This document shows, one piece after another, positions 1 to 64,000 of a DNA stretch of 64,000 nucleotides. Position 1 is the first letter of the stretch; each line of letters opens with the position of its first letter. The notes beneath the pieces are model-generated. The model was given only the letters and a program-made list of their open reading frames with translations. It did not search any database and was not told the origin of the DNA. The translations under genes and the position numbers were made by a program. Source of the stretch: Schmidtea polychroa (Eukaryota); contig CM097885.1 in NCBI GenBank assembly GCA_044892525.1, forward strand, positions 18,664,001 to 18,728,000, read 5' to 3'.

Positions 1-3000
1 TCTTCTCCAAAATCTTCATTTAATTCTTCCTCATCTTCTCCATCATTTTCTCCAACATTTTCTGAAACATTTTCTGCAACAATTTCTCCAACATTTTCTC
101 CAATATTTAATTCACTTAATCTTACATGCCCATATGCAAGACTAGTATTTTTCCCCACCCAAACCCTTTTGTCATCTTTGTTAGTTAGTGCTATTTTTGT
201 GTTTTTAATTGTAAAAATTTGATGATTTTTGCTTGTTATTTTAGTCTGAGGAACCGAAAAAATCTGGTTAGTGTTATAACAATCCAGGTATGACTGATGT
301 TTTATGTCACTACCTTTCAATGTTACACCTTTAGCCTTTTTTGTTTCCTCATCACTCAACAAGCTATAACATTTAGGTCTAAGAAAAACCCACTCCTTAT
401 ATTTAAGACCTTTATTCTCGTCTTTGAACTTTCCAATGACTGAATCAAGGTTCTTACTATATAAGGAATGACAACTATTGTAATTGGAAGTATCCAATAA
501 ATTATCTCGAACCATTGCAGGTAAAAGAACCTCAAGTTTGCAGTTAATGACTTCGAGGAAAAAAGAATCTGTATCACCTGCAACGATATTAATTTTACAA
601 TTAAACTCATTGCGAAATGATTCCAGATCCTTATATTGCAATTCATACATTCTAAGTTTAGATAGATCAAGTACAGATTGACCAATGTAACTCGGTCTAT
701 CTAAACATATAGAATCTGAATTCAATAGTGCTGCAATTAAATTATCTGCTATTTTAATAGATTTTTTAAAAGTTGGTTTTGACGAATATTTAACTAATTT
801 ACCGGCAGTTGTACAAAGACGAAGATTCATTCTTCTCTTTAAATTTTCAACTGTTTTGCCGTATAAACTATTATTTAGCAATTTATAATAATTTTTATCT
901 AAGCTATTTACGCTTTTTGATCTTAATTCAGTATTTGTATCTATATATTTTTTAAAAATTGGTGATTGCTTAAATCTTACACCCCTATTTACACGTGTTA
1001 CTTTAACACCAAGTTCCAAATATAATTTTAATAATCTCCAATGAATAACATAATTAGATTTTGGAAGATGAGTTAATAATAATTTTTCAACCTTAGACCC
1101 AGCAGGTTTCATTTTTTCAGCAGCTACAGGGAAATCATCCAACTTATCATGAAGCTCAGAAGGAATTACAAGATCAACTTCAAGTGTGTATCCATAAGAC
1201 AAAGATTCAAGATTTAAATTCCTACATTCATCCATTATTTTATCAAATCCATCAAGAACCCAACAAAATTCGCCACAAGGTAATGATTGACTTAAAGCCC
1301 AGCCATAAAGATTATTAATATCTATATATAGTAACTCGGTGTTCTCGTCGGTTTTTACGTAATGCTTATTCACAAAAGTAAGACCGCCTCTTATTCCACC
1401 CTCATAAAAGCTAAACATTTCGTTTTCAGTTATGAGTTCAATTGGTTCATTTAAAGACATTAATGCAGAAGACCAAGACATGCCTGGAATTCCGAAATAA
1501 TTCAATGGTTCCAATCTATTGTGAGCAATGGATTTCAACCGAAACTGATGAAAGAAATCAGCCAAAAGAAAACAATCAAGTTTTAGGTAGATCATCATAT
1601 AATCTAATAAAGTTACGCAATTAGTTTCTACCCAAATCTCCTGAGCTTTTTCATACTCAAGCTCAGTGACACCCTCCCAGATTGGTGGTAATTCATAAGT
1701 AGTTTGGAGAATATCTAAAGAAGTGGCGAAATTATAAGGGAAGATTCCTTTTTCACTTACTATGGTGCCAGAAAAAGCAGAATTAGTAAAAGGCAAAGAA
1801 TTCAAAGTTTTGACTGCTTTAGCCAAAGAATCATTGACAAATTGATACGAATCAATGAATCTTAGGCTAATTTTACCTAAATGAGCAATCAAAGATATAA
1901 ATTTTTCCGTAGTTATTGGGATGCACCCTAAATTCCAATTTTTAAATTTATTTAATCCATATTTAAGTATATGGTGCATATCGTATCCCTTCAAGTTGTG
2001 AAATACGATAGGCAAAATTTTATTTATTTTTCTATTTACGTTACATGTGCTACAAGCTGCACCCAAGTATTTCCCCGTAAAATGATCGTGATCTCTAACA
2101 GGATCCACGATAGATTTCAAACAAAGATAACAAACCGTTGAATTAATGAATTGTTGTTGCTCAATTTTCGTTAATTTAATCATTGGTTTCCTACCCATTT
2201 TATAATAAAAAGGAAGAACCTTATTTAATGCTATATCCTCTATAGCACTTAAAAAACTCTCGACGCAATCTAAACCTATGAACTGCTGATAAGATTTAGA
2301 TCCGTCAAAGTTATTTACTAGTAAAAGACCAGCAGATATTGGCATGTGTTGCTGAAAATGATCATTATCAGAAGGTAAAATAGCCTCAAAATCGGCATAA
2401 ACTACAAAAGGAGGAGTTACTGTTTTCGACCAGTCAGTAAACTGTAAGAATTTATTTTGAGGGAAAGTATAAAGAGTTGTTCCTAATTGATTACGTTTGC
2501 ATAATATTTCATGTTTTTCTAGTGCGTTTCTATTATTAAACCCATTCAAACACCGATGGCACCATAATGAACGTATGCGTGTAGGACAAGTAGTGTTGAT
2601 ACCACAATTCAATAACCTATTTAAATTGCTTATAGCAACGTAATGGAAATTGTTCCCTTTATTTAATAATAGTAAATTAATTACAGTTCCATTTAAAACT
2701 TTGGAACGATGTATAATGTCTAAATGTGGGTGTTTTAAAACGTAATTATCTATTAATTGTTTGTTATTGTCATAAGAAAAAACGTTAATTATTAAACCAG
2801 GATTTTTGGCCTCGAATTTTCTAATATCTTTTAATTTCATGGGTAAGTCCAATGGATTATATATTAACTCAGATAAATTATAACTGGATGTCCTATTTCT
2901 AGCATAACTACTAACCTCATCATATTTTAAAATAGCTAAAATGCTATATAAAAAACATGAATCATCGGTGTTTTTTATATTAATTAAACAATATTTATTT

Positions 3001-3710
3001 TTTAGATAAGTAGGTAGTTCAATGAAACTCCTACCACTTAATCTACTTAGCCTACTTATCTTTGTTATGGTGAAGTGAATTTCTGTTATTTTTTTTATGA
3101 TCCAGCTACTTCCTAACTCTGTGATATTACTTATTTTCTCGTTTAGTTCCCTAATGCCTTCGTCAAAAAATGAGGCAGTTAAAGGTTTTGCGTAATTCGA
3201 AATATTATTAACCTTTATTTCCCCATCTTTTTCAAATTCGATTGTTATTCCGAATTGAATTTTGACGGAGCCTAATTCGTTAATAATATCTCGTAATTTT
3301 ATAATTAATTGTTCAGGAAATATTATTTCCTTTATATTTAAGTCGCTAGTATTTAAACTTAATATTTGATGGGTACCCCTTAGATCTTTTTGTATTATGG
3401 GAACATTACCCCCTATTTGTATTATATTTAATCCATCCCAAGAATCAAGGGAAATATTATCTAATCCTACCTGGGATTCAACAACCAATCCATCATGGGA
3501 TTCGACAACCAATCCATCATTGGATTCCACAAAAGGCAATCCGACCTGGGATTCAAAAGAAGAAGTATCTAATTTAATTTTTTTATTTTTATTATTTTTT
3601 TCTATAGTTGAGGGTCTTTTAAAAACACTATCTTTTTTAAAATTAAACCTATCTAAATGATTTTTATGTTTATTATAAAAAACGCTATATGTTACGGGGT
3701 CACTAGTCAT
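1..3710 (-). CDS. Protein-primed family B DNA polymerase (Polinton pPolB), left copy, apparently intact; last ~14 codons lie outside the window
   Basis: Mirror image of 8165..11874. First in-frame ATG is at 3710 (AAG in the right copy) and the frame is open from ~3770. It has AAA where the right copy has TAA. Its absence from the ORF track is consistent with no in-frame stop before the window edge. Confidence 0.88.
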   Translation of the reverse strand, partial: MTSDPVTYSVFYNKHKNHLDRFNFKKDSVFKRPSTIEKNNKNKKIKLDTSSFESQVGLPFVESNDGLVVESHDGLVVESQVGLDNISLDSWDGLNIIQIGGNVPIIQKDLRGTHQILSLNTSDLNIKEIIFPEQLIIKLRDIINELGSVKIQFGITIEFEKDGEIKVNNISNYAKPLTASFFDEGIRELNEKISNITELGSSWIIKKITEIHFTITKISRLSRLSGRSFIELPTYLKNKYCLINIKNTDDSCFLYSILAILKYDEVSSYARNRTSSYNLSELIYNPLDLPMKLKDIRKFEAKNPGLIINVFSYDNNKQLIDNYVLKHPHLDIIHRSKVLNGTVINLLLLNKGNNFHYVAISNLNRLLNCGINTTCPTRIRSLWCHRCLNGFNNRNALEKHEILCKRNQLGTTLYTFPQNKFLQFTDWSKTVTPPFVVYADFEAILPSDNDHFQQHMPISAGLLLVNNFDGSKSYQQFIGLDCVESFLSAIEDIALNKVLPFYYKMGRKPMIKLTKIEQQQFINSTVCYLCLKSIVDPVRDHDHFTGKYLGAACSTCNVNRKINKILPIVFHNLKGYDMHHILKYGLNKFKNWNLGCIPITTEKFISLIAHLGKISLRFIDSYQFVNDSLAKAVKTLNSLPFTNSAFSGTIVSEKGIFPYNFATSLDILQTTYELPPIWEGVTELEYEKAQEIWVETNCVTLLDYMMIYLKLDCFLLADFFHQFRLKSIAHNRLEPLNYFGIPGMSWSSALMSLNEPIELITENEMFSFYEGGIRGGLTFVNKHYVKTDENTELLYIDINNLYGWALSQSLPCGEFCWVLDGFDKIMDECRNLNLESLSYGYTLEVDLVIPSELHDKLDDFPVAAEKMKPAGSKVEKLLLTHLPKSNYVIHWRLLKLYLELGVKVTRVNRGVRFKQSPIFKKYIDTNTELRSKSVNSLDKNYYKLLNNSLYGKTVENLKRRMNLRLCTTAGKLVKYSSKPTFKKSIKIADNLIAALLNSDSICLDRPSYIGQSVLDLSKLRMYELQYKDLESFRNEFNCKINIVAGDTDSFFLEVINCKLEVLLPAMVRDNLLDTSNYNSCHSLYSKNLDSVIGKFKDENKGLKYKEWVFLRPKCYSLLSDEETKKAKGVTLKGSDIKHQSYLDCYNTNQIFSVPQTKITSKNHQIFTIKNTKIALTNKDDKRVWVGKNTSLAYGHVRLSELNIGENVGEIVAENVSENVGENDGEDEEELNEDFGE

Positions 3711-3738
3711 ACATACGGGACATATAAAATAAGTTTTA

Positions 3739-4299
3739 TTATAATATTTTTTTTGTGTAATAATTCTCCATTATAGAATGGCAATTATTATCATGTTCTT
3801 TCGATGAACAATAATTTGGGTAAAGTATACCTATAAAATAAAAATTTAATAAAAAAATATAATTTAAATGAAATATTTTAGTAAATGTTTACGCAAAAAT
3901 TTGCAAATTATTATTATTTTACAAATTTTATTTACTAAAAAATAAAAATTTACTAAATTAAAAATATTAACATTTACTTAAATAAAAAATTATATTAAAT
4001 TTCCTTTAAATTATAAAAAGTAATCAATACTTACATTGTAAATTTTCATTTCGATTTATTGACACATTGACATAATTTTTTTCTTTATTCGTATTACCTA
4101 AATTATTAATTAATTAAATCAATAAATTTAAAATTATGTTTACTTTTTCTTTTCAAATTTCCTTTAATCTTAGATTTTAAATTGTCTTCATTAATATTAT
4201 CTAAATTAATTAATAAATTAATTAATAAATAAATTAAAATTTACCAAATTTCTGAATTTTTTCTCGGACATTCATAACGTTTTCTATTAAAGAATTCAT
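3739..4299 (-). CDS. Predicted 4-exon upstream ORF or 5' exons of pPolB (left-arm mirror of 7576..8136)
   Basis: Inverted copy of the exon/intron structure at 7576..8136 with the same GT-AG sites. Confidence 0.55.
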
Positions 4300-4889
4300 T
4301 TTTAAAGGTTAACTATTTGTTAAATGTGACTAATGATTGATTATTGTTTATAGATTATTATTGTTTATAGATTATTATTGTTCATAGGAACAAATTCTTA
4401 CCAATCAAAATCAAGGAAGGGTAGGAAAAAATTAATTTATTTTAAAACACATTTTGACGCTAAAGTTGACTTATTTAACATTTTCATAATAATTTAATAA
4501 AAATAATGTGATGAACCCACAAAGTAATATCATTTTTCATCAAATTGTAAAACAGTAATAACGTTTTCATAAAATTGTAACAAAGTAATAACATATTTCA
4601 GATAATTTTTCAACAGTTGTAAAATATTTAAGCAAATTGTAACAAGATTAGAAAATATTACAACAAAGTAGTAACATATTTCAGAAAATTTCAACAAAGT
4701 TGTAAAATATTTATCAAATTGTAACTAAAATAATAAAAATATTGCAACAAAGTAATAAAATAATAATGGTAATTAAGACAAATCAATACATTATTTCGAA
4801 GACGGACAACAAATTAAAAAGAATATTGTAACTAAAATAATAAAAATATTGCAACAAAGTAATAAAATAATACAACATTTTAAACTCTA

Positions 4890-5330
4890 GATCAATCCAT
4901 TTTATAGAAAATTAAATTTTATCTATATAATATATGAATAAATATCCAAGGAAATTACGTTAACGTATAATAAATACAAATTTATCGTAAAAACATGTGT
5001 GTATTACACACAAAACAAGATACATAATTTCTAATCAATCCATTTTATAGAAAATTAAATTTTATCTATATATTATATGAATAAAATCCTAAGAAAATTA
5101 CGTTAACTGTATGAAAAATACAAATTTATCATAAAAACATGTGTGTATTACACACAACATACGAGACATAATTTTTAATCAAGCTATTTTATAGAAAATT
5201 AAATTTTATCTATATAATATATGAATAAAAATCCAAGAAAATTACGTTAACCGCGCGAAAAACTACAAATTTATTGTAAAAACATGTGTGCATTACACAC
5301 AAAGCATCAAACTGAAATTGTAATTGCGCC
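4890..5330. repeat. ~143-bp tandem repeat x3 containing palindromes (mirrored at ~6545..6985)
   Basis: Units start near 4893, 5036 and 5179: TTTTATAGAAAATTAAATTTT...TTACGTTAAC...AAAAACATGTGTG(T/C)ATTACACAC. Confidence 0.85.
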
Positions 5331-5417
5331 ATGTTGTAGAGAATTAAATTCTGCCTATACATGGTTACACTTAAATCTCGATCAGACATGTGAAAAGAGA
5401 CATAAAAGATAAAAAAC

Positions 5418-6457
5418 AGTAGAGTAGTATGATGTGTCCCCGCCAGACCAGGTCCCCGCCAGACCACATATACCCCCTCCCCCCCCCCCCGGTCTGAAAA
5501 ATTTTATTTTTTTTTTTAGAACGATGCCTAATATTTTTAGAACTATTACGTAATCAATGCCTAATATTTTTAGAACGATGCCTAATATTTTTAGAACTAT
5601 TACGTAATTTTTTTTAAATTAATTGGTCCAGCGGTGACCTACTTTTTTTCTTCCCAAAAATAATGTTCCCGCCAACAAATTTTATTGAACGATACCTCAT
5701 CTTAAAGCTCAGTCCAAGACCTTTCGAATGAGCTATAGGTATCTTATATATCTTTAATAGTTTTAATGTTATTAACAATTGATGACCACCATCTTTTCAA
5801 CGTTAAATTATTATTATTATTCAAAATATTATTAATTGGTCCAGCGGTGACCTACTTTTTTTCATCCCAAAAATTATTGTTCCCGCCAACATATTATATT
5901 GATCGATAGCTTATTTTAAAGCTCTGTGCAAGAACTTTCTAATGAGATATAGATTTTTATCATACGATGACTCATCACATTTTTAGAACAAAGACAATGA
6001 CTCATCATATTTTTAGAACGATGCCTAATATTTTTAGAACGATGCCAAATACTTTTAGAACGATGCCTAATATTTTTAGAACGATGCCTAATATTTTTAG
6101 AACTATTACGTAATCGATGTCTAATATTTTTAGAACGATGCCAAATATTTTTAGAATGGTGCCTAATATTTTTAGAACGATTACGTCATACTTTTAGAAC
6201 GATGCCTAATATTTTTAGAACTATTACGTAATTTTTTTAAATTAATTGGTCCAGCGGTGACCTACTTTTTTTCTTCCCAAAAGTAATGTTTCCATCATCC
6301 GAATTTATTAATCAAACACTTATTTTAAAGCCCAGTGCAAAATCTATATACTGATATATAAATATTATTATTAACATTATTTTACACACGGGGGGGAGGG
6401 GGTATATGTGGCCGAGCGGGCTCCTGGCCGGGCGGGCCCACATCATACTACTCTACT
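5418..6457. mobile_element. 1.04-kb non-autonomous mini-element with Polinton-like termini at the palindrome axis
   Basis: Begins AGTAGAGTAGTATGATG...TACCCCCTCCCCCCC and ends GGGGGGGAGGGGGTA...CATCATACTACTCTACT. This is the same AGTAG...TACCCCCTCCCC layout as the element 2 terminus. Confidence 0.7.
5515..6300. repeat. 21-bp minisatellite (AGAACGATGCCTAATATTTTT) plus three copies of a ~60-bp unit (AATTGGTCCAGCGGTGACCTAC...)
   Basis: 21-mers at 5518-5610 and 6010-6230. Longer unit near 5621, 5834 and 6244. Confidence 0.85.
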
Positions 6458-7394
6458 GTTTTTTATCTTTTATGTCTCTTTTCACATGTCTGATCGAGAT
6501 TTAAGTGTAACCATGTATAGGCAGAATTTAATTCTCTACAACATGGCGCAATTACAATTTCAGTTTGATGCTTTGTGTGTAATGCACACATGTTTTTACA
6601 ATAAATTTGTAGTTTTTCGCGCGGTTAACGTAATTTTCTTGGATTTTTATTCATATATTATATAGATAAAATTTAATTTTCTATAAAATAGCTTGATTAA
6701 AAATTATGTCTCGTATGTTGTGTGTAATACACACATGTTTTTATGATAAATTTGTATTTTTCATACAGTTAACGTAATTTTCTTAGGATTTTATTCATAT
6801 AATATATAGATAAAATTTAATTTTCTATAAAATGGATTGATTAGAAATTATGTATCTTGTTTTGTGTGTAATACACACATGTTTTTACGATAAATTTGTA
6901 TTTATTATACGTTAACGTAATTTCCTTGGATATTTATTCATATATTATATAGATAAAATTTAATTTTCTATAAAATGGATTGATCTAGAGTTTAAAATGT
7001 TGTATTATTTTATTACTTTGTTGCAATATTTTTATTATTTTAGTTACAATATTCTTTTTAATTTGTTGTCCGTCTTCGAAATAATGTATTGATTTGTCTT
7101 AATTACCATTATTATTTTATTACTTTGTTGCAATATTTTTATTATTTTAGTTACAATTTGATAAATATTTTACAACTTTGTTGAAATTTTCTGAAATATG
7201 TTACTACTTTGTTGTAATATTTTCTAATCTTGTTACAATTTGCTTAAATATTTTACAACTGTTGAAAAATTATCTGAAATATGTTATTACTTTGTTACAA
7301 TTTTATGAAAACGTTATTACTGTTTTACAATTTGATGAAAAATGATATTACTTTGTGGGTTCATCACATTATTTTTATTAAATTATTATGAAAA

Positions 7395-7480
7395 TGTTAA
7401 ATAAGTCAACTTTAGCGTCAAAATGTGTTTTAAAATAAATTAATTTTTTCCTACCCTTCCTTGATTTTGATTGGTTAGAA
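7395..7480 (+). promoter_or_regulatory. Putative promoter block of the pPolB locus (GCGTCA CRE-like half-site, ATTGG/CCAAT box)
   Basis: Lies ~100-180 bp upstream of ATG 7576. The block is conserved in the element 2 spacer (32860-32970). Confidence 0.4.
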
Positions 7481-7575
7481 TTTGTTCCTATGAACAATAA
7501 TAATCTATAAACAATAATAATCTATAAACAATAATCAATCATTAGTCACATTTAACAAATAGTTAACCTTTAAAA

Positions 7576-8136
7576 ATGAATTCTTTAATAGAAAACGTTA
7601 TGAATGTCCGAGAAAAAATTCAGAAATTTGGTAAATTTTAATTTATTTATTAATTAATTTATTAATTAATTTAGATAATATTAATGAAGACAATTTAAAA
7701 TCTAAGATTAAAGGAAATTTGAAAAGAAAAAGTAAACATAATTTTAAATTTATTGATTTAATTAATTAATAATTTAGGTAATACGAATAAAGAAAAAAAT
7801 TATGTCAATGTGTCAATAAATCGAAATGAAAATTTACAATGTAAGTATTGATTACTTTTTATAATTTAAAGGAAATTTAATATAATTTTTTATTTAAGTA
7901 AATGTTAATATTTTTAATTTAGTAAATTTTTATTTTTTAGTAAATAAAATTTGTAAAATAATAATAATTTGCAAATTTTTGCGTAAACATTTACTAAAAT
8001 ATTTCATTTAAATTATATTTTTTTATTAAATTTTTATTTTATAGGTATACTTTACCCAAATTATTGTTCATCGAAAGAACATGATAATAATTGCCATTCT
8101 ATAATGGAGAATTATTACACAAAAAAAATATTATAA
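7576..8136 (+). CDS. Predicted spliced ORF (exons 7576-7630, 7675-7731, 7778-7840, 8045-8136; 88 aa) or 5' exons of pPolB
   Basis: Three phase-1 GT-AG introns (44, 46 and 204 bp; donors GTAAAT, GTAAAC, GTAAGT; acceptors TTTAG, TTTAG, ATAG) keep one open frame: MNSLIENVMNVREKIQKFDNINEDNLKSKIKGNLKRKSNTNKEKNYVNVSINRNENLQCILYPNYCSSKEHDNNCHSIMENYYTKKIL*. Confidence 0.6.
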
Positions 8137-8335
8137 TAAAACTTATTTTATATGTCCCGTATGTAAGACTAGTGACCCCGTAACATATAGCGTTTTTTAT
8201 AATAAACATAAAAATCATTTAGATAGGTTTAATTTTAAAAAAGATAGTGTTTTTAAAAGACCCTCAACTATAGAAAAAAATAATAAAAATTAAAAAATTA
8301 AATTAGATACTTCTTCTTTTGAATCCCAGGTCGGA

Positions 8336-11300
8336 TTGCCTTTTGTGGAATCCAATGATGGATTGGTTGTCGAATCCCATGATGGATTGGTTGTTGAATC
8401 CCAGGTAGGATTAGATAATATTTCCCTTGATTCTTGGGATGGATTAAATATAATACAAATAGGGGGTAATGTTCCCATAATACAAAAAGATCTAAGGGGT
8501 ACCCATCAAATATTAAGTTTAAATACTAGCGACTTAAATATAAAGGAAATAATATTTCCTGAACAATTAATTATAAAATTACGAGATATTATTAACGAAT
8601 TAGGCTCCGTCAAAATTCAATTCGGAATAACAATCGAATTTGAAAAAGATGGGGAAATAAAGGTTAATAATATTTCGAATTACGCAAAACCTTTAACTGC
8701 CTCATTTTTTGACGAAGGCATTAGGGAACTAAACGAGAAAATAAGTAATATCACAGAGTTAGGAAGTAGCTGGATCATAAAAAAAATAACAGAAATTCAC
8801 TTCACCATAACAAAGATAAGTAGGCTAAGTAGATTAAGTGGTAGGAGTTTCATTGAACTACCTACTTATCTAAAAAATAAATATTGTTTAATTAATATAA
8901 AAAACACCGATGATTCATGTTTTTTATATAGCATTTTAGCTATTTTAAAATATGATGAGGTTAGTAGTTATGCTAGAAATAGGACATCCAGTTATAATTT
9001 ATCTGAGTTAATATATAATCCATTGGACTTACCCATGAAATTAAAAGATATTAGAAAATTCGAGGCCAAAAATCCTGGTTTAATAATTAACGTTTTTTCT
9101 TATGACAATAACAAACAATTAATAGATAATTACGTTTTAAAACACCCACATTTAGACATTATACATCGTTCCAAAGTTTTAAATGGAACTGTAATTAATT
9201 TACTATTATTAAATAAAGGGAACAATTTCCATTACGTTGCTATAAGCAATTTAAATAGGTTATTGAATTGTGGTATCAACACTACTTGTCCTACACGCAT
9301 ACGTTCATTATGGTGCCATCGGTGTTTGAATGGGTTTAATAATAGAAACGCACTAGAAAAACATGAAATATTATGCAAACGTAATCAATTAGGAACAACT
9401 CTTTATACTTTCCCTCAAAATAAATTCTTACAGTTTACTGACTGGTCGAAAACAGTAACTCCTCCTTTTGTAGTTTATGCCGATTTTGAGGCTATTTTAC
9501 CTTCTGATAATGATCATTTTCAGCGACACATGCCAATATCTGCTGGTCTTTTACTAGTAAATAACTTTGACGGATCTAAATCTTATCAGCAGTTCATAGG
9601 TTTAGATTGCGTCGAGAGTTTTTTAAGTGCTATAGAGGATATAGCATTAAATAAGGTTCTTCCTTTTTATTATAAAATGGGTAGGAAACCAATGATTAAA
9701 TTAACGAAAATTGAGCAACAACAATTCATTAATTCAACGGTTTGTTATCTTTGTTTGAAATCTATCGTGGATCCTGTTAGAGATCACGATCATTTTACGG
9801 GGAAATACTTTGGTGCAGCTTGTAGCACATGTAACGTAAATAGAAAAATAAATAAAATTTTGCCTATCGTATTTCACAACTTGAAGGGATACGATATGCA
9901 CCATATACTTAAATATGGATTAAATAAATTTAAAAATTGGAATTTAGGGTGCATCCCAATAACTACGGAAAAATTTATATCTTTGATTGCTCATTTAGGT
10001 AAAATTAGCCTAAGATTCATTGATTCGTATCAATTTGTCAATGATTCTTTGGCTAAAGCAGTCAAAACTTTGAATTCTTTGCCTTTTACTAATTCTGCTT
10101 TTTCTGGCACCATAGTAAGTGAAAAAGGAATCTTCCCTTATAATTTCGCCACTTCTTTAGATATTCTCCAAACTACTTATGAATTACCACCAATCTGGGA
10201 GGGTGTCACTGAGCTTGAGTATGAAAAAGCTCAGGAGATTTGGGTAGAAACTAATTGCGTAACTTTATTAGATTATATGATGATCTACCTAAAACTTGAT
10301 TGTTTTCTTTTGGCTGATTTCTTTCATCAGTTTCGGTTGAAATCCATTGCTCACAATAGATTGGAACCATTGAATTATTTCGAAATTCCAGGCATGTCTT
10401 GGTCTTCTGCATTAATGTCTTTAAATGAACCAATTGAACTCATAACTGAAAACGAAATGTTTAGCTTTTATGAGGGTGGAATAAGAGGCGGTCTTACTTT
10501 TGTGAATAAGCATTACGTAAAAACCGACGAGAACACCGAGTTACTATATATAGATATTAATAATCTTTATGGCTGGGCTTTAAGTCAATCATTACCTTGT
10601 GGCGAATTTTGTTGGGTTCTTGATGGATTTGATAAAATAATGGATGAATGTAGGAATTTAAATCTTGAATCTTTGTCTTATGGATACACACTTGAAGTTG
10701 ATCTTGTAATTCCTTCTGAGCTTCATGATAAGTTGGATGATTTCCCTGTAGCTGCTGAAAAAATGAAACCTGCTGGGTCTAAGGTTGAAAAATTATTATT
10801 AACTCATCTTCCAAAATCTAATTATGTTATTCATTGGAGATTATTAAAATTATATTTGGAACTTGGTGTTAAAGTAACACGTGTAAATAGGGGTGTAAGA
10901 TTTAAGCAATCACCAATTTTTAAAAAATATATAGATACAAATACTGAATTAAGATCAAAAAGCGTAAATAGCTTAGATAAAAATTATTATAAATTGCTAA
11001 ATAATAGTTTATACGGCAAAACAGTTGAAAATTTAAAGAGAAGAATGAATCTTCGTCTTTGTACAACTGCCGGTAAATTAGTTAAATATTCGTCAAAACC
11101 AACTTTTAAAAAATCTATTAAAATAGCAGATAATTTAATTGCAGCACTATTGAATTCAGATTCTATATGTTTAGATAGACCGAGTTACATTGGTCAATCT
11201 GTACTTGATCTATCTAAACTTAGAATGTATGAATTGCAATATAAGGATCTGGAATCATTTCGCAGTGAGTTTAATTGTAAAATTAATATCGTTGCAGGTG

Positions 11301-11917
11301 ATACAGATTCTTTTTTCCTCGAAGTCATTAACTGCAAACTTGAGGTTCTTTTACCTGCAATGGTTCGAGATAATTTATTGGATACTTCCAATTACAATAG
11401 TTGTCATTCCTTATATAGTAAGAACCTTGATTCAGTCATTGGAAAGTTCAAAGACGAGAATAAAGGTCTTAAATATAAGGAGTGGGTTTTTCTTAGACCT
11501 AAATGTTATAGCTTGTTGAGTGATGAGGAAACAAAAAAGGCTAAAGGTGTAACATTGAAAGGTAGTGACATAAAACATCAGTCATACCTGGATTGTTATA
11601 ACACTAACCAGATTTTTTCGGTTCCTCAGACTAAAATAACAAGCAAAAATCATCAAATTTTTACAATTAAAAACACAAAAATAGCACTAACTAACAAAGA
11701 TGACAAAAGGGTTTGGGTGGGGAAAAATACTAGTCTTGCATATGGGCATGTAAGATTAAGTGAATTAAATATTGGAGAAAATGTTGGAGAAATTGTTGCA
11801 GAAAATGTTTCAGAAAATGTTGGAGAAAATGATGGAGAAGATGAGGAAGAATTAAATGAAGATTTTGGAGAAGATGACATCGATATCGATGACGTTATTT
11901 TGTCCGATGAGGACTAA
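8336..11917 (+). CDS. Protein-primed family B DNA polymerase (Polinton pPolB), right copy; 5' part cut off by in-frame TAA at 8291-8293
   Basis: Exonuclease motifs YADFE, HNLKGYD, FIDS, KGIFPY and YLKLD. Polymerase motifs RGG, DINNLYG, KLLNNSLYGK, GDTDS, KCY and KAKG. Endonuclease VII-like Zn insert CYLC..DHDHFTG..GAACSTCN. N-terminal INIKNTDDSCFLYS...FHY segment typical of Polinton pPolBs. AATAAA at 11926. Confidence 0.95.
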   Translation: MPFVESNDGLVVESHDGLVVESQVGLDNISLDSWDGLNIIQIGGNVPIIQKDLRGTHQILSLNTSDLNIKEIIFPEQLIIKLRDIINELGSVKIQFGITIEFEKDGEIKVNNISNYAKPLTASFFDEGIRELNEKISNITELGSSWIIKKITEIHFTITKISRLSRLSGRSFIELPTYLKNKYCLINIKNTDDSCFLYSILAILKYDEVSSYARNRTSSYNLSELIYNPLDLPMKLKDIRKFEAKNPGLIINVFSYDNNKQLIDNYVLKHPHLDIIHRSKVLNGTVINLLLLNKGNNFHYVAISNLNRLLNCGINTTCPTRIRSLWCHRCLNGFNNRNALEKHEILCKRNQLGTTLYTFPQNKFLQFTDWSKTVTPPFVVYADFEAILPSDNDHFQRHMPISAGLLLVNNFDGSKSYQQFIGLDCVESFLSAIEDIALNKVLPFYYKMGRKPMIKLTKIEQQQFINSTVCYLCLKSIVDPVRDHDHFTGKYFGAACSTCNVNRKINKILPIVFHNLKGYDMHHILKYGLNKFKNWNLGCIPITTEKFISLIAHLGKISLRFIDSYQFVNDSLAKAVKTLNSLPFTNSAFSGTIVSEKGIFPYNFATSLDILQTTYELPPIWEGVTELEYEKAQEIWVETNCVTLLDYMMIYLKLDCFLLADFFHQFRLKSIAHNRLEPLNYFEIPGMSWSSALMSLNEPIELITENEMFSFYEGGIRGGLTFVNKHYVKTDENTELLYIDINNLYGWALSQSLPCGEFCWVLDGFDKIMDECRNLNLESLSYGYTLEVDLVIPSELHDKLDDFPVAAEKMKPAGSKVEKLLLTHLPKSNYVIHWRLLKLYLELGVKVTRVNRGVRFKQSPIFKKYIDTNTELRSKSVNSLDKNYYKLLNNSLYGKTVENLKRRMNLRLCTTAGKLVKYSSKPTFKKSIKIADNLIAALLNSDSICLDRPSYIGQSVLDLSKLRMYELQYKDLESFRSEFNCKINIVAGDTDSFFLEVINCKLEVLLPAMVRDNLLDTSNYNSCHSLYSKNLDSVIGKFKDENKGLKYKEWVFLRPKCYSLLSDEETKKAKGVTLKGSDIKHQSYLDCYNTNQIFSVPQTKITSKNHQIFTIKNTKIALTNKDDKRVWVGKNTSLAYGHVRLSELNIGENVGEIVAENVSENVGENDGEDEEELNEDFGEDDIDIDDVILSDED

Positions 11918-12104
11918 TTTTATTGAATAAATTTTATATCTTTACATTTGTTATTTGGTAAATTTTTATGTTTGTTATGTGTCTAGTTCATTTTTATGTG
12001 TTTAGTTAATGTTTATATGTTTTGTTATGTGTCTAGTTATTTTTATGTGTTTAGTTAATTTTTTATGTGTTGTATAGTATTTGGTTGATATATTATTAAT
12101 ATTA

Positions 12105-12163
<59 letters not shown>

Positions 12164-12399
12164 TCATAAAAATTTTCATTAAAAATTATCTTAAAAATTA
12201 TTCTATTAAAATTTCCATTAAAAATTACCATTGAAAATTATTCATAAAAATTTCTATTAAAAATTACTTAAAAAATAATTCATTAAAATTTCCATTAAAA
12301 AATTTCAATTCTCAAACACCTTCTATTTTTGTTAATAAATTTAAAAATCTTACTTTAATTTACTTATTACATTACTTTAATTTACTTATTTAAAAATTA

Positions 12400-12625
12400 T
12401 TACTTTAATTTTAAAATTTTTGACCTTAATTAACTTTAATTTAATTTTTAGAACCATAATTTACTTTAATTTTAAAATTTTTGACCATTATTTACTGTAA
12501 TTTAATTTTTAGAACCATTATTTACTGTAATTTAAAATATTTGGACCATTATTTACTTTAATTTAATTTTTTAGAACCATTATTTACTTTAATTTAAAAA
12601 TTTGGATCATAATTTACTTTATTTT
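12400..12625. repeat. ~30-bp subterminal tandem repeat (GACCATTATTTACTGTAATTTAA...), same family as the element 2 arrays
   Basis: Direct sequence match to 39170-40630. Confidence 0.85.
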
Positions 12626-13064
12626 AAAAATTTACTATGCGTTTTTTAATGTAAACCACCTTTTCTATTGAAATTCTCATGACCAAGAAGATCCCCTCAC
12701 TATAGTGTGAAAAATCCATGCTTTTTTATTGAAGACTACCTTTTTCTATTGAAATTCTCAGGACCAAGGAGACCCACCCAAATAATATTTATCCTTGGCT
12801 TGTTTATTGAAAAAAAAAAAAAAAAAAAAAAAAAATTTGTATTTAAAATCCCAGAAAACATTGGGCATTACGGCAACAATTATGTAATCAAAAAATGTCT
12901 ACGGAAAAAGTTATGCAATCAAAAGTTTGCAACATTTTTTACCCCCCCCCTATTGCTGCCGTAAGCCACTAACTACCTCCTATGATAATATTTTTTTAAT
13001 TTCATTTTGTGAATTTTTTAATTAAATAAACATATTTATAGTAATAATCAAGCAACATTTACAC

Positions 13065-13391
13065 CATAGCTATTCAATTAGATTTTGTCATGGGCCAAAC
13101 TAGATAAATCTGAAGATGCTGGCATGCCAGAAGCTCGGAGGAGGGGTTTGGAGAGGTGGACGATGAGAACATTCAAAAAATGTTTTAAAATGATAAAGGT
13201 GAAAGGTGCATTTTGGAAGCTTTTAATAATGAATTAAAAATTTACAATGTAAATTATGGAATTTAATCAATGTGAAAATGATGGGAAAATGAAATATATA
13301 TATATATATTATAGATTTAAGAAATCCTTAAAATTTTGACATAGTTCAACGAGCCAAATTGGTCCCGCAGGCCGCCAATTGAATAATACTG
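13065..13391. mobile_element. hAT-type MITE
   Basis: Imperfect TIRs CATAGCTATTCAATT / AATTGAATAATACTG. 8-bp TSD ATTTACAC/ATTTACAT. Subterminal GGTCCCGCAGGCCGC. Confidence 0.65.
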
Positions 13392-14151
13392 ATTTACATC
13401 ATAATTTTCATTGAACAACTAAAACAACCATGTGGTAATTTTTTTTCATCAGAAATTTATTTAGTTTTGTAATTGATTATAACAAGAAAAAACCACAGAT
13501 TATTTTAAAAAAATAATTTGCCAATTAAAAGTTTTTTTTTCAAAATTGGAATTAATTAATTTTAATTTAGAACGTGATGAAATTTATAAATTAAAACAAA
13601 ATCTTCATTTAATCATAATTTTCTATTTTAAATTTTATCAAAAATAGTTAATGAAAATTTAAACACGTAAACTCCAATTAGTTTGGTTTAGATGTATTTT
13701 TTCCTTCGATCCGTTGAAGCAGACAAATAATATTTTATGAAAGGGAAAATAGAAATCATAATTTTCATTGGTTTATTATTTATATATTCTGATCCATCTC
13801 AGGGGACGATCGGATATTTTATGGATCAAATAAATATGACAAATAATAATATGACAAAAAATAATAATCTTTTTTCCATATACTTTAGATTTTATTTGAA
13901 ATTATGTATTCAAAAGAGATAAATAATATTTAAAAATAAATAAATTTTTATGTAAAGTTTTTCAGTATGTAAAATCCTTGAAAGAATAAAGAGTTTTCAT
14001 ATTTGCATTATTTGTATTATAATATATCATCAAGCTTCTGAAATATATTATAAGACGGTTTTAATGAGGTCTAGAAAATAATAATAATTATAATTATATA
14101 TAGGAACCTAATTATTGTATGTATTCATGTAAAACATAATAATTTTAATGA

Positions 14152-14293
<142 letters not shown>

Positions 14294-14639
14294 TGAGAAT
14301 TAAGTTTTTTTAATTATTACTAGATAGAAAAGTCGACTTTGAAATAAATAAAGTCATTTTGTAGAATAAATTAAAGTATTGTTATTTTAAAGAAAATTTA
14401 ATGATGATTCGACTATAATAGAACAAAAATTGATGCTATGTGACAAAAATAATGAGCCAATTTCTTTTTATATAATACATTTGAGACAAAAACAACAATC
14501 CACATACACTCAATTTAACAACAATAAAACTTTTTAAAACATTCTAAACACAAGTGTTCACAGTATTTTATAGATGGTTAACTTATTAAATGATACTAAT
14601 AATTATTAAAAATTTTAAAATCAGACAATTCTTGAAGTG

Positions 14640-14775
14640 TTCACAAATAATAGTTCATCCCCTCTGTCGACAATTCAATAACTCGAGTACAGAGATGACG
14701 AGAAGTTTCTCCAATGTTTGTAGCATTGCATTCATTACATGTAAATTGATAAACAAAATCAAATCACAATTCATG
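14640..14775 (-). pseudogene. Penelope-like GIY-YIG endonuclease fragment
   Basis: Minus strand reads FVYQFTCNECNATNIGETSRHLCTRVIE. Paralogous to 43260-43340. Confidence 0.8.
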
Positions 14776-15559
14776 CATTTTTTTATTTTAAACATCTTTT
14801 ATAAGTGTGGTCAATAATATAAATGGACTTGATTAAAAGAAAAGTTACAAATTTATAATTCATCTTTTTATAAAAAATATATTTTAAATATAATAATAAT
14901 AATTTTTTTGTTTTATAGTATTGTTCGGTTATTCTTAAGTTATTAAAAGTTTGAGATTAGTTTTCATGGATTACATGTAATATTGAAATAACTTTATGTA
15001 ATCATGACCCTCAAAATCTCGAATATGATATGAAGGGGTTTAAGGCTTATGTTCATATATCGTCCTTTTTACTTTTTACTAATTTGTTGGAAGATACATT
15101 TAAAAATAATATGAATGGCATGCAATAAACTAAATAAATTATTATAAAATTATTATAAAAAAATAATATTTTACTTAATTTATGTCAACGAAAATAAATA
15201 ATTATTTATTAAAATAAAAAATTCGAAAAAATAATTTTAATATTCAACTTCCGTGTAAAATAGCAATAAATTTTTGACATAAAATATTCACAATGAATGA
15301 ATGGATTGTCTCATTGACTATCAAAAAAGAGAAGATTAAAAAACATAAATTATATCATTTAAAATAATTTTAACCAATCAAACAATTGAAAAGAATAATG
15401 TTAACATTAATCTCCTTGGTAATATTGAAAGAGGTACATTTATTTAGATTTTTTTGTTTTAATCCAATTGGTTACATGTAATCCAATACAAACAAAACAA
15501 TCTTTCAGATATTTCCCCTCAAATATTTGAATCATATTTTTTTTAATTTTACTCCTCCG

Positions 15560-16801
15560 ATGTTGTTCTATGAGTTTTCTAATTCTTGTTCGGAAAATCT
15601 CACGAACGCAACCGTCGACGAAATGGTGTTGCGCTTTAAAACTCAAGAATGGTACTTGATGTTGGCAATTCTTCCTGTCAGTGTTTTGGCATTTTTAGCC
15701 AATTCAATTTCTTTGATAATCTTTTCAAAACAATATTTTGACAATAGTGCAGTTAAATTTAATTTGGTATCAATTTCCGTTTCGGAAATCGTTTTGCAAT
15801 TAGTTGTTGTTTCGGAGGTCATCATAGTGTTAGGAGGTGTGGAGGATGTATGGAAATGGAAAGAAATGCTGACTACCTCTGTAATCCATATGTCTCTAAA
15901 TGCTATGTTTTCAATTCGTAATTGGAATGTCGTCCTTATATCTGTTGCAAGGTGTGAAGTGGTAATTAGTCCACTTTCCTTGCGAGGCAGACTTATATTT
16001 AATAAAATTGTCCTAAGAATTCTAACAACATTAATTATTGTAATATCTGTTGTCCTTGCCTGTTTAAATATTCTAAAAGATAAAGGAATTATTTGTGTAA
16101 ATTTAGATTGGTTCGTCACAATAGTTGGATTTCTGAATCAATTTGAAGCTTATAGTTATTTTGATATTTACGGGATCTTTATGTTCCAATCATGTTTGCC
16201 TGTAATTTTCATTTGTATTTCAACTTTCATAATTGGTTTCAAACTGAGAGAAACTCCAATGAAAAATAAGCTTCTCTCTAAGGGTCCATTTCTATACAAA
16301 GACAACGGAAAGGTTTCCAAACAAAAGATTCCTAAATCCTCGAAATTCTACAACAGAGGAATTTTCAAACCAAAATTCCAACCTCTTCAACCCAATGTAT
16401 CAGCAATTACCGATGAGAACCGTAAAGGAAAGCTAATATCTTCCATTTCTTTAATCAAAAACCGTATTCGGACAAGTTATTTGGTTTTGTTCTTGTCATT
16501 GATGTTTTGTTTGCTGCAAATCCCCACATTCATCATTACTTGTGTCCTCAGATTTCATCCAAATCTTGATTTTGAAATCCACCCAGATGTATTTTCCAAC
16601 AGTTTATTGGTAATAGATTCCTTTTTGAATTTTTTTGTTTATGCCGCCAGCAGCAAGAAATTTCGGTATTCAGTTCTGAGACTCTTTGAAAGATTTTGGT
16701 CGAATTCAAAATCTGATACAATTAAACGACAATATCTCAATTCAACTGTGCTGGAGAAGTGTAACAGAGCGGATGAAAATTCAAATATTTCCCCTGAATG
16801 A
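15560..16801 (+). CDS. Intronless class A (rhodopsin-like) GPCR, peptide-receptor-like orphan
   Basis: Seven hydrophobic segments, N-terminal N-glycosylation sites, TM1 AN, TM3 ARC (DRY variant), TM6 FCLLQIP, TM7 NFFVY and helix 8 FR. First ATG is at 15560 (the ORF track starts at TTG 15527). Confidence 0.88.
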   Translation: MLFYEFSNSCSENLTNATVDEMVLRFKTQEWYLMLAILPVSVLAFLANSISLIIFSKQYFDNSAVKFNLVSISVSEIVLQLVVVSEVIIVLGGVEDVWKWKEMLTTSVIHMSLNAMFSIRNWNVVLISVARCEVVISPLSLRGRLIFNKIVLRILTTLIIVISVVLACLNILKDKGIICVNLDWFVTIVGFLNQFEAYSYFDIYGIFMFQSCLPVIFICISTFIIGFKLRETPMKNKLLSKGPFLYKDNGKVSKQKIPKSSKFYNRGIFKPKFQPLQPNVSAITDENRKGKLISSISLIKNRIRTSYLVLFLSLMFCLLQIPTFIITCVLRFHPNLDFEIHPDVFSNSLLVIDSFLNFFVYAASSKKFRYSVLRLFERFWSNSKSDTIKRQYLNSTVLEKCNRADENSNISPE

Positions 16802-16837
16802 CTAATAAACAGTTTTTGTTATTTTAAGAATTTTACT

Positions 16838-16946
<109 letters not shown>

Positions 16947-17298
16947 GGCAAATGATGAGACAAACACGAATACAATAATATAAAATTGATCGGTATTAAA
17001 GAAATACAAACTAATTTATTAATTTATTGCAATAAACAAACAAATTAAATTAGGAACAGACTTCATGTATTTGATTGCAAAATTTCAGCTTGTCAAGCGA
17101 AAACAAAATAATTAAAATTAATAAGGATCTATGTGGGTTTCTTGTAGGGTGACAATTTGATTATCAATTGTGACAAGGAAAGAATTCACTATAAAAAGAA
17201 TTAACTCAGTCAAAGTGCCATTCTAGTCAAAGAAACATATGAGAAAATAAAGCGTAAAAAGTTTAAAATTTTGATAAAAATGAGAAAGAGATTTTATC

Positions 17299-17836
<538 letters not shown>

Positions 17837-18906
17837 GGTATTATGGAAATATTAATCAACAATAGCAGGAGTTACTAAAAGAAAATAATAATAATCTATA
17901 ATGCTACAAAATATTTTAAATATTATTATTTCTTTTTAATAAACTGTAATTTTTAATCTTACTCTTCTTGTTTTAATTAATCAATGTCTTAATTTTCATT
18001 GATTTTACATTAGAAAGATGTTTTAAAATTTACATTTTTTAGTCATAATTATATTTTTTAATTAAAATAAAAATTAATAAATAAATAGTCATGTGTAATG
18101 ATGTGTAAAATAAAATTATTCTCATTTATAGAGATTAAGAGTCACAAGAGAAGTAAAACCCTTTGGTAAAATGTGGTCATTTCTTTTATTTTGAATAACA
18201 TTAATGACACCAGCAATGCTAGAAACTTTGGGGATATTATGATTAATTTTACACTGAAAATAAATAAAAGTTCTGAAACCTTCAGATGTCTCAATATTAT
18301 TACAAAGAATTTACGATTGATAAACTTACCGAAAGTGAACTACTCTAATCATCTTGAAGATGATAAACCTTTCAAACTTTCTTTAACTTTTAAATTGTTT
18401 TAACTCATGCAATCCATTCCCCATACTTCTTCATTATTTTATCATCCACGATCATTACCATTTACTAGTAGCTTTAGTATATTAAATATTTTTTTAAATT
18501 TTTACATCCTCAGTTTGACAGAATGTTTTCCTGTCTGTCTAAACGGATTTTTAATAATTAATGGAATCAACAAAATTTTCCTCAATCAATTAATTCATTT
18601 GTAATTTAAAGTTACATCTTTTTGGGACCCCAACCAAATCATATTAAACTTATTAGATAAGTCTTTCTCTCTTCAATTGCTACCATTTTTCACCCCTCCC
18701 CTTCCAAAAAAAATTGATTTTAACTTTTTGCAATTTCATTAAGTATTTTTTTTAGAAATAAAATTATGAAATAAAATTACCTTAATGATGATAAAATAAC
18801 GAACAATGATGAAATTGACTAAGATAAATTTAATAATTCAAATGTTGATCAAAATGGTAATAATTAATTACTATAAATAAACGGAAATTAATAATTTCCC
18901 TTTTAA

Positions 18907-19140
18907 CCCATTTGTAGCCAGCGTTCCTAAATGGGAATAATTAGAAATAATTGTATATTTTACAGAATATTTTCAAATGGGTGCCAAAATGTGTACAAAT
19001 GATAAATTTTTACCGTAATATAATTTATATTTCACAGATATCCTAGTTTCACTTGGAGATTTAATATTTTGTTTATAAAGGTTTTGTCAACTGCTATAAG
19101 TTTATATTTAAAGGAGTAAAATAATCCGGTCATAAATGGA
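18907..19140. mobile_element. piggyBac-like MITE
   Basis: TTAA on both sides. TIRs CCCATTTGTAGCC / GGTCATAAATGGA. Confidence 0.55.
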
Positions 19141-21104
19141 TTAATATCAACACAGATTATATATTGCATTTATTAAAATATTGACTATAAACCAGTAAAG
19201 ATATCGATGTTTTTTTTATATTAACAAATTTTCGACACAGACTTTTTCAAATAAAATAAACACGCGATAAAACACACTGTAGTGCCTCTGACTTCCACGT
19301 TAATAAAAATATCAACTTAATAATTAAACTTTAAATATATTCTTAAATAAACTCGGTAAAGATTTTATTAATAAAAATCGCCATTCGTACATCTTTTTCA
19401 CTATATATTTCGATAGTTATATAGTTATTCATTCGTTGTGAATGTAGTTTACCTGATGATGATAGTGGTGCTATCGAAATATATAGTGAAAAAGATGTAC
19501 GAATGGCGATTTTTAAATATATTATTAAAGTAATTAATTCAAAATTATTCATTCAAAATACTTTATAAAACAATTCGAACATCATTAAAATCAATAAAAA
19601 AAATATGCTAAACATTCGATAAGTTGAAACCTTTGTTTTCCTAGCTGCGATTTCTCTGTTGATGAGTTTGATCATTCTATTCAACCAAAGAAATTTTTTT
19701 AGAATACTAATTCGCGATTCTAGTGATTCTCATGATAAAGTTCGTTATGAGAGCCGGACTGACCCATCCTCTTTGATAAACAAAAATTATCTAAGGAAGA
19801 TGCACTTATTTTTATGCAAATCTAAATGAACTTGGAAAACATTTTCGATGCTATCATACTCTAAGAAAACTTTCATTTTGAGAAAGCTAAGAAAATTGTT
19901 TGTGAGTTTTAATTGTATATTAATAATAATAATTACCATATTTAAAATTTTTTTTAATTTTTTTTAAAAAGAAAGTTTGAACGATTTACTTGATAAATCT
20001 TTAAATTTTGTTAATATTTTTTTTAATTATTTAATAATTTTAACAATTAAAAATAACAATTAAAATCCACAGCAAAAGCATCCAGTAATTTAGAATGTAA
20101 AATTTTCAAAATTTGATAAAAATCTGCATAATAATTTGTAAAAAAAAGATATTTACTCATTTTTTTGGATGTAAATACTGGCAATACACTTCATAAAGCT
20201 TTTATATTTTACAACGCGGTGTAGCAGATTGAATCTGAAAGTGGTGCATCGTTTTTTGATGTTTTAATAAATTAAATTAAAAATAATAAAATGTTATTCC
20301 TTTTCCACGTTCACGTTAATGATTGTCGGTTAACGGTTAATTAACTTTTTGTTTTAATAGTTGGAATTGACTATAAAATTGTGAGAAATAGGAAAAGTGA
20401 GTTTACATTAAATTATCGATTTATTAAAATATTTTACTGGATATTTACAAATAAATAATTATTTATATTTTTTAGATCTGTGGTTTAAACAAAATATTTT
20501 GTCTTTGATTTGAAATGAAACAAATTTCAAGGAAACGAAGCTTCATAAAAATAATCACTTATGAAAATTATTATAATGTTTTTTGCAGTATAAAATCTGT
20601 AAATGAACAACCTGATGATCCCACCACATACACAACCTTCCTTCCATAAAGATCAGTCTGTGAGGTTTGTTGTGGTGATATTTGTATGTTTAGTAATTTT
20701 TTGCTTTGAATATTTTTATATATAAATCTATTTTCTGTAGATAAATATGATTTGTCACAATAGACAAGCTATCCTCTTTTGTTCTTTTCAAAAGAACGGG
20801 AAAACCCAGACATTCACCTTGCTCACTTTCCCAACGGCATATTTTTGCGTTTGATGTGTTGAGCTTGTTTTTGAATGTAATGCAACTTTTTAATGATTAC
20901 ATTTATATAAGTTTTATTTATTGTTTTAATATGCATTTTCTTTTACGTATTAGGGTAAGAATAGATTCTGTCATATATTAAACAGGTAATTTTGCTTAGA
21001 AATATAAAAACACTTGTTGCGAATAAATCACAGGTTTTTTTATTACCACTTGTTTTTATATCACTCATTAATTACATAGGATGTTTAGATTGGTAAAGAT
21101 GTGA

Positions 21105-22000
21105 GTGAATAAAGTACATTTACGACATTCTATGCTGTATGAGTGAAAGGAAGCCACTCACTAGTTACGTGTCGAAACTTGTATGAAGTATTTGGAAGAG
21201 ATTTTGTAAATGTTCTTACTTACCAAAGATGGTTTGGGGCATAATCCACATTTAACAACTACGGAAGTTGCAAAAGAGTTCGGTATTCATTATACAACTG
21301 TTGAAGACCATATTAAATCTCTTCAGTTTGTCTAAAAGCAAAGCATTTGGATCCAACACGAATTGACCGAAAAGAATTAATTTGATCGTGTAAAAATGTG
21401 CTTATCACATCTCATTAAACACAATGTGGAGTCGTTTTTTACGGCTGATCATTGGAGGTGAACATTGGATATTATACGTGAATAATAAGAGAAGAAAAGC
21501 TTACTGCAAACCTGGAACATTATCAGCAACTCTTGCAAAGCAAAAGTACTGCTCTGTTTGTAGTTGGATAATGAATGTATTACGAGTTTCTGAAACGTGA
21601 GGAAACTGTCAATGCGAATTGGTATTGCACCCAGGTCAATAAATTACATATATCAAGTAAGCAAAGCTACTATTAGCGTCCAGAAAAGGAATCGTAATCA
21701 ACCATGATAAACCAAAACTACATACTTCAATGGTGACACAACAAAAACATAATCCGTTGGGATAAGAAATTCTTAGCCATCGACTTTATTAACCTGACAT
21801 TGCTCTATCAGATTATTATTACATATTCAGATCTCTGTAAAATTATCTAACAATAAAAATATTGCATTCTTTTAAAAGTGTTTCTAAGGCAGCTGCTGAC
21901 TATTTTCATTCCAAAGACTAGAACCTTTACTGAAGAGGAATTGACAAGTTACCTTAACAATAGGAACAGGTTTTTACAGATAATGGAAATATATCACTGA
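21105..22000 (+). pseudogene. Decayed mariner (DD34D-type) transposase
   Basis: Fragments TTTEVAKEFGIHYTTVEDHIKSL, WIQHELTEKN, ETVNA..YC, HD..HTS.VT and PDIALSDYY..FRSL, with many stops and frameshifts. Confidence 0.85.
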
Positions 22001-22721
22001 AAGCAGTTGGTAAGGGACCCGCTAATTCACATACCCGGACCCCTTCCCCAAAAAAAGATTTTTTAATTATGTAGGTCAACTGAATAATTGTGTAGTTCAA
22101 CTGAAATTTTATGATTTTTTACGATTTTCAAGATTTTTCTCGTTATTTGAAGTTTTTATGTTAATTTCACCCACTTGAGCCCTTTAATATATCAATTCTC
22201 TTAAAATCCATAGAAAATTCTTCAAAATATGAATTTTATTTAATTGTTACAGTCACAAAACATTCTTTTATTGAAATAATTTAGTAGCTAAAGTCATGTA
22301 GTAAGAGCCCACTAAAAGATCAAAATTCACTAAAATCAATATTTTCTACAAATATTTCACCACACTTACCATCAAATACCTAAATAGAGATGATAATTTC
22401 TCATTGATTGATCATAATTCTTCATCGATTCAGCCAATTATAGCAATTATAACATGATATATCTTTCAAACTAAATCACAAATTTCAGTATAATATGATT
22501 TCAAATATATCATCATGATAAAATTAGTTGGTTTCAACTTTAGATTTTCAATATTTAAAAGTTCATCAATGTGTAAATGGAAATATTCTTAGAAAATATA
22601 TGAAAAAATTATTTAGTCAAATTCAATATCATTACAAAGTCATCATAAAAATTAAATTAAGAGTTGAATCAGCAATATTGTATATTTACCTGGCGCGAAG
22701 TGAAATCTTCGCGTCTCCTGC

Positions 22722-22770
22722 ATAATACCGATGAGAGCCAAAATCTCGTAACTAGTCTACTATTGGGATT
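22722..22770 (+). ncRNA. Degenerate minimal hammerhead-ribozyme-like motif
   Basis: CCGATGAG-AGCCAAAAT-CTC-GTAAC-TA-GTC versus the core CTGATGAG...CTC-GAAAC..GTC. Two core substitutions. Confidence 0.35.
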
Positions 22771-22800
22771 TGCACTGGGTATCAGAAAGCTTGTAATGTT

Positions 22801-22854
<54 letters not shown>

Positions 22855-23054
22855 CAATAAAATTATAATTTAAGCCTTTTGCTGCAAATAATGTATTTAA
22901 TGAAAGTATTTTCGACTATTTTCGAAAGAATTTTCGACAAGGACTATCTTATAGTCGAAAATTCTTTCATTAAATACATTATTTGCAGCAAAAGGCGTAA
23001 ATTATCATTTTATTGTTTTAAATAATAAATGCTGCTACCAAGAAATCATCATTT

Positions 23055-23132
<78 letters not shown>

Positions 23133-25498
23133 TAACAAAGGCATGTGCAATAGATGTGCATGACTAACATGTCGAATGTTTGTGTAAAGTTTTCCCTTAA
23201 TTATTGCTTCTTATTGACAATTTTTTGTACAAGTACGCACACACTTTCAATCCAAAAACATAGATTTTTCATAAACTTTAAAGAAATTTACATGTATTTT
23301 GATAAAATTTCATGATTTTTCCCATTACACACGAATAAAGTCAGTTTTTCTACTCCAAATATACTTTGAGTTAGACTTTTTATTGAAAATATATAGCGTG
23401 TGTGTATTTGACCTACATAATTTTAAAAAAAATTTCTAAGTATTTGAATTGACCTATATATTTGACCGTGACCTTGACCTTGAAAAATATTTTACCTTGA
23501 TCTACATAATTTTTAAAAATTAAAAGATTTCTAAGGATTTGAGTTGACCTACATAAAAACTCTAAAATATTTCTACAAATATTTTTTGTTGACCTACATA
23601 AATTTTTGAGTTGACCTACATAATTTATTCCAAAAACTTCATCGCTTATATTGTATTCTGTGCTTACTTGTTTAATACAATTAAGTACATTTTTGTTATA
23701 AAAGTCTTAAAATATATTCATAAGAAAATCTAACCGGTTTGAACATTGTTGATTCTTCCATAAATTCATAAGAAAATCAGGTAGGATTGTGCAGATACTG
23801 ATACTTCAATTTTTATTTAATGATTGAATTCAGAATTAAATTCAGAATCCAGGATCCGACGAAGTTAATTTATCGTAAATGATTGATATGTTATTGAAGG
23901 TCAATTAGTTATTATTGATCCAATTATATTTTGTATAGCTCCAATCAGGGGTGATATGACATTCGATCTGAAATTTTCGTTAGTAGAACTTCGAATATTT
24001 ATGGCGTATGTGTATATCAAAAATGGGGAAATTGGTGTTGATACCACAATGTGTAATGAGCTGATTTTTCGAATACTGTAATATTTAGAAATTATGTGTC
24101 TTCGGAGGAAACAGACTTTCGTCAGATTGATAAAACTCCATGGTTTGGCATACATTTTGAAATAAAAGGTGCAATGTTCAAAAGAGAAAATGAATATTTA
24201 AACGATGTAATTAAATTAACTTAATTTAATAATGCATTTTTAATTATTAAATTTAATATATTTATTAATTTGAATGTCGGAGGCACTACAATGTTTTTAC
24301 AAATTTGTAAATTATTGAAATAAATGAACATTTTGGTATTTACAATAACAGGTTCTCATCATTTATTATTTTATTTATTTATTTTCTCGACAACTCACAT
24401 TTTTAAATTTAATTTACCAGTGTCTTCAGTATTGAATTCTTAATATTAGTTTGCAATTTTTTCCAAATATTAAAATTTTAAATGGTTTTCCTTACATAAA
24501 ACATTTCTACATATCGAAAGTTGACATGTATATTTTACGAAGTGCTGTGTTTGTATGTTCAATTTATTTTTTCTATCACTTTTTGATTTCTTTATGAAAA
24601 TTTTTATTCCATGCAATATTAAATATTAAATTCAGCATACAGGTAAGTTTGTGTGTTTCTACAACAAAAGTTTATTGAATTTTTATATTATAAAAGCTTT
24701 TCCCATAGAAAGAGGTGTAATAGGTACACTATGTAACGTGGAAGAACCCCTTATTTATAACATATTATTTTATGTACACCCAAAATAAACGAATTTTAAA
24801 AAGGTAACTTTTAAGACTTGTATTTAGATTTTGTTACCTCTTCATCAATTTATATATAGATTGTATTTTTAAATATTTTAATATTATTTTTCAAGAATTT
24901 ATGATATTTATGCAAATTTTATTGGAATTATTATAAAAAAGTTATTCGAAAAGTTACTTTTTTGTGTAAATGTATAACAAAATAATAAGAAAAATCAAAG
25001 AAAAAATTTTATTTAAAGATGTTAATAATCAAATGAAACAACTTGGAGCCCATTTATGTCAGCACAGCTTAATTACTCTAAACATTCTGTCGTTGATGTT
25101 TTGCAACAAGGTTTTACCACTTACCTAAAAGACATCCAGCACTGCATTCTTTAATTCATTGGTTGTCTTAGTAATTTAAGAAAAGATAGTAGGTTTAATT
25201 ATTTCCCATTGACCATTCGCATGAAGTGAAATTTGGAGAGTGTGAAAATCATGTACTTGGTCCTCTTTCCTATCCAACAATCCGGAAGATGTCACAGCTT
25301 TGAGCCGGAGCGCCATTCTGATTTTTAGTTTGTTTATTTTGAATTTTTTTTATTAAGTTTTTATCAGAAATTGTAAATATTAAGTTTTTATAATTAAAAT
25401 TGTAAGAATTTTTGAATGTGAAAATAATAAATATTTTGGAAGTGTTTTTCATTATATTTTGAGAGTTGTCAGTGAAATTTAAAATGATTTTATGGTAG

Positions 25499-25585
<87 letters not shown>

Positions 25586-25711
25586 AATAAAATGATAATT
25601 TAAGCCTTTTGCTGCAAATAATGATTTAATGAAAATATTTTCGACTATAAGATAGTCCTTGTCAAGATTGATAATAATAAATAATAAATACTGCTACCAA
25701 GAAATCATCAT

Positions 25712-25821
<110 letters not shown>

Positions 25822-26642
25822 AATAATCAAATTTTAAAATAATAAACTATACTATGTATATTAGAAACTGCTAGAACATATTCTAAATTACTTTTTAAAT
25901 CAGGTTCAAAAGATAACGTCATAATTCCAAGTATTTATTTAATGAAATATTGTATAATTTTCAAACAAATTTTCAGCGTTGAATAAAAACCATTTATTAA
26001 AATTTCGATATTTAAAATATATTTATTTAAAAATTATTTACTATTAAAACTTCTTTTAAAAACCTCATTTAATTTTTCATTTTAAAAATTTTTTTAAAAG
26101 TTATTTTAATAGTCCATTATTTATCATTTAAAATTATCTTAATAAATCATTGAAATATTTAATTCTCAGCTGAAAACATCTCACAATGTTAATAAATAAA
26201 TCATGTTGGTATCCAGGAAAAAATTATTAATTTATGAAGATTAATTTAAATTTAACCAAGCTGAAACTTTCATTAAAATTTTGTCATTAAAGAAAGTGAG
26301 AGAATAAAATGGATATTGTGTTTTATCAACGAGTTGTTAATTAAACATTAAGTTAATTAAAATTTCTAGTTAATTCAAGTGCGATTGATTTAATTGAATG
26401 GTTTTCATTCTAGGAGATCTGCGCGTTCATCCGAACGGTTTGCTCCTGAAAAAAAAGATTTTTAAATCAATAAATTTTTCAGGATCAAAAAATTCTCCAA
26501 ATATCGATCAGAATTGAATTATTCAATATTCAGGGCATATTTTTGTTTTAATGGAATGAAATAAATAAACAATGGTCATTTAGATAATCCTATAATAGAT
26601 ATAATTATTACGAGAATAAATGTAAGAAATTCGAGTTATCTA

Positions 26643-27751
26643 CTGTAAAATCTCGAGTATATATTTCAAAACGTATTTGCTGCAGAGATGGTTTTTAACA
26701 CATTAACTGCACAATTTACATTGAAGGGACACAGTATTTTATTGGCCAAGTAGCAAAACGTTTTTGCAATAAAATAAATAAAAAAAACAATTATTATTAA
26801 TTTTCACTGTAGAATACACAACGAAAAGACTCTAAAAATATATTGTGATTTTAAAATCACCAACCAATCATTGATAAACAAATGTGACAATAATAATATG
26901 AAAAATCATTATATAGAATTAATTTCATATTTAATTGCGAATCGTATACGATGCACAATACATGTGTTTTTTAGCATTGCGGCGTTCAACGTGTTAATAA
27001 TAACAATTTTATATTGATTGATTACATCGTAAGTGACTATTTTCTGCAATATTTTCTGTAATTCTTAAATCACCGATGACAAATTGCCAACGATAGTGGA
27101 TCAAAACAAAAGAAACAGGAAAGATCTTTCATTTCAGTAAAGAAAAAGGAAATTATTGAAGTAACTTGTCAATTAAGAAACAAATGGGAAGTTGCGTGAT
27201 GATATGATATCAACAAAACTGTTGTTCGATGGTCAATCGCTCAAGACCCTTTTATCAAAGCAATTTATCCAAATCGAAAAGTCCTATGTGGTGATAACGC
27301 TAGATATCCGAAATTGAAAACGAAATTACACAAATGGATGCTAATGCAACATGAACAAGAACTTCGAGTACTACTTATACAAATTCAATTACAGGCACAT
27401 GCTAATGCCAAAGAAACGATGACTGAATAATTTATCGCCAACTCTCAATAAGTTTAGAACCATCATCAATGGTTTGAATAAAGATTTGACCAATACTCAA
27501 ATCGGAAATTTTGATGAAGTGTCCGTTCAATATGGCATACCATTATGATATACAGTTGAAACTAAAAGTGCCTTGATGTTTGAATTAAAACTACAAAATA
27601 CGAGTAAAACATTTTTTCTGTTAATTTTTGTTTACTCAAAGATGGTGCTAAATTTCCACTTTTTGTTATTTAGGACAGAAAGACACTTTCAAAGACTTGC
27701 ATTCCTCAAGCAAAGCCTATTGTTGCAACCAATGAATATCATTGCCACCTA
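26643..27751 (+). pseudogene. pogo/Tigger (CENP-B HTH + DDE_1) transposon fossil, continuing at 41101-41160 after the element 2 insertion
   Basis: TIR-like TA|CTGTAAAATCTCGAGTATA, ARYPKL..KLHKWM, IGNFDEV and DGAKFP. After the insertion it reads TIISVISYGL, similar to the AVIPGGL motif. Confidence 0.75.
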
Positions 27752-27859
27752 AGTAGGTAGATAGTGGCCCACTGCAACAATTACCCCCCTCCCCCCCCTA
27801 GAAAAAAAATTTTTGCAACTCGCATTTTTTGTTGCAACTTTTTATTACGCAATTGTTCC

Positions 27860-28210
27860 ACACTATAGTGAGGGGGTCTCGATGGTCCTGGGATTTTCAA
27901 TACAAAAAAATTTTTTCAATACAAAAATCCGATTATCACTAAAAAAGCATGGAATTTTCAGACTATAGTGAGGGGGGGGGGGGGGGGGGGTCTCGATGGT
28001 CCTGGGATTTTCAATACAAATAAAATTTTTTCAATACAAAAATCCGACTACCACTAAAAAAGCCAAGAATTTATCAGACTATAGTGAGGGGGTCTCGATG
28101 GTCCTGGGATTTTCAATACAAATAAAATTTTTTCAATACAAAAATCCGACTACCACTAAAAAAGCCAAGGATTTATCAGACTATAGTGAGGGGGTCTCCT
28201 TGGTCCTGAG
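27860..28210. repeat. ~110-bp subterminal repeats (ACTATAGTGAGGGGGTCTCGATGGTCCTGGGATTTTCAATAC); inverted counterpart at 40690-40990
   Basis: Units visible by eye. Related sequence at 12660-12780. Confidence 0.85.
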
Positions 28211-28249
28211 AAAAAGGTGGTCTACACTAAAAAACGTGGTAAATTTTTT

Positions 28250-28800
28250 CAATTAAAGTAAATAATGGTTCTAAAAAATTAAATTACAGTAAATAATGGT
28301 CCAAAATTTTCAATTACAGTAAATAATGGTCTAAAATTTTCAATTAAGTAAATAATGGTCCTAAAAATTGAATTACTGTAAATTATGGTCCTAAAAAATT
28401 AAATTACAGTAAATTATGGTCCTAAAAAATTAAATTACAGTAAATTATGGTCCAGATTTTTCAATTACAGTAAATTATGGTCCAAATTTTTCAAATACAG
28501 TAAATTATGGTCCAAATTTTTCAATTACAGTAAATAATGGTTCTAAAAAATTAAATTACAGTTAATTATAGTCCTAAAAATTGAATTACAGTAAATTATG
28601 GGTCTAAAAATTGAATTAAAGTAAATTATGGTCCAAATTTTTCAATTACAGTAAATTATGGTTCAAAAAATTGAATTACAGTAAATTATGGTCCAAATTT
28701 TTGAATTAAAGTAAATTTTGGTTCTAATAAATTAAATTAAAGTAAATTATGGTTCTAAAAAAATTAAATTAAAGTTAATTAAGGTCCAAATTTTAAAATT
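28250..28800. repeat. ~30-bp tandem array, left arm of element 2
   Basis: AATTACAGTAAATTATGGTCCAAATTTTTC-type units. Confidence 0.9.
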
Positions 28801-29054
28801 AAGTAATCAATGGTAAAAAATTTTAAATAAGTAAATTAAAGTAAATTAAAGTAAGATTTTTAAATTTATTAACGAAAAGTTGAAATAATAGGTGTTTGAG
28901 AATTGAAATTTTTTAATGAAAATTTTTATGAAATAATTTTTTAAGAAATTTTTAATGAAATATTTTTCAATGGTAATTTTAGATGGAAATTTTTAAGATA
29001 ATTTTTAATGAAAATTTTTATGAAATATTTTTCAAAGACAAATTTTAATAATAA

Positions 29055-29750
29055 TTCAACAACAAACCAACAACCAGTAACTTACGAACATGTATTAACA
29101 ACCAGAGACCTACAACCAGTTACCTGATACCAAGTACCAACAACCAAAAACATGCAACCAACTAGGTACCAAGTACTAACAACTAGCTACCACCTACCCA
29201 TTAACTAGCTACTAAGTACTAACAACCAACAACAACCAGGTACTAAGCATTATTAACCACCTACTAAGTACCGACAATCAGTAACTTACGAACATGTATT
29301 ACCAACCAGATACCTACAACTAGTTACTAACAACCAGTTACCTGATACCAAGTACTAACAACCCACAACAATTAGCTAACAACTAACTACCACCTACCAA
29401 GTACCTACAACCAATAACAACCAACTACTAAGTACTAACAACCAAAAACAATCAACTAGGTACTAGATACCAAGTACTTACAACAAACATCAACCAAGTA
29501 CCTACAACAACCTACCAAGTACTTACAACCAACATCAACCAGATACCTACAACTAGACACCAACAACCAGTTACCACCTACCCAATCACTAGCTACAACC
29601 AGCTAACAACTAACTACCAAGTACATACAACCAACAACAACCAAGTACTAAGCATTATCAACCAAGTACTAACAACCAAGTACAAGATACCTAGTACTAA
29701 CAACCCGCTAACAACTATATACCAAGCACTTACAACCAGATGACCACATG
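29055..29750. repeat. Strand-biased ACAACC/TACTAAC mosaic repeat; inverted, expanded counterpart at 37580-38870
   Basis: Shuffled short motifs (ACAACC, AGTACTAAC, TACCTAC). Confidence 0.85.
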
Positions 29751-32469
29751 AAATTATTGGTTAAATATGAAAATAATGGTTATAATTAGTTGTTAAGTAA
29801 ATTATGGTGTAAAATTAAGAAATAAAGAATAATTAGGAAAATTAGGATATATTAAGGAAAATTAAGGTTCAAAATTTAAAATTAAGTAACCAATGGTTCA
29901 AATTTTAAATTAAAGCTAAATGAGTAAATTAAAGTAATAATTTTTAAATAAGTAATGTAATAAGTAAATTAAACTAAGATTTTTAAATTTATTATCAAAA
30001 GATTGAATAACCACCAACTTTTTTGAGAAATGTAATTTTTAATGAAAATTTAAATGGAAATTTTTTTTTAAGTTAATTTTAAACGTCATATTTTTTAAAT
30101 AGAAATTTTTAAGTTAATTTTTTAAGTTATTTTCAATGAAATATTTTTCAAAGTCAAATGAAAATTTTAATGGAATAATAATAATAATAATAATAAAAAT
30201 AATCATAATAATAATAATAATAATTCAACAGTTCCCAACAATCGGATACTAAATATTTTTAACTAGGTGCTAACAAATAAGTACAAAAATACTTACAACA
30301 TGATACCACGTACTAACTAACTCTCAAACAACCACATACTTACAACTAACTACTTACACTCAACTAAAATTAATATTTTTTATACAGCTTCTATAATAAT
30401 TTTAATTACAATCAGTAGAAAAACCTTTTCAAATGTAACAAAAATGTTGATTTTCATCAAAAAACCACAACTCAATCACTTTAAAACACCAAGTGAAATT
30501 CAAAATAATTTAAATTAGAATGAAAGACTAATGAATTCTAATTTACAAAACATTCTTCTTTTAAATGATAACTACTGACTTATTATTGCAAAGTAAAAAT
30601 CACATTCAATAAATACTTATTGTTGATCAGTTTTATTATATATACTCTGAGTTTATCCGACAGGATGTTTTGACCCTCTAAGGGTACTGGTCGTAAGGGT
30701 ATTAGTCGTAGGGGTACTGGTTGTAAGGATATTGCTAACACTCAACCCCCACCTACCCATTAACTAGTTACTAAGTACTAACAACCAGCTAGCAACTAAA
30801 TACTAAACACTAACAACCACCATCAACCAGATACTAAACATTATCAACCTACAACTATATAACAACAATCAGTAAACAACACTGTACCAACTACCAAATA
30901 CAAGATACCAACAACTTAGTACCAACAATCAACTAACAACACATAAAAATAATAGCAATTAAATACAAAATATTCTTCATCGCATACACTATTTTCTTAT
31001 CAAAATCTAAAAAGTCAACCAACTACTAACAACCAACAACTATGTACTAACAAATAGATCTTTAAAAGCAAATACTCATCACTTGAAAAATTAGATGGAA
31101 AATTATTTGAACTCAAGGCATCAATAACTAGGTAAAAATTGATTAAATTATTGTAAAAAATTTAAATTATTCAAAATAAATATCATAAAAATTTAAATTA
31201 TTCAAAATAAATATCATAAAAATTTAATTAATGGACAAGAAAAAATTCTAATCATTAATCATCAAGTAAATAAAAAAAAATACTGATCATTCAAGTTGAA
31301 TCAACTAAGATAATAAATTAATAAAATTTGAAACAAAATCTAGTAGATAATTGATTTAGATTGAATAAATTAATTGAAATAAATTAATTTTAATTATTTA
31401 TTTTTAAAGTAATACATGTACTCAAATTGATTGACTGATTTCTCAATATATTCAAAAAATCAGTATAAATTCATTACAATTATCAAAGTCATCAATCTAC
31501 AATAAAAATAATTATCATTAAATTCCAAAAGAGACTAGATAGCTAATGATAACATCTAACAAACCAGTAAATTCATTTAAATGACAACAATTGGTATATT
31601 CAAGTGAATTCTCCAATAAAATCATCTAAAAAGAATCATTCCCCCCCTAAATATATCAATATTTAAAGAATTGTATTTTAATGATAGGTACTTGTTAAAG
31701 ATCATATATTCACCTCAAACTAATAAGATTCCTTAAAATCCCTTAAATGACTATATTTCAACCCTTAATTCATATTATTAAAAATATCATCTAAAAAGCA
31801 TCAAATTTCCTTGAAATAACTCTATCCTTAAAGATTGATATTTTAATGATAAGTACCCGTAAAAGATCATATACTCCCCTCAGACTAATAAGATTGCTTA
31901 AAATCCCCTTTAAATGACTATAATTCTAACTTTAATTCCTATTATCATACATATTTCGCTATTGATAAAACCAGTTATAATTAAATTATTTGTTAATCAC
32001 TGTACTCGATATTTTAAATAAATATTACTGTACAATATAACTGACTAGGTCCTATTGAAAGATTAAATTTATCCATTCAATAAAATATATTTCTTCAAAT
32101 GATCATTTTTACCAATATTCAACCGATTTAATTACTAATTAAAATCAATCGATAGATTTCTTTCAATAAAGATCAATTTTATTTAGTCAATGTTTTAAGT
32201 CCATATTTCTCAACTTTTGTCGTTGTCCGTCTAAATAAAGATAAAAATAATTTAAAGTTGATATCAATCCCAATTATCTGTACGGATTTCATTGTCAAAA
32301 CCAAGTAAATCGATCATTATCCCTACTTAATAAAACATTGTTCTAAATTAATTTACTGTGCATTAATCACAACCTAATAAAACGATATAATTTCACATTA
32401 TTATTGATACATAACTGACTAATGTATTGCAATTTCCTTAAAAACATTGATATTTTACCAACATCACCC

Positions 32470-32710
32470 TTAAAAAATCATATATTCCCATCTTAACCCA
32501 TCTCTCATTAAATTTAACCGACTATATCTCCCTTACAATGATATATTCCCATCTTAACCGATCTTTCATTACATTTAACCGACTATATCCCCTTAAAAGA
32601 TCATATTTTCCCCATCTTATCCGATCTCTCATTAAATCTAACCAACAATATCCCATCTTAACCGATCTCTCACCAAATATTTCTACCCCTTTAAACATCT
32701 AACCGAATAT
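32470..32710. repeat. CCCATCTTAACCGA..CTCATTAAATCTAACCGACTATAT repeats; inverted counterpart at 34400-34765
   Basis: Several imperfect tandem units near the inner end of each arm. Confidence 0.8.
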
Positions 32711-35700
32711 ATCCTTCAATTCTACCCACTTGACTCCTCCTTTAATTCAATTCAGTCTTAAAATCTTTAAAGAACTTCAAAAATATGACTTAATTGTTAA
32801 AGACACCAGGCATTCTTCCATTGAAATAATTTAGAAGCTAAATAATAAGAGCCCACTAACTAATCAAAATCATGGAAGGGCAGGGGAAAAAATATATTAC
32901 GTCGCGGTATTTTAAAATTAAAATTTATTTTAAAAACACATTTTGACGCTAAAGTCGACTTATGTAACAAAGATATAATAAACTCATTATTTCCTACAAA
33001 TATTTACCATCAAATACTTAACTAGAGATGATATATATTGTTTGATCATTATTCTTCATCGATTCAGCCAATCATTTTCAATCACTGTCAGCAAACTAAA
33101 TTTCTGTATATCCTACAATAATTATCAAGTAAATTTAAAGTCCCTGATAAAGTTAACTGGTTTCTTAGCTTATGTTTTTTAAAGTTCATTAATGTGTAAA
33201 TATTCTTAGAAAATTATTGAAAAATTATTTAGTCAAATATATTACAAAGTTATCATCAAAAATTTATTCTATCACTTAATTATTAACCTAATTGTCAATG
33301 AAATTAATTTTTATTTTAAAACTATTCAATAAAATACAACTAATTATCAAGAAATTAATTAAATTTAATTAAATTTATCACCATTAAAACTTTAAATTTT
33401 TAATCAGTCAACATGAAATTCTTAGAAAATTATTCAATATCCTCATCAAAATTTATCCTATCACTTGATTATTGTACAAACTTTAATTATTAACCTCATT
33501 AAAAATAAATTTTTATTTAAAATTAAAAAACCAATCAATAAAAATACATTCAATTATCAAGAAATTAATTAAATTTACCTTAGAATTAGCATTAAACTAG
33601 TTTATTACATAACAAGCCGTGACTAGTTTATTACATAACAAGCTGTGAATGGTATTTTTATGTTATGTAATAAACTAGTTTAAATTACATATCCTCCTCA
33701 CTCTATTTCCCACTATGTATTCACTTATATCCCCCCGATTTTCCACTATTTAATCACTTATATTCCCCGATTTTCTACTTATATTCCACCGATTTTGATT
33801 AATTATTCCCCACAAATATTTCTTTTTTTTTATTAAATTTATAAATTTTATGAAATAATTTTAAATAAATTCAATTAATATATTTCCATTCTTATCAACC
33901 TTCATTTTATCTATGCCACTTCTCAGTATTTACCTCTCATGATCCATTAATGAATTATTCTACCAATTATTTTCACCCATTTGAATTTATCATCGAGTAA
34001 TGAATAATTTCCTCACTTTAATGGTGATTCTTACCACCTTCATTGTTAATTTTATCAAAGTTTAAAGAATATTTCTCTTTTTATCCTACAATTGCTTACC
34101 ACTTTAGATTTTTTATCGAAATTTATGATAATTTGACTAATTCAATGAAAAATTTGAATTGGTTTTATTATATATACTTTGAGTTTATCCGACAAAATAT
34201 TCTGTCCCCCTATGGGTATTGCTCACAAGGGTACTACTCACATTCAACATGTCGTAAGGATATTAGTCGTAAAGGTATTTAATGCTTTTATTTGAATGAT
34301 TATTTAGGCAAATTTGTTTGCATTCATTGATAATTTTTAGGATTTTAAGAGGATTGACTGAATTAAAGGAGGATTCAAGTGGGTAGAATTGAAGGATATA
34401 TTTGGTTAGATGTTTAAAGAGGTAGAAATATTTAATGAGAGATCGATTAAGATGGGAAAATATGATCTTTTAAGGGAGATATAGTCGGTTAGATTTAATG
34501 AAGGATGGGTTAAGATGGAAATAGATCATTGTAAGGGAGATATAGTCGATTGACTTTAATAAGAAATCGGTTAAGATGGGAATATATGATCTTTTGAGGG
34601 GATATAGTCGGTTAGATTTAATGAGAGATCAGATAAGGTGGGAATATATCATTGTAAGGGAGATATAGTCGATTGAATTTAATGAAGGATGGGTTAAGAT
34701 GGGAATATAGTCGGTTAAATTTAATGAGAGATGGGTTAAGATGGGAATATATGATTTTTTTAATGGTGATGTTGGTAAAATATCATTGTTTTAAGGGAAA
34801 TTGTAATTAGTCAGTTATGAATCAATAATAATTATATCGTTTTATTAGGTTGTGATTAATTCATTGTATATTAATTTAGATTTATGTTTTAGAACAATGT
34901 TTTATTAAGTAGGGATAATGATCGATTTACTTGGTTTTGACAATGAAAACTTTACAGATAATTGGGATTGATATCAACTTTAATTTATTTTTATCTTTAT
35001 TTAGACGGAGAATGACAAAATTTGAGAAATATGGACTTAAAACATCGACTAAATAAAATTGATCTTTATTTGAAGAAATCTATCGATTGATTTTAATTAG
35101 TAATTAAATCGATTGAATATCGGTAAAAATGATCATTTGAAGAAATATATTTTATTGAATGGATAAATTTAATCTTTCAATGGGACCTAGTCAGTTATAT
35201 TTATTTTAAATTTCGAGTACACTGATTAACAAAAATTTAATTATAACCAGTTTGATCATTAGATTTTATAAATTATTTAGGGTTAATGACCAAATTATTT
35301 TACATGTTTTATAGGGAAATATTCGTGATAATATGAATTAAAGTTAGAAATATAATCATTTAAAGGGGATTTTAAGCAATCTTATTAGTCTGAGGTAAAT
35401 ATATAACCTTTTAAGGATATTTATCGATAAAATACTAATCTTTAAAGATAGAGTTATTTCAGGGAAATTTGATGCTTTTTAGATGATATTTGTAATAATA
35501 TGAATTAAGGGTTGAAATATAGTCATTTAAGGGATTTTAAGGAATCTTATTAGTTTGAGGTGAATAAATGATCTTTAACAATTATTTATCATTAAAATAT
35601 TAATCTTTAAATATTGATATATTTAGGGGGAAATGATTCTTTTTAGATGATTTTATTAGAGAATTCGCTTGGATATACCAATTATTGCCATTTAAATGAA

Positions 35701-37044
35701 TTTACTGCTTTTTTAGACGTTATCATTAGTTATCAGTCTCTTTTGGAATTTAATGATAATTATTTTTAATGTAGATTGCTGACTTTGATAATTGTAATGA
35801 ATTTATACTGAATTCTTTGAATATTTTGAGCAATCAGTCAATCATTTTGAGTACTTTTAAAAAAATAATTAAAATTAATTTTATTTCAATTAATTTATAC
35901 AATCTAAATTATCTACTAGATCTTATTTCAAAGATTTTTATTAATTTATTATCTTAGTTGCTTCAACTTGAATGATCAGTATTTTTTTTATTTACTGGAT
36001 GATTAATGATTAGAATTCTTTCTTGTCTATTAATTAAATTTTTATGATATTTATTTTGAATAATTTAAATTTTTTACAATAATTTAATCAATTTTTACCT
36101 AGTTATTGATGTCTTGAGTTCAATTAATTTTCCATCTAATTTTTCAAGTGATGAGTATTTGCTTTTAAAGATCAATTTGTTAGTACATAGTTGTTGGTTG
36201 TTAGTAGTTGGTTGACTTTTTGGTTTTGATAAGAAAATAGTGTATGCGATGAAGAATATTTTGTATTTAATTGCTATTATTTTTATGTGTTGTTAGTTGA
36301 TTGTTGGTACTAAGTTGTTGGTATCTTGTATTTGGTAGTTGGTACAGTGTTGTTTACTGATTGTTGTTATATAGTTGTAGGTTGATAATGCTTAGTATCT
36401 GGTTGATGGTGGTTGTTAGTGTTTAGTATTTAGTTGCTAGCTGGTTGTTAGTACTTAGTAACTAGTTAATGGGTAGGTGGGGGTTGAGTGTTAGCAATAT
36501 CCTTACGACCAGTACCATTACGACCTGTACCCTTAGGGGGTCAAAACATGCTGTCGGATAAACTCAAAGTATATATAATAAAACTGATCAACAATAAGTA
36601 TTTATTGAATGCGATTTTAAATTGCAATAATAAGTCAGTAGTTATCATTTAAAAGAAGAATGTTTTGTAAATTAGAATTCATTAGTCTTTCATTGTAATT
36701 TAAATTATTTTGAATTCCACGTGGTGTTGAGTTGACAATTATTCATTTTTGATGAAAATAAACATTTTTATTAAATTTAGACATTTTGAAAAGGTTTTCC
36801 ACTGATTGTAATTAAACATATTTTTGAAGACATATAAAAAATTAATTTAAAAAGCATTTCATAAAATACAATAAAGAATATTTAGTTGGTTGTTAGTACT
36901 TGGTTGTTTTTACTTGGGTGTTTGAGATTTAGTTAGTATGTGGTATCATGTTGTAAGTATTTGGTACTTATTTGTTAGCACCTAGTTAAAAATATTTAGT
37001 AACCGATTGTTGGTAACTGTTGAATTATTATTATTATTATTTTA

Positions 37045-37126
<82 letters not shown>

Positions 37127-39169
37127 TTATTATTCCATTAAAATTTCCATTAAAAATTAACTTAAAAAATATTTCATAAAAATTTTCATTAAAAATTATC
37201 CTAAAAATTATTCCATAAAAATTTCTATTAAAAATTACGTAAAAAATCATTTCATAAAAATTTTCATTAAAAAATTTCAATTCTCAAACACCTTCTATTT
37301 TTTGTTAATAAATTTAAAAATCTTAGTTTAATTTACTTATTACATTACTTATTTAAAAAGTATTACTTTAATTTACTCATTTAGCTTTAATTTAAAATTT
37401 AAACCATTGTTTCCTTATTTAAAATTTTGAACCTTAATTTACTTATTTAAAATTTTTAACTTTAATTTACTTATCCTTAATTTGCCTATTTATCCTTTAT
37501 TACTTAATTTTACACCATAATTTACTAAACAACTAATTATAACCCTTATTTTCATATTTAACCAATAATTTCATGTGGTCATCTGGTTGTAAATGTTTGG
37601 TATCTAGTTGACAGTGCTTAGTACTAGGTAAGTTACTTGGTTGTTAGTACTTGGTTGATAATGCTTAGTACCTGGTTGATGTTGGTTGTATGTACTTGGT
37701 ATCTAGTTGTTAGTAACTAGTTGTAGGTAATTAATGCTTAGTACCTGGTTGTTGTTGGTTGTTAGTATTTGGTAGCTAGTTGGTTGCATGTTTTTGGTTG
37801 TTAGTATCTAGTTGTAGGTACTTGGTATCAGGTAACTGATTGTTAGCTGGTTGCTTTTGATTGTTAGTGCTTGGTAGGTGGTAGTTAGTTGTTAGCTGGT
37901 TGTTGTTGGTTGTAAGTACTTGGTAGGTGGTAGTAGGTGCTTAGTAGTTGGTAACTGGTTGTTAGTTCTTGGTATCTAGTACCTAGTTAGCTGGTTGTAG
38001 CTAGTTAATGGGTAGGTGGTAGCTAGTTGTTAGCTGATTGTAGCTAGTTAATGGGTAGGTGGTTGTAGGTACTTAGTAGTTGGTAACTGGTTGTTGGTAT
38101 CTAGTTGTAGGTATCTGGTTGAAGTTGGTTGTATGTACTTGGTATCTAGTTGGTTGTAGGTGGTAATTAATGCTTAGTACCTGGTGGATGTTGGTTGTAT
38201 GTACTTGGTAGGTGGTTGTAGGTACTTAGTAGTTGGTATCAGGTAACTGGTTGTTAGTAGCTAGTTGTAGGTTGATAATGCTTAGTGTCTGGTTGTTGAC
38301 GGTTGTTAGTACATGGTATCTAGTTGTTAGCTGGTTGTTAGTACTTAGTAGCTAGTTAATGGGTAGGTGGGGGTTGAGAGTTAGTTAGTACGTGGTATCT
38401 AGTTGTAAGTACTTGGTAGCAGGGAACTGGTTGTTAGTATCTAGTTGTAGGTATCTGGTTGATGTTGGTTGTAGGTACTTAGTAGTTGGTTGTAGGTACT
38501 TAGTAGTTGGTTGTAGGTACTTAGTAGGTGGTAGTTAGTTGTTAGCTGGTTGTTGTCGGTTGTTAGTTCTTGGTATCTAGTTAATGGGTAGGTGGTAGCT
38601 AGTTGTTAGTATTTGGTAGGTGGTAGCTAGGTGGTTGTAGGTACTTAGTAGTTGGTAATTAATGCTTAGTACCTGGTTGTTGTTGGTTGTTAGTACTTGT
38701 TAGGTGGTTGTTGGTAATTATTGCTTAGTACCTGGTTGTTGTGGGTTGTTAGTACTTGGTAGGTGGTTGTTAGTACTTGGTATCAGGTAACTGGTTGTTA
38801 GTAACTAGTTGTAGGTATCTGGTTGTAACTACATGTTCGTAAGTTACTGGTTGTTGGTTTGTTGTTGAATTATTATTAAAATTTGTCATTGAAAAATATT
38901 TCATAAATATTTCCATTAAAAATTAACTTAAAAAATTATTCCATAAAAATTTCCATTAAAAATTAACTTAAAAAATATTTCATTAAAATTTCTATTAAAA
39001 ATTACTTAAAAAATTATTTCATAAAAATTTTCATTAAAAAATTTCAATTCTCAAACACCTTCTATTTTTTGTTAATAAATTTTAAAATCTTACTTTAATT
39101 TACTTATTACATTACTCATTTTTAAATTATTACTTTAATTTATTTATTTAAAATTTTTTACCATTGATT

Positions 39170-40630
39170 ACTTAATTTAAAAATTATTACTTTAATTTAC
39201 TTATTTAAAATTTTTTACCATTGATTACTTAATTCAAAAATTTGGACCATAATTTACTGTAATTCAAAATTTTTGACCATAATTTACTGTAATTTAATTT
39301 TTTAGGACCATAATTACCTTATTTGAAAAATTTGAACCTTAATTTACTGTAATTTAATTTTTTAGGACCATTATTTACTGTAATTCAAAATTTTTTACCA
39401 TAATTAACTGTAATTTAATTTTTTGAACCATTATTTACTTTAATTGAAAAATCTGGACCATAATTTACTGTAATTGAAAATTTTGGACCATTATTTACTG
39501 TAATTGAAAATTTTGGACCATAAATAACTGTAATTTAATTTTTTAGAACCATTATTTACTTTAATTGAAAAATTTGGACCATTATTTACTGTAATTTAAT
39601 TTTTTAGGACCATTATTTACTGTAATTCAAAATTTTTGACCATAATTTACTGTAATTCAAATTTTTGACCATAATTAACTGTAATTTAATTTTTTAGAAC
39701 CATTATTTACTTTAATTGAAAAATCTGGACCATAATTTACTGTAATTGAAAATTTTGGACCATAATTTACTGTAATTCAAAATTTTTGACCATAATTTAC
39801 TGTAATTTAATTTTTTAGGACCATAATTACCTTATTTGAAAAATTTGAACCTTAATTTACTGTAATTTAATTTTTTAGAACCATTATTTACTTTAATTTA
39901 AAAAATTTGGACCATTATTTACTGTAATTTAATTTTTTAGGACCATTATTTACTGTAATTCAAAATTTTTGACCATTATTTACTGTAATTCAAAATTTTT
40001 TACCATAATTAACTGTAATTTAATTTTTTGAACCATTATTTACTTTAATTGAAAATTCTGGACCATAATTTACTGTAATTGAAAATTTTGGACCATTATT
40101 TACTGTAATTGAAAATTTTGGACCATAAATAACTGTAATTTAATTTTTTAGAACCATTATTTACTTTAATTGAAAAATTTGGACCATTATTTACTGTAAT
40201 TTAATTTTTTAGGACCATTATTTACTGTAATTCAAAATTTTTGACTATAATTTACTGTAATTCAAATTTTTGACCATAATTAACTGTAATTTAATTTTTT
40301 AGAACCATTATTTACTTTAATTGAAAAATCTGGACCATAATTTACTGTAATTGAAAATTTTGGACCATTATTTACTGTAATTCAAAATTTTTGACCATAA
40401 TTTACTGTAATTGAAAATTTTGGACCATAATTAACTGTAATTTAATTTTTTAGAACCATTATATACTTTAATTGAAAAATCTGGACCATAATTTACTGTA
40501 ATTGAAAATTTTGGACCATTATTTACTGTAATTTAATTTTTTAGGACCATAATTTACTGTAATTCAATTTTTAGGACCATAATTTACTGTAATTGAAAAA
40601 TTTGGACCATAATTTACTGTAATTTAAAAA
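39170..40630. repeat. ~30-bp tandem array, right arm of element 2 (expanded)
   Basis: GGACCATAATTTACTGTAATTGAAAATTTT-type units, the reverse complement of 28250-28800. Confidence 0.92.
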
Positions 40631-43104
40631 ATTTACCACGTTTTTTTAGTGTAGACCACCTTTTTGTATTGAAGTTCTCAGGACTAAGGAGACCCACCTC
40701 ACTATAGTCTGAAAATTCCATGCTTTTTTAGTGGTAGTCGGATTTTTGTATTGAAAAAATTTTTTGTATTGAAAATCCCAGGACCATCGTTTTTGTATTG
40801 AAAAAAATTTTTTGTATTGAAAATCCCAGGACCATCGTTTTTGTATTGAAAATCCCAGGACCATCGAGACCCCCTCGCTATAGTGTGAAAATTCCATGCT
40901 TTTTTTATTGAGACCGCCTTTTTCTATTGAAAAAATTTTTTTGTATTGAAAATCCCAGGACCATCGAGACCCCCTCACTATAGTGTGGAACAATTGCGTA
41001 ATAAAAAGTTGCAACAAAAAATGCGAGTTGCAACAATTTTTTTTCTAGGGGGGGGGGGGGGGTAATTGTTGCAGTGGGCCACTATCTACCTACTCACCTA
41101 AGACACCATGAAACCAAAATCCAAAAGTACCATCATATCTGTTATTTCATATGGATTGCTCAAATCTCGTCACTACTAAACTTGATAAAGTTGAATGTTT
41201 GGTTCTGTTAGTTTTTGTGGCGTCTGTGTGCGTGTTGCTGAGGTTTTTGCTAGTTGAGTGCTGTGTGCGCACAGAGACGCGAGGTTCTCGAAATTAATTC
41301 GAGTTTTTTGAAATTATTTATTTTATAATTATTTCTAGTTCTGGAATTTTTGTTTCTTTAAATTGGTTTTGTTGTAAATTCAAATTGTAAAGATTAATAA
41401 AAGTTTTTTATTCGCTGGAATTAGTTATTCAATTACATCGAAAATTGTTTAATAGAATTAGTTATAAAGGAATTTCGTGCAGAATATCATGACTATATGA
41501 TCAAATATGAAGTTTATTTACGGTATTTAATTGTAAAATGTGAAGAATCATAACAATTAGAATTGGTAAACGATAAAAATCAAATAAATATTTAAGCGAA
41601 AGGTTTAATTGAATACTCAGACAGCGAAGACAATGAAATTCAAACTAATGATGACATTTCAAACAATAGCCCAGTAAAATCTGAAGAAATTGCACCTGAA
41701 ATTGTATTTTCGAAAATAGAAGAGACTGAAGAATATTTATTAATTAAAACAAATCAATGGATGACTGAACCGGTTGATGAAGCAGAAAAGTATTTGAAAT
41801 CGATTATTAAAAAGAGGTCAGAAACGCTCAAAAACAAAATCGAATTTCTAATTTACGATGGATAATAATCTAAAAGACATTTCGATCCAAGTTAAGGTAT
41901 CTTTGCGAACGGGTTTGGCAGAATCTTTGATAACAATTTATCAGTTGAGAACGATTTCATGGCAGATATTAAAGGATTCAAATAAGGTCTCCGGTATTTT
42001 GGAGATGTGAACAATTTTTATTAAGACAAGGATATTTATTATTTAGGAAAACCAAGATGTCCTGTTCCTTCCAATCCATTTATTACAAATTCTATATATC
42101 AATAAATATTTTTGTTTCATTAAGTGTCGTTCGTGAATTTGGGATACCGTATTATCTTACAGAATAAATTAACTTACAATAAAGATCTTTAAGCCTAACA
42201 TTTTATCTCTCCAAATGACTTATAGGCCGTTTGTCTGATATCTACAAAATATCTTATTAATCCTTATTAATCTATTTTTAGAGAATTTGCAAAACTGATA
42301 CATTAAAACAAAATTTACTTTATCGACTTTTCTTTTCAGACTACAGATCAATATTTTGTTTTATTTCTAACATGGAAATTTGAGCTAAATATAAAAAATA
42401 ATTTTTGTCTGCGATTGGGATAATCAATGAAAAAAGGATAAAAGATTTTCCTGAATGAATTTAATTCTTAAAATATTAATGAGAAAAAGAAATTAAATAT
42501 TTTCGATACAAAATGATGTTTGACTCTCACAATTGTTGGCGGCAAGCACCGACAAAAACTTTTACAATAGACAAATTAATTTTTCAACGCAATCTCACTA
42601 GATGTATATAAATTCGGATTAGGGAGAATGACAGACAGTTGGAATCAGCTTTTATGCGCTAATGTCTTTTTATTAGGCGGTTTCTAATCGGAGATTTATT
42701 ATAATAAAATACAATTTTAGAAATTTCATTTATTTTTATTATGACAAAAGATCGAAAATTTATGTTACATAAATTGTTGCATAAATTGTAAATTTTATTT
42801 ATAAGTTTTGAAAATGTAATATTGTTATAGAATTTCGAAAAGTGACAAAGTCCAAATAATAAATGACAGGGAAAATGACAAAAAATATTTCCATTTTTTC
42901 CATATTCGAAGATTTTTCTCGAAATGTTTCATAAAATACGTGTTTATGAAAATTAATTTGCTTTTTTAAATGAATAATTTATCTAACTTACTTTAAATTG
43001 AAATATTTCCACAAATAAAATAAATAAATTTCTGAAAATGTAGAAAAATTAATAATAAAATGACTGAAATCGAAAATGATTATTCATCACGTTGATTTAC
43101 GCAC

Positions 43105-43895
43105 TAACTGATATTATGAAGAGTGAATCTCAGTGGAGTTCCCAATAATTGTCGAAGTTTTTTAATAAAATTTTAAAATCAGACATACCTATTTTAATCT
43201 TACAGCCTTTTTTGTGCTCACTAATATGGGTCAAAGCCTTCGGTCTATAATGTTCTTAAGCTCGAATACAGAGATGACGGGAAGTCTCTCCAATGTATGT
43301 GGCATTACACCCATTACATGTAAACTGATAAACAAGATCGGAAGACAATTCGACCGGAGTTTTTGACTCATTAATAAACATATTGCGTACTTTCTATGAA
43401 GTTGACACTATCCTATAGTTTAAATTCTCTAACTGCTTTCTTATCTTCACTTTATAATCCTTAAAACCTTCTGAGTACGGCAATACTAACACAAATTTAG
43501 TCTCATCATCCTTGCTCACACTATTTAATTTATTTAAGTCATCAGACCCACACAACTCAACAATATCACACTCAGATTTTCTCAAACAGGAATTTTTAAT
43601 AAATTTGACAACAGTCTCTTTCACCATAACTAATAAAAAGGATTTTGAATAACCGTTCTTCATTAACAATTCAACCAATTTGTCAACACTTTTTACTGAA
43701 TTTTTAAAAGTAGAAGACAAAGACCATGAACGATAAATCAACCCTTTCACCATATTTCTTTTATACTTGAATTCACAAAAACTTTCGGAAGAAGTATAGA
43801 GACCAGTATCAATTGGTTTTCTATAAATCTCTCTCGTAGTGTTTCTCTTTGCGTTGTATTAACAGATCCAATAAAGCAAGTGATGATTATTTATT
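43105..43895 (-). mobile_element. 5'-truncated, decayed Penelope-like retroelement (RT C-terminus + GIY-YIG)
   Basis: IYRKPIDTGLY..SFCEFKYKRNMVKGLIYRSW...NGY...LPY, followed by LVYQFTCNGCNATYIGETSRHLCIR. Confidence 0.88.
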
Positions 43896-44261
43896 AAATT
43901 CACTTGAAAAAGGCAGTGCCAAAAGTTCGTGAGTATCAAAAAATATCGATATATTACTGATTTATAGTCTTCAAGCTTTCGTTTTAATAAATAATAAACT
44001 AATAATAAACTAATATCTGTGCAATGTTGAACGTGCTAATCAGGTTTATGATTATCAGAGACATGCAAAAAAAATTTTAAATATTTTATAAACTTTTAAA
44101 ATTTGTTTACAGTTGTTAACAAAAATACAAATGCCTGATTTTCAATTTTTTCATACGAAAATAAATAACCATATACACCTGGATTTATTTTGTTACTAAG
44201 CACATCCATCCTAAAGTATGAATTAAAAGTATGAAATTAAAATCTTTTATTAAAATCAAAC

Positions 44262-45872
44262 TATAGTGGAAAACGAGGAAAATCTATACACTTACTTGGG
44301 GGTCTCAATAGGAAATACAAAAAAACGACCTAAATGAGATCTTCCAAGAAGTGGAAGCCAAAACAACAAGCATTTTCAAATCACTCCTAAGAGCTCAGCA
44401 AAAGCTAGAAGCCTACAACACCTTCTGTCACTCGAAATTCATATTCATCTTGCAAGCTGACGAAGCTCAAAAACACAAGCAGAAAAATTTGATGATAAAA
44501 TAAGAATGATGATAAAAGATAAAGAGGTGCTGAATCTGCAACAGAAGAGCCCACTAATGGATACCAACTTTTACTCCTTTAAGGAAAAAGGAGGAATAGG
44601 CATAACCAAAATCGTGGATGAGCAGATGATACAAACCATAGCAACATTCCTAAAACTAATAAACAGCAACCCCACGGCTATAGTAAAAATTATAACAAAA
44701 GAACTGATCGATGTAGCCGAAACAAGAACTGAAACTCCTATCAACTCAATACCAGAAGCATTAAAATGGTTGGATGGAACATATGCACATAAAAGATCAA
44801 GCTCATCCAAAAAATCCTGGCTCGATAGAATCAAAAACGCAATCACACAGCTGTACAAGGACCACGATATAAAGATAACCTTTCTAATAAGAAATATAGG
44901 TGAGAAATATAGGAGAAATATAGGATGCAACATAAAAATCAATTCACAAGAAAAACCCGAAGAAGTTTTTCCACCCTTTCTAGATGAAGCCTCAAAAAAA
45001 CTACACTGGATGATTCGTTAGGCATACTTTCAAAAATGGACACAGGCCAACTGCCAAGGCCATATTGTTAGATTGCCGCAGTACGAATACACAAAATGGA
45101 AAATGCCGAAAAACCTGAAAGACTACGAATGGAGATTCATAATTAAGGCTCGAGCCAACATGTTAGACATAAATATGAAACAGTCTAACCAGGAAGGCAG
45201 ATTAGGCAGCACAAAGTGCAGAAACTGTGAAAATCCTCACGAGTCATCTATACACATCCTAAACATGTGTGTGAGAGGAACCAGTATGAGGACCAACAAG
45301 CACAATGAAATACAAAAAACACTGGAAGAAATACTAAGAAACAAAGGAATCAGTTTTGAAATAGAGGAAAAACCAAAAGAAGCAAAAGAAATGTTAAAAC
45401 CAGACATTGTAGCCAGACTAAAAGATAACATCATGATAATAGATGTAAAATGCCCATTTGATGACCATCCAACCATAGAAGCATCAAGAACAAAAAACCA
45501 GAACAAATACAGAAAATTAGCACAAGACATCCAAGAAGCAACAAACACATACACAACAGTAGAAACATTCGTGGTATGCTCCCTTGGAACATGGGACAAA
45601 CACAATAACGATATATTTAGAAAACTCGGATTCAGATATGAAGAGTACATGCCCATAAAGAACAAAATGATAAACAGAGTGATTAAAGGCTCCAGAAAAC
45701 ATATAAAAATCATCGGGGCTTCTATCAATAGCACAAGTTAAAAGAAAATGGATGATTATGCCCGCATCCCTAAAAAGGCATACATGAATATTAAACACCC
45801 CATACAGTAGCTCGCCTACTGTATTTGGCCTGGCATATTTATTATGCTGATTCATTTTTCATTAATAAACTT
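44262..45872 (+). mobile_element. 5'-truncated RLE-type non-LTR retrotransposon (R2/NeSL-like group) with an internal stop at 45019
   Basis: YTYLG and GGIG RT-thumb motifs, CCHC knuckle CRNC..HESSIHILNMC, KHNEI, and restriction-like endonuclease KPDIV...IIDVK...K..KY. The 3' UTR ends at AATAAA (~45864). Confidence 0.9.
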
Positions 45873-47414
45873 TAGAGTCACGGAAATGCCATAGTAAAAT
45901 TTCTACAACTATGACTTAATTCTGTATTTTTTTAACATACGGTACTTGATAAGAAGTATTGATATGGGATATGTTAGTATTTTAAAGGGCTCTTATTTAG
46001 TTACTATAATCAAAATAACAATTGTCAATGTTTCAGTTAAAATTAACTTTCTAAAACAGGAAAATTGTTTTATTAAATAAAAAAAATTATTAAATAGAAA
46101 ATCTTTTTTATTATTAAATAGAAAATTTATAAATTTAAAAAAGGGTGGATGTTATTTTAAACAAACTTGCTAAATATATGAAACAATTTTAATGAAATTT
46201 GCTTTTTTCCATTTTTATTTGTTGAAAGAATTCAAAGAAATTTCGAAAATAAAATTTATGTTTGTAATTGAAATTATAATTTTTGCGAAATTTTAATAAT
46301 TTCCCCTTTTTATTAAAAAATTTAATGAATTAATTTCTTCACGATTATTTTATTAATTTTATTAGTGTCTAAAATATTATTAAATGAAAAATAATTAAAA
46401 ACAAATTTTATAGTTTTGTATTTATTATTTTAGTTAATTTATATTTTTTTTAAATCTGTAAATTATTTTTAACAACTAAAGTTCATCGTTGTTCTGAGAA
46501 TATAATTTAATTAATTAATTAATTAAATAATTAAATAAATAAAAGTAAAATATAAAATACACCTAACCACGAAAGTTAACATTGTCTATAATATACGTTG
46601 GTGTGCACACCACCTGAGGTGAGTCACCAATTATATGACAATGTTAACTTAATTTCATTTTTTCAATTTTTCAAAAATCGTTTTAAGGTAAGTTTTTGAA
46701 TTGAAGTAATTTTTAGGACTTGAATTTTGATTTTATATAATTATGAGATCATTATTCAAGTTCTTAAATATTACTGTTAGTCAGCATTTATAATATTGAT
46801 AATATATAACATTGATAATTAAATTTCAGGTGTTTTTTTAGGAATTTTATGGTATTTTATTTGGATTTATTTCGTAAAAATGTAAGTTAGATATTTTTAT
46901 AATTATAAATAAGTAAAGTAATCACCAAACATTTATTTTTTAAAGACATTTAGTAAAGAATGGATAAAATATTTTTTAAGTTTTTATAATCTTCTTTCGA
47001 ATTTTGTCTATTTCTGTAATTCTATGAAAATATTAATTTGTTAAAATAATTTATTAAAATTTACGATTTGCGATTTTTTTCCTGCAAATTCAAAGATGTC
47101 GAAGGATCTTCTTCAATATCTGTAAATCTAAAGAAATTTTATATTCTAAATTATTTTATAATTAAATCTTACGATGTATTTACTTCTTTTTCCCTAAAGC
47201 TCAAGGTAGAGCAGTAAGAATCTAATTCAAAAGTTTTTCTGTACATAACTTTTTAAATAATTTGAAAATATTGATATGTTAATTATATGTTAATCAATGT
47301 TAATTTCGCATGAAAAAAACTTTACTTAATTTATTATGTATTTTTCATTATGTGTGCTGTGCTTGTATGCTTAATTATTTTCTTTCACTTTTTAGATTCC
47401 TTTAATAAATATGG

Positions 47415-47642
47415 TAAATTTCGCAGCATTAAATTTCTACACACAAGTAAGTTTGTGTGTTCCTATAATATATATTTATTGATTTTTTTTAGATTATAGA
47501 TAATGTTATATTTTGCAGTTAGGTGTATGTTAAATTCCGCAGCATTAAATTTCTACACACAAGTAAGTTTGTGTGTTCCTATAATATATATTTATTGATT
47601 TTTTTTAGATTATAGATAATGTTATATTTCGCAGTTAAGTGT
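47415..47642. repeat. ~116-bp tandem duplication
   Basis: Two copies of GCAGCATTAAATTTCTACACACAAGTAAGTTTGTGTGTTCC...GCAGTTA. Related sequence at ~24620-24680. Confidence 0.85.
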
Positions 47643-48994
47643 AAATGAATGTATGTTGTGATTAATATGGCATGCTTACATTATTCGACGATGAATAAAA
47701 ATCCTCGTGAAGATTTGTTTAAATATTTCAAACAAATTGCATTGATTTTGAATTTAAAAAATATTAATATTTAATTATGGATGTTATAAATACTAAAGGT
47801 ATAACAACTAACATTCAAATTACATTGTATTTGTCTTCATTTACTTTTATGCTGAAGGACTCTAAATATACACTAACGTTTTTCAAATCAAACACATGCA
47901 CTCAAAAGGATGGAGGACAAACTAATGGGTGCTTGCCTGGCAAATTGAAATTTATGATTTTTTTTCGGATTACACGAAAGTGCACAAAATAATCGGGAAA
48001 TTGGTATAAATATAATTAAAAGCTAATTAAATTTTCCAAAAGTAAAATTCATTAATCTTTAATAAGCCGTGATAGATTAAAAGTGTAAGACGAAAAACAT
48101 AATTTTGAAAATATTGAAGATCTTCGAACAAAAATATTAACTAATTAATTAACTTATCTCCTAATTTTTATTAAAAAAATTAATTAATCATTGTGGAAAG
48201 GACGGCATTGGTTAATTTTGTAAATTATTTGGAGATATTTAATAATTGTTTGTTGGTTCCGGAGATTGGACCTAGCACGGGTATTAACTTCCATGACTGA
48301 TGGTAATCAGGCCATATAAATAGAAATAGTAACTGAAAAAATGGAACACTTTGTAGTCGAAGGCAACCAGTACTTACTGATAAGCAAAGTAAAGTCGCTG
48401 AATTTGTTACTGTTGTCAATAATTTGTGGTATTCATCTATAAATAAACTTGATTTTTCTTTGATTTTCTACGCAACACATAAAGCTAGATTTAAAGGTAA
48501 TTCCTGCTGAAAGTTTATTATCCCAACAAACTAATGAAACTTTACGTTTGTCAAATTTGTTTTAAAATTTCCCATTTCGAATTTGTTACTAGAAAATGGG
48601 CAATTTGATTTTTAATTTTTATAATTTTAATTTAATAATTTTATCAAACTCAATTAAATGGCTTAGTTGTGTACATGTAAAATATTATAGTTAATAAATC
48701 AAATATGTCAATTAAATTAATTTTGTTTTACTGAATAAATAAATTTTATTATTTAACGGAATCACCTGTCAAATAAACTGATTATTACCGTCGTTATAGC
48801 CATGAATTTTCACAATTTATTTCAAATATTTCTCCGGCACAATTTATTAATTATATTTATAGATGTATTTGTAAATAAATATCAATTTATTAATTTTTTG
48901 GTCAAATATTAGTTATTTATTTATGATTTTAGAAAATGTAATTTAACAATATTTTTTTTTATAATCTAGAAATATCTGAATATGAAATGAATAA

Positions 48995-49140
48995 TTTATT
49001 TATTAAAAAGCTTGACTATGAATCAGTAAAGATATCAAAAAACATCGATATATTTACTGAGTAATAGTCAAGCTTTTTAATAAATACAATGTCAATTGAA
49101 AAAAAATCGGTGGTGAAATATGAAAAAGATTCTTATAATA
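48995..49140. mobile_element. Palindromic MITE-like family (copies near 19165, 43900, 52275, 55055, 58228, 60100/61111 and 62578)
   Basis: TTTATTAAAAAGCTTGACTATGAATCAGTAAA...TTTACTGATTCATAGTCAAGCTTTTTAATAAATACAATGTC, plus a tail AATCAGTGGTGAAATTTGAAAAAA. Confidence 0.8.
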
Positions 49141-49876
49141 TGAAATGAATATGAAATGTTATGAAATTTAGTTTACTATTTTAATTTATAAATTATAAAA
49201 AATAATTTATAATTATATTAATGTAAGATATTAAATAATTATTGTAGCTATTTATCTATTTTATATATTATTAGCCAATCAGAATTAAATAAAAACATTA
49301 ATAATTTCATTGTTTAATGAATAAACAGGGAATTTAACCGAAAATTATCTTTTATTAAAATTAAATTTCGTTAAAATTAATTTAAAATACAAAACGATTC
49401 GAGTTCGAGGCAAATAAAGTTTCAAAATTCAATACAAATTTAAGTGCAAAAATTAATTAAAAATTTGAAAAATCGAAAACTCTTTGGGAAAAGTATGTGC
49501 GGGAAACAAACGAAAGGTTGAATAACAATATGATAGGAGTTATTACAATAATACAATCTAATTATTTAGTCAATTAATCTCATGTTGATGGCATTAATCA
49601 TTTTTAAATAGAAAAACAAAACCATCGAATTTGACAGATAGAATAATAGCGGTTTGACAAGTAGCGGCAAAATAATTTCTTTAATTGTTTAAATATACGA
49701 ATTTAAGAAAATGGTTATTGGGGAAAATAAGCGTGATGGGGATAAGATCGAATGAAGAGTTTTCGTGATGGAGATCTTAAAAATGTAAACTGTATTTTTA
49801 TGGCCCAAAACGGACCGTTGTATGCATACGTGGTGTTCCGTCCTTGTTATTAATATAAATTAAGTATAATTATAAA

Positions 49877-51104
49877 TAAGGTGACCAGATTTTTTGATGA
49901 GAAAAGCGGGACAACTTTGAAGGAAGAGGGTATCAACAAAAATTATCATATAGAATAAAAATAATATGCTAATATTTTTTTATTTTTAACATAAGTACAA
50001 TTTATAAATATAAAAAATTGTATAATATTTTATTCCTTGCCATATTCTTTATTTGAGCGAATTTGTTTCAGTAGATTGTTGTCATTTTTTAAAATATTGT
50101 AAAAATTTTCACAAGAATTTGTCAAATTATATTTGACACTTAAAATTTTATATTTATGAAAATCATTGTTTTGCATTCTAAGAATCCTACGAATTACTAA
50201 GACTAACATATTGCTTTTCTTACCCAGTTACATTGTATTTGTTTCTCAAATGATACACTTCGTGTTCGTACTGCGTGCTAGGAAGCTAATTAACCATTTG
50301 CGCTATATTGACGTGCCAGGCACGTCTTGATGATTTTTTTCAGAACTGCAAGTGACGTATATACCACGTCGATAGTATTTGTCGCTAAAACAAAAACGAC
50401 GTGTTTGCAACGTCAGCTGACAGGCGGAACGTCATTATTTGAACTGCAATTATAAAATTAGTTCACATCGCGTAGAATTATCGATATTAGGAATATTTCT
50501 AAATCGATAAGGTATGTTGTACTGATTTTTTACAAGGAAATGCTTGTGGTTTGCAGTTAGCAGCTTTTATTTTATTTTAATGCTAAAAAAATAATATATT
50601 TTTTATTTTAGTCTTATTAACCCATATTATAAAATGAATAATAACAAGAATCTCATCAATGTTGCTTCAACAAGTACAAAAAGAAAGCGTCTAGTTATTC
50701 CGTCTTGATTAATAAAATTTATTGTTGTGAATAATTATTTATATTCGTGTAAATCTTATATGTAAGACCCTACCCTCGCGCTAAGCACTGGTCAAACCTC
50801 TGAGCTCGCTGACGCGGTGAGGCGTCGATGCCTTACGATACTTTATAAAGTAGAGTGCGGCTCAGCTACCGAAAATTAAATCATAGCGCAAGTGGTTAAA
50901 CAAATAAATATTACAAATTGTATGTTACAAATATGTTAGTCTTAGTAGTCCGTAGGATTCTTAGAATGCAAAACAATGATTTTCATAAATATAAAATTTA
51001 ATTTAATTCTAAAAGTCGGGACTTTTGGAAAACGTTGCGCGAAGCGGGATAAATCGTGAAAAATCGGGACTGTCCCGCCAAAAGCAGGACGTCAGGTCAC
51101 CTTA
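49877..51104. mobile_element. hAT (Blackjack-like) non-autonomous element with nested insertions
   Basis: TIRs TAAGGTGACC / GGTCACCTTA, subterminal GCGGGACA motifs, 8-bp TSD ATTATAAA/GTTATAAA. Internal ~70-bp inverted repeat at 50140-50212 / 50930-51000. Confidence 0.8.
50294..50895. mobile_element. piggyBac-like MITE nested in the hAT element
   Basis: TTAA|CCATTTGCGCTAT ... ATAGCGCAAGTGG|TTAA. Confidence 0.75.
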
Positions 51105-53606
51105 GTTATAAATATTATTCTTTTTCTTATGAAAATTATAATTGGTTTCAAAATTGTTATTAAAATAATTTTTTAAGAAATTAAATTATTTATTTTCAAT
51201 ATTTATAAAAGAAAAATATTTTTAATTTATTTGTTTAAAATGTTTTACACAAATATAAAAAAATTGAAAAAAACATTAAGATTTCATAGAGAAAATTCTA
51301 AAAAGCAACTATGGCAACTAATGTAATTAGGTTTTTCCTTTCGAAAGATTTAGAAAAACGGCATTTTAGCGTCATCAAAAGAAAAAAACAATGAAAAAAA
51401 TATTTGAATTTTCAAAGTTGACTACCTTTTGTCACTGAAAATATAAATTAAATTAAACATCTATTTAAATTCCAACGGTTTTTTTTTTGTTTTTCTTATT
51501 ACAATCCCTCTTTAATTATTCCCACTATCAACATTTCATTGCTATTTTTATACAATGCAATTAAAATGTACATTTTGTCGATCATTATTTTGTTTCTTTA
51601 CAAAATGCCAAAAATTTTCAATATAAGTTTTTTGAGAAAGTCAGGAAAAATAAATTACAAATTATCATTTCAAATCTTTTGAAATTTTTTGAAATTTTTT
51701 AATTAATATTATTATTATTTTATCTATTTTTTAATATTTTTGAAAATATATTTTAATTGACTTTAAATGATGGTAATTGATTTTTTATTATTTTTGAAGA
51801 ATTTATAATTAATTAAAAAATTGATTCTTAAAAGATAATGAATTTCTTTCTGGAATTTTTTTCATCCTCATTCGGACGTAACAGACAACGTTATGTAACA
51901 GAATATAAGCGCTGTGATTGGTTAAATTGACAGATTCCACAGAAAGAATTTTGATGAAAGAAACAGCAGCATGTTGGATGAAGATTATAACAAAATGTCA
52001 CAATTTATCCATTTATAGTAAACTTTCTGTAAATAACTTTTGTTATAGATGTGAGAATTATAAAATACTATTGCTGTGACAATCAGGTTAAATTAAACAT
52101 TTAATTTAAATAGTTAACTAATTTAATAAATAATATATTAATTAATTTAGCATTTAATAGGTATTATGTATAAATAATAATTGTAAATAATAATTAACTC
52201 TTTGATTAATTTATTTGGCTTCGTGTTTATACTATTATAATATTTTATATGACTATATGGATATAAATATTTAATTTATTAAAAAGAGAGCTTGAAGATT
52301 ATAAATCAGTAATATATCGATGTTTGTTGATACTCACGAATTTTCGGCACTGCCTTTTTCAAGTGATTTGTGAATATCAAAAAAACATCGATATATTTAC
52401 TGATTCAAAGTCAAGCTTTTTGATAAATACAATGTCAATGAAAAAGAAATCAGTGGTGAAATTTGAAAAAAAAGTTCTTGTAATAAATATTAATTGTTTA
52501 TTAAATATTAAATTAAATCTACTTGAAATATTTGAAATTATTTCGATTTTCGGATGACTTAATGATTAATATAAACATTTTAATGTTTTATTTAATGTGA
52601 TTTCTAATTACTTATTTCGCTCTAATCAGTACTGTGTAAGAAATATTGAATATTATTGATAAATTCATATGTTAATTCGTATTTTCTTTTTTAGTCTTTT
52701 TTTACACTTTTTTGTCCGTTGTTCTAATATGTTTTTTATTTGGAATGTTTAGTGCGCTTTTAATTGCGAAAGTAAAGAAAGTAATTTTAATTTAATTTTA
52801 ATAATTAAGTGAAATTCTTAGTGATAAAGAATGGTGAATATGTTAAGAGAATTTTTTGCTTTATTGAAATTCCTAGAAGTGGCCTAATTTCTTAATCTAT
52901 TTTTCTTATGTAAAAGACATGATAAATATTTTTTACTTCTTTGGCTAAATAATGCATTTTAATATTGACGATTTTTTTAATCTTGTACTATAAAGAAAAT
53001 ACATTTTTAACATGAATTTTATTTGTTTTGACGTCTGTATGAAATATTTGAATGTCATTTAGGTAATAACTGACATAATAGCTAATATGTGACCTCTTGT
53101 GTAATAATTGACCTTTGACCTCTGTTACAGTACTTGCCCTGGGATGTAATGATTTTTTCACACTATATATTTGTATTCAATGTGGTTAGATGTACTGTAT
53201 AACATTATGTATTATTGTATATTTTAATGTTAAACTTCACTATTTCAACTCTAAATTATTTTTCATTGTATTTTTTACAAACATGTAATTAGTATGCATG
53301 AGCTTTAAAATGTTAAAAAATATGGCATAGTGGCGCTTTCTATATTTTAACAAGTATATAAAAGTATTGAAAAGTCTACTCCAAGAATTGGTTTTAATGT
53401 ATCGACAAAAATAAAGACAAATAAATTGCCTGGATATATTTTCCAGATATAATGAAACGGTTAAATTTCTAGTATATGGGAATCTATGGGTGATTTAGAA
53501 AAAATATAATTTGGAAGTATGGAAAGAATGAAATATGGAAAAGTTAGTTTTTGTTAACAGTGAGTTTATTGGGTAGGGTGAATACCTCTCCCAATCATTA
53601 AGTGTT

Positions 53607-54643
53607 TAGGGTGTCAGTAAAGTCTAGAGACATGGGATAATTGAGTATTAATTGAATATGAAATTGGAATGAAATACAAAATTCAAAATTATTAATAGAT
53701 TTTTTACTTCCACAGATTAAACGTGACCTTGTCTAAGGAAGCAAGATTTGACCTGGTCTTTCTCAGTAGACTTTAAAGATCATCATATCAAAAGATAGTA
53801 GATGAATTTAATGTACATCATTGAAGGAGAACTCAAAGTGGTTTTTCAACAGTGTCGAAGGTGATTAGAAAGTTTAAGGAAACATGCAGCATCATGGACA
53901 AATCTCTTTTTGAGCGACGAAAGAAATTGTTATGTTTATAATGTCTGCAAGTTTTAAAGCAGAAAATATTTCATTTACACAATTTACAAATCTTGTATCA
54001 CTTAACAGAGAATGACCCTGATAGACGGATTGAGATGCGTAAATGGTTTTCCTAAATGACTGGATGAAAACATCAATTTCATAGAAGATTGTGTTAGATT
54101 CTGCAATGAAGCTTTTTGTGTGAATGGTGAGGTTGATATACTGCTGACAATAAAATTCGTATTTTGTTGATTATTCCAAAGAGCAAGAGTACAAAATGTT
54201 ATAGTTTGGTGTGGCTTATGGAAAAGTTAAAAAGAAAGTTAATGCTCTAACTTGAAAGTCTTGATAAAGGACTTATTGGGTGATCACGGCAGGATGGAGC
54301 TACTACCCATTTTGCTAGGAATGTAAGACATTGGTTGAATGACGATTTACCTAATTGGATTGGAATACGTGGTCATATGGAGTGGTTTCTTGGTTTACAA
54401 GACCTTAGTCTCTTGATTTCTTTTCCTGGAGCATGGGTTTTGTTGAATGATTACTCACAGATCCAATACACTTGACTCGACGAATAAGGAGTAAATTTAC
54501 CAATGTGGGTTTATTACATCAAGTTCACGAAACAATTGCGAAACGCATCAACATTTGCATTTTAAATGATGGAAATCATATTGAAGATATTATTTGAATA
54601 AAAGGATTTTTTACCCATGTGTCCAAACTTTATGGACACTCTG
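53607..54643 (+). mobile_element. Decayed Tc1/mariner element of the rosa/DD41D-like type
   Basis: ~30-bp TIRs TAGGGTGTCAGTAAAGTCTAGAGACATGGG / CCCATGTGTCCAAACTTTATGGACACTCTG. Remnant QDGATTHFARNVRHWL...WIGIRG..EW...DL..LDF. Confidence 0.8.
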
Positions 54644-57600
54644 TGTAGGATCAATGGGAAATATTGTAGGCTATTCTTATAAATTTAGAATTTCCCGTTT
54701 AGGTTAGAAAATTTTAATTTATCAAATTTCTAGGTAATTATAAAAGATTCAAATAAAAATATTATTTATTTATATAATAATAATAAAAAAATTGAAATAA
54801 TTTGATTCACTTAAACAATTTCTTATATAAATGAAAATTTTTATATTTTTAATTGCTTCTTAATTTTATAATCTTTCAAAATTTGCTTGAATAATTTTCA
54901 CCAAATTTTGAAATTTAGTGATAATTAACTTTCAGCCTAATTTGAAACTAAATTATGATTCTAGACAGTCTGGTTAAATAATTTTTTAATCTTTTATTTT
55001 AAAATATGGATTTTTTTAATAATTTTGTTTTAATTAAATCATTAATATCATCAGAATTTTTTTTCAAATTTCACCACAGATTTCTTTTCAATTGACATTG
55101 TATTTATTAAAAGGCTTGACTAAGGATCAGTGAAGATATCAAAAAAACATCGATATATTACTAATTCATAGTCAAGCTTTTTAATAAATAAATCATTAAT
55201 GTTAGTCGTATTTATATCGCATTCAATTTCTCTACTATTGTCAATCATTTTTACCTTGTAAAAATTTACACAAAAATAATAATTAAAAATACAACTTTAT
55301 TATTTTTATTACAAAACTGTTTTTTAAACAAAAATTTTCAAAAGTTTTACTGAGGCATTTTTTGGTAAATTTTAATATTGAATTTAAATATTGGCTATCA
55401 AAATTTTGTAACAATAACTTTTTAATAAAATTTAAAAAATTATAATTTAATTAGATATAATTTTACACCTTTCAATTATTATTAATTTTTTGTCATTTAA
55501 ACATTCAAATTGAATTTAGTCAAAAATGTTTGATAAGGTGTTGAATAAATTCATAAAAAAAATATTTTAAGTTGAATTAAAGTTGAAACATTTATTTTAT
55601 TTATAATATTTAAACAAAATGATTTTTTATTGAATTCAATATTTTATAATGAAATATTAATTAATAATTCAAAGGTTCAATGTTTTTTTTAAATTTAAAT
55701 ATAATAATTATAACCAATTATTATTGAATACTGGATTTCATTTTAATAACGTGAAAAGTATATATTAAAAATAATAAAAAGAAACGCATTTATAACATTT
55801 TGTCATAAATCGACAGCTTGTGGGCCATATGTGTATTTTTGGAGTCCCATAGGTGGTCGAAGATACTTAAATATCTCTGGGCCATATGTTGTATTATTTA
55901 GATATATTTTATAATATGAATTATAAATTAAAAATAATTGTAAACTTATACTTCGTGGTATTCTCATGTAACTTTGCACGAGTGAGTAAGAATAGAAAGG
56001 CGACTTCACTCGACAATAACTATTTTTATACATATGTTAGGGAGAGGTGAGAGGGGTTCTCTTACTGCCATGGCTTATTAATAATTCAAGAATATTAATA
56101 ATTCAATTCAACTCTTATTGTCAGAAGATAATATTTGTTTAAAATAATTGCAAACATGTAATAAGAAAAACGTAAAATCAAATAAATAAATTATAAATTT
56201 CTTTCCGATGTTCGTGCTTGTTGTGGCAGAATTGGTTTGAAAAAAAAGAAAAACTTTAGGCATCGAGAATTTAATAAACATTTCATTAGCTGTAATCAAA
56301 AAAATATGTCTAGGAAGGAAAGCTTTATTTCACGATTTTAAAATAAATTGCTGCAAATTTTCTGAACAGGTTTAAATTTAAAACAAACTTATTTTATTGT
56401 TATACTTGAGAAGCAATGAAAGTACTGACATGACATGACATCAAATTATATATTTTTATTTTACTTTGTTTGAATTTTCGTTCACAACATTATAAAGTGC
56501 TTTGCTTATTGATTTTTTATTTATATAGCCCAATGTCTATAAAGCCTTAGACCCCTGATAAAAAATATTATTATATACTATTATACAAATGTTTATAAAT
56601 ATTATTATTATGTGAATAAATTAATAAATTAATAACAGGAATGATATTTATTTTAAACAATAATTGAAAATAAAAGTTATTGTTATTTGTTGATAATTAA
56701 ATAAAAACATTTTTAATATCTTAAGCGCCACAAGCAATAAACCACAATGTACATCATTGTGAACAGGGATTGGCAACCCATGTGAACAAATACGTCTTAC
56801 GCATCGACTGAAAAGTATCAAAAGAAAAGATGGAATACAAGTTGATTGACACGGCCTCTTCTGACGTTATCTTACGATAGAAACACAATATGTAATTCAG
56901 GATAAATCCGTCATATGCATTTAATAAATTAAGCTAATTAATTTTAGTATATTTATTACACAGATTATATTTTAGATTTTTTTTATTGGTTAAATAAGTT
57001 AATGATTTGAAATATTGTTTAATAAAAATATTAAAAAATTTTGTTTTTGGTTTGAGTTTTTCTTATAAATATATAAGTTCTTTGTTATACGATATTTTTG
57101 AAATGCAATTTCCTTTCTTTTGTTTTTTGATTTTATATAAAATTTGAAATATTTGCAATTTTTGATGAAAACTCCAAATCTTGTGACATCAAAAAAAAAA
57201 TTCTCAAAAAAATTATTTAATTAAATTGATACAACAGTTAATAATAAATATGATGACACTATTAATGTACAAAATCGACACAAACTCGCATTAAATTTTT
57301 TATCACCTTTGATCTATTTTTATATTCTTTTAAAATGACATTACACTCAAAAACATTTTATAAATGTAATACAAATAAGTTAAATGTGTGATGTTAAATA
57401 ATACAAAACCGTGTCGAAACTTTTAATTAAAATATAATATTTCGAATTTTTGTTATTATTTAATTTTTAATTAATATTTAATCTTGTAATGGTGGTTTAT
57501 GAAATTCCTAAAATATAAATTTCGTTATAATTAAATTTAAATTTTATTTTATTTCGAATAAATTAAACATTATTTGCATAAAACATAAATTAATGTCGAT

Positions 57601-59034
57601 TGATCGCAAAGTTGACAAAGTTAAATCCACATCAAATAACGCGTTAAATAAAATAAATTTAATTAGTTTAAATATTTATTTTGATTAAATTAATTAATTA
57701 ATTATTAAATAATTGTAAATATAATATTTTTATATAAATTAATTAAAATGAATAGAGGGAAAACGGCGATATTGTCGGTTCTCCTCAACAAAGTATTTGT
57801 GTTCAAATATCTACACCCTTTCAACTTTAAATTGGGAATAAACATTTTTACATTGGGAATAATGAATTTGAAGTTGAAAATAAATAACTACAAAATGGGA
57901 AAACATAATTATAAATTAAATAAACCCGGAAAAAACCGATTTAGTATAAAATTAATAGTTAACATTAATTAATCTTAGTAAATGAAAATGACATACATCA
58001 AAAAATCAGAAGTTAAGTTTTTTGTTGGAGTAATTTAAAATTAATGTAGAGACACCGAATTGTGTGCAAAGCAATGAAAATATAAAATTTAACTCAAAAT
58101 AAAATTGACATGCAAAATTTATAGAACTAATGTTACATGAACATTAATAGTCAACATATAAATGTTTTTATGGATACCATTCATTCATAAAGAGGAAAAT
58201 TTGAAAATACATTATCAAAAATCAGTTACATTGTATTTATTACAAAAATATTTTGACTATGAATCAATAAAAATATCGATGTTTTTTTTATATTCATGAA
58301 TTTTAGGCACCGCCTTTTTCAAGTTATTTTTAAAAAATAAAAAAATCACTTTAAAAAGGCTGTGCCGAAATTTAACGAATATCAAAAAAAATCTGTATCT
58401 TTACTGATTCATAGTAAAAAAAATTTTTTAATAAATACAATGTCATTTGAAAAAAAATCAGAAGTGAAAATTGAAAAAAGTTCTTATAATAAAAATCATT
58501 TAGTTTTTTTATGAAATCAAATAAAATTAGAAAATTTGTGAATTAAATATTCCTGATCTTCAGTTGATTGAAAAATTTCCAATTTATGCAACGACCTTAT
58601 ATGAAATACAAATTTTTATGTGATTGTTAAAATAATTATTTGATCACTTGAATTTAGGATCTTACAATAAGTATGAATTTAGGGACCCCGGTTTATCTTT
58701 CACTGAATAATTTTTCTATTTGGACTACCTTACTGAAATCCTGCATGGAAATAAAAGAGATGTGCAGTATATTCTCAATAATTTCTATTTTATCTTTGCA
58801 TCTTTTATATTTGTATTTTCACAAAATTTCTGATTCATGACTTCAAATGTTGGAAAAGAATTTATTTTAAAATAATAAAATTAAAAAATTATAAAATGAT
58901 AAATTTATAATATTATTAGTTTTTAATAGTGTTTTAAGTGTTTGCTATTAGATTTGGCTTATTAATGATATAAATAACTATATGAATAGTTCTTTATTAA
59001 TTATATTTTAGATTTAAATTTAGATATCTTAATA

Positions 59035-59098
<64 letters not shown>

Positions 59099-60157
59099 TT
59101 AATTTATATATTTTATTTAAAGACAAACAGGTTTATAAAGGATTTTATAAAATTTTTATTTATAATTAAATTTTATTTAATTTTTAAAAAATAATTTTTA
59201 TTAATATAATAAATTAGTAAAATCTAAATGTTTTTGTTCTAGATATTACCATTGGTTGAAAATCGGGTATTTTTTATATTTGAAATTAAATCTGTTGATT
59301 TCATTCAGTCCCTGAACAGAATTGAAAATAGAAAAAATAAATAAATTCAATGGTAAAATCTATTATCAGAATTTTTATGTTATTTAAGTGTAGATCAGAT
59401 TCACAAAATTTTGGATTATTGTTTTTTTTAAATTTTATTTTAATAGTTTCTAGATTCAGCAAATCCTATCTTATTCCAAAGAAGATAATAAAACTTAAAG
59501 GTTTCTATCCTCACTTGATTTATGGTTAGAATAAGTTGCTTCAACTCAAATACGAACTGGAAAGCTTCTACGGAAGCTGCATTGGTAATTATAAGGAATA
59601 ACAAAAAATAACTGACCAAGACAAGAACACAACTATAGAACACAACTATTTGCTGATAAAAGCAATCAGGGGTCAAAATCACTTGAGTAAAGAATTAATA
59701 TAGAAAATATTTTGAGCGATAAAATCTTTAGTAAAAATATTACTATTGTCAGTAAGTGACAGCAATTAAGATTAGCTATTTTTACATGTTTTATCAGTCT
59801 CTGTTTTAATGAGTTAAATACTTTTTATTGTATTAATGGCGCTATTTTCTTTTTTTAAATAACACTTAACTCCGTTATATTTTAGTCAATTTATGTAATA
59901 AATTTCTGAAATAAAATATATATGATTTTGTAAAAATGATGAATTTTTGTATTTCTATTATATTATTTTAACTGATTTTTTCATTGAATTTTTCTTTCGA
60001 TGCAGAATTTACGCAAGTTTTTCAATTGTGATTAATGGAAAAAATTAAAAAACTTCTCTACATTAAAGAAATAAATAATTAAAAATTTACATATAAAAAA
60101 GAAATCACTTGAAAAAGGCAGTGCCGAAAATTCGTGAATATCAAAAAAACATCGATA

Positions 60158-61110
60158 AGCGGAAGCGTTAAGTCAGTTATTACGCAAGAAGTAAAATTAT
60201 TTATAGAAAATGAAGTCTCATTAAGTCCAGCAATTAGTTTAAAAGAGCTTAAATTAAAGACAGAAAGTCAAATTGGAACAGATTTTACAATTTCAATTTC
60301 TAGCATTAACAGATGCTTGCAGGAATTAGAAATTACAATGAAAATGGCTCATCGGGAGTTGATATCGTTAATCATCCTGATAAAATTATATTACGAAAAA
60401 ATTATGCATTGTGGTTCAATAACCATTTTAATAACGATTATTCTCGTGTAATTTTTATAGATGAATCTTCGTTTAATCTTCACCTCAAATGGTCTAGAGC
60501 AATTTTAAGAGTGCCAGATATTAGAGGCAGATCAATTTCTTTGATTGCTAGCATGTCAATCAATGGCATGTCATATTGCAAAACCATTTCAAATTCAACA
60601 GTGAATGGTGATATATTTTGTGAATATTTAACAGAGTTATGTATTTATTTGAGAGATGTTGCTCATATATCAAATGCATGCTTTATTCTAGATAATGCTA
60701 GAATTCACAAGAGAGTTGATTTGGAAAGAATTACTTCTGAGTTTAATTTTGAATTTAATTTTCTTTCACCTTATTCTTACATGCTAAACCCAATTGAAAA
60801 CGCATTTTCAAAAATTAAAAATGGGGTTAGATCACGCTTGCGCAGCGGGGTTACAGAAACACTTGCGAATATTATGCTTGAAGAAACTAATAAAGTTACA
60901 TCAAATGATTGCATTGGATTTTTTAATCATATTCAGCGAATTATTACAAATGTTGCTGCTGGATTAGAATATATACATTATTAAATATATTTTTTAATTT
61001 TTTTTAGTTATTGATTTTCTTATATTAATTATTTTTATTTCAATTAAATTTCTTTTATTTTTGAGAAAACGAAATTCATTGGCAAAAACACGAAATAGAC
61101 TGGCAAATGG
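60158..61110 (+). mobile_element. 5'-deleted IS630/Tc1-type DD34E transposon fragment (frameshift near 60360) inside a palindromic MITE copy
   Basis: IFIDES, ILDNARIH-34-E and LSPYSYMLNPIENAF in ORF 60313..60984. MITE halves flank it with a TA duplication. Confidence 0.85.
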
Positions 61111-61289
61111 TATATTTACTGATTCATAGTCAAGCTTTTTAATAAATACAATTTCAATTGAAAAGAAATCAGAGGTGGAAATTAAAAATGATTTCTTATA
61201 ATAAAAAAGAAATTGATAACATTTTCACTCATTAACATTGTAAGTTGCCACTGTAGAAACATGAAACTAATTAATACAATATATTTATT

Positions 61290-61645
61290 GAAAGCGACAC
61301 CAAATTGACCGATCATAGAAATATCTGCTCCAGCAGTCAAAGCTCTGATACCTGATCTAGTGATTGTACCAAGATTGTTGATGAGTTCATCTTTGGTCTT
61401 ACCGACTCCAGTATCGTACAATGTCAAAGTATTGGGATCTTTATTTAGAATAACTTTAATCATTAACTACTTTTGGCTATCCAAGACTGATGGGTCGGTC
61501 AAGTTCTTTTAACGAACCTTATCAAGGGCATTACTAGCATTGGAAATCAATCCTCTAAGGAATATTTATTTGTTTGAATAGAAGGTATTGAAGATCAAGC
61601 TCATCAACTGAGAGATCTCAGGTTGGAAAGCAAAGTTTTGACATT
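61290..61645 (-). pseudogene. HSP90: Hsp90 N-terminal domain pseudogene fragment
   Basis: [49 protein letters not shown]...[32 protein letters not shown], with three stops and a deletion. Confidence 0.92.
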
Positions 61646-62241
61646 TTTTAATAGATTTTATTAAGAATTAAGGGTGATGATGTTCGAAAGAAGCATGAAT
61701 CTTATTTTTATGAATATTTAAACAATCATTTTAATTTAATTAGTTTAATAATGTATTTTAAATTTAATTATGAAATTGATATATTTATTAATTTGCAAGT
61801 CAGGTACTACAGCCACAACTTTCAAGTTATTAATTTTAAACTAAATTATATCATCATCAGTATTGATTATTCAAACAAATTTATGAGACAATAATTTCAA
61901 CATCATCAAACAGAGACGTGATTAGGATTTTAAAATTCAATAGTGTTTATAAAATATCTTTTTAAAATCATTTTTATAAAGTTTGTTATCTTTTCAATTT
62001 AATTTATAAAATATTTCAATTATTTTCTATTATACTGTTTATACTCTCTTTATATGTTAAATAGTTGAATGTCAGTATATTAATTAATGTTAATAAAGTA
62101 ATAAGATATTAAATTAATTTTGGCAAATTTTACCACCTCAACTCCATGACTAAGTGCCCGACGTCAAAATAGTCCATACTTGTCAATATTGATGTTATGA
62201 TTTTGATGAATAAATCTTTTAATTAAATTCAACGATAATGA

Positions 62242-63010
62242 TTAAATTGCATCATTGATCTCATTCAAGGCTGGAGAATAATTCGGAAATGATTTAGTCT
62301 TTGTAGGCTTCAGTTTAGTATTACCCTTTAGTTTCACATTAGGCTTCGGACAGGACTTTAAACAAAACGAGTCGATATTCGTCTTCTTGTGAATCGGATC
62401 TTTAACTCGTTTGTCACTGAGAAATTTGACGATGTCTTCAACATTATCTTTAGCCTTCTGTGTCAGTTTTTGCACAAGGTTATGTGATTGAAAAACTACA
62501 ACTTCCTTATGAAAAATGCGACATTGTTTGCAAAGGATTCTAGCACAGTCATGATATTTGTTTACTCTGACTTTATCTATTAAGAAGTTTGACTATGAAT
62601 CAGTAAATATATCGATGTTTTTTTGATATATTTACTGATTCATAGTCAACCTTTTTAATAAATACAAAGAAAAAGAAATCAGTGGTGAAATTTGAAAAAA
62701 TGAATTTATACAAAGTATGCATTTAGTATCAAATTCTTCTGATTCGTCTTTAAGTTTTGAATCTAGTTTTACGCAAAGATGATTCACAGTTAACGATTGA
62801 GAATTTGAAAGAACTATTGTAAATTCACATTTCGGACATTTTATTTGACTGTAATCCAACAATTCCTTATTTATTTCAAGAATACAATTTTTATCAAAAA
62901 CATGTAAACATGGTAATAATATTGACTCGCTCAAACGACTCCCATATATTTCACACAACGGTGAAATTCCTGGTGAATCTTCTAAATGAATCTTTTTTAG
63001 CAGCGGAACA
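62242..63010 (-). pseudogene. TRIM-like RING + B-box gene, degenerate and interrupted by a MITE (62578-62700)
   Basis: RING-like CEIY..LPCLHVFDKNC...CPKC. B-box CILC|..DCARILCKQCRIFH...H. Second B-box remnant DPIHKK..DSFCLKSC. Both ORF pieces are in the same frame. Confidence 0.65.
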
Positions 63011-63688
63011 CTATTTTATATTCTTAGCAAATGCGGAGCTTCAATATTAAAAATTAGTTTAAAATAATAAATATTCACACTGCATACTTTTATCTTTTAT
63101 ACCAGGATAAACTGAATTTAAAAATAAAAGTTTAATAAAGAAAGAGAGCACTTCAATAAGAGCAATGAGTTTACCTTAAGAATTAAAGGTTTTCAATCTT
63201 TAAAAATCCTTAAAATTTAAATTATACATTGCTTGAAAATCTGGTGTTATTGGTGATAATTGCAATCTCAAATCATATTCAGAATTTAATCTGCTCCTGT
63301 ATTTTGTTTTTGCTTCACAGTATTACGAAAATCCTGATCCAAATTTTTAAGTGGCCCTTTCAAATTTGCCAGGAGCCCTTGAACATCGTCGAGTACACAT
63401 TGAAAACAACTGTTCTAAATTGTTTCCATTTATTATTAGCATTAAATCGAATATTTCCTTATAATTAATTATTTAAAAAAAAGCAATTTAGATTGAATTA
63501 GATTGAATTACAATTCTACCTGACTGTGCCATTGAGTCTGTCGAAATATATTGTAGTTAAATATACATATTGAATTTTTCGTTTTTACTTATATTTAAAT
63601 CGATACCATTATGTAGTGACTGTTATAATAATAATAATTATTATTATTACTTTAATTATTATTATTACTATTATTATTATTGTTATTA

Positions 63689-63777
<89 letters not shown>

Positions 63778-64000
63778 AAGTGATGATTTCTTGGTAGTAG
63801 CATTAAAAAATGTTAAAAAATAAAAGGATAATTTAACTCTTTTGCTGCGAATTATATATTTAATAAAATAAAAGAATTTTCAACTATAAAATAATCCTTT
63901 TCAATTTCCTGGAATTTAGTTTTTTATTTTCCATTATTTTTAATTTTTTATTTCCTTTTTCTTCTTTGTCGTTGGTAAAAATAAATCTTTTTGAATAATT

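Follow-up and report, generated by a model that had tools for sequence, protein, structure and literature searches.

The 64,000-nucleotide window from Schmidtea polychroa opens inside a giant palindromic element. With 10 kb of upstream sequence added, the whole element extends from window position −1171 to 12981 (14,153 bp) and comprises two inverted arms of ~6.65 kb each around a 904-bp unique centre. The inverted repeat accounts for 13.2 of the 14.15 kb (the arms make up 94% of the element), as the original prediction of an element that is essentially all inverted repeat had it. Within the window, positions 1–5485 pair with 6390–11874 across a 904-nt spacer. The arms are near-perfect reverse complements, also as predicted, with mismatches at 16 of 5,485 positions, of which 7 are dispersed and 9 fall within one GC-rich motif of 27 nt at the inner edge of the arms. 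The left arm is truncated by the window edge only and continues upstream to −1171. Aligned in full with the upstream sequence (6,656 columns), the arms are 98.5% identical, a value lowered by indels in the subterminal tandem repeats.

The in-window part of the left arm (1–5485) contains a protein-primed family-B polymerase (pPolB) gene (3–3710, minus strand) followed by an inner non-coding segment (3711–5436) with 144-bp tandem repeats (4886–5303) and 17- to 83-bp repeats, presumably the pPolB promoter/leader region. The GC-rich motif (5437–5463), with a short inverted repeat at its flanks, differs from its mirror (6412–6438) at 9 positions and is the sole strongly asymmetric spot of the arms. 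The non-palindromic centre (5486–6389) contains 21-bp tandem repeats along with three ~200-bp direct repeats. The right arm is complete (6390–12981). Beyond its pPolB gene lie a subterminal repeat zone (11918–12640) with 18/49-bp, (TAT)24, 13/39-bp and 30/31-bp tandem repeats (12372–12634) and a terminal ~340-bp segment (12641–12981) that ends in a 17-mer at 12965–12981. This terminal segment is a core common to the polymerase-bearing and gene-less classes of the family described below, and we infer that it carries integrase and replication-origin signals.

The right end at 12981 reads ...GCCACTAACTACCTCCT, and the mirrored left end, predicted at about −1106, was found at −1171 as AGTAGGTAGTTAGTGGC, with one mismatch to the predicted AGGAGG.... 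The termini are thus 5'-AGTAGG...CCTCCT-3', consistent with the Polinton-type end proposed for position 12981. The predicted target-site duplication (TSD) ATGATA is exact and present on both sides (−1177 to −1172 and 12982–12987), giving the window element the combination of AG...CT ends and a 6-bp TSD found in Mavericks. No occurrence of the terminal 17-mer is expected in the shuffled window. The arms, at about 6,650 bp, exceed the size range of Maverick terminal inverted repeats (TIRs; tens to ~1,400 bp).

Each arm carries one pPolB gene and, as predicted, both face outward, toward the termini. The last ~13 codons of the left-arm gene lie upstream of the window, and its open frame spans 1,270 codons. 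The right-arm frame (8294–11917, plus strand) is open for 1,207 codons and includes the predicted protein P0001 (8336–11917). An in-frame stop at 8291–8293, present in the right arm only, cuts off an N-terminal zinc-finger leader that is open in the left arm; the in-frame start codon of another family member, element A, is absent from both arms of the window element. In Pfam searches P0001 itself gave a weak PF02945 match only, and its homologues (up to 64% identity) carry PF03175 and PF02945. Among the aligned homologues, PF02945 was detected in 30/30 and PF03175 in 20/30, the latter being 35–64% identical to P0001 (best E 1.1e-32). The homologue alignment shows no variation at the Exo and Pol motif residues. 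The nine best PDB matches of an AF2 model of the polymerase (pLDDT 83) are all phi29 DNA polymerase (E 1e-19 to 6e-17, TM 0.62–0.69). The homologue domains, the phi29 fold and the invariant catalytic motifs identify the protein as a Polinton/Maverick polymerase. Cys195 and His299 are invariant in all 30 homologues within motifs that look OTU-like by eye, and no Pfam OTU match was obtained for P0001 or its aligned homologues; the Alpha-type adintovirus PolB class is described as an OTU domain plus pfam03175 (PMC8502044). The polymerase also contains an endonuclease-VII/HNH-like insert with Cys/His residues invariant in 30/30 homologues.

pPolB is the sole detectable gene, in agreement with the prediction of a replicase-only element. 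None of the 21 other frames of at least 45 aa in window 3711–8335 gave a Pfam match at E ≤ 0.01, and no ORF of at least 120 aa besides pPolB is present in any of 12 sampled elements of the family. A Polinton integrase from the same genome (L052:6359–7519) gave no tblastn match in these 12 elements and, when the ORFs of two full-Polinton regions (including integrase, ATPase and TBP) were used as queries, pPolB ORFs alone matched. No integrase, capsid, packaging ATPase or protease was detected in family elements, the capsid and protease queries being unannotated Polinton ORFs rather than curated profiles. The window element accordingly presents neither the rve integrase nor the virion module of an autonomous Polinton.

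A search of the genome for other copies showed that the layout recurs at many loci. The terminal 17-mer has 1,718 forward and 1,715 reverse matches with up to two mismatches (control, 11 and 14), and a pPolB 24-mer has 1,211 matches (592 forward, 619 reverse; control, 0 and 0). The first 100 listed 24-mer places resolve into 30 outward-facing pairs (~60% of matches) and 40 single copies, of which element G and one nested case were looked at. The best 39 of 21,704 candidate polymerase matches are all 99–100% identical and all have open frames of at least 1,207 aa in this AT-rich genome; most form (−,+) pairs, assigned by eye, 3.3–5.2 kb apart on contigs C1–C4 and C882. The family has 5'-AGTAGG...CCTACT-3' ends, and its members are giant palindromes of about 13–16 kb (mostly 12–17 kb over the polymerase-bearing and gene-less classes); the 27 terminus pairs of the E1 type have a median length of 14.6 kb, and none is shorter than 8.7 kb. 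All 12 sampled elements with paired termini carry 6-bp TSDs, one with a single mismatch. Six of these 12 belong to a gene-less class with the same termini that is equally palindromic; the palindromic form thus does not depend on having a polymerase. The window element is a single insertion of a family that descends from Maverick/Polinton elements and is present in high copy number, with hundreds of inserted copies and the palindromic layout as its standard form. The ~1,700 long palindromes amount by our own arithmetic to roughly 3% of the genome. The suggestion that the element serves a multipartite system as its replicase segment gains no support from the other end-sharing elements, which are gene-less (6/12 sampled) rather than carriers of integrase or capsid genes.

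Comparison of the copies revealed divergence of 0.00–0.15% between the arms in 5/5 elements (a similarity that assembly polishing may slightly overstate) and of 0.67–3.55% between elements, indicating that the arms evolve in concert. Lineage-specific substitutions are all present in both arms of every copy, and frame disruptions in elements F and J are identical in both arms. Arm identity could also be explained by gene conversion between the arms within the chromosome. Older copies have diverged arms (93% identity in element I, about 82–87% in E2), indicating that chromosomal copies are not homogenised indefinitely. Differences between the polymerases of different elements are mostly synonymous, which points to selection on the polymerase; with a simple counting method applied to six sequences, pN/pS is 0.09–0.43 in 15/15 pairs and 0.09–0.24 among E1, F and J. 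The centre of the window element is homologous to those of F (92.7%) and J (88%), and the one common centre of E1, F and J implies one common palindromic ancestor. Judged from these substitution patterns, the polymerase has been under purifying selection since the palindrome arose.

Integrase genes are abundant elsewhere in the genome, with at least 87 full-length matches at 94–100% identity. They are carried by a canonical Polinton family of ~15.5 kb (15.2–15.9 kb) with termini AGTAGGGTATTGTGTGGACCCGGG, starting AGTAGG, a TIR of ~0.7 kb, one polymerase gene, integrase, ATPase, a TBP-like gene and other ORFs. Twelve of 34 terminus pairs of this family are miniature derivatives of 0.27–0.68 kb, suggesting that its integrase can act in trans. 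The canonical and palindromic families have in common AGTAGG and, allowing one indel, 7 of the next 10 bases (compared by eye). The genome searches revealed no integrase-bearing element with an identical 17-mer terminus. Ten integrase matches below 83 Mb on contig C1 are all more than 20 kb away from any listed E1-type terminus (assessed by eye) and more than 38 kb from any listed polymerase 24-mer of the E1 type. With only AGTAGG shared at the very end, the canonical family is no more than a candidate helper.

The palindromes are probably a long-lived, replication-competent satellite of full Mavericks, dependent on them for integration and probably also for capsids. Helper dependence for integration, which the original prediction had raised, is the most economical inference. 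A linear molecule would be copied by its own polymerase with priming at the terminal repeats, and the displaced single strand would pair with itself as a hairpin of ~6.6 kb, the ~0.9-kb centre forming the loop. At the hairpin stage the arms could be kept identical by heteroduplex repair or fold-back copying. For its insertion the double-stranded product would rely on an rve-type Maverick integrase acting in trans, which would account for the conserved ends and the 6-bp duplications. The family probably originated when the polymerase end of a full element was duplicated by fold-back ("snap-back"), and later became a separate lineage.

A more specific form of this satellite reading, possible but to our minds doubtful, is that the elements are constrained in size: a half-genome reduced to the replication end, whether or not it includes the polymerase, would regain near-full length by inverted duplication, be replicable from two origins and be packaged in the helper capsid. 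This would explain why both classes mostly measure 12–17 kb, near the 15.2–15.9 kb of the full element, why miniatures are lacking (0/27 pairs below 8.7 kb, against 12/34 miniature pairs in the canonical family), and how the arms are re-homogenised in each cycle via the single-strand hairpin. If true, the palindromes would constitute a natural minimal replicon and the first sequence-level evidence of extrachromosomal protein-primed replication of animal Mavericks and of their susceptibility to parasitism by replicase-only satellites.

The palindromes might instead be passive chromosomal sequences, moved wholly in trans by other Polintons and with arms kept alike by gene conversion as in sex-chromosome palindromes, the polymerase being irrelevant to their spread. 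Gene conversion is known to act on long inverted repeats that lie close to each other, the gene-less elements with the same ends and form are about equally common (6/12 sampled), and the disruptions in F and J are present in both arms. Purifying selection on the polymerase, also within the E1/F/J clade, would be unexpected if the gene were irrelevant. Also against this reading are the open frames in all of the best 39 matches and the 7–18% divergence of the arms of older copies, which shows that conversion is not lasting. We consider this explanation unlikely, though one to be reckoned with.

We give very little weight to full autonomy, in which the OTU-like N-terminal part of the polymerase or its endonuclease-VII/HNH-like insert would also integrate the element with no helper. 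The invariance of the insert's Cys/His residues and the failure to find a helper with identical ends would fit such a role, but the insert is also present in the polymerases of canonical integrase-bearing Polintons (PF02945 in 30/30 homologues), and a 6-bp TSD with AG...CT ends is the signature of the Maverick rve integrase as described in PMC8097293.

The original prediction offered a snap-back or defective genome; taken as the one-off product of a replication accident, inserted once and a dead end, this is now highly improbable. The layout is as expected from fold-back copying of one genome end, and the right-arm gene of the window copy has a stop. However, the recurrence of the layout at many loci with different TSDs, the divergence of sub-lineages by up to 3.5% at pN/pS 0.1–0.4, and the divergence under selection of E1, F and J despite their common centre refute a single accident; a fold-back accident is a likely origin of the family, not of the window copy. 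Least credible of all is an assembly or amplification artefact such as a chimeric read due to fold-back, an overlooked adapter or an MDA chimera. The very high arm identity could be cited for it, as could public data on the region that consist of contigs no longer than a few hundred bases. It fails because the layout recurs at many loci, the ends are precise and bear a 6-bp TSD in the window element and 11 others, the conserved non-palindromic 0.9-kb centre is not expected from an adapter-type artefact, the element lies in the interior of a 271.6-Mb contig, away from contig ends, and a contig from run X1 (possibly the assembly's own source) spans the right junction (12950–13257) with 0 differences.

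To our knowledge, no experiment has yet shown that Polintons/Mavericks are synthesised by the polymerase they encode. That the family has kept only its ends and the polymerase, with the gene under purifying selection in hundreds of copies, argues that the polymerase drives copying. The palindromes separate replication from integration within one natural system, suggest that Mavericks have replicase-only satellites, and may serve as a simple system for testing how virus-like transposons are copied; the strict concerted evolution of the 6.6-kb arms points to a single-strand hairpin intermediate that can be tested for. The ~1,700 long palindromes are also potential sources of genome instability and are hard for assembly and repeat annotation.

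The window element resembles animal Polintons/Mavericks of the "adintovirus" type (Alpha PolB) in its pPolB with an N-terminal extension, 6-bp TSDs, ~14-kb length and subterminal tandem repeats, and the vertebrate Maverick end motif (AGT)2//(ACT)2 resembles the 5'-AG...CT-3' ends of the palindromes. It differs in having no integrase, ATPase, protease or capsid gene, in carrying the polymerase gene twice, and in its 6.65-kb arms, compared with TIRs given as 46–1,447 bp for intact vertebrate Mavericks (PMC8097293). The canonical Polinton of the same genome has the same first six terminal nucleotides, subterminal repeat architecture and similar total length, and its polymerase is ~54% identical to the palindrome pPolB in the N-terminal half, but it is a multi-gene element with a short TIR, a single polymerase and frequent miniatures. 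In snap-back or inverted-duplication defective genomes of linear viruses with protein-primed replication, and in undersized adenovirus vectors that have dimerised, the inverted duplication of one end preserves two functional origins and gives a near-parental length, and a helper is needed; the palindromes show, or are proposed to show, the same features. Such genomes arise sporadically within infections, whereas the palindromes are an inherited, inserted lineage of hundreds of copies with a conserved asymmetric centre and a selected polymerase. The linear plasmids with pPolB from the mitochondria of fungi and plants and from the cytoplasm of yeast are likewise minimal replicons with terminal inverted repeats and an N-terminally extended pPolB, but they are extrachromosomal, have short TIRs, usually encode an RNA polymerase too and show no insertion with 6-bp TSDs. 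Foldback (FB-type) transposons have very long inverted arms with tandem sub-repeats and a central loop, as here, and their many non-coding copies parallel the gene-less class; they differ in their ends, TSD length and transposase superfamily, and have no polymerase.

E1, the palindromic element with Maverick/Polinton-type ends and one pPolB gene per arm, lies in an AT-rich eukaryotic assembly of 781 Mb and spans window positions -1171 to 12981, a length of 14,153 bp (element coordinate = window coordinate + 1172). The window corresponds to G000:C1:18664001-18728000. An inverted-repeat search placed the in-window parts of its arms at 1-5485 and 6390-11874, with 904 nt between them. The two differ at 16 of 5,485 positions; 7 of these differences are dispersed and 9 fall within one GC-rich motif of ~27-28 nt at the inner boundary (5437-5463 versus its mirror, 6412-6438), which has short inverted flanks and is the sole strongly asymmetric place in the arms. 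One side of this motif is also variable in F, one of ten further family elements (A-J) taken from elsewhere in the genome; the other side is identical in E1, F, and J. The left arm is truncated by the window edge alone, and its remainder was found in the 10 kb of upstream sequence (L031). The mirrored end that the original prediction placed upstream is located there, at window position -1171, and reads AGTAGGTAGTTAGTGGC, with 1 mismatch relative to the right end. ATGATA, the predicted target-site duplication (TSD), precedes this left end and also follows position 12981, all six bases being exact at both ends. With L031 added, the full arms align over 6,656 columns with 98.5% identity, short of 100% because of indels in the subterminal tandem repeats.

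A contig from a public sequencing run of a different study (X5) aligns to window positions 12982-13159, starting exactly at the first base after E1, and the 106 letters before 12982 in this contig do not match E1. The contig would fit a candidate empty allele and hence a polymorphic E1 insertion.

Both pPolB frames read outward, the left-arm frame (3-3710, minus strand) running off the window and the right-arm frame (8336-11917, plus strand) encoding the protein P0001. Positions 8291-8293 form an in-frame stop that is private to the right-arm gene, the left arm being open there, and the in-frame start codon of element A is missing from both E1 arms. Searched by itself against Pfam, P0001 matched endonuclease VII weakly and nothing else, and PDB sequence searches with the single protein and with a profile gave no polymerase match. 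Homologues of P0001 carrying PF03175 and PF02945 are up to 64% identical to it. In an alignment of 30 homologues, PF03175 was matched in 20 and PF02945 in all 30, and the residues of the putative Exo I/II and Pol A/B/C motifs (assigned by our own recognition) are invariant. The AlphaFold model of the polymerase has a pLDDT of 83, and phi29 DNA polymerase accounts for all nine of its best PDB matches. Cys195 and His299 in the N-terminal part are invariant in the homologue alignment, which is compatible with a putative OTU-like domain of the kind described for 'Alpha' adintovirus/Polinton PolB (PMC8502044).

Besides pPolB, E1 contains no ORF of at least 120 aa, and none of the 21 other frames of at least 45 aa in window 3711-8335 has a Pfam match at E<=0.01. 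E1 also gave no match to the non-polymerase ORFs of two full-Polinton regions, a query set that included an rve-chromo integrase, a Pox_A32-type ATPase, and a TBP-like gene. No gene other than the replicase was detected in E1 by these three comparisons (ORF, Pfam, and Polinton-ORF). Rfam gave no match at the gathering score over the whole window; at E<=1 there was a single chance-level match in E1 and a single one in E2, the second element in the window.

Twelve of about 1,700 elements were examined in full: E1, E2, and A-J, the latter ten chosen as bounded by paired termini. E1, F, J, A, and B each have giant arms holding two polymerase genes, and G is a 9.4-kb derivative with a single polymerase gene. 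C, D, E, H, I, and E2 contain no ORF of at least 120 aa and no polymerase similarity; long inverted arms are present in all six, those of C, D, E, and H being 98-99% identical and those of I and E2 less so. What the two classes have in common is limited to the terminal ~340 bp and the subterminal repeats of 30 bp. In A and B, polymerase arms flank a centre similar to that of the gene-less class. The centres of F (92.7%) and J (88%) are homologues of the 0.9-kb E1 centre.

E2 (27752-41094) belongs to the family defined by the 17-mer, the E1-type terminal sequence; it has ends AGTAGGTAGATAGTGGC, the TSD CACCTA, a terminal inverted repeat (TIR) of 225 nt at 94%, and 30-bp subterminal arrays. Its inner blocks are inverted repeats with an identity of merely ~82-97%, and its GC skew changes sign near 34000. 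We read E2 as an old, gene-less palindromic member of the family (class N). Elsewhere in the window, an ORF at 60313-60984 encodes a DDE_3 transposase domain (PF13358, E 2.3e-17) and probably represents a Tc1/mariner-type element unrelated to E1. Pfam assigned no family at its curated threshold to the long ORFs of 424, 171, and 222 aa at 15527-16801 and 44506-45741; their sole match, to RmuC, is weak (E 7e-5).

Arm-to-arm divergence within an element, taken over the polymerase segment of ~3.6-3.9 kb, is 0.00-0.15% in 5/5 elements, and different elements diverge from one another by 0.67-3.55%. Both arms therefore carry every lineage-specific substitution, a pattern of concerted evolution. The polymerase pN/pS is 0.09-0.43 in 15/15 pairs; between A and F, synonymous changes number 77.5 (706 sites) and non-synonymous changes 39.5 (2,801 sites). 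E1, F, and J have one common centre and hence one palindromic ancestor; pN/pS among these three is 0.09-0.24, and the polymerase thus remained under selection once the palindrome existed. Permanent gene conversion in the chromosome is a less favoured source of arm identity: the arms of older copies have diverged (93% identity in I, about 82-87% in E2), and chromosomal copies are therefore not homogenised indefinitely. These sequence comparisons favour homogenisation of the arms in an active copying phase.

E1 is one of many such elements. A whole-genome search with P0001 gave 39 scored matches, of 21,704 candidates, all 99-100% identical and all with open frames of at least 1,207 aa. Most of these could be paired by eye as (-,+) copies 3.3-5.2 kb apart, with pairs located on C1, C2, C3, C4, and C882. 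A polymerase 24-mer occurs 592 times in forward and 619 times in reverse orientation (1,211 in total; control 0 and 0), and its first 100 places comprise 30 outward-facing pairs, 5.4-10.2 kb apart, and 40 singles. The terminal 17-mer, with <=2 mismatches, has 1718 forward and 1715 reverse occurrences (control 11 and 14). On C1 below 83 Mb, 27 pairs of E1-type termini span 8.7-22.3 kb (median 14.6 kb). Duplications of 6 bp flank all 12 elements examined, one of them with a mismatch. The suggestion that E1 is an artefact such as a fold-back chimera, or a one-off defective genome, is contradicted by the outward-facing polymerase pairs, the genome-wide 24-mer and 17-mer counts, and the 12/12 TSDs.

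The canonical family, consisting of integrase-bearing Polintons of ~15.5 kb in the same genome, has a TIR of ~0.7 kb at 85% and genes for a polymerase, an integrase, an ATPase, and a TBP-like protein; its polymerase is ~54% identical to P0001 in the N-terminal half. The integrase has at least 87 full-length genome matches at 94-100% identity, and the terminus, AGTAGGGTATTGTGTGGACCCGGG, has 705 forward and 713 reverse occurrences (control 0 and 0). Eight of the 11 integrase matches on C1 sit 4.7-6.0 kb from a canonical terminus; a further stretch, L056, is a left end of this family. The first 100 canonical-terminus places form 34 pairs, including 11 of 15.2-15.9 kb and 12 miniature ones of 269-675 bp, whereas all 27 E1-type pairs measure at least 8.7 kb. 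The miniature derivatives are MITE-like (for example, G000:C1 83985-84300).

The canonical and E1-type ends have their first six bases in common and no more, and no E1-type terminus or polymerase is close to any of the canonical integrase copies that were examined. We therefore regard the canonical family as a candidate helper for the E1 type and nothing beyond that. Integrase-bearing elements with E1 termini, for which the original prediction had allowed, did not appear: no such element with 17-mer ends was present among the genome regions examined. Other helper candidates were rejected. L052-L054, found via a Pox_A32 family search, contain other Polinton families, which lack the 17-mer; L050-L051 is a mosaic of nested fragments; and the 22.3-kb terminus pair, taken as a possible full element, was non-coding in the 2 kb sampled from its interior and holds a nested canonical-family element. 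In L052, a TBP-like gene (8735-9223; PF00352, E 5e-15) stands head-to-head with a Pox_A32-type ATPase gene (8017-8655) in a canonical Polinton. An E1-like polymerase fragment at L050:12490-13419, 84-88% identical to the N-terminal 280 residues, lies in frame behind the N-terminal part of a canonical-family polymerase and represents a recombinant of the two families or a nested junction between them.

The sequence data show that the family has precise ends with 6-bp duplications, hundreds of copies, concerted arms, and a phi29-like polymerase under selection. In the proposed mechanism, E1 would be copied by its own polymerase, starting from the terminal repeats, and the displaced single strand would fold into a long hairpin, at which stage repair or fold-back synthesis may make the arms identical. 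Insertion would be carried out by a Maverick-type rve integrase supplied in trans; a 6-bp TSD together with AGT-type end motifs is a known Maverick signature (PMC8097293). The family most likely originated when the polymerase end of a full element was duplicated by fold-back. In a bolder and less probable reading, both classes would stay close to the length of a full genome through being packaged or replicated as satellites of full Mavericks.

In the open-access literature searched, no account of palindromic polymerase-only Polinton derivatives was found. A search of viral contigs for relatives gave 2 distant loci. Of 80 metagenome loci, 20 were at least 6 kb long; 0/20 of these had a second polymerase copy and 0/20 an inverted repeat of at least 100 nt, which is weak evidence for the absence of palindromes because short-read assemblies would break them. 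E1 resembles a Maverick in its ends, target duplication, and polymerase but departs from an autonomous Polinton in three defining features, the integrase, the virion module, and TIR length. In logic it is like snap-back defective genomes and linear polymerase plasmids, and in shape it is like foldback transposons.

Follow-up and report, generated by a model that had tools for sequence, protein, structure and literature searches.

A Polinton-type end at the axis of a 14-kb polymerase palindrome in Schmidtea polychroa as a probable self-priming site

The unit at the axis of a 14-kb palindrome in Schmidtea polychroa is probably the end of a one-armed, polymerase-only Polinton derivative that has acted as a self-priming site and has given rise to such palindromes repeatedly. 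The window, which is the whole stretch of DNA analysed, comprises 64,000 nucleotides (GCA_044892525.1, CM097885.1 positions 18,664,001-18,728,000). Palindromes, one-armed forms and dimers can be read directly from the genome together with their target duplications, as can the make-up of the unit, the limits of arm symmetry and the mixing of its left side (T1) with free ends. The mechanism of copy-back synthesis is inferred from these data, all of which are integrated copies.

The palindrome is 14,153 bp long, from 1,171 bases upstream of the window to position 12981, with 98.6% identity including indels. The mirror comparison of 1-5485 with 6390-11874 is ungapped and shows 16 mismatches in 5,485 positions. 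Each arm carries one polymerase gene, and both genes are directed outwards. The features of the element are listed by position in the window.

1..5422, minus strand: left arm; a further 1,171 bases, up to a B-type end, lie upstream of the window
3..3710, minus strand: polymerase gene, left copy, near-identical to the right copy; frame open over at least 1,236 aa
5418..5422, plus strand: AGTAG pentamer, part of the arm junction and not a free end; mirror CTACT at 6453-6457
5423..6452, plus strand: spacer module of 1,030 bp on the axis of the palindrome, made up of a Polinton-type end and an inverted terminal tip
5423..6381, plus strand: T1 side, collinear with free ends of an abundant gene-less T-ended family at 85-96% identity
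5423..5436, plus strand: terminal 14 bp, perfect mirror at 6439-6452; symmetry stops there in the window copy
5625..5643, minus strand: internal end-like mirror motif AGTAGGTCACCGCTGGACC; more copies at 5838-5856 and 6248-6266
6382..6452, minus strand: T' side, an inverted terminal tip of ~70 bp fixed to the arm; none seen as a free end
6453..12981, plus strand: right arm, with non-coding repeats, polymerase gene and B-type outer end
8165..11917, plus strand: right copy of the polymerase gene, with a break close to the 5' end; 960-aa frame from 9035
12982..12987, plus strand: 6-bp target-site duplication ATGATA; partner copy at L031:8823-8828

The defect of the right polymerase gene consists of a start codon missing at the matching place and an in-frame stop near 8291. 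Its 960-aa frame matches PF03175 (protein-primed polymerase B, E 1.5e-30), a family that was not returned for the full-length left frame. There is no further frame of at least 100 aa in 1-12981 and hence no integrase within the element; genes for a capsid, a packaging ATPase or a protease are also absent from it. ATPase and capsid-like frames were found in other families. The inner ends carry the motif AGTAGT and the outer B ends AGTAGG, a near match to the Polinton motif, which the available portion of PMC8097293 gives as (AG)n or (AGT)2. A protein-primed polymerase B, an AGT-type end motif, a 6-bp duplication and a length of ~14 kb are shared with Polintons (Mavericks) as these are described in the accessible parts of PMC8097293, PMC10748475 and PMC6431247. 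In contrast to Polintons, the element has no integrase, capsid, ATPase or protease and carries two polymerase copies. Its arms of ~6.5-6.6 kb around a 1-kb spacer lie outside the 100-1,500 bp that PMC10748475, in its available part, gives for the terminal inverted repeats of autonomous Polintons. The palindrome family also differs in having two internal ends at the axis and in the integration of forms with unlike ends. The element descends from Polintons, yet it does not qualify as an autonomous one.

The preliminary description placed a 1,040-bp unit at 5418-6457, with an AGTAG start and a CTACT end, and recognized that its flanks (AAAAAC and GTTTTT) are inverted copies and not a duplication. 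The observation on the flanks is correct, but the true ends are 5423 and 6452, because free ends of the same type start with AGTAGTA directly after the 6-bp duplication. The outer pentamer is retained in the older relatives L091, L093 and L095 and in L060. Two copies of TGGTCTGGCGGGGAC are present in the unit as described, and the inner tips have indeed diverged while the outer arms are near-identical (9 mismatches within 5437-5463 versus 7 in 1-5436). The unit consists of ~960 bp of a common Polinton-type end and an inverted tip of ~70 bp. It departs from the T-family sequence at 6381, where contigs of sequencing run X1 show loose ends too. Full-length matches to the unit are present at 18 of the 30 best DNA-match loci. 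T-type end motifs number 1875 and 1896 on the two strands of the genome (control, 9 and 4), and the sampled members of the T-type family are long elements that lack a frame of 200 aa and show 6-bp duplications. Of 36 free ends, 19 contain the internal mirror motif in their first kb. In the predicted minimum-energy and centroid folds of the strand, the inner tips T1 and T' pair with each other.

Genome-wide counts are 657 for the arm junction (control, 0) and 322 for the unit-specific internal joint, which corresponds to ~320-330 palindromes. The earlier view of the palindrome as a single event is not borne out, since the window copy belongs to a large family. Facing pairs, 44 in number, account for 88 of the first 100 junctions. 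The 12 unpaired ones, all of which were inspected, comprise six palindromes with a damaged or variant second junction, three hits in two mixed-end elements, one older free-ended module, one interrupted copy and one rearranged copy. Both ends are in view in 12 B-ended polymerase palindromes. In 11 of these, the first end pair is flanked by an exact 6-bp duplication; in the remaining one, L041/42, the flank at that place is inverted and the duplication lies at a third end. At this locus (L041/L042/L174, G000:C1 42.58-42.60 Mb), ~2.4 kb of the left flank of a 14.6-kb palindrome are repeated in inverted orientation after it, with 99.9% identity over the 1,951 bp compared, and the third B end carries the duplication CAAGTA.

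T1 functions as an end in one-armed forms and in dimers, with target duplications at L055/56, L057, L063/64 and L095. It is the exact insertion boundary, with a 6-bp duplication, in the one-armed elements T1-T'-polymerase-B (L057 and L095) and in a B...T1 hybrid (L063/64), and L055/56 is a T1-ended inverted dimer with a 6-bp duplication. The axis of this dimer rests on ~4 bases of microhomology, so palindromes here can form without the spacer module. One-armed forms are rare, with two clear cases and three junction hits among the first 100 junctions.

According to the proposed mechanism, the precursor would be a one-armed element that consists of a T1 end, 1 kb of DNA, the inverted tip T', an arm with the polymerase, and a B end. 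Synthesis from the B end would displace a strand that carries the complement of T1 at its 3' end. This 3' end would pair with T', its putative landing site, 1 kb back on the same strand, and extension along the arm would produce a hairpin with a B origin at the open end. Copying round the hairpin would result in the order B-arm-spacer-arm-B, and the palindrome would be integrated by an integrase supplied in trans from another element. The flanks would be inverted because the new arm is a copy of the old arm, and the inner tips would differ because the sequence of the primer is retained in all but its final bases. The spacer could also recombine with the abundant free T ends through the 900 bp that they share. 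Such recombination would renew the one-armed precursors, and palindromes would therefore form repeatedly.

The suggestion that the spaced inverted tips seeded copy-back receives indirect support, since symmetry stops inside the tips in 58 copies and one-armed precursors exist. Symmetry enters the spacer by 7-68 bases in these 58 copies, with a median of 14. In the 330 bp beside the junction, both arms are identical in 45 of 58 palindromes, private changes included, while these arm-matched copies differ from the window at up to 16 positions. The inner arms are unlike in 13 of the 58, which indicates that arms also recombine or decay. The two tips differ in their variety. T1 tips fall into ~37 types in 58 copies, five being identical to free tips, and T' tips into 14 types (56 tips), none of which equals a free tip. 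For 13 copies with identical inner arms, the mean difference is 0.1% on the T' side and 5.5% on the T1 side, the latter figure being inflated by repeat-number changes; one small group of three differed on both sides.

The mixing of T1 sides with free ends is also apparent in a tree of the 330 bp behind the tip. Here 51 spacer T1 sides interleave with 34 free ends, ten of them picked by likeness to the window, and 17 label changes are seen; seven spacers (five short, two unlabelled) and two free ends were left out, and repeat-number changes inflate some distances. At least eight label changes are forced by well-supported branches, and a single origin appears in 0 of 200 bootstrap trees, in an unrooted tree whose bootstrap is rough and had not settled and in which 45 of 75 inner branches are open. 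Tips of the same copy agree more than tips in shuffled pairing. In 55 copies (three of 58 excluded), the agreement is 0.953 versus 0.835 at positions 8-14 and 0.621 versus 0.584 at positions 31-42, the excess being largest near the terminus, and shared descent likewise raises agreement. In L097, a trimmed T1 tip is joined to the internal mirror motif. This joint, a single case with one match in the genome, suggests the footprint expected from a free 3' end priming elsewhere. A slice of the polymerase shows no within-copy differences in 7 of 11 copies, with the nearest other copy 0-4 differences away, and another copy is closer than the sister arm in the window copy and in L065; the family is too young for good discrimination between sister arm and other copies in this slice. 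Contigs of four sequencing runs, all short, contained no hairpin and no free end.

The preliminary description had a different history in mind, in which a mobile mini-Polinton inserted once upstream of the polymerase, a single copy-back followed and the palindrome spread as a clone. Some properties of the unit agree with it. MITE-like miniature derivatives are internally deleted elements with terminal inverted tips, and the unit resembles them in having such tips and the look of an internal deletion, with a breakpoint at 6381. The layout from polymerase to end is shared with an integrase-bearing sister family, which makes a full-length ancestor plausible, and the junction is old and single. 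However, unlike MITE-like elements, the unit was never found free, and one end only is an insertion boundary. No free unit with duplications on both sides exists among the 30 best DNA-match loci. The right tips (T') of the commonest type were followed by A, G or T in 0 of 227 cases and always by C, in a pattern that covers the commonest tip types only and would let a free end followed by C escape detection. Of the first 48 of the 322 unit-specific joints, 47 adjoin an arm junction, the 48th adjoins a deleted junction, and none is free. Inner arm ends number ~668, of which 657 have the junction, the search patterns differing by one letter, and the one exception inspected is a rearrangement. Neither an empty site nor a direct progenitor was found among the junction searches and this exception.

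The insertion of a mini-Polinton by itself is not supported, given the lack of a free copy at these 30 loci and of a free right tip among the 227. The search for free copies with 6-bp duplications, which the preliminary description had called for, had a divided outcome: the unit was never independent at the loci and joints checked, but its left end, and this end only, is an insertion boundary elsewhere. The unit is not a free mini-element. Moreover, a random target would hardly contain the 5-base CTACT repeat of the junction, and the ~37 T1 tip types in 58 copies and the mixing with free ends are unexplained by one event. A clonal spread after one insertion and one copy-back is consequently unlikely, and a single ancient insertion may be the source of the inner tip.

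Host repair is a further alternative, and again an improbable one. Intact palindromes would propagate, and break repair and gene conversion with the T family would swap T1 and even out the arms. Inverted copies of flanking DNA lie beside the ends at L041/42, L051/52 and L053, with 99.7-100% identity over 0.5-2 kb, and 13 of the 58 copies are chimeric, both of which speak for repair. However, in most copies T1 could be swapped only by way of a second crossover inside the final 7-14 bases. The exact outer duplications in 11 of 12 palindromes also show that the palindromes entered as finished units.

It is similarly doubtful that the palindrome came first, with its inward ends as internal origins or integrase substrates and the one-armed forms as its products. 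Both inner ends carry the full AGTAGT motif, and the one-armed forms, which palindromes far outnumber, begin exactly at T1, all of which speaks for palindromes as the source. But the inner ends share their last 14 bases and their flank, yet only T1 is free (T' 0/227), and the diversity of T1 is unexplained by palindromes alone. Internal origins, which the preliminary description had offered as an alternative, are disfavoured because only the left end was ever found free. Sequencing chimeras can produce near-perfect long palindromes, but an assembly artefact from fold-back reads is refuted for the family, and almost inconceivable, given unique flanks with 6-bp duplications, a non-palindromic spacer, hundreds of copies, and 7 substitutions as well as indels between the arms.

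Copy-back from a self-priming end, the preferred reading, has parallels in known systems. A panhandle replication model for Polintons was reportedly put forward by Kapitonov and Jurka in 2006, Yasuda and Yao are said to have described foldback priming at short spaced inverted repeats in Tetrahymena rDNA in 1991, and palindromic defective replicons of terminal-protein genomes were reportedly treated by Esteban et al. in 1997. By analogy, the element would work like a fold-back defective replicon of a terminal-protein genome. In the available part of PMC10622511, foldback priming in yeast occurs at short spaced imperfect inverted repeats, and the primer end is corrected. The likeness to foldback in yeast and Tetrahymena, as far as the same portion of PMC10622511 extends, lies in a free 3' end that pairs with a nearby inverted repeat and is extended, and in a large palindrome with a non-palindromic centre and a partly corrected primer end. 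A short spaced inverted repeat at the axis and arms copied from one template, which mark foldback palindromes, are found here. The difference is that the free end here would be the terminus of an element, the loop measures ~1 kb, copying yields a mobile product, and the element itself likely provides the polymerase.

Replication of phi29 DNA, which is protein-primed, yields short palindromic DNAs when its single-strand binding protein is omitted, according to the accessible text of PMC2175359. The defective replicons of phi29, as presented there, resemble the proposed products in strand displacement, in protein priming and in a palindrome with a working origin at each end. Those products are short and made in vitro, whereas the palindromes described here are 14 kb long, polymerase-coding, integrated and present in hundreds of copies. 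The rolling hairpin of parvoviruses and AAV, in the available part of PMC11575299, is also alike in that self-priming of the 3' end leads to head-to-head and tail-to-tail dimers; in contrast, the element has no Rep nickase and no short terminal hairpin, and its ends are of the protein-primed type. No published description of palindromic polymerase-only Polintons was found in a search that ran outside subscription papers and Repbase reports. The copying of Polinton DNA is inferred from gene content and end motifs and is not observed, according to the available portion of PMC8097293. The integrated palindromes and their one-armed and dimer isomers may preserve a natural record of strands that were displaced and of 3' ends that were free. 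In this host, where the family is young, a search for free intermediates has concrete targets in them. Two ends from different families, as these forms demonstrate, can be brought together and enter the genome as a single unit. Standard Polinton searches need several core genes, and such elements would therefore be missed.

The older relatives L091, L093 and L095 have arm identities of 88-92% and other tip types and keep the CTACT-CTACTG junction, which is kept with another tip type in L060 as well, beside a polymerase that is 57% identical. The presence of the junction in such diverged relatives indicates that it is old. In L060 (5960-6140), a 170-bp module with end tips of the integrase-bearing family sits inside the CTACT-CTACTG junction next to this polymerase. 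The integrase-bearing family has an ATPase, a capsid-like frame and a polymerase that is ~60% identical, and 150 near-identical integrase copies were scored. For the capsid-like frame, ESM Atlas features reach 0.97, with recognition below the bar of the tool. The polymerase follows a non-coding stretch of 2-3 kb and is directed towards the right end of the element, an arrangement also seen in the arm. With T and B, the ends of this family share only the first 5-6 bases, and the family is therefore no more than a candidate helper. No helper with T or B ends was found among seven integrase-bearing loci and L165/L083, where the ends seen were of another type and the end patterns recognised no end at four of the seven loci.

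A more far-reaching interpretation is tentative and less likely than not. The family might be a polymerase-only Polinton satellite with a two-state cycle, in which an old, dedicated self-priming module converts a one-armed form, whose ends are unlike, into a palindromic dimer and back, its outer origin being refreshed by captured ends. Such a module is compatible with the retention of the junction, which persists in relatives with as little as 88% arm identity and next to the 57%-identical polymerase. If this were the case, outer origins would be captured from other families that share only the terminal AGTAG, and replication would be a hybrid of protein-primed and hairpin-primed modes. The satellite would also supply polymerase to gene-less palindromes and borrow integrase from full Polintons.

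Further elements and inverted duplications occur in the window and elsewhere in the genome. A second, more diverged palindrome of 13.3 kb lies in the window at 27752-41094, with B-like ends, the duplication CACCTA and no frame of 100 aa. Elements of 13-17 kb with B or T ends, exact 6-bp duplications and no frame of 200 aa are present at L037/38, L045/46, L047/48 and L049/50. Near the start of a contig (L171, L051-L053, L172 and L173; G000:C1 0.18-0.22 Mb), T-ended elements lie at the axes of nested inverted duplications that are 99.7-100% identical. At L087/L088 (G000:C3 134.89 Mb), a large inverted duplication with 81-95% identity is formed by an element that has integrase, ATPase and capsid-like genes. 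A Polinton with a third end type extends from L092:4624 to L164:1810, downstream of the older free-ended module at L091:6770-7121; it has a capsid, an integrase, an ATPase and a distant polymerase and is flanked by the duplication GATCAG. Just outside that module, a 747-aa frame (L091:3094-5334) matches a viral fusion glycoprotein (PF24664, E 2.7e-45). The window also contains a 413-aa single-exon frame like a membrane protein, without a Pfam match (15560-16801, plus strand), and a fragment of a DDE_3 transposase (60313-60984, plus strand).

Follow-up and report, generated by a model that had tools for sequence, protein, structure and literature searches.

A gene-less palindromic insertion with Polinton/Maverick ends in Schmidtea polychroa and its possible copy-back origin

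The window considered here is a 64,000-nt stretch of Schmidtea polychroa DNA (GCA_044892525.1, contig CM097885.1, 18,664,001-18,728,000, forward strand). It contains a large foldback, referred to as element B, that interrupts a decayed transposase gene:

27023..27745, plus strand: 5' portion of a decayed gene for a pogo/Tigger-type transposase, split by element B
27746..27751, plus strand: left copy of the target site duplication (TSD) CACCTA, identical to 41095-41100
27752..41094, no strand assigned: element B, gene-less foldback with AG...CT ends, 13,343 bp
27752..27921, plus strand: left tip, 170 bp, 2 mismatches and 0 indels relative to the right tip; 14 of the first 16 bases shared with the end of element A (see below)
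27922..30225, plus strand: left-arm repeat zone, homologous to the subterminal module of element A at 72-81%
30226..32771, plus strand: inner left arm, non-coding, array-free to 32460, followed by 61-bp repeats
30621..31260, plus strand: near-identical arm-to-arm patch, 580/593 columns (97.8%)
32772..34334, no strand assigned: spacer (loop), 1,563 bp
34335..41094, minus strand: right arm, 6,760 bp; mirrors the left arm, its arrays being longer
41095..41100, plus strand: right copy of the TSD CACCTA, identical to 27746-27751
41101..41195, plus strand: same pogo frame, continued in register past the insertion

Element B begins with AGTAGGTAGATAGTGG and ends with the reverse complement of AGTAGGTAGATAGTGG. 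At window composition, a direct 6-bp match at its borders would arise by chance with P ~1e-4 (for CACCTA itself) to 9e-4 (for any hexamer). A preliminary description of this DNA had placed the element at 27746..41100 and recognised termini and TSD correctly, but this span includes both TSD copies, and the element proper covers 27752-41094; likewise, the tips are near-identical as described there, yet over 170 bp rather than ~100 bp. The insertion is indeed clean, with CACCTA on both sides and the pogo frame in register across the junction. Full-length pogo-type transposases (P0133/P0134, carrying PF03221 and PF03184) align to 27023-27733 left of the element and to 41097-41195 beyond it, the right flank alone reaching E 5e-13. 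When 13 junction registers were tried, only excision of element B together with one TSD copy gave a single ungapped block across the flanks (score 129 over residues 270-306, the runner-up reaching 118), so that the pogo fossil was rightly regarded as split by the element. About 21 pogo residues are missing immediately left of the TSD, and the match ends at ~41195. A direct Pfam scan gave no name for the pogo pieces, the polymerase of element A or a receptor-like ORF; an initial search for homologues of the pogo piece returned none, relatives being reached by later searches, and the prokaryote genomes searched contained no relative of the pogo protein.

The absence of a credible ORF from element B was likewise upheld, as its longest stop-to-stop frame (132 aa) lies within a repeat array, and ATG ORFs of at least 50 aa number 5, compared to 5.84 on average in 50 shuffles. 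The preliminary description had proposed a search for decayed Polinton genes; none was detected in the arms, so the gene-less reading stands: a panel of 448 proteins, which includes at least five rve integrases as well as A32 ATPases and a double-jelly-roll capsid (presence of a protease being unconfirmed), gave 0 hits in element B at E<0.01, with one hit in the reversed-sequence control. Specifically, rve integrases had no hit in element B at this threshold nor, at E<1e-4, in the rest of the window, the A32 ATPases and the capsid had no panel hit in element B, and the Polinton polymerase was found there neither by tblastn nor by polymerase profiles. Rfam and tRNA scans of the window gave no match. 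Long frames under genetic code 6 occur throughout the AT-rich window.

The arms measure 5,020 bp (left, 27752-32771) and 6,760 bp (right, 34335-41094), in keeping with the ~5.0 and ~6.8 kb given before. In the left arm, the repeat zone comprises ~100-bp repeats, a 30-bp array, 13-bp repeats and a C/A-rich degenerate array, as well as a second 30/13-bp module and (AAT)n. The arms differ in length by 1.74 kb, nearly all of it in tandem arrays, the array-free inner parts being 2,235 and 2,250 bp long; the 30-bp array alone has 19.5 copies on the left and 49.4 on the right, where it includes a recent 605-bp duplication (99-100% identical over ~300 bp). The subterminal module is furthermore duplicated internally in the same way in both arms, which also agree in block order up to the 61-bp repeats.

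Outside the arrays, the inner arms show 143 differences in 2,140 aligned columns (6.7%), which agrees with the many substitutions and indels reported previously; these are, however, unevenly spread. The tip is more alike than the inner arm (Fisher p 0.0016; binomial 7e-4), but identity is patchy along the inner arms, ranging from 86 to 98%, with 86.1% at 30226-30560 and significant heterogeneity overall (chi-square p 5e-10, backed by permutations). In particular, the patch at 30621-31260 stands out from the rest of the inner arm (Fisher p 2e-8; 0/1000 permutations as alike, with 300 and 500 columns) and is likely an arm-to-arm conversion tract. Since 11% of the inner 170-column windows carry no more than two mismatches, the near-identical tips prove less than had been assumed, and such patchiness leaves room for conversion in place or for a hybrid between two copies of the family (see below).

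Located 15 kb from element B is a second palindrome, element A, that had been overlooked:

1..12981, no strand assigned: element A, young palindrome, left end beyond the window; ~14.1 kb if symmetric
3..3770, minus strand: predicted Polinton-type family B DNA polymerase frame in the left arm of element A, 1,256 aa from stop to edge, running off the window
5423..6452, no strand assigned: centre of element A, a ~1-kb unit with AGTAGT start and ACTACT end
8294..11917, plus strand: mirror polymerase frame in the right arm of element A; an in-frame stop close to 8,291 breaks its 5' region
22163..22653, plus strand: relic C, dispersed copy of element B 32718-33264, 371 of 436 aligned columns identical

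The arms of element A are 99.7% identical (16 mismatches in 5,485 bp), and outside the centre only 7 of 5,422 positions differ (99.9% identity). Each arm contains one polymerase ORF facing outward, whereas neither integrase nor capsid genes are found in the visible part of the element. The central unit has 63-bp imperfect inverted ends, accounts for 9 of the 16 arm mismatches and is flanked by inverted, not direct, sequence. The ends of element A are of the same type as those of element B: their terminal 16 bases agree at 14 positions, and 12091-12754 matches the subterminal arrays of element B at 72-86%; the subterminal repeat module that both elements share measures ~0.9 kb. After ~30 bases, however, the two ends diverge, so element A is a relative rather than the direct parent of element B. 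The window thereby pairs a gene-less element with a gene-bearing, albeit incomplete, element that shares its ends, as looked for in a non-autonomous Polinton; a partner that has these ends and encodes an integrase is absent from the window.

The 6-bp TSD and AG...CT ends had been named as a mark of Polintons, and both features of this lineage are present in element B. For Mavericks, 6-bp TSDs and ends of the type (AG)3 or (AGT)2 are described (PMC8097293); element B starts with AGTAGG, one base off (AGT)2, and element A ends in AGGAGG, which matches neither motif exactly, both motifs being defined for vertebrate Mavericks only. A search for the terminal 16-mer with up to two mismatches retrieved three sites in 64 kb (both ends of element B and the right end of element A), versus 0 in 100 shuffles. 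As the tip of element B folds no better than shuffles (z -0.01) and only the end of element A does (z -3.2), a shared terminal hairpin is not claimed. Separately, a terminal 17-base pattern has matches at 26 loci in viral contigs; these show no other resemblance to the window and are taken as chance. Because a polymerase-coding palindrome has the same ends and subterminal repeats, the link to Polintons is stronger than the first description could demonstrate, and its reading of the element as gene-less, inserted as one unit and of Polinton lineage is supported.

Judged from its relatives and from motifs read by eye, the ORF of element A is a Polinton-type polymerase. Among 7,999 scored candidates, 907 relatives were identified, many of which carry PF03175 (best identity 63%), while Pfam and PDB gave no direct match and the viral contigs searched held no relative. 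Six loci of distant relatives (31-35% identity) on metagenome contigs were examined, and their neighbouring genes (30 of 328 ORFs scanned) included an rve integrase at five, an A32 ATPase at three and a double-jelly-roll capsid at one. None of 77 metagenome loci had DNA in common with element B, most being too short to show a palindrome, and inverted repeats, only short and local, occurred in 3 of the 77. Within the window, weak tblastn polymerase hits at 21525-21660 (E 2.2) were set aside, the site looking by eye like a mariner fossil; a check of 19500-22400 with 61 proteins gave no rows at E<0.05.

Evidence for the polarity of element B comes from its spacer. A C-over-G skew runs through the left arm and the spacer, persists until ~34,100-34,300 and flips at ~34,200-34,300; moreover, spacer 34162-34239 and left-arm 30630-30707 are paralogues (82%) in direct orientation, the spacer copy pointing the same way as the left arm. 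Relic C (score 301, compared to at most 96 in 200 shuffles) is the sole further copy of element B inner sequence within the 64-kb window, spans ~490 bp and crosses the junction of left arm and spacer, joining both exactly as on the left side of element B. Base skew and relic C together suggest that the left arm plus spacer may represent one parental end and the right arm its copy-back, to which relic C lends modest support, as it covers only ~54 bp of arm. A block shared between spacer 32856-32969 and element A 4397-4480, considered as a polymerase-promoter relic (it beats 300 of 300 shuffles), was dropped as evidence of descent, given that relic C lacks this ~110-bp block common to elements A and B; the block may instead have come in as a small insertion of its own.

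Element B is a gene-less palindromic insertion with Polinton/Maverick ends, and the explanation preferred here, with a probability of about 0.65, is that it arose by copy-back and was integrated as one unit by a Polinton integrase from another element. A strand-displacing, protein-primed polymerase would have started at one end of the parent, copied ~6.5 kb (left arm plus spacer), switched to the new strand at a point ~1.6 kb earlier and from there copied the 5 kb down to the end a second time, creating two copies of one origin. For propagation, the arms of the displaced single strand would pair to form a 5-kb panhandle and thereby restore a duplex origin, as in adenovirus, the panhandle replication of which has been described (PMC9863843). 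Polymerase and integrase of other family members could then copy and insert element B, which likely moves by borrowing Polinton enzymes. Afterwards, the arms would diverge by drift and array slippage, and conversion between them would at times restore near-identity (tip and 30621-31260). Most of the arm divergence probably predates insertion at the pogo site, and the palindrome may plausibly have been old by the time it moved.

An unlikely alternative is a hybrid in which arms from two already diverged family copies were joined tail to tail, either by a template switch between molecules or by transposition of a hybrid of two ends, with the integrase still that of a Polinton. Mosaic subfamilies would fit the patchy identity (86%-98%) and the arrays of 19.5 and 49.4 units, relic C attests that diverged relatives of the inner sequence exist, and the palindrome could then be young with inherited arm divergence; this is countered by the internal duplication of the subterminal module and the block order, which are the same in both arms up to the 61-bp repeats.

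Ageing in place, in which a near-perfect palindrome like element A inserted long ago and its arms diverged later by mutation, array slippage and intrachromosomal conversion, would dispense with any later movement and is quite unlikely. While conversion-like patches outside the tips, the 11% of tip-like inner windows and the recent 605-bp duplication within one array, a mark of continuing local change, accord with it, and an intact 6-bp TSD would be uninformative at ~3.5% change per arm, the exact tip belongs to the most alike class by the Fisher and binomial tests given above. In addition, with the window itself as library, element B matches only element A and relic C in these transposon-dense surroundings and shows no nested insertion, and in-place decay of a coding element is unlikely as no gene remnant was found.

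Foldback-like elements with arms of this kind include Drosophila FB. Long, unequal, repetitive inverted arms, missing coding capacity, near-identical tips and 30-bp-scale subterminal arrays liken element B to Galileo, Newton and Kepler, and such traits first defined the Galileo-type foldbacks, later shown to belong to the P superfamily (PMC2775673). A classical Foldback that depends on a cut-and-paste DDE transposase and gained its Polinton-like ends by convergence or capture is nevertheless very unlikely: the TSD is 6 bp long, whereas Galileo has a 7-bp TSD (consensus GTAGTAC), a P-superfamily transposase and tabulated arms of ~0.6 kb (PMC2775673), and the ends of element B are shared with a polymerase-coding element rather than with a transposase gene, those foldbacks having no link to a self-synthesising polymerase. 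A fold-back chimera from assembly or whole-genome amplification is conceivable at most for element A alone (arms 99.9% identical outside the centre, left end beyond the window) and hardly credible for element B, as 6.7% arm difference, indels, TSD and an in-register pogo junction are incompatible with copying one molecule, and 6 of 11 sequencing runs (two studies, one run possibly from the source sample) contain at least half of the 861 words sampled from flank, left arm and spacer; the remaining runs (four at 0.06-0.11, one metagenome at 0.20) are not counted as evidence.

Any transposon family is expected to yield non-autonomous derivatives, which limits the surprise, and Kapitonov and Jurka reportedly noted the existence of non-autonomous Polintons in their 2006 account of Polinton/Maverick elements. 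Element B resembles Polintons in its 6-bp TSD, AG...CT ends and size (13 kb, within the 13-25 kb range; PMC8097293, bioRxiv 2023.08.22.554363) and has its ends in common with a nearby element coding for a Polinton-type polymerase; it differs in lacking polymerase, integrase, ATPase and capsid genes and in its arms of 5.0-6.8 kb, 88% of the element, compared to TIRs of 100-1,500 bp (range from bioRxiv 2023.08.22.554363). Polinton ends and TSD without genes match a non-autonomous Polinton that would need enzymes in trans, but element B would be one mirrored end rather than a two-ended internal deletion; Polinton-1N1_DR appears by name only, its structure not being described, in the passages of PMC9341505 that mention it. 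With the panhandle replication of adenovirus (PMC9863843), element B would have in common that an end present in inverted duplicate provides two origins and a self-annealing single strand. The copy-back mechanism of element B is read from sequence only, and the element is an integrated, inherited repeat. Palindromic or hairpin derivatives of protein-primed replicons such as phi29 and the yeast plasmid pGKL1, as well as copy-back defective viral genomes, likewise have one end in inverted duplicate but are not integrated inherited repeats. A literature search at title and abstract level found no description of giant palindromic gene-less Polintons.

A more far-reaching reading, tentative and in our view doubtful, sees in the window a two-tier Polinton satellite system. 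Element A would act as a palindromic helper that supplies only polymerase and that arose when DNA folded back at the inverted ends of a 1-kb mini-Polinton nested within it. Element B would be a gene-less palindrome that replicates extrachromosomally in the form of a 5-kb panhandle. Copy-back and panhandle repair would then have left their record in the patchy identity of B's arms and in the central mismatch cluster of A.

Polintons are abundant virus-like elements, and we know of no direct observation of their replication so far; their life cycle awaits experiment (PMC5499653). As standard Polinton surveys, according to the search strategies set out in PMC8097293 and bioRxiv 2023.08.22.554363, demand both integrase and polymerase genes, palindromes of the present kind would necessarily escape them. 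A protein-primed, strand-displacing polymerase would be expected to yield, by copy-back, large palindromes that carry one end twice, with or without the polymerase gene. If such palindromes spread as families, one end would suffice for replication and integration, the cis-acting sequence would be mapped (~170 bp plus the repeat module), and the panhandle model would become testable from genome data alone. The two-tier satellite reading, if true, would offer a first in vivo handle on Polinton replication, which has so far been modelled by analogy to adenovirus.

Element B, a foldback insertion, comprises 13,343 bases between two copies of its target-site duplication (TSD); it starts with AGTAGGTAGATAGTGG and finishes with the reverse complement of AGTAGGTAGATAGTGG, in a window with a GC content of ~25 %. 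Its parts are the following:

27746-27751 and 41095-41100: TSD copies, CACCTA
27752-32771: left arm of B, 5,020 bp
34335-41094: right arm of B, 6,760 bp

The arms are separated by a spacer of 1,563 bp, and nearly all of their difference in length stems from tandem arrays (a 30-bp unit is present in 19.5 copies in one arm versus 49.4 in the other), with the array-free inner parts measuring 2,235 and 2,250 bp. A small inverted repeat (23 bp exact) and a 26-bp tandem pair lie in the spacer at 33592-33683.

A direct Pfam scan of the flanks of B returned no name for the interrupted pogo pieces. A homologue search with the left flank led to relatives with a Tc5/pogo DNA-binding domain and then to two full-length pogo-type transposases, which match 27023-27733 and resume at 41097-41195 beyond B. 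Among 13 junction registers tested, the two flanks join into one gap-free block (residues 270-306, score 129; other registers at most 118) only when B and one TSD copy are removed, this empty site being computed from the sequence and not an observed allele. The insertion of B is clean, and ~21 pogo residues absent immediately left of the TSD were probably lost in a separate deletion. The preliminary description, which had proposed exact termini, a CACCTA duplication splitting a pogo fossil, and arms of ~5.0 and ~6.8 kb, is borne out on these points. The fossil stops ~95 bp past B; the sequence that follows at ~41200-42100, to which Pfam gave no name, resembles by eye the 5′ portion of a further decayed repeat and includes an acidic ORF.

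Within reach of the searches performed, B is gene-less. Its longest stop-to-stop frame (132 aa) falls within a repeat array, and its five ATG ORFs represent no excess over the shuffle mean of 5.84, in keeping with the earlier claim that no credible ORF is present. Decayed Polinton genes were likewise not detected by tblastn with 448 proteins (no match at E<0.01; one in the reversed-sequence control). This panel combined 120 polymerases with 328 ORFs of at least 120 aa found at 77 metagenome loci that encode related polymerases; its non-polymerase genes were taken from remote relatives, whose polymerases are 31-35 % identical, and very diverged remnants could therefore escape. Among the 30 of 328 ORFs scanned (six loci), rve integrases, A32 ATPases, and a double-jelly-roll capsid were present and no protease was confirmed. 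A polymerase profile run against B in six frames, as well as Rfam and tRNA searches, gave no match.

The lineage of B is revealed by element A, a second palindrome at 1-12981. In this young, ~14-kb palindrome, the arms mismatch at 16 positions over 5,485 bp, and each holds an outward-pointing frame of ~1,250 aa, which in the right arm is interrupted early by a stop. Direct Pfam and PDB searches with this protein returned no name. Of 7,999 candidates scored, 907 are related to it (best 63 % identical), many of these containing PF03175, and its distant relatives adjoin integrase, ATPase, and capsid genes, which identifies the frames, through these relatives, as a putative Polinton-type DNA polymerase. 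In the visible part of A, neither an integrase nor any other gene besides the polymerase was found. The terminal 16-mer of B (at most two mismatches) occurs at three sites in the window, namely both ends of B and the right end of A (none in 100 shuffles), and 12091-12754 of A matches the subterminal arrays of B at 72-86 %. B can thus be placed in a Polinton-type lineage, as previously proposed, by shared sequence and not by TSD length alone. Since the ends of A and B diverge past ~30 bases, A is a relative of B, not its parent.

Several features suggest that the left arm and spacer of B form one continuous parental end, of which the right arm would be a copy. The C-over-G skew of the left arm runs on through the spacer and flips at ~34,200-34,300, and a spacer paralogue of an arm motif is oriented as in the left arm. 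Furthermore, relic C, a dispersed copy of B sequence at 22163-22653 (identical in 371 of 436 columns, with a score of 301 versus at most 96 in 200 shuffles), crosses from arm into spacer exactly like the left side of B, with only ~54 bp of arm included. This layout suggests a copy-back product. Just upstream of relic C, at ~22025-22065, a C-rich and then A-rich stretch resembles the ends of these elements by eye. The centre of A is as follows:

5423-6452: central unit of A, 1 kb, AGTAGT...ACTACT ends, internal 21-bp repeats, inverted flanks

Nine of the 16 arm mismatches of A lie within 63 bp at the centre, which correspond to the ends of this unit (p 2e-14), hinting at a fold-back that may have taken an older, nested inverted repeat or mini-element as its starting point. 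A block common to A (4397-4480, 7395-7478) and B (32856-32969; 91 % over 56 bp) is absent from relic C, which counts against simple descent; it may represent a very small module, either mobile or regulatory.

Sliding-window comparison of the arms of B confirmed many inner differences beside near-identical ends: the outermost 170 bp (tips) differ at two positions, compared with 143 of 2,140 in the inner arm outside the arrays (Fisher p 0.0016), which fits a lineage that was still moving while the arms drifted. The degree of match between the arms is uneven throughout (chi-square p 5e-10); at 300 and 500 columns, the tract 30621-31260, 97.8 % identical, surpasses all 1000 permutations, and a likeness equal to that of the tips is reached by 11 % of inner 170-column windows. 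Because of this patchiness and these tip-like windows, in-place conversion between the arms is still a viable explanation of the tip likeness, as is a hybrid origin of B from two copies. An artefactual locus is countered by eleven public runs (four studies) in which portions of the flank, left arm, and spacer occur (half or more of 861 words in six of these runs), though one run may be the source sample.

We favor, at roughly two chances in three, B as a gene-less passenger of the Polinton lineage: copy-back on one parental end would have created the palindrome, which may then have been copied via a panhandle, by analogy with adenovirus (PMC9863843), and inserted by a trans-acting integrase. 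The sequence itself shows the insertion, the lack of genes, and the ends in common with A; how B originated and replicated, and which element provided the integrase, are inferences.

The window also contains:

15482-16801, + strand: intact single-frame ORF, 439 aa, weakly similar to peptide-receptor GPCRs (orexin, neuropeptide Y; E 0.003), from which the window is probably of animal origin
~21000-22000: mariner-like fossil, by eye only
44461-45741, + strand: two adjacent frames that by eye resemble a restriction-like-endonuclease non-LTR retrotransposon at its 3′ end, with a weak RmuC match as the sole Pfam result
60310-60984, + strand: DDE_3 (Tc1/IS630-type) transposase fragment, E 2e-17

Non-autonomous Polintons were reportedly treated by Kapitonov and Jurka in 2006. 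Among the titles and abstracts listed in literature searches, none concerned giant palindromic gene-less Polintons; a prior description is possible. Polinton-1N1_DR is named, without description, in a passage of PMC9341505, and general background is provided by PMC5718144 and PMC5499653. B shares the TSD and AG...CT ends of Polintons (PMC8097293), but differs from autonomous members in having no polymerase, integrase, or capsid and in arms far exceeding 100-1,500 bp (bioRxiv 2023.08.22.554363); it is built like Galileo-type foldbacks, but unlike them in TSD and partner (PMC2775673). What this window adds is a pairing of gene-less and polymerase-only palindromes with common ends, together with a computed empty site that is in register and traces in the sequence of how A and B may each have folded back.
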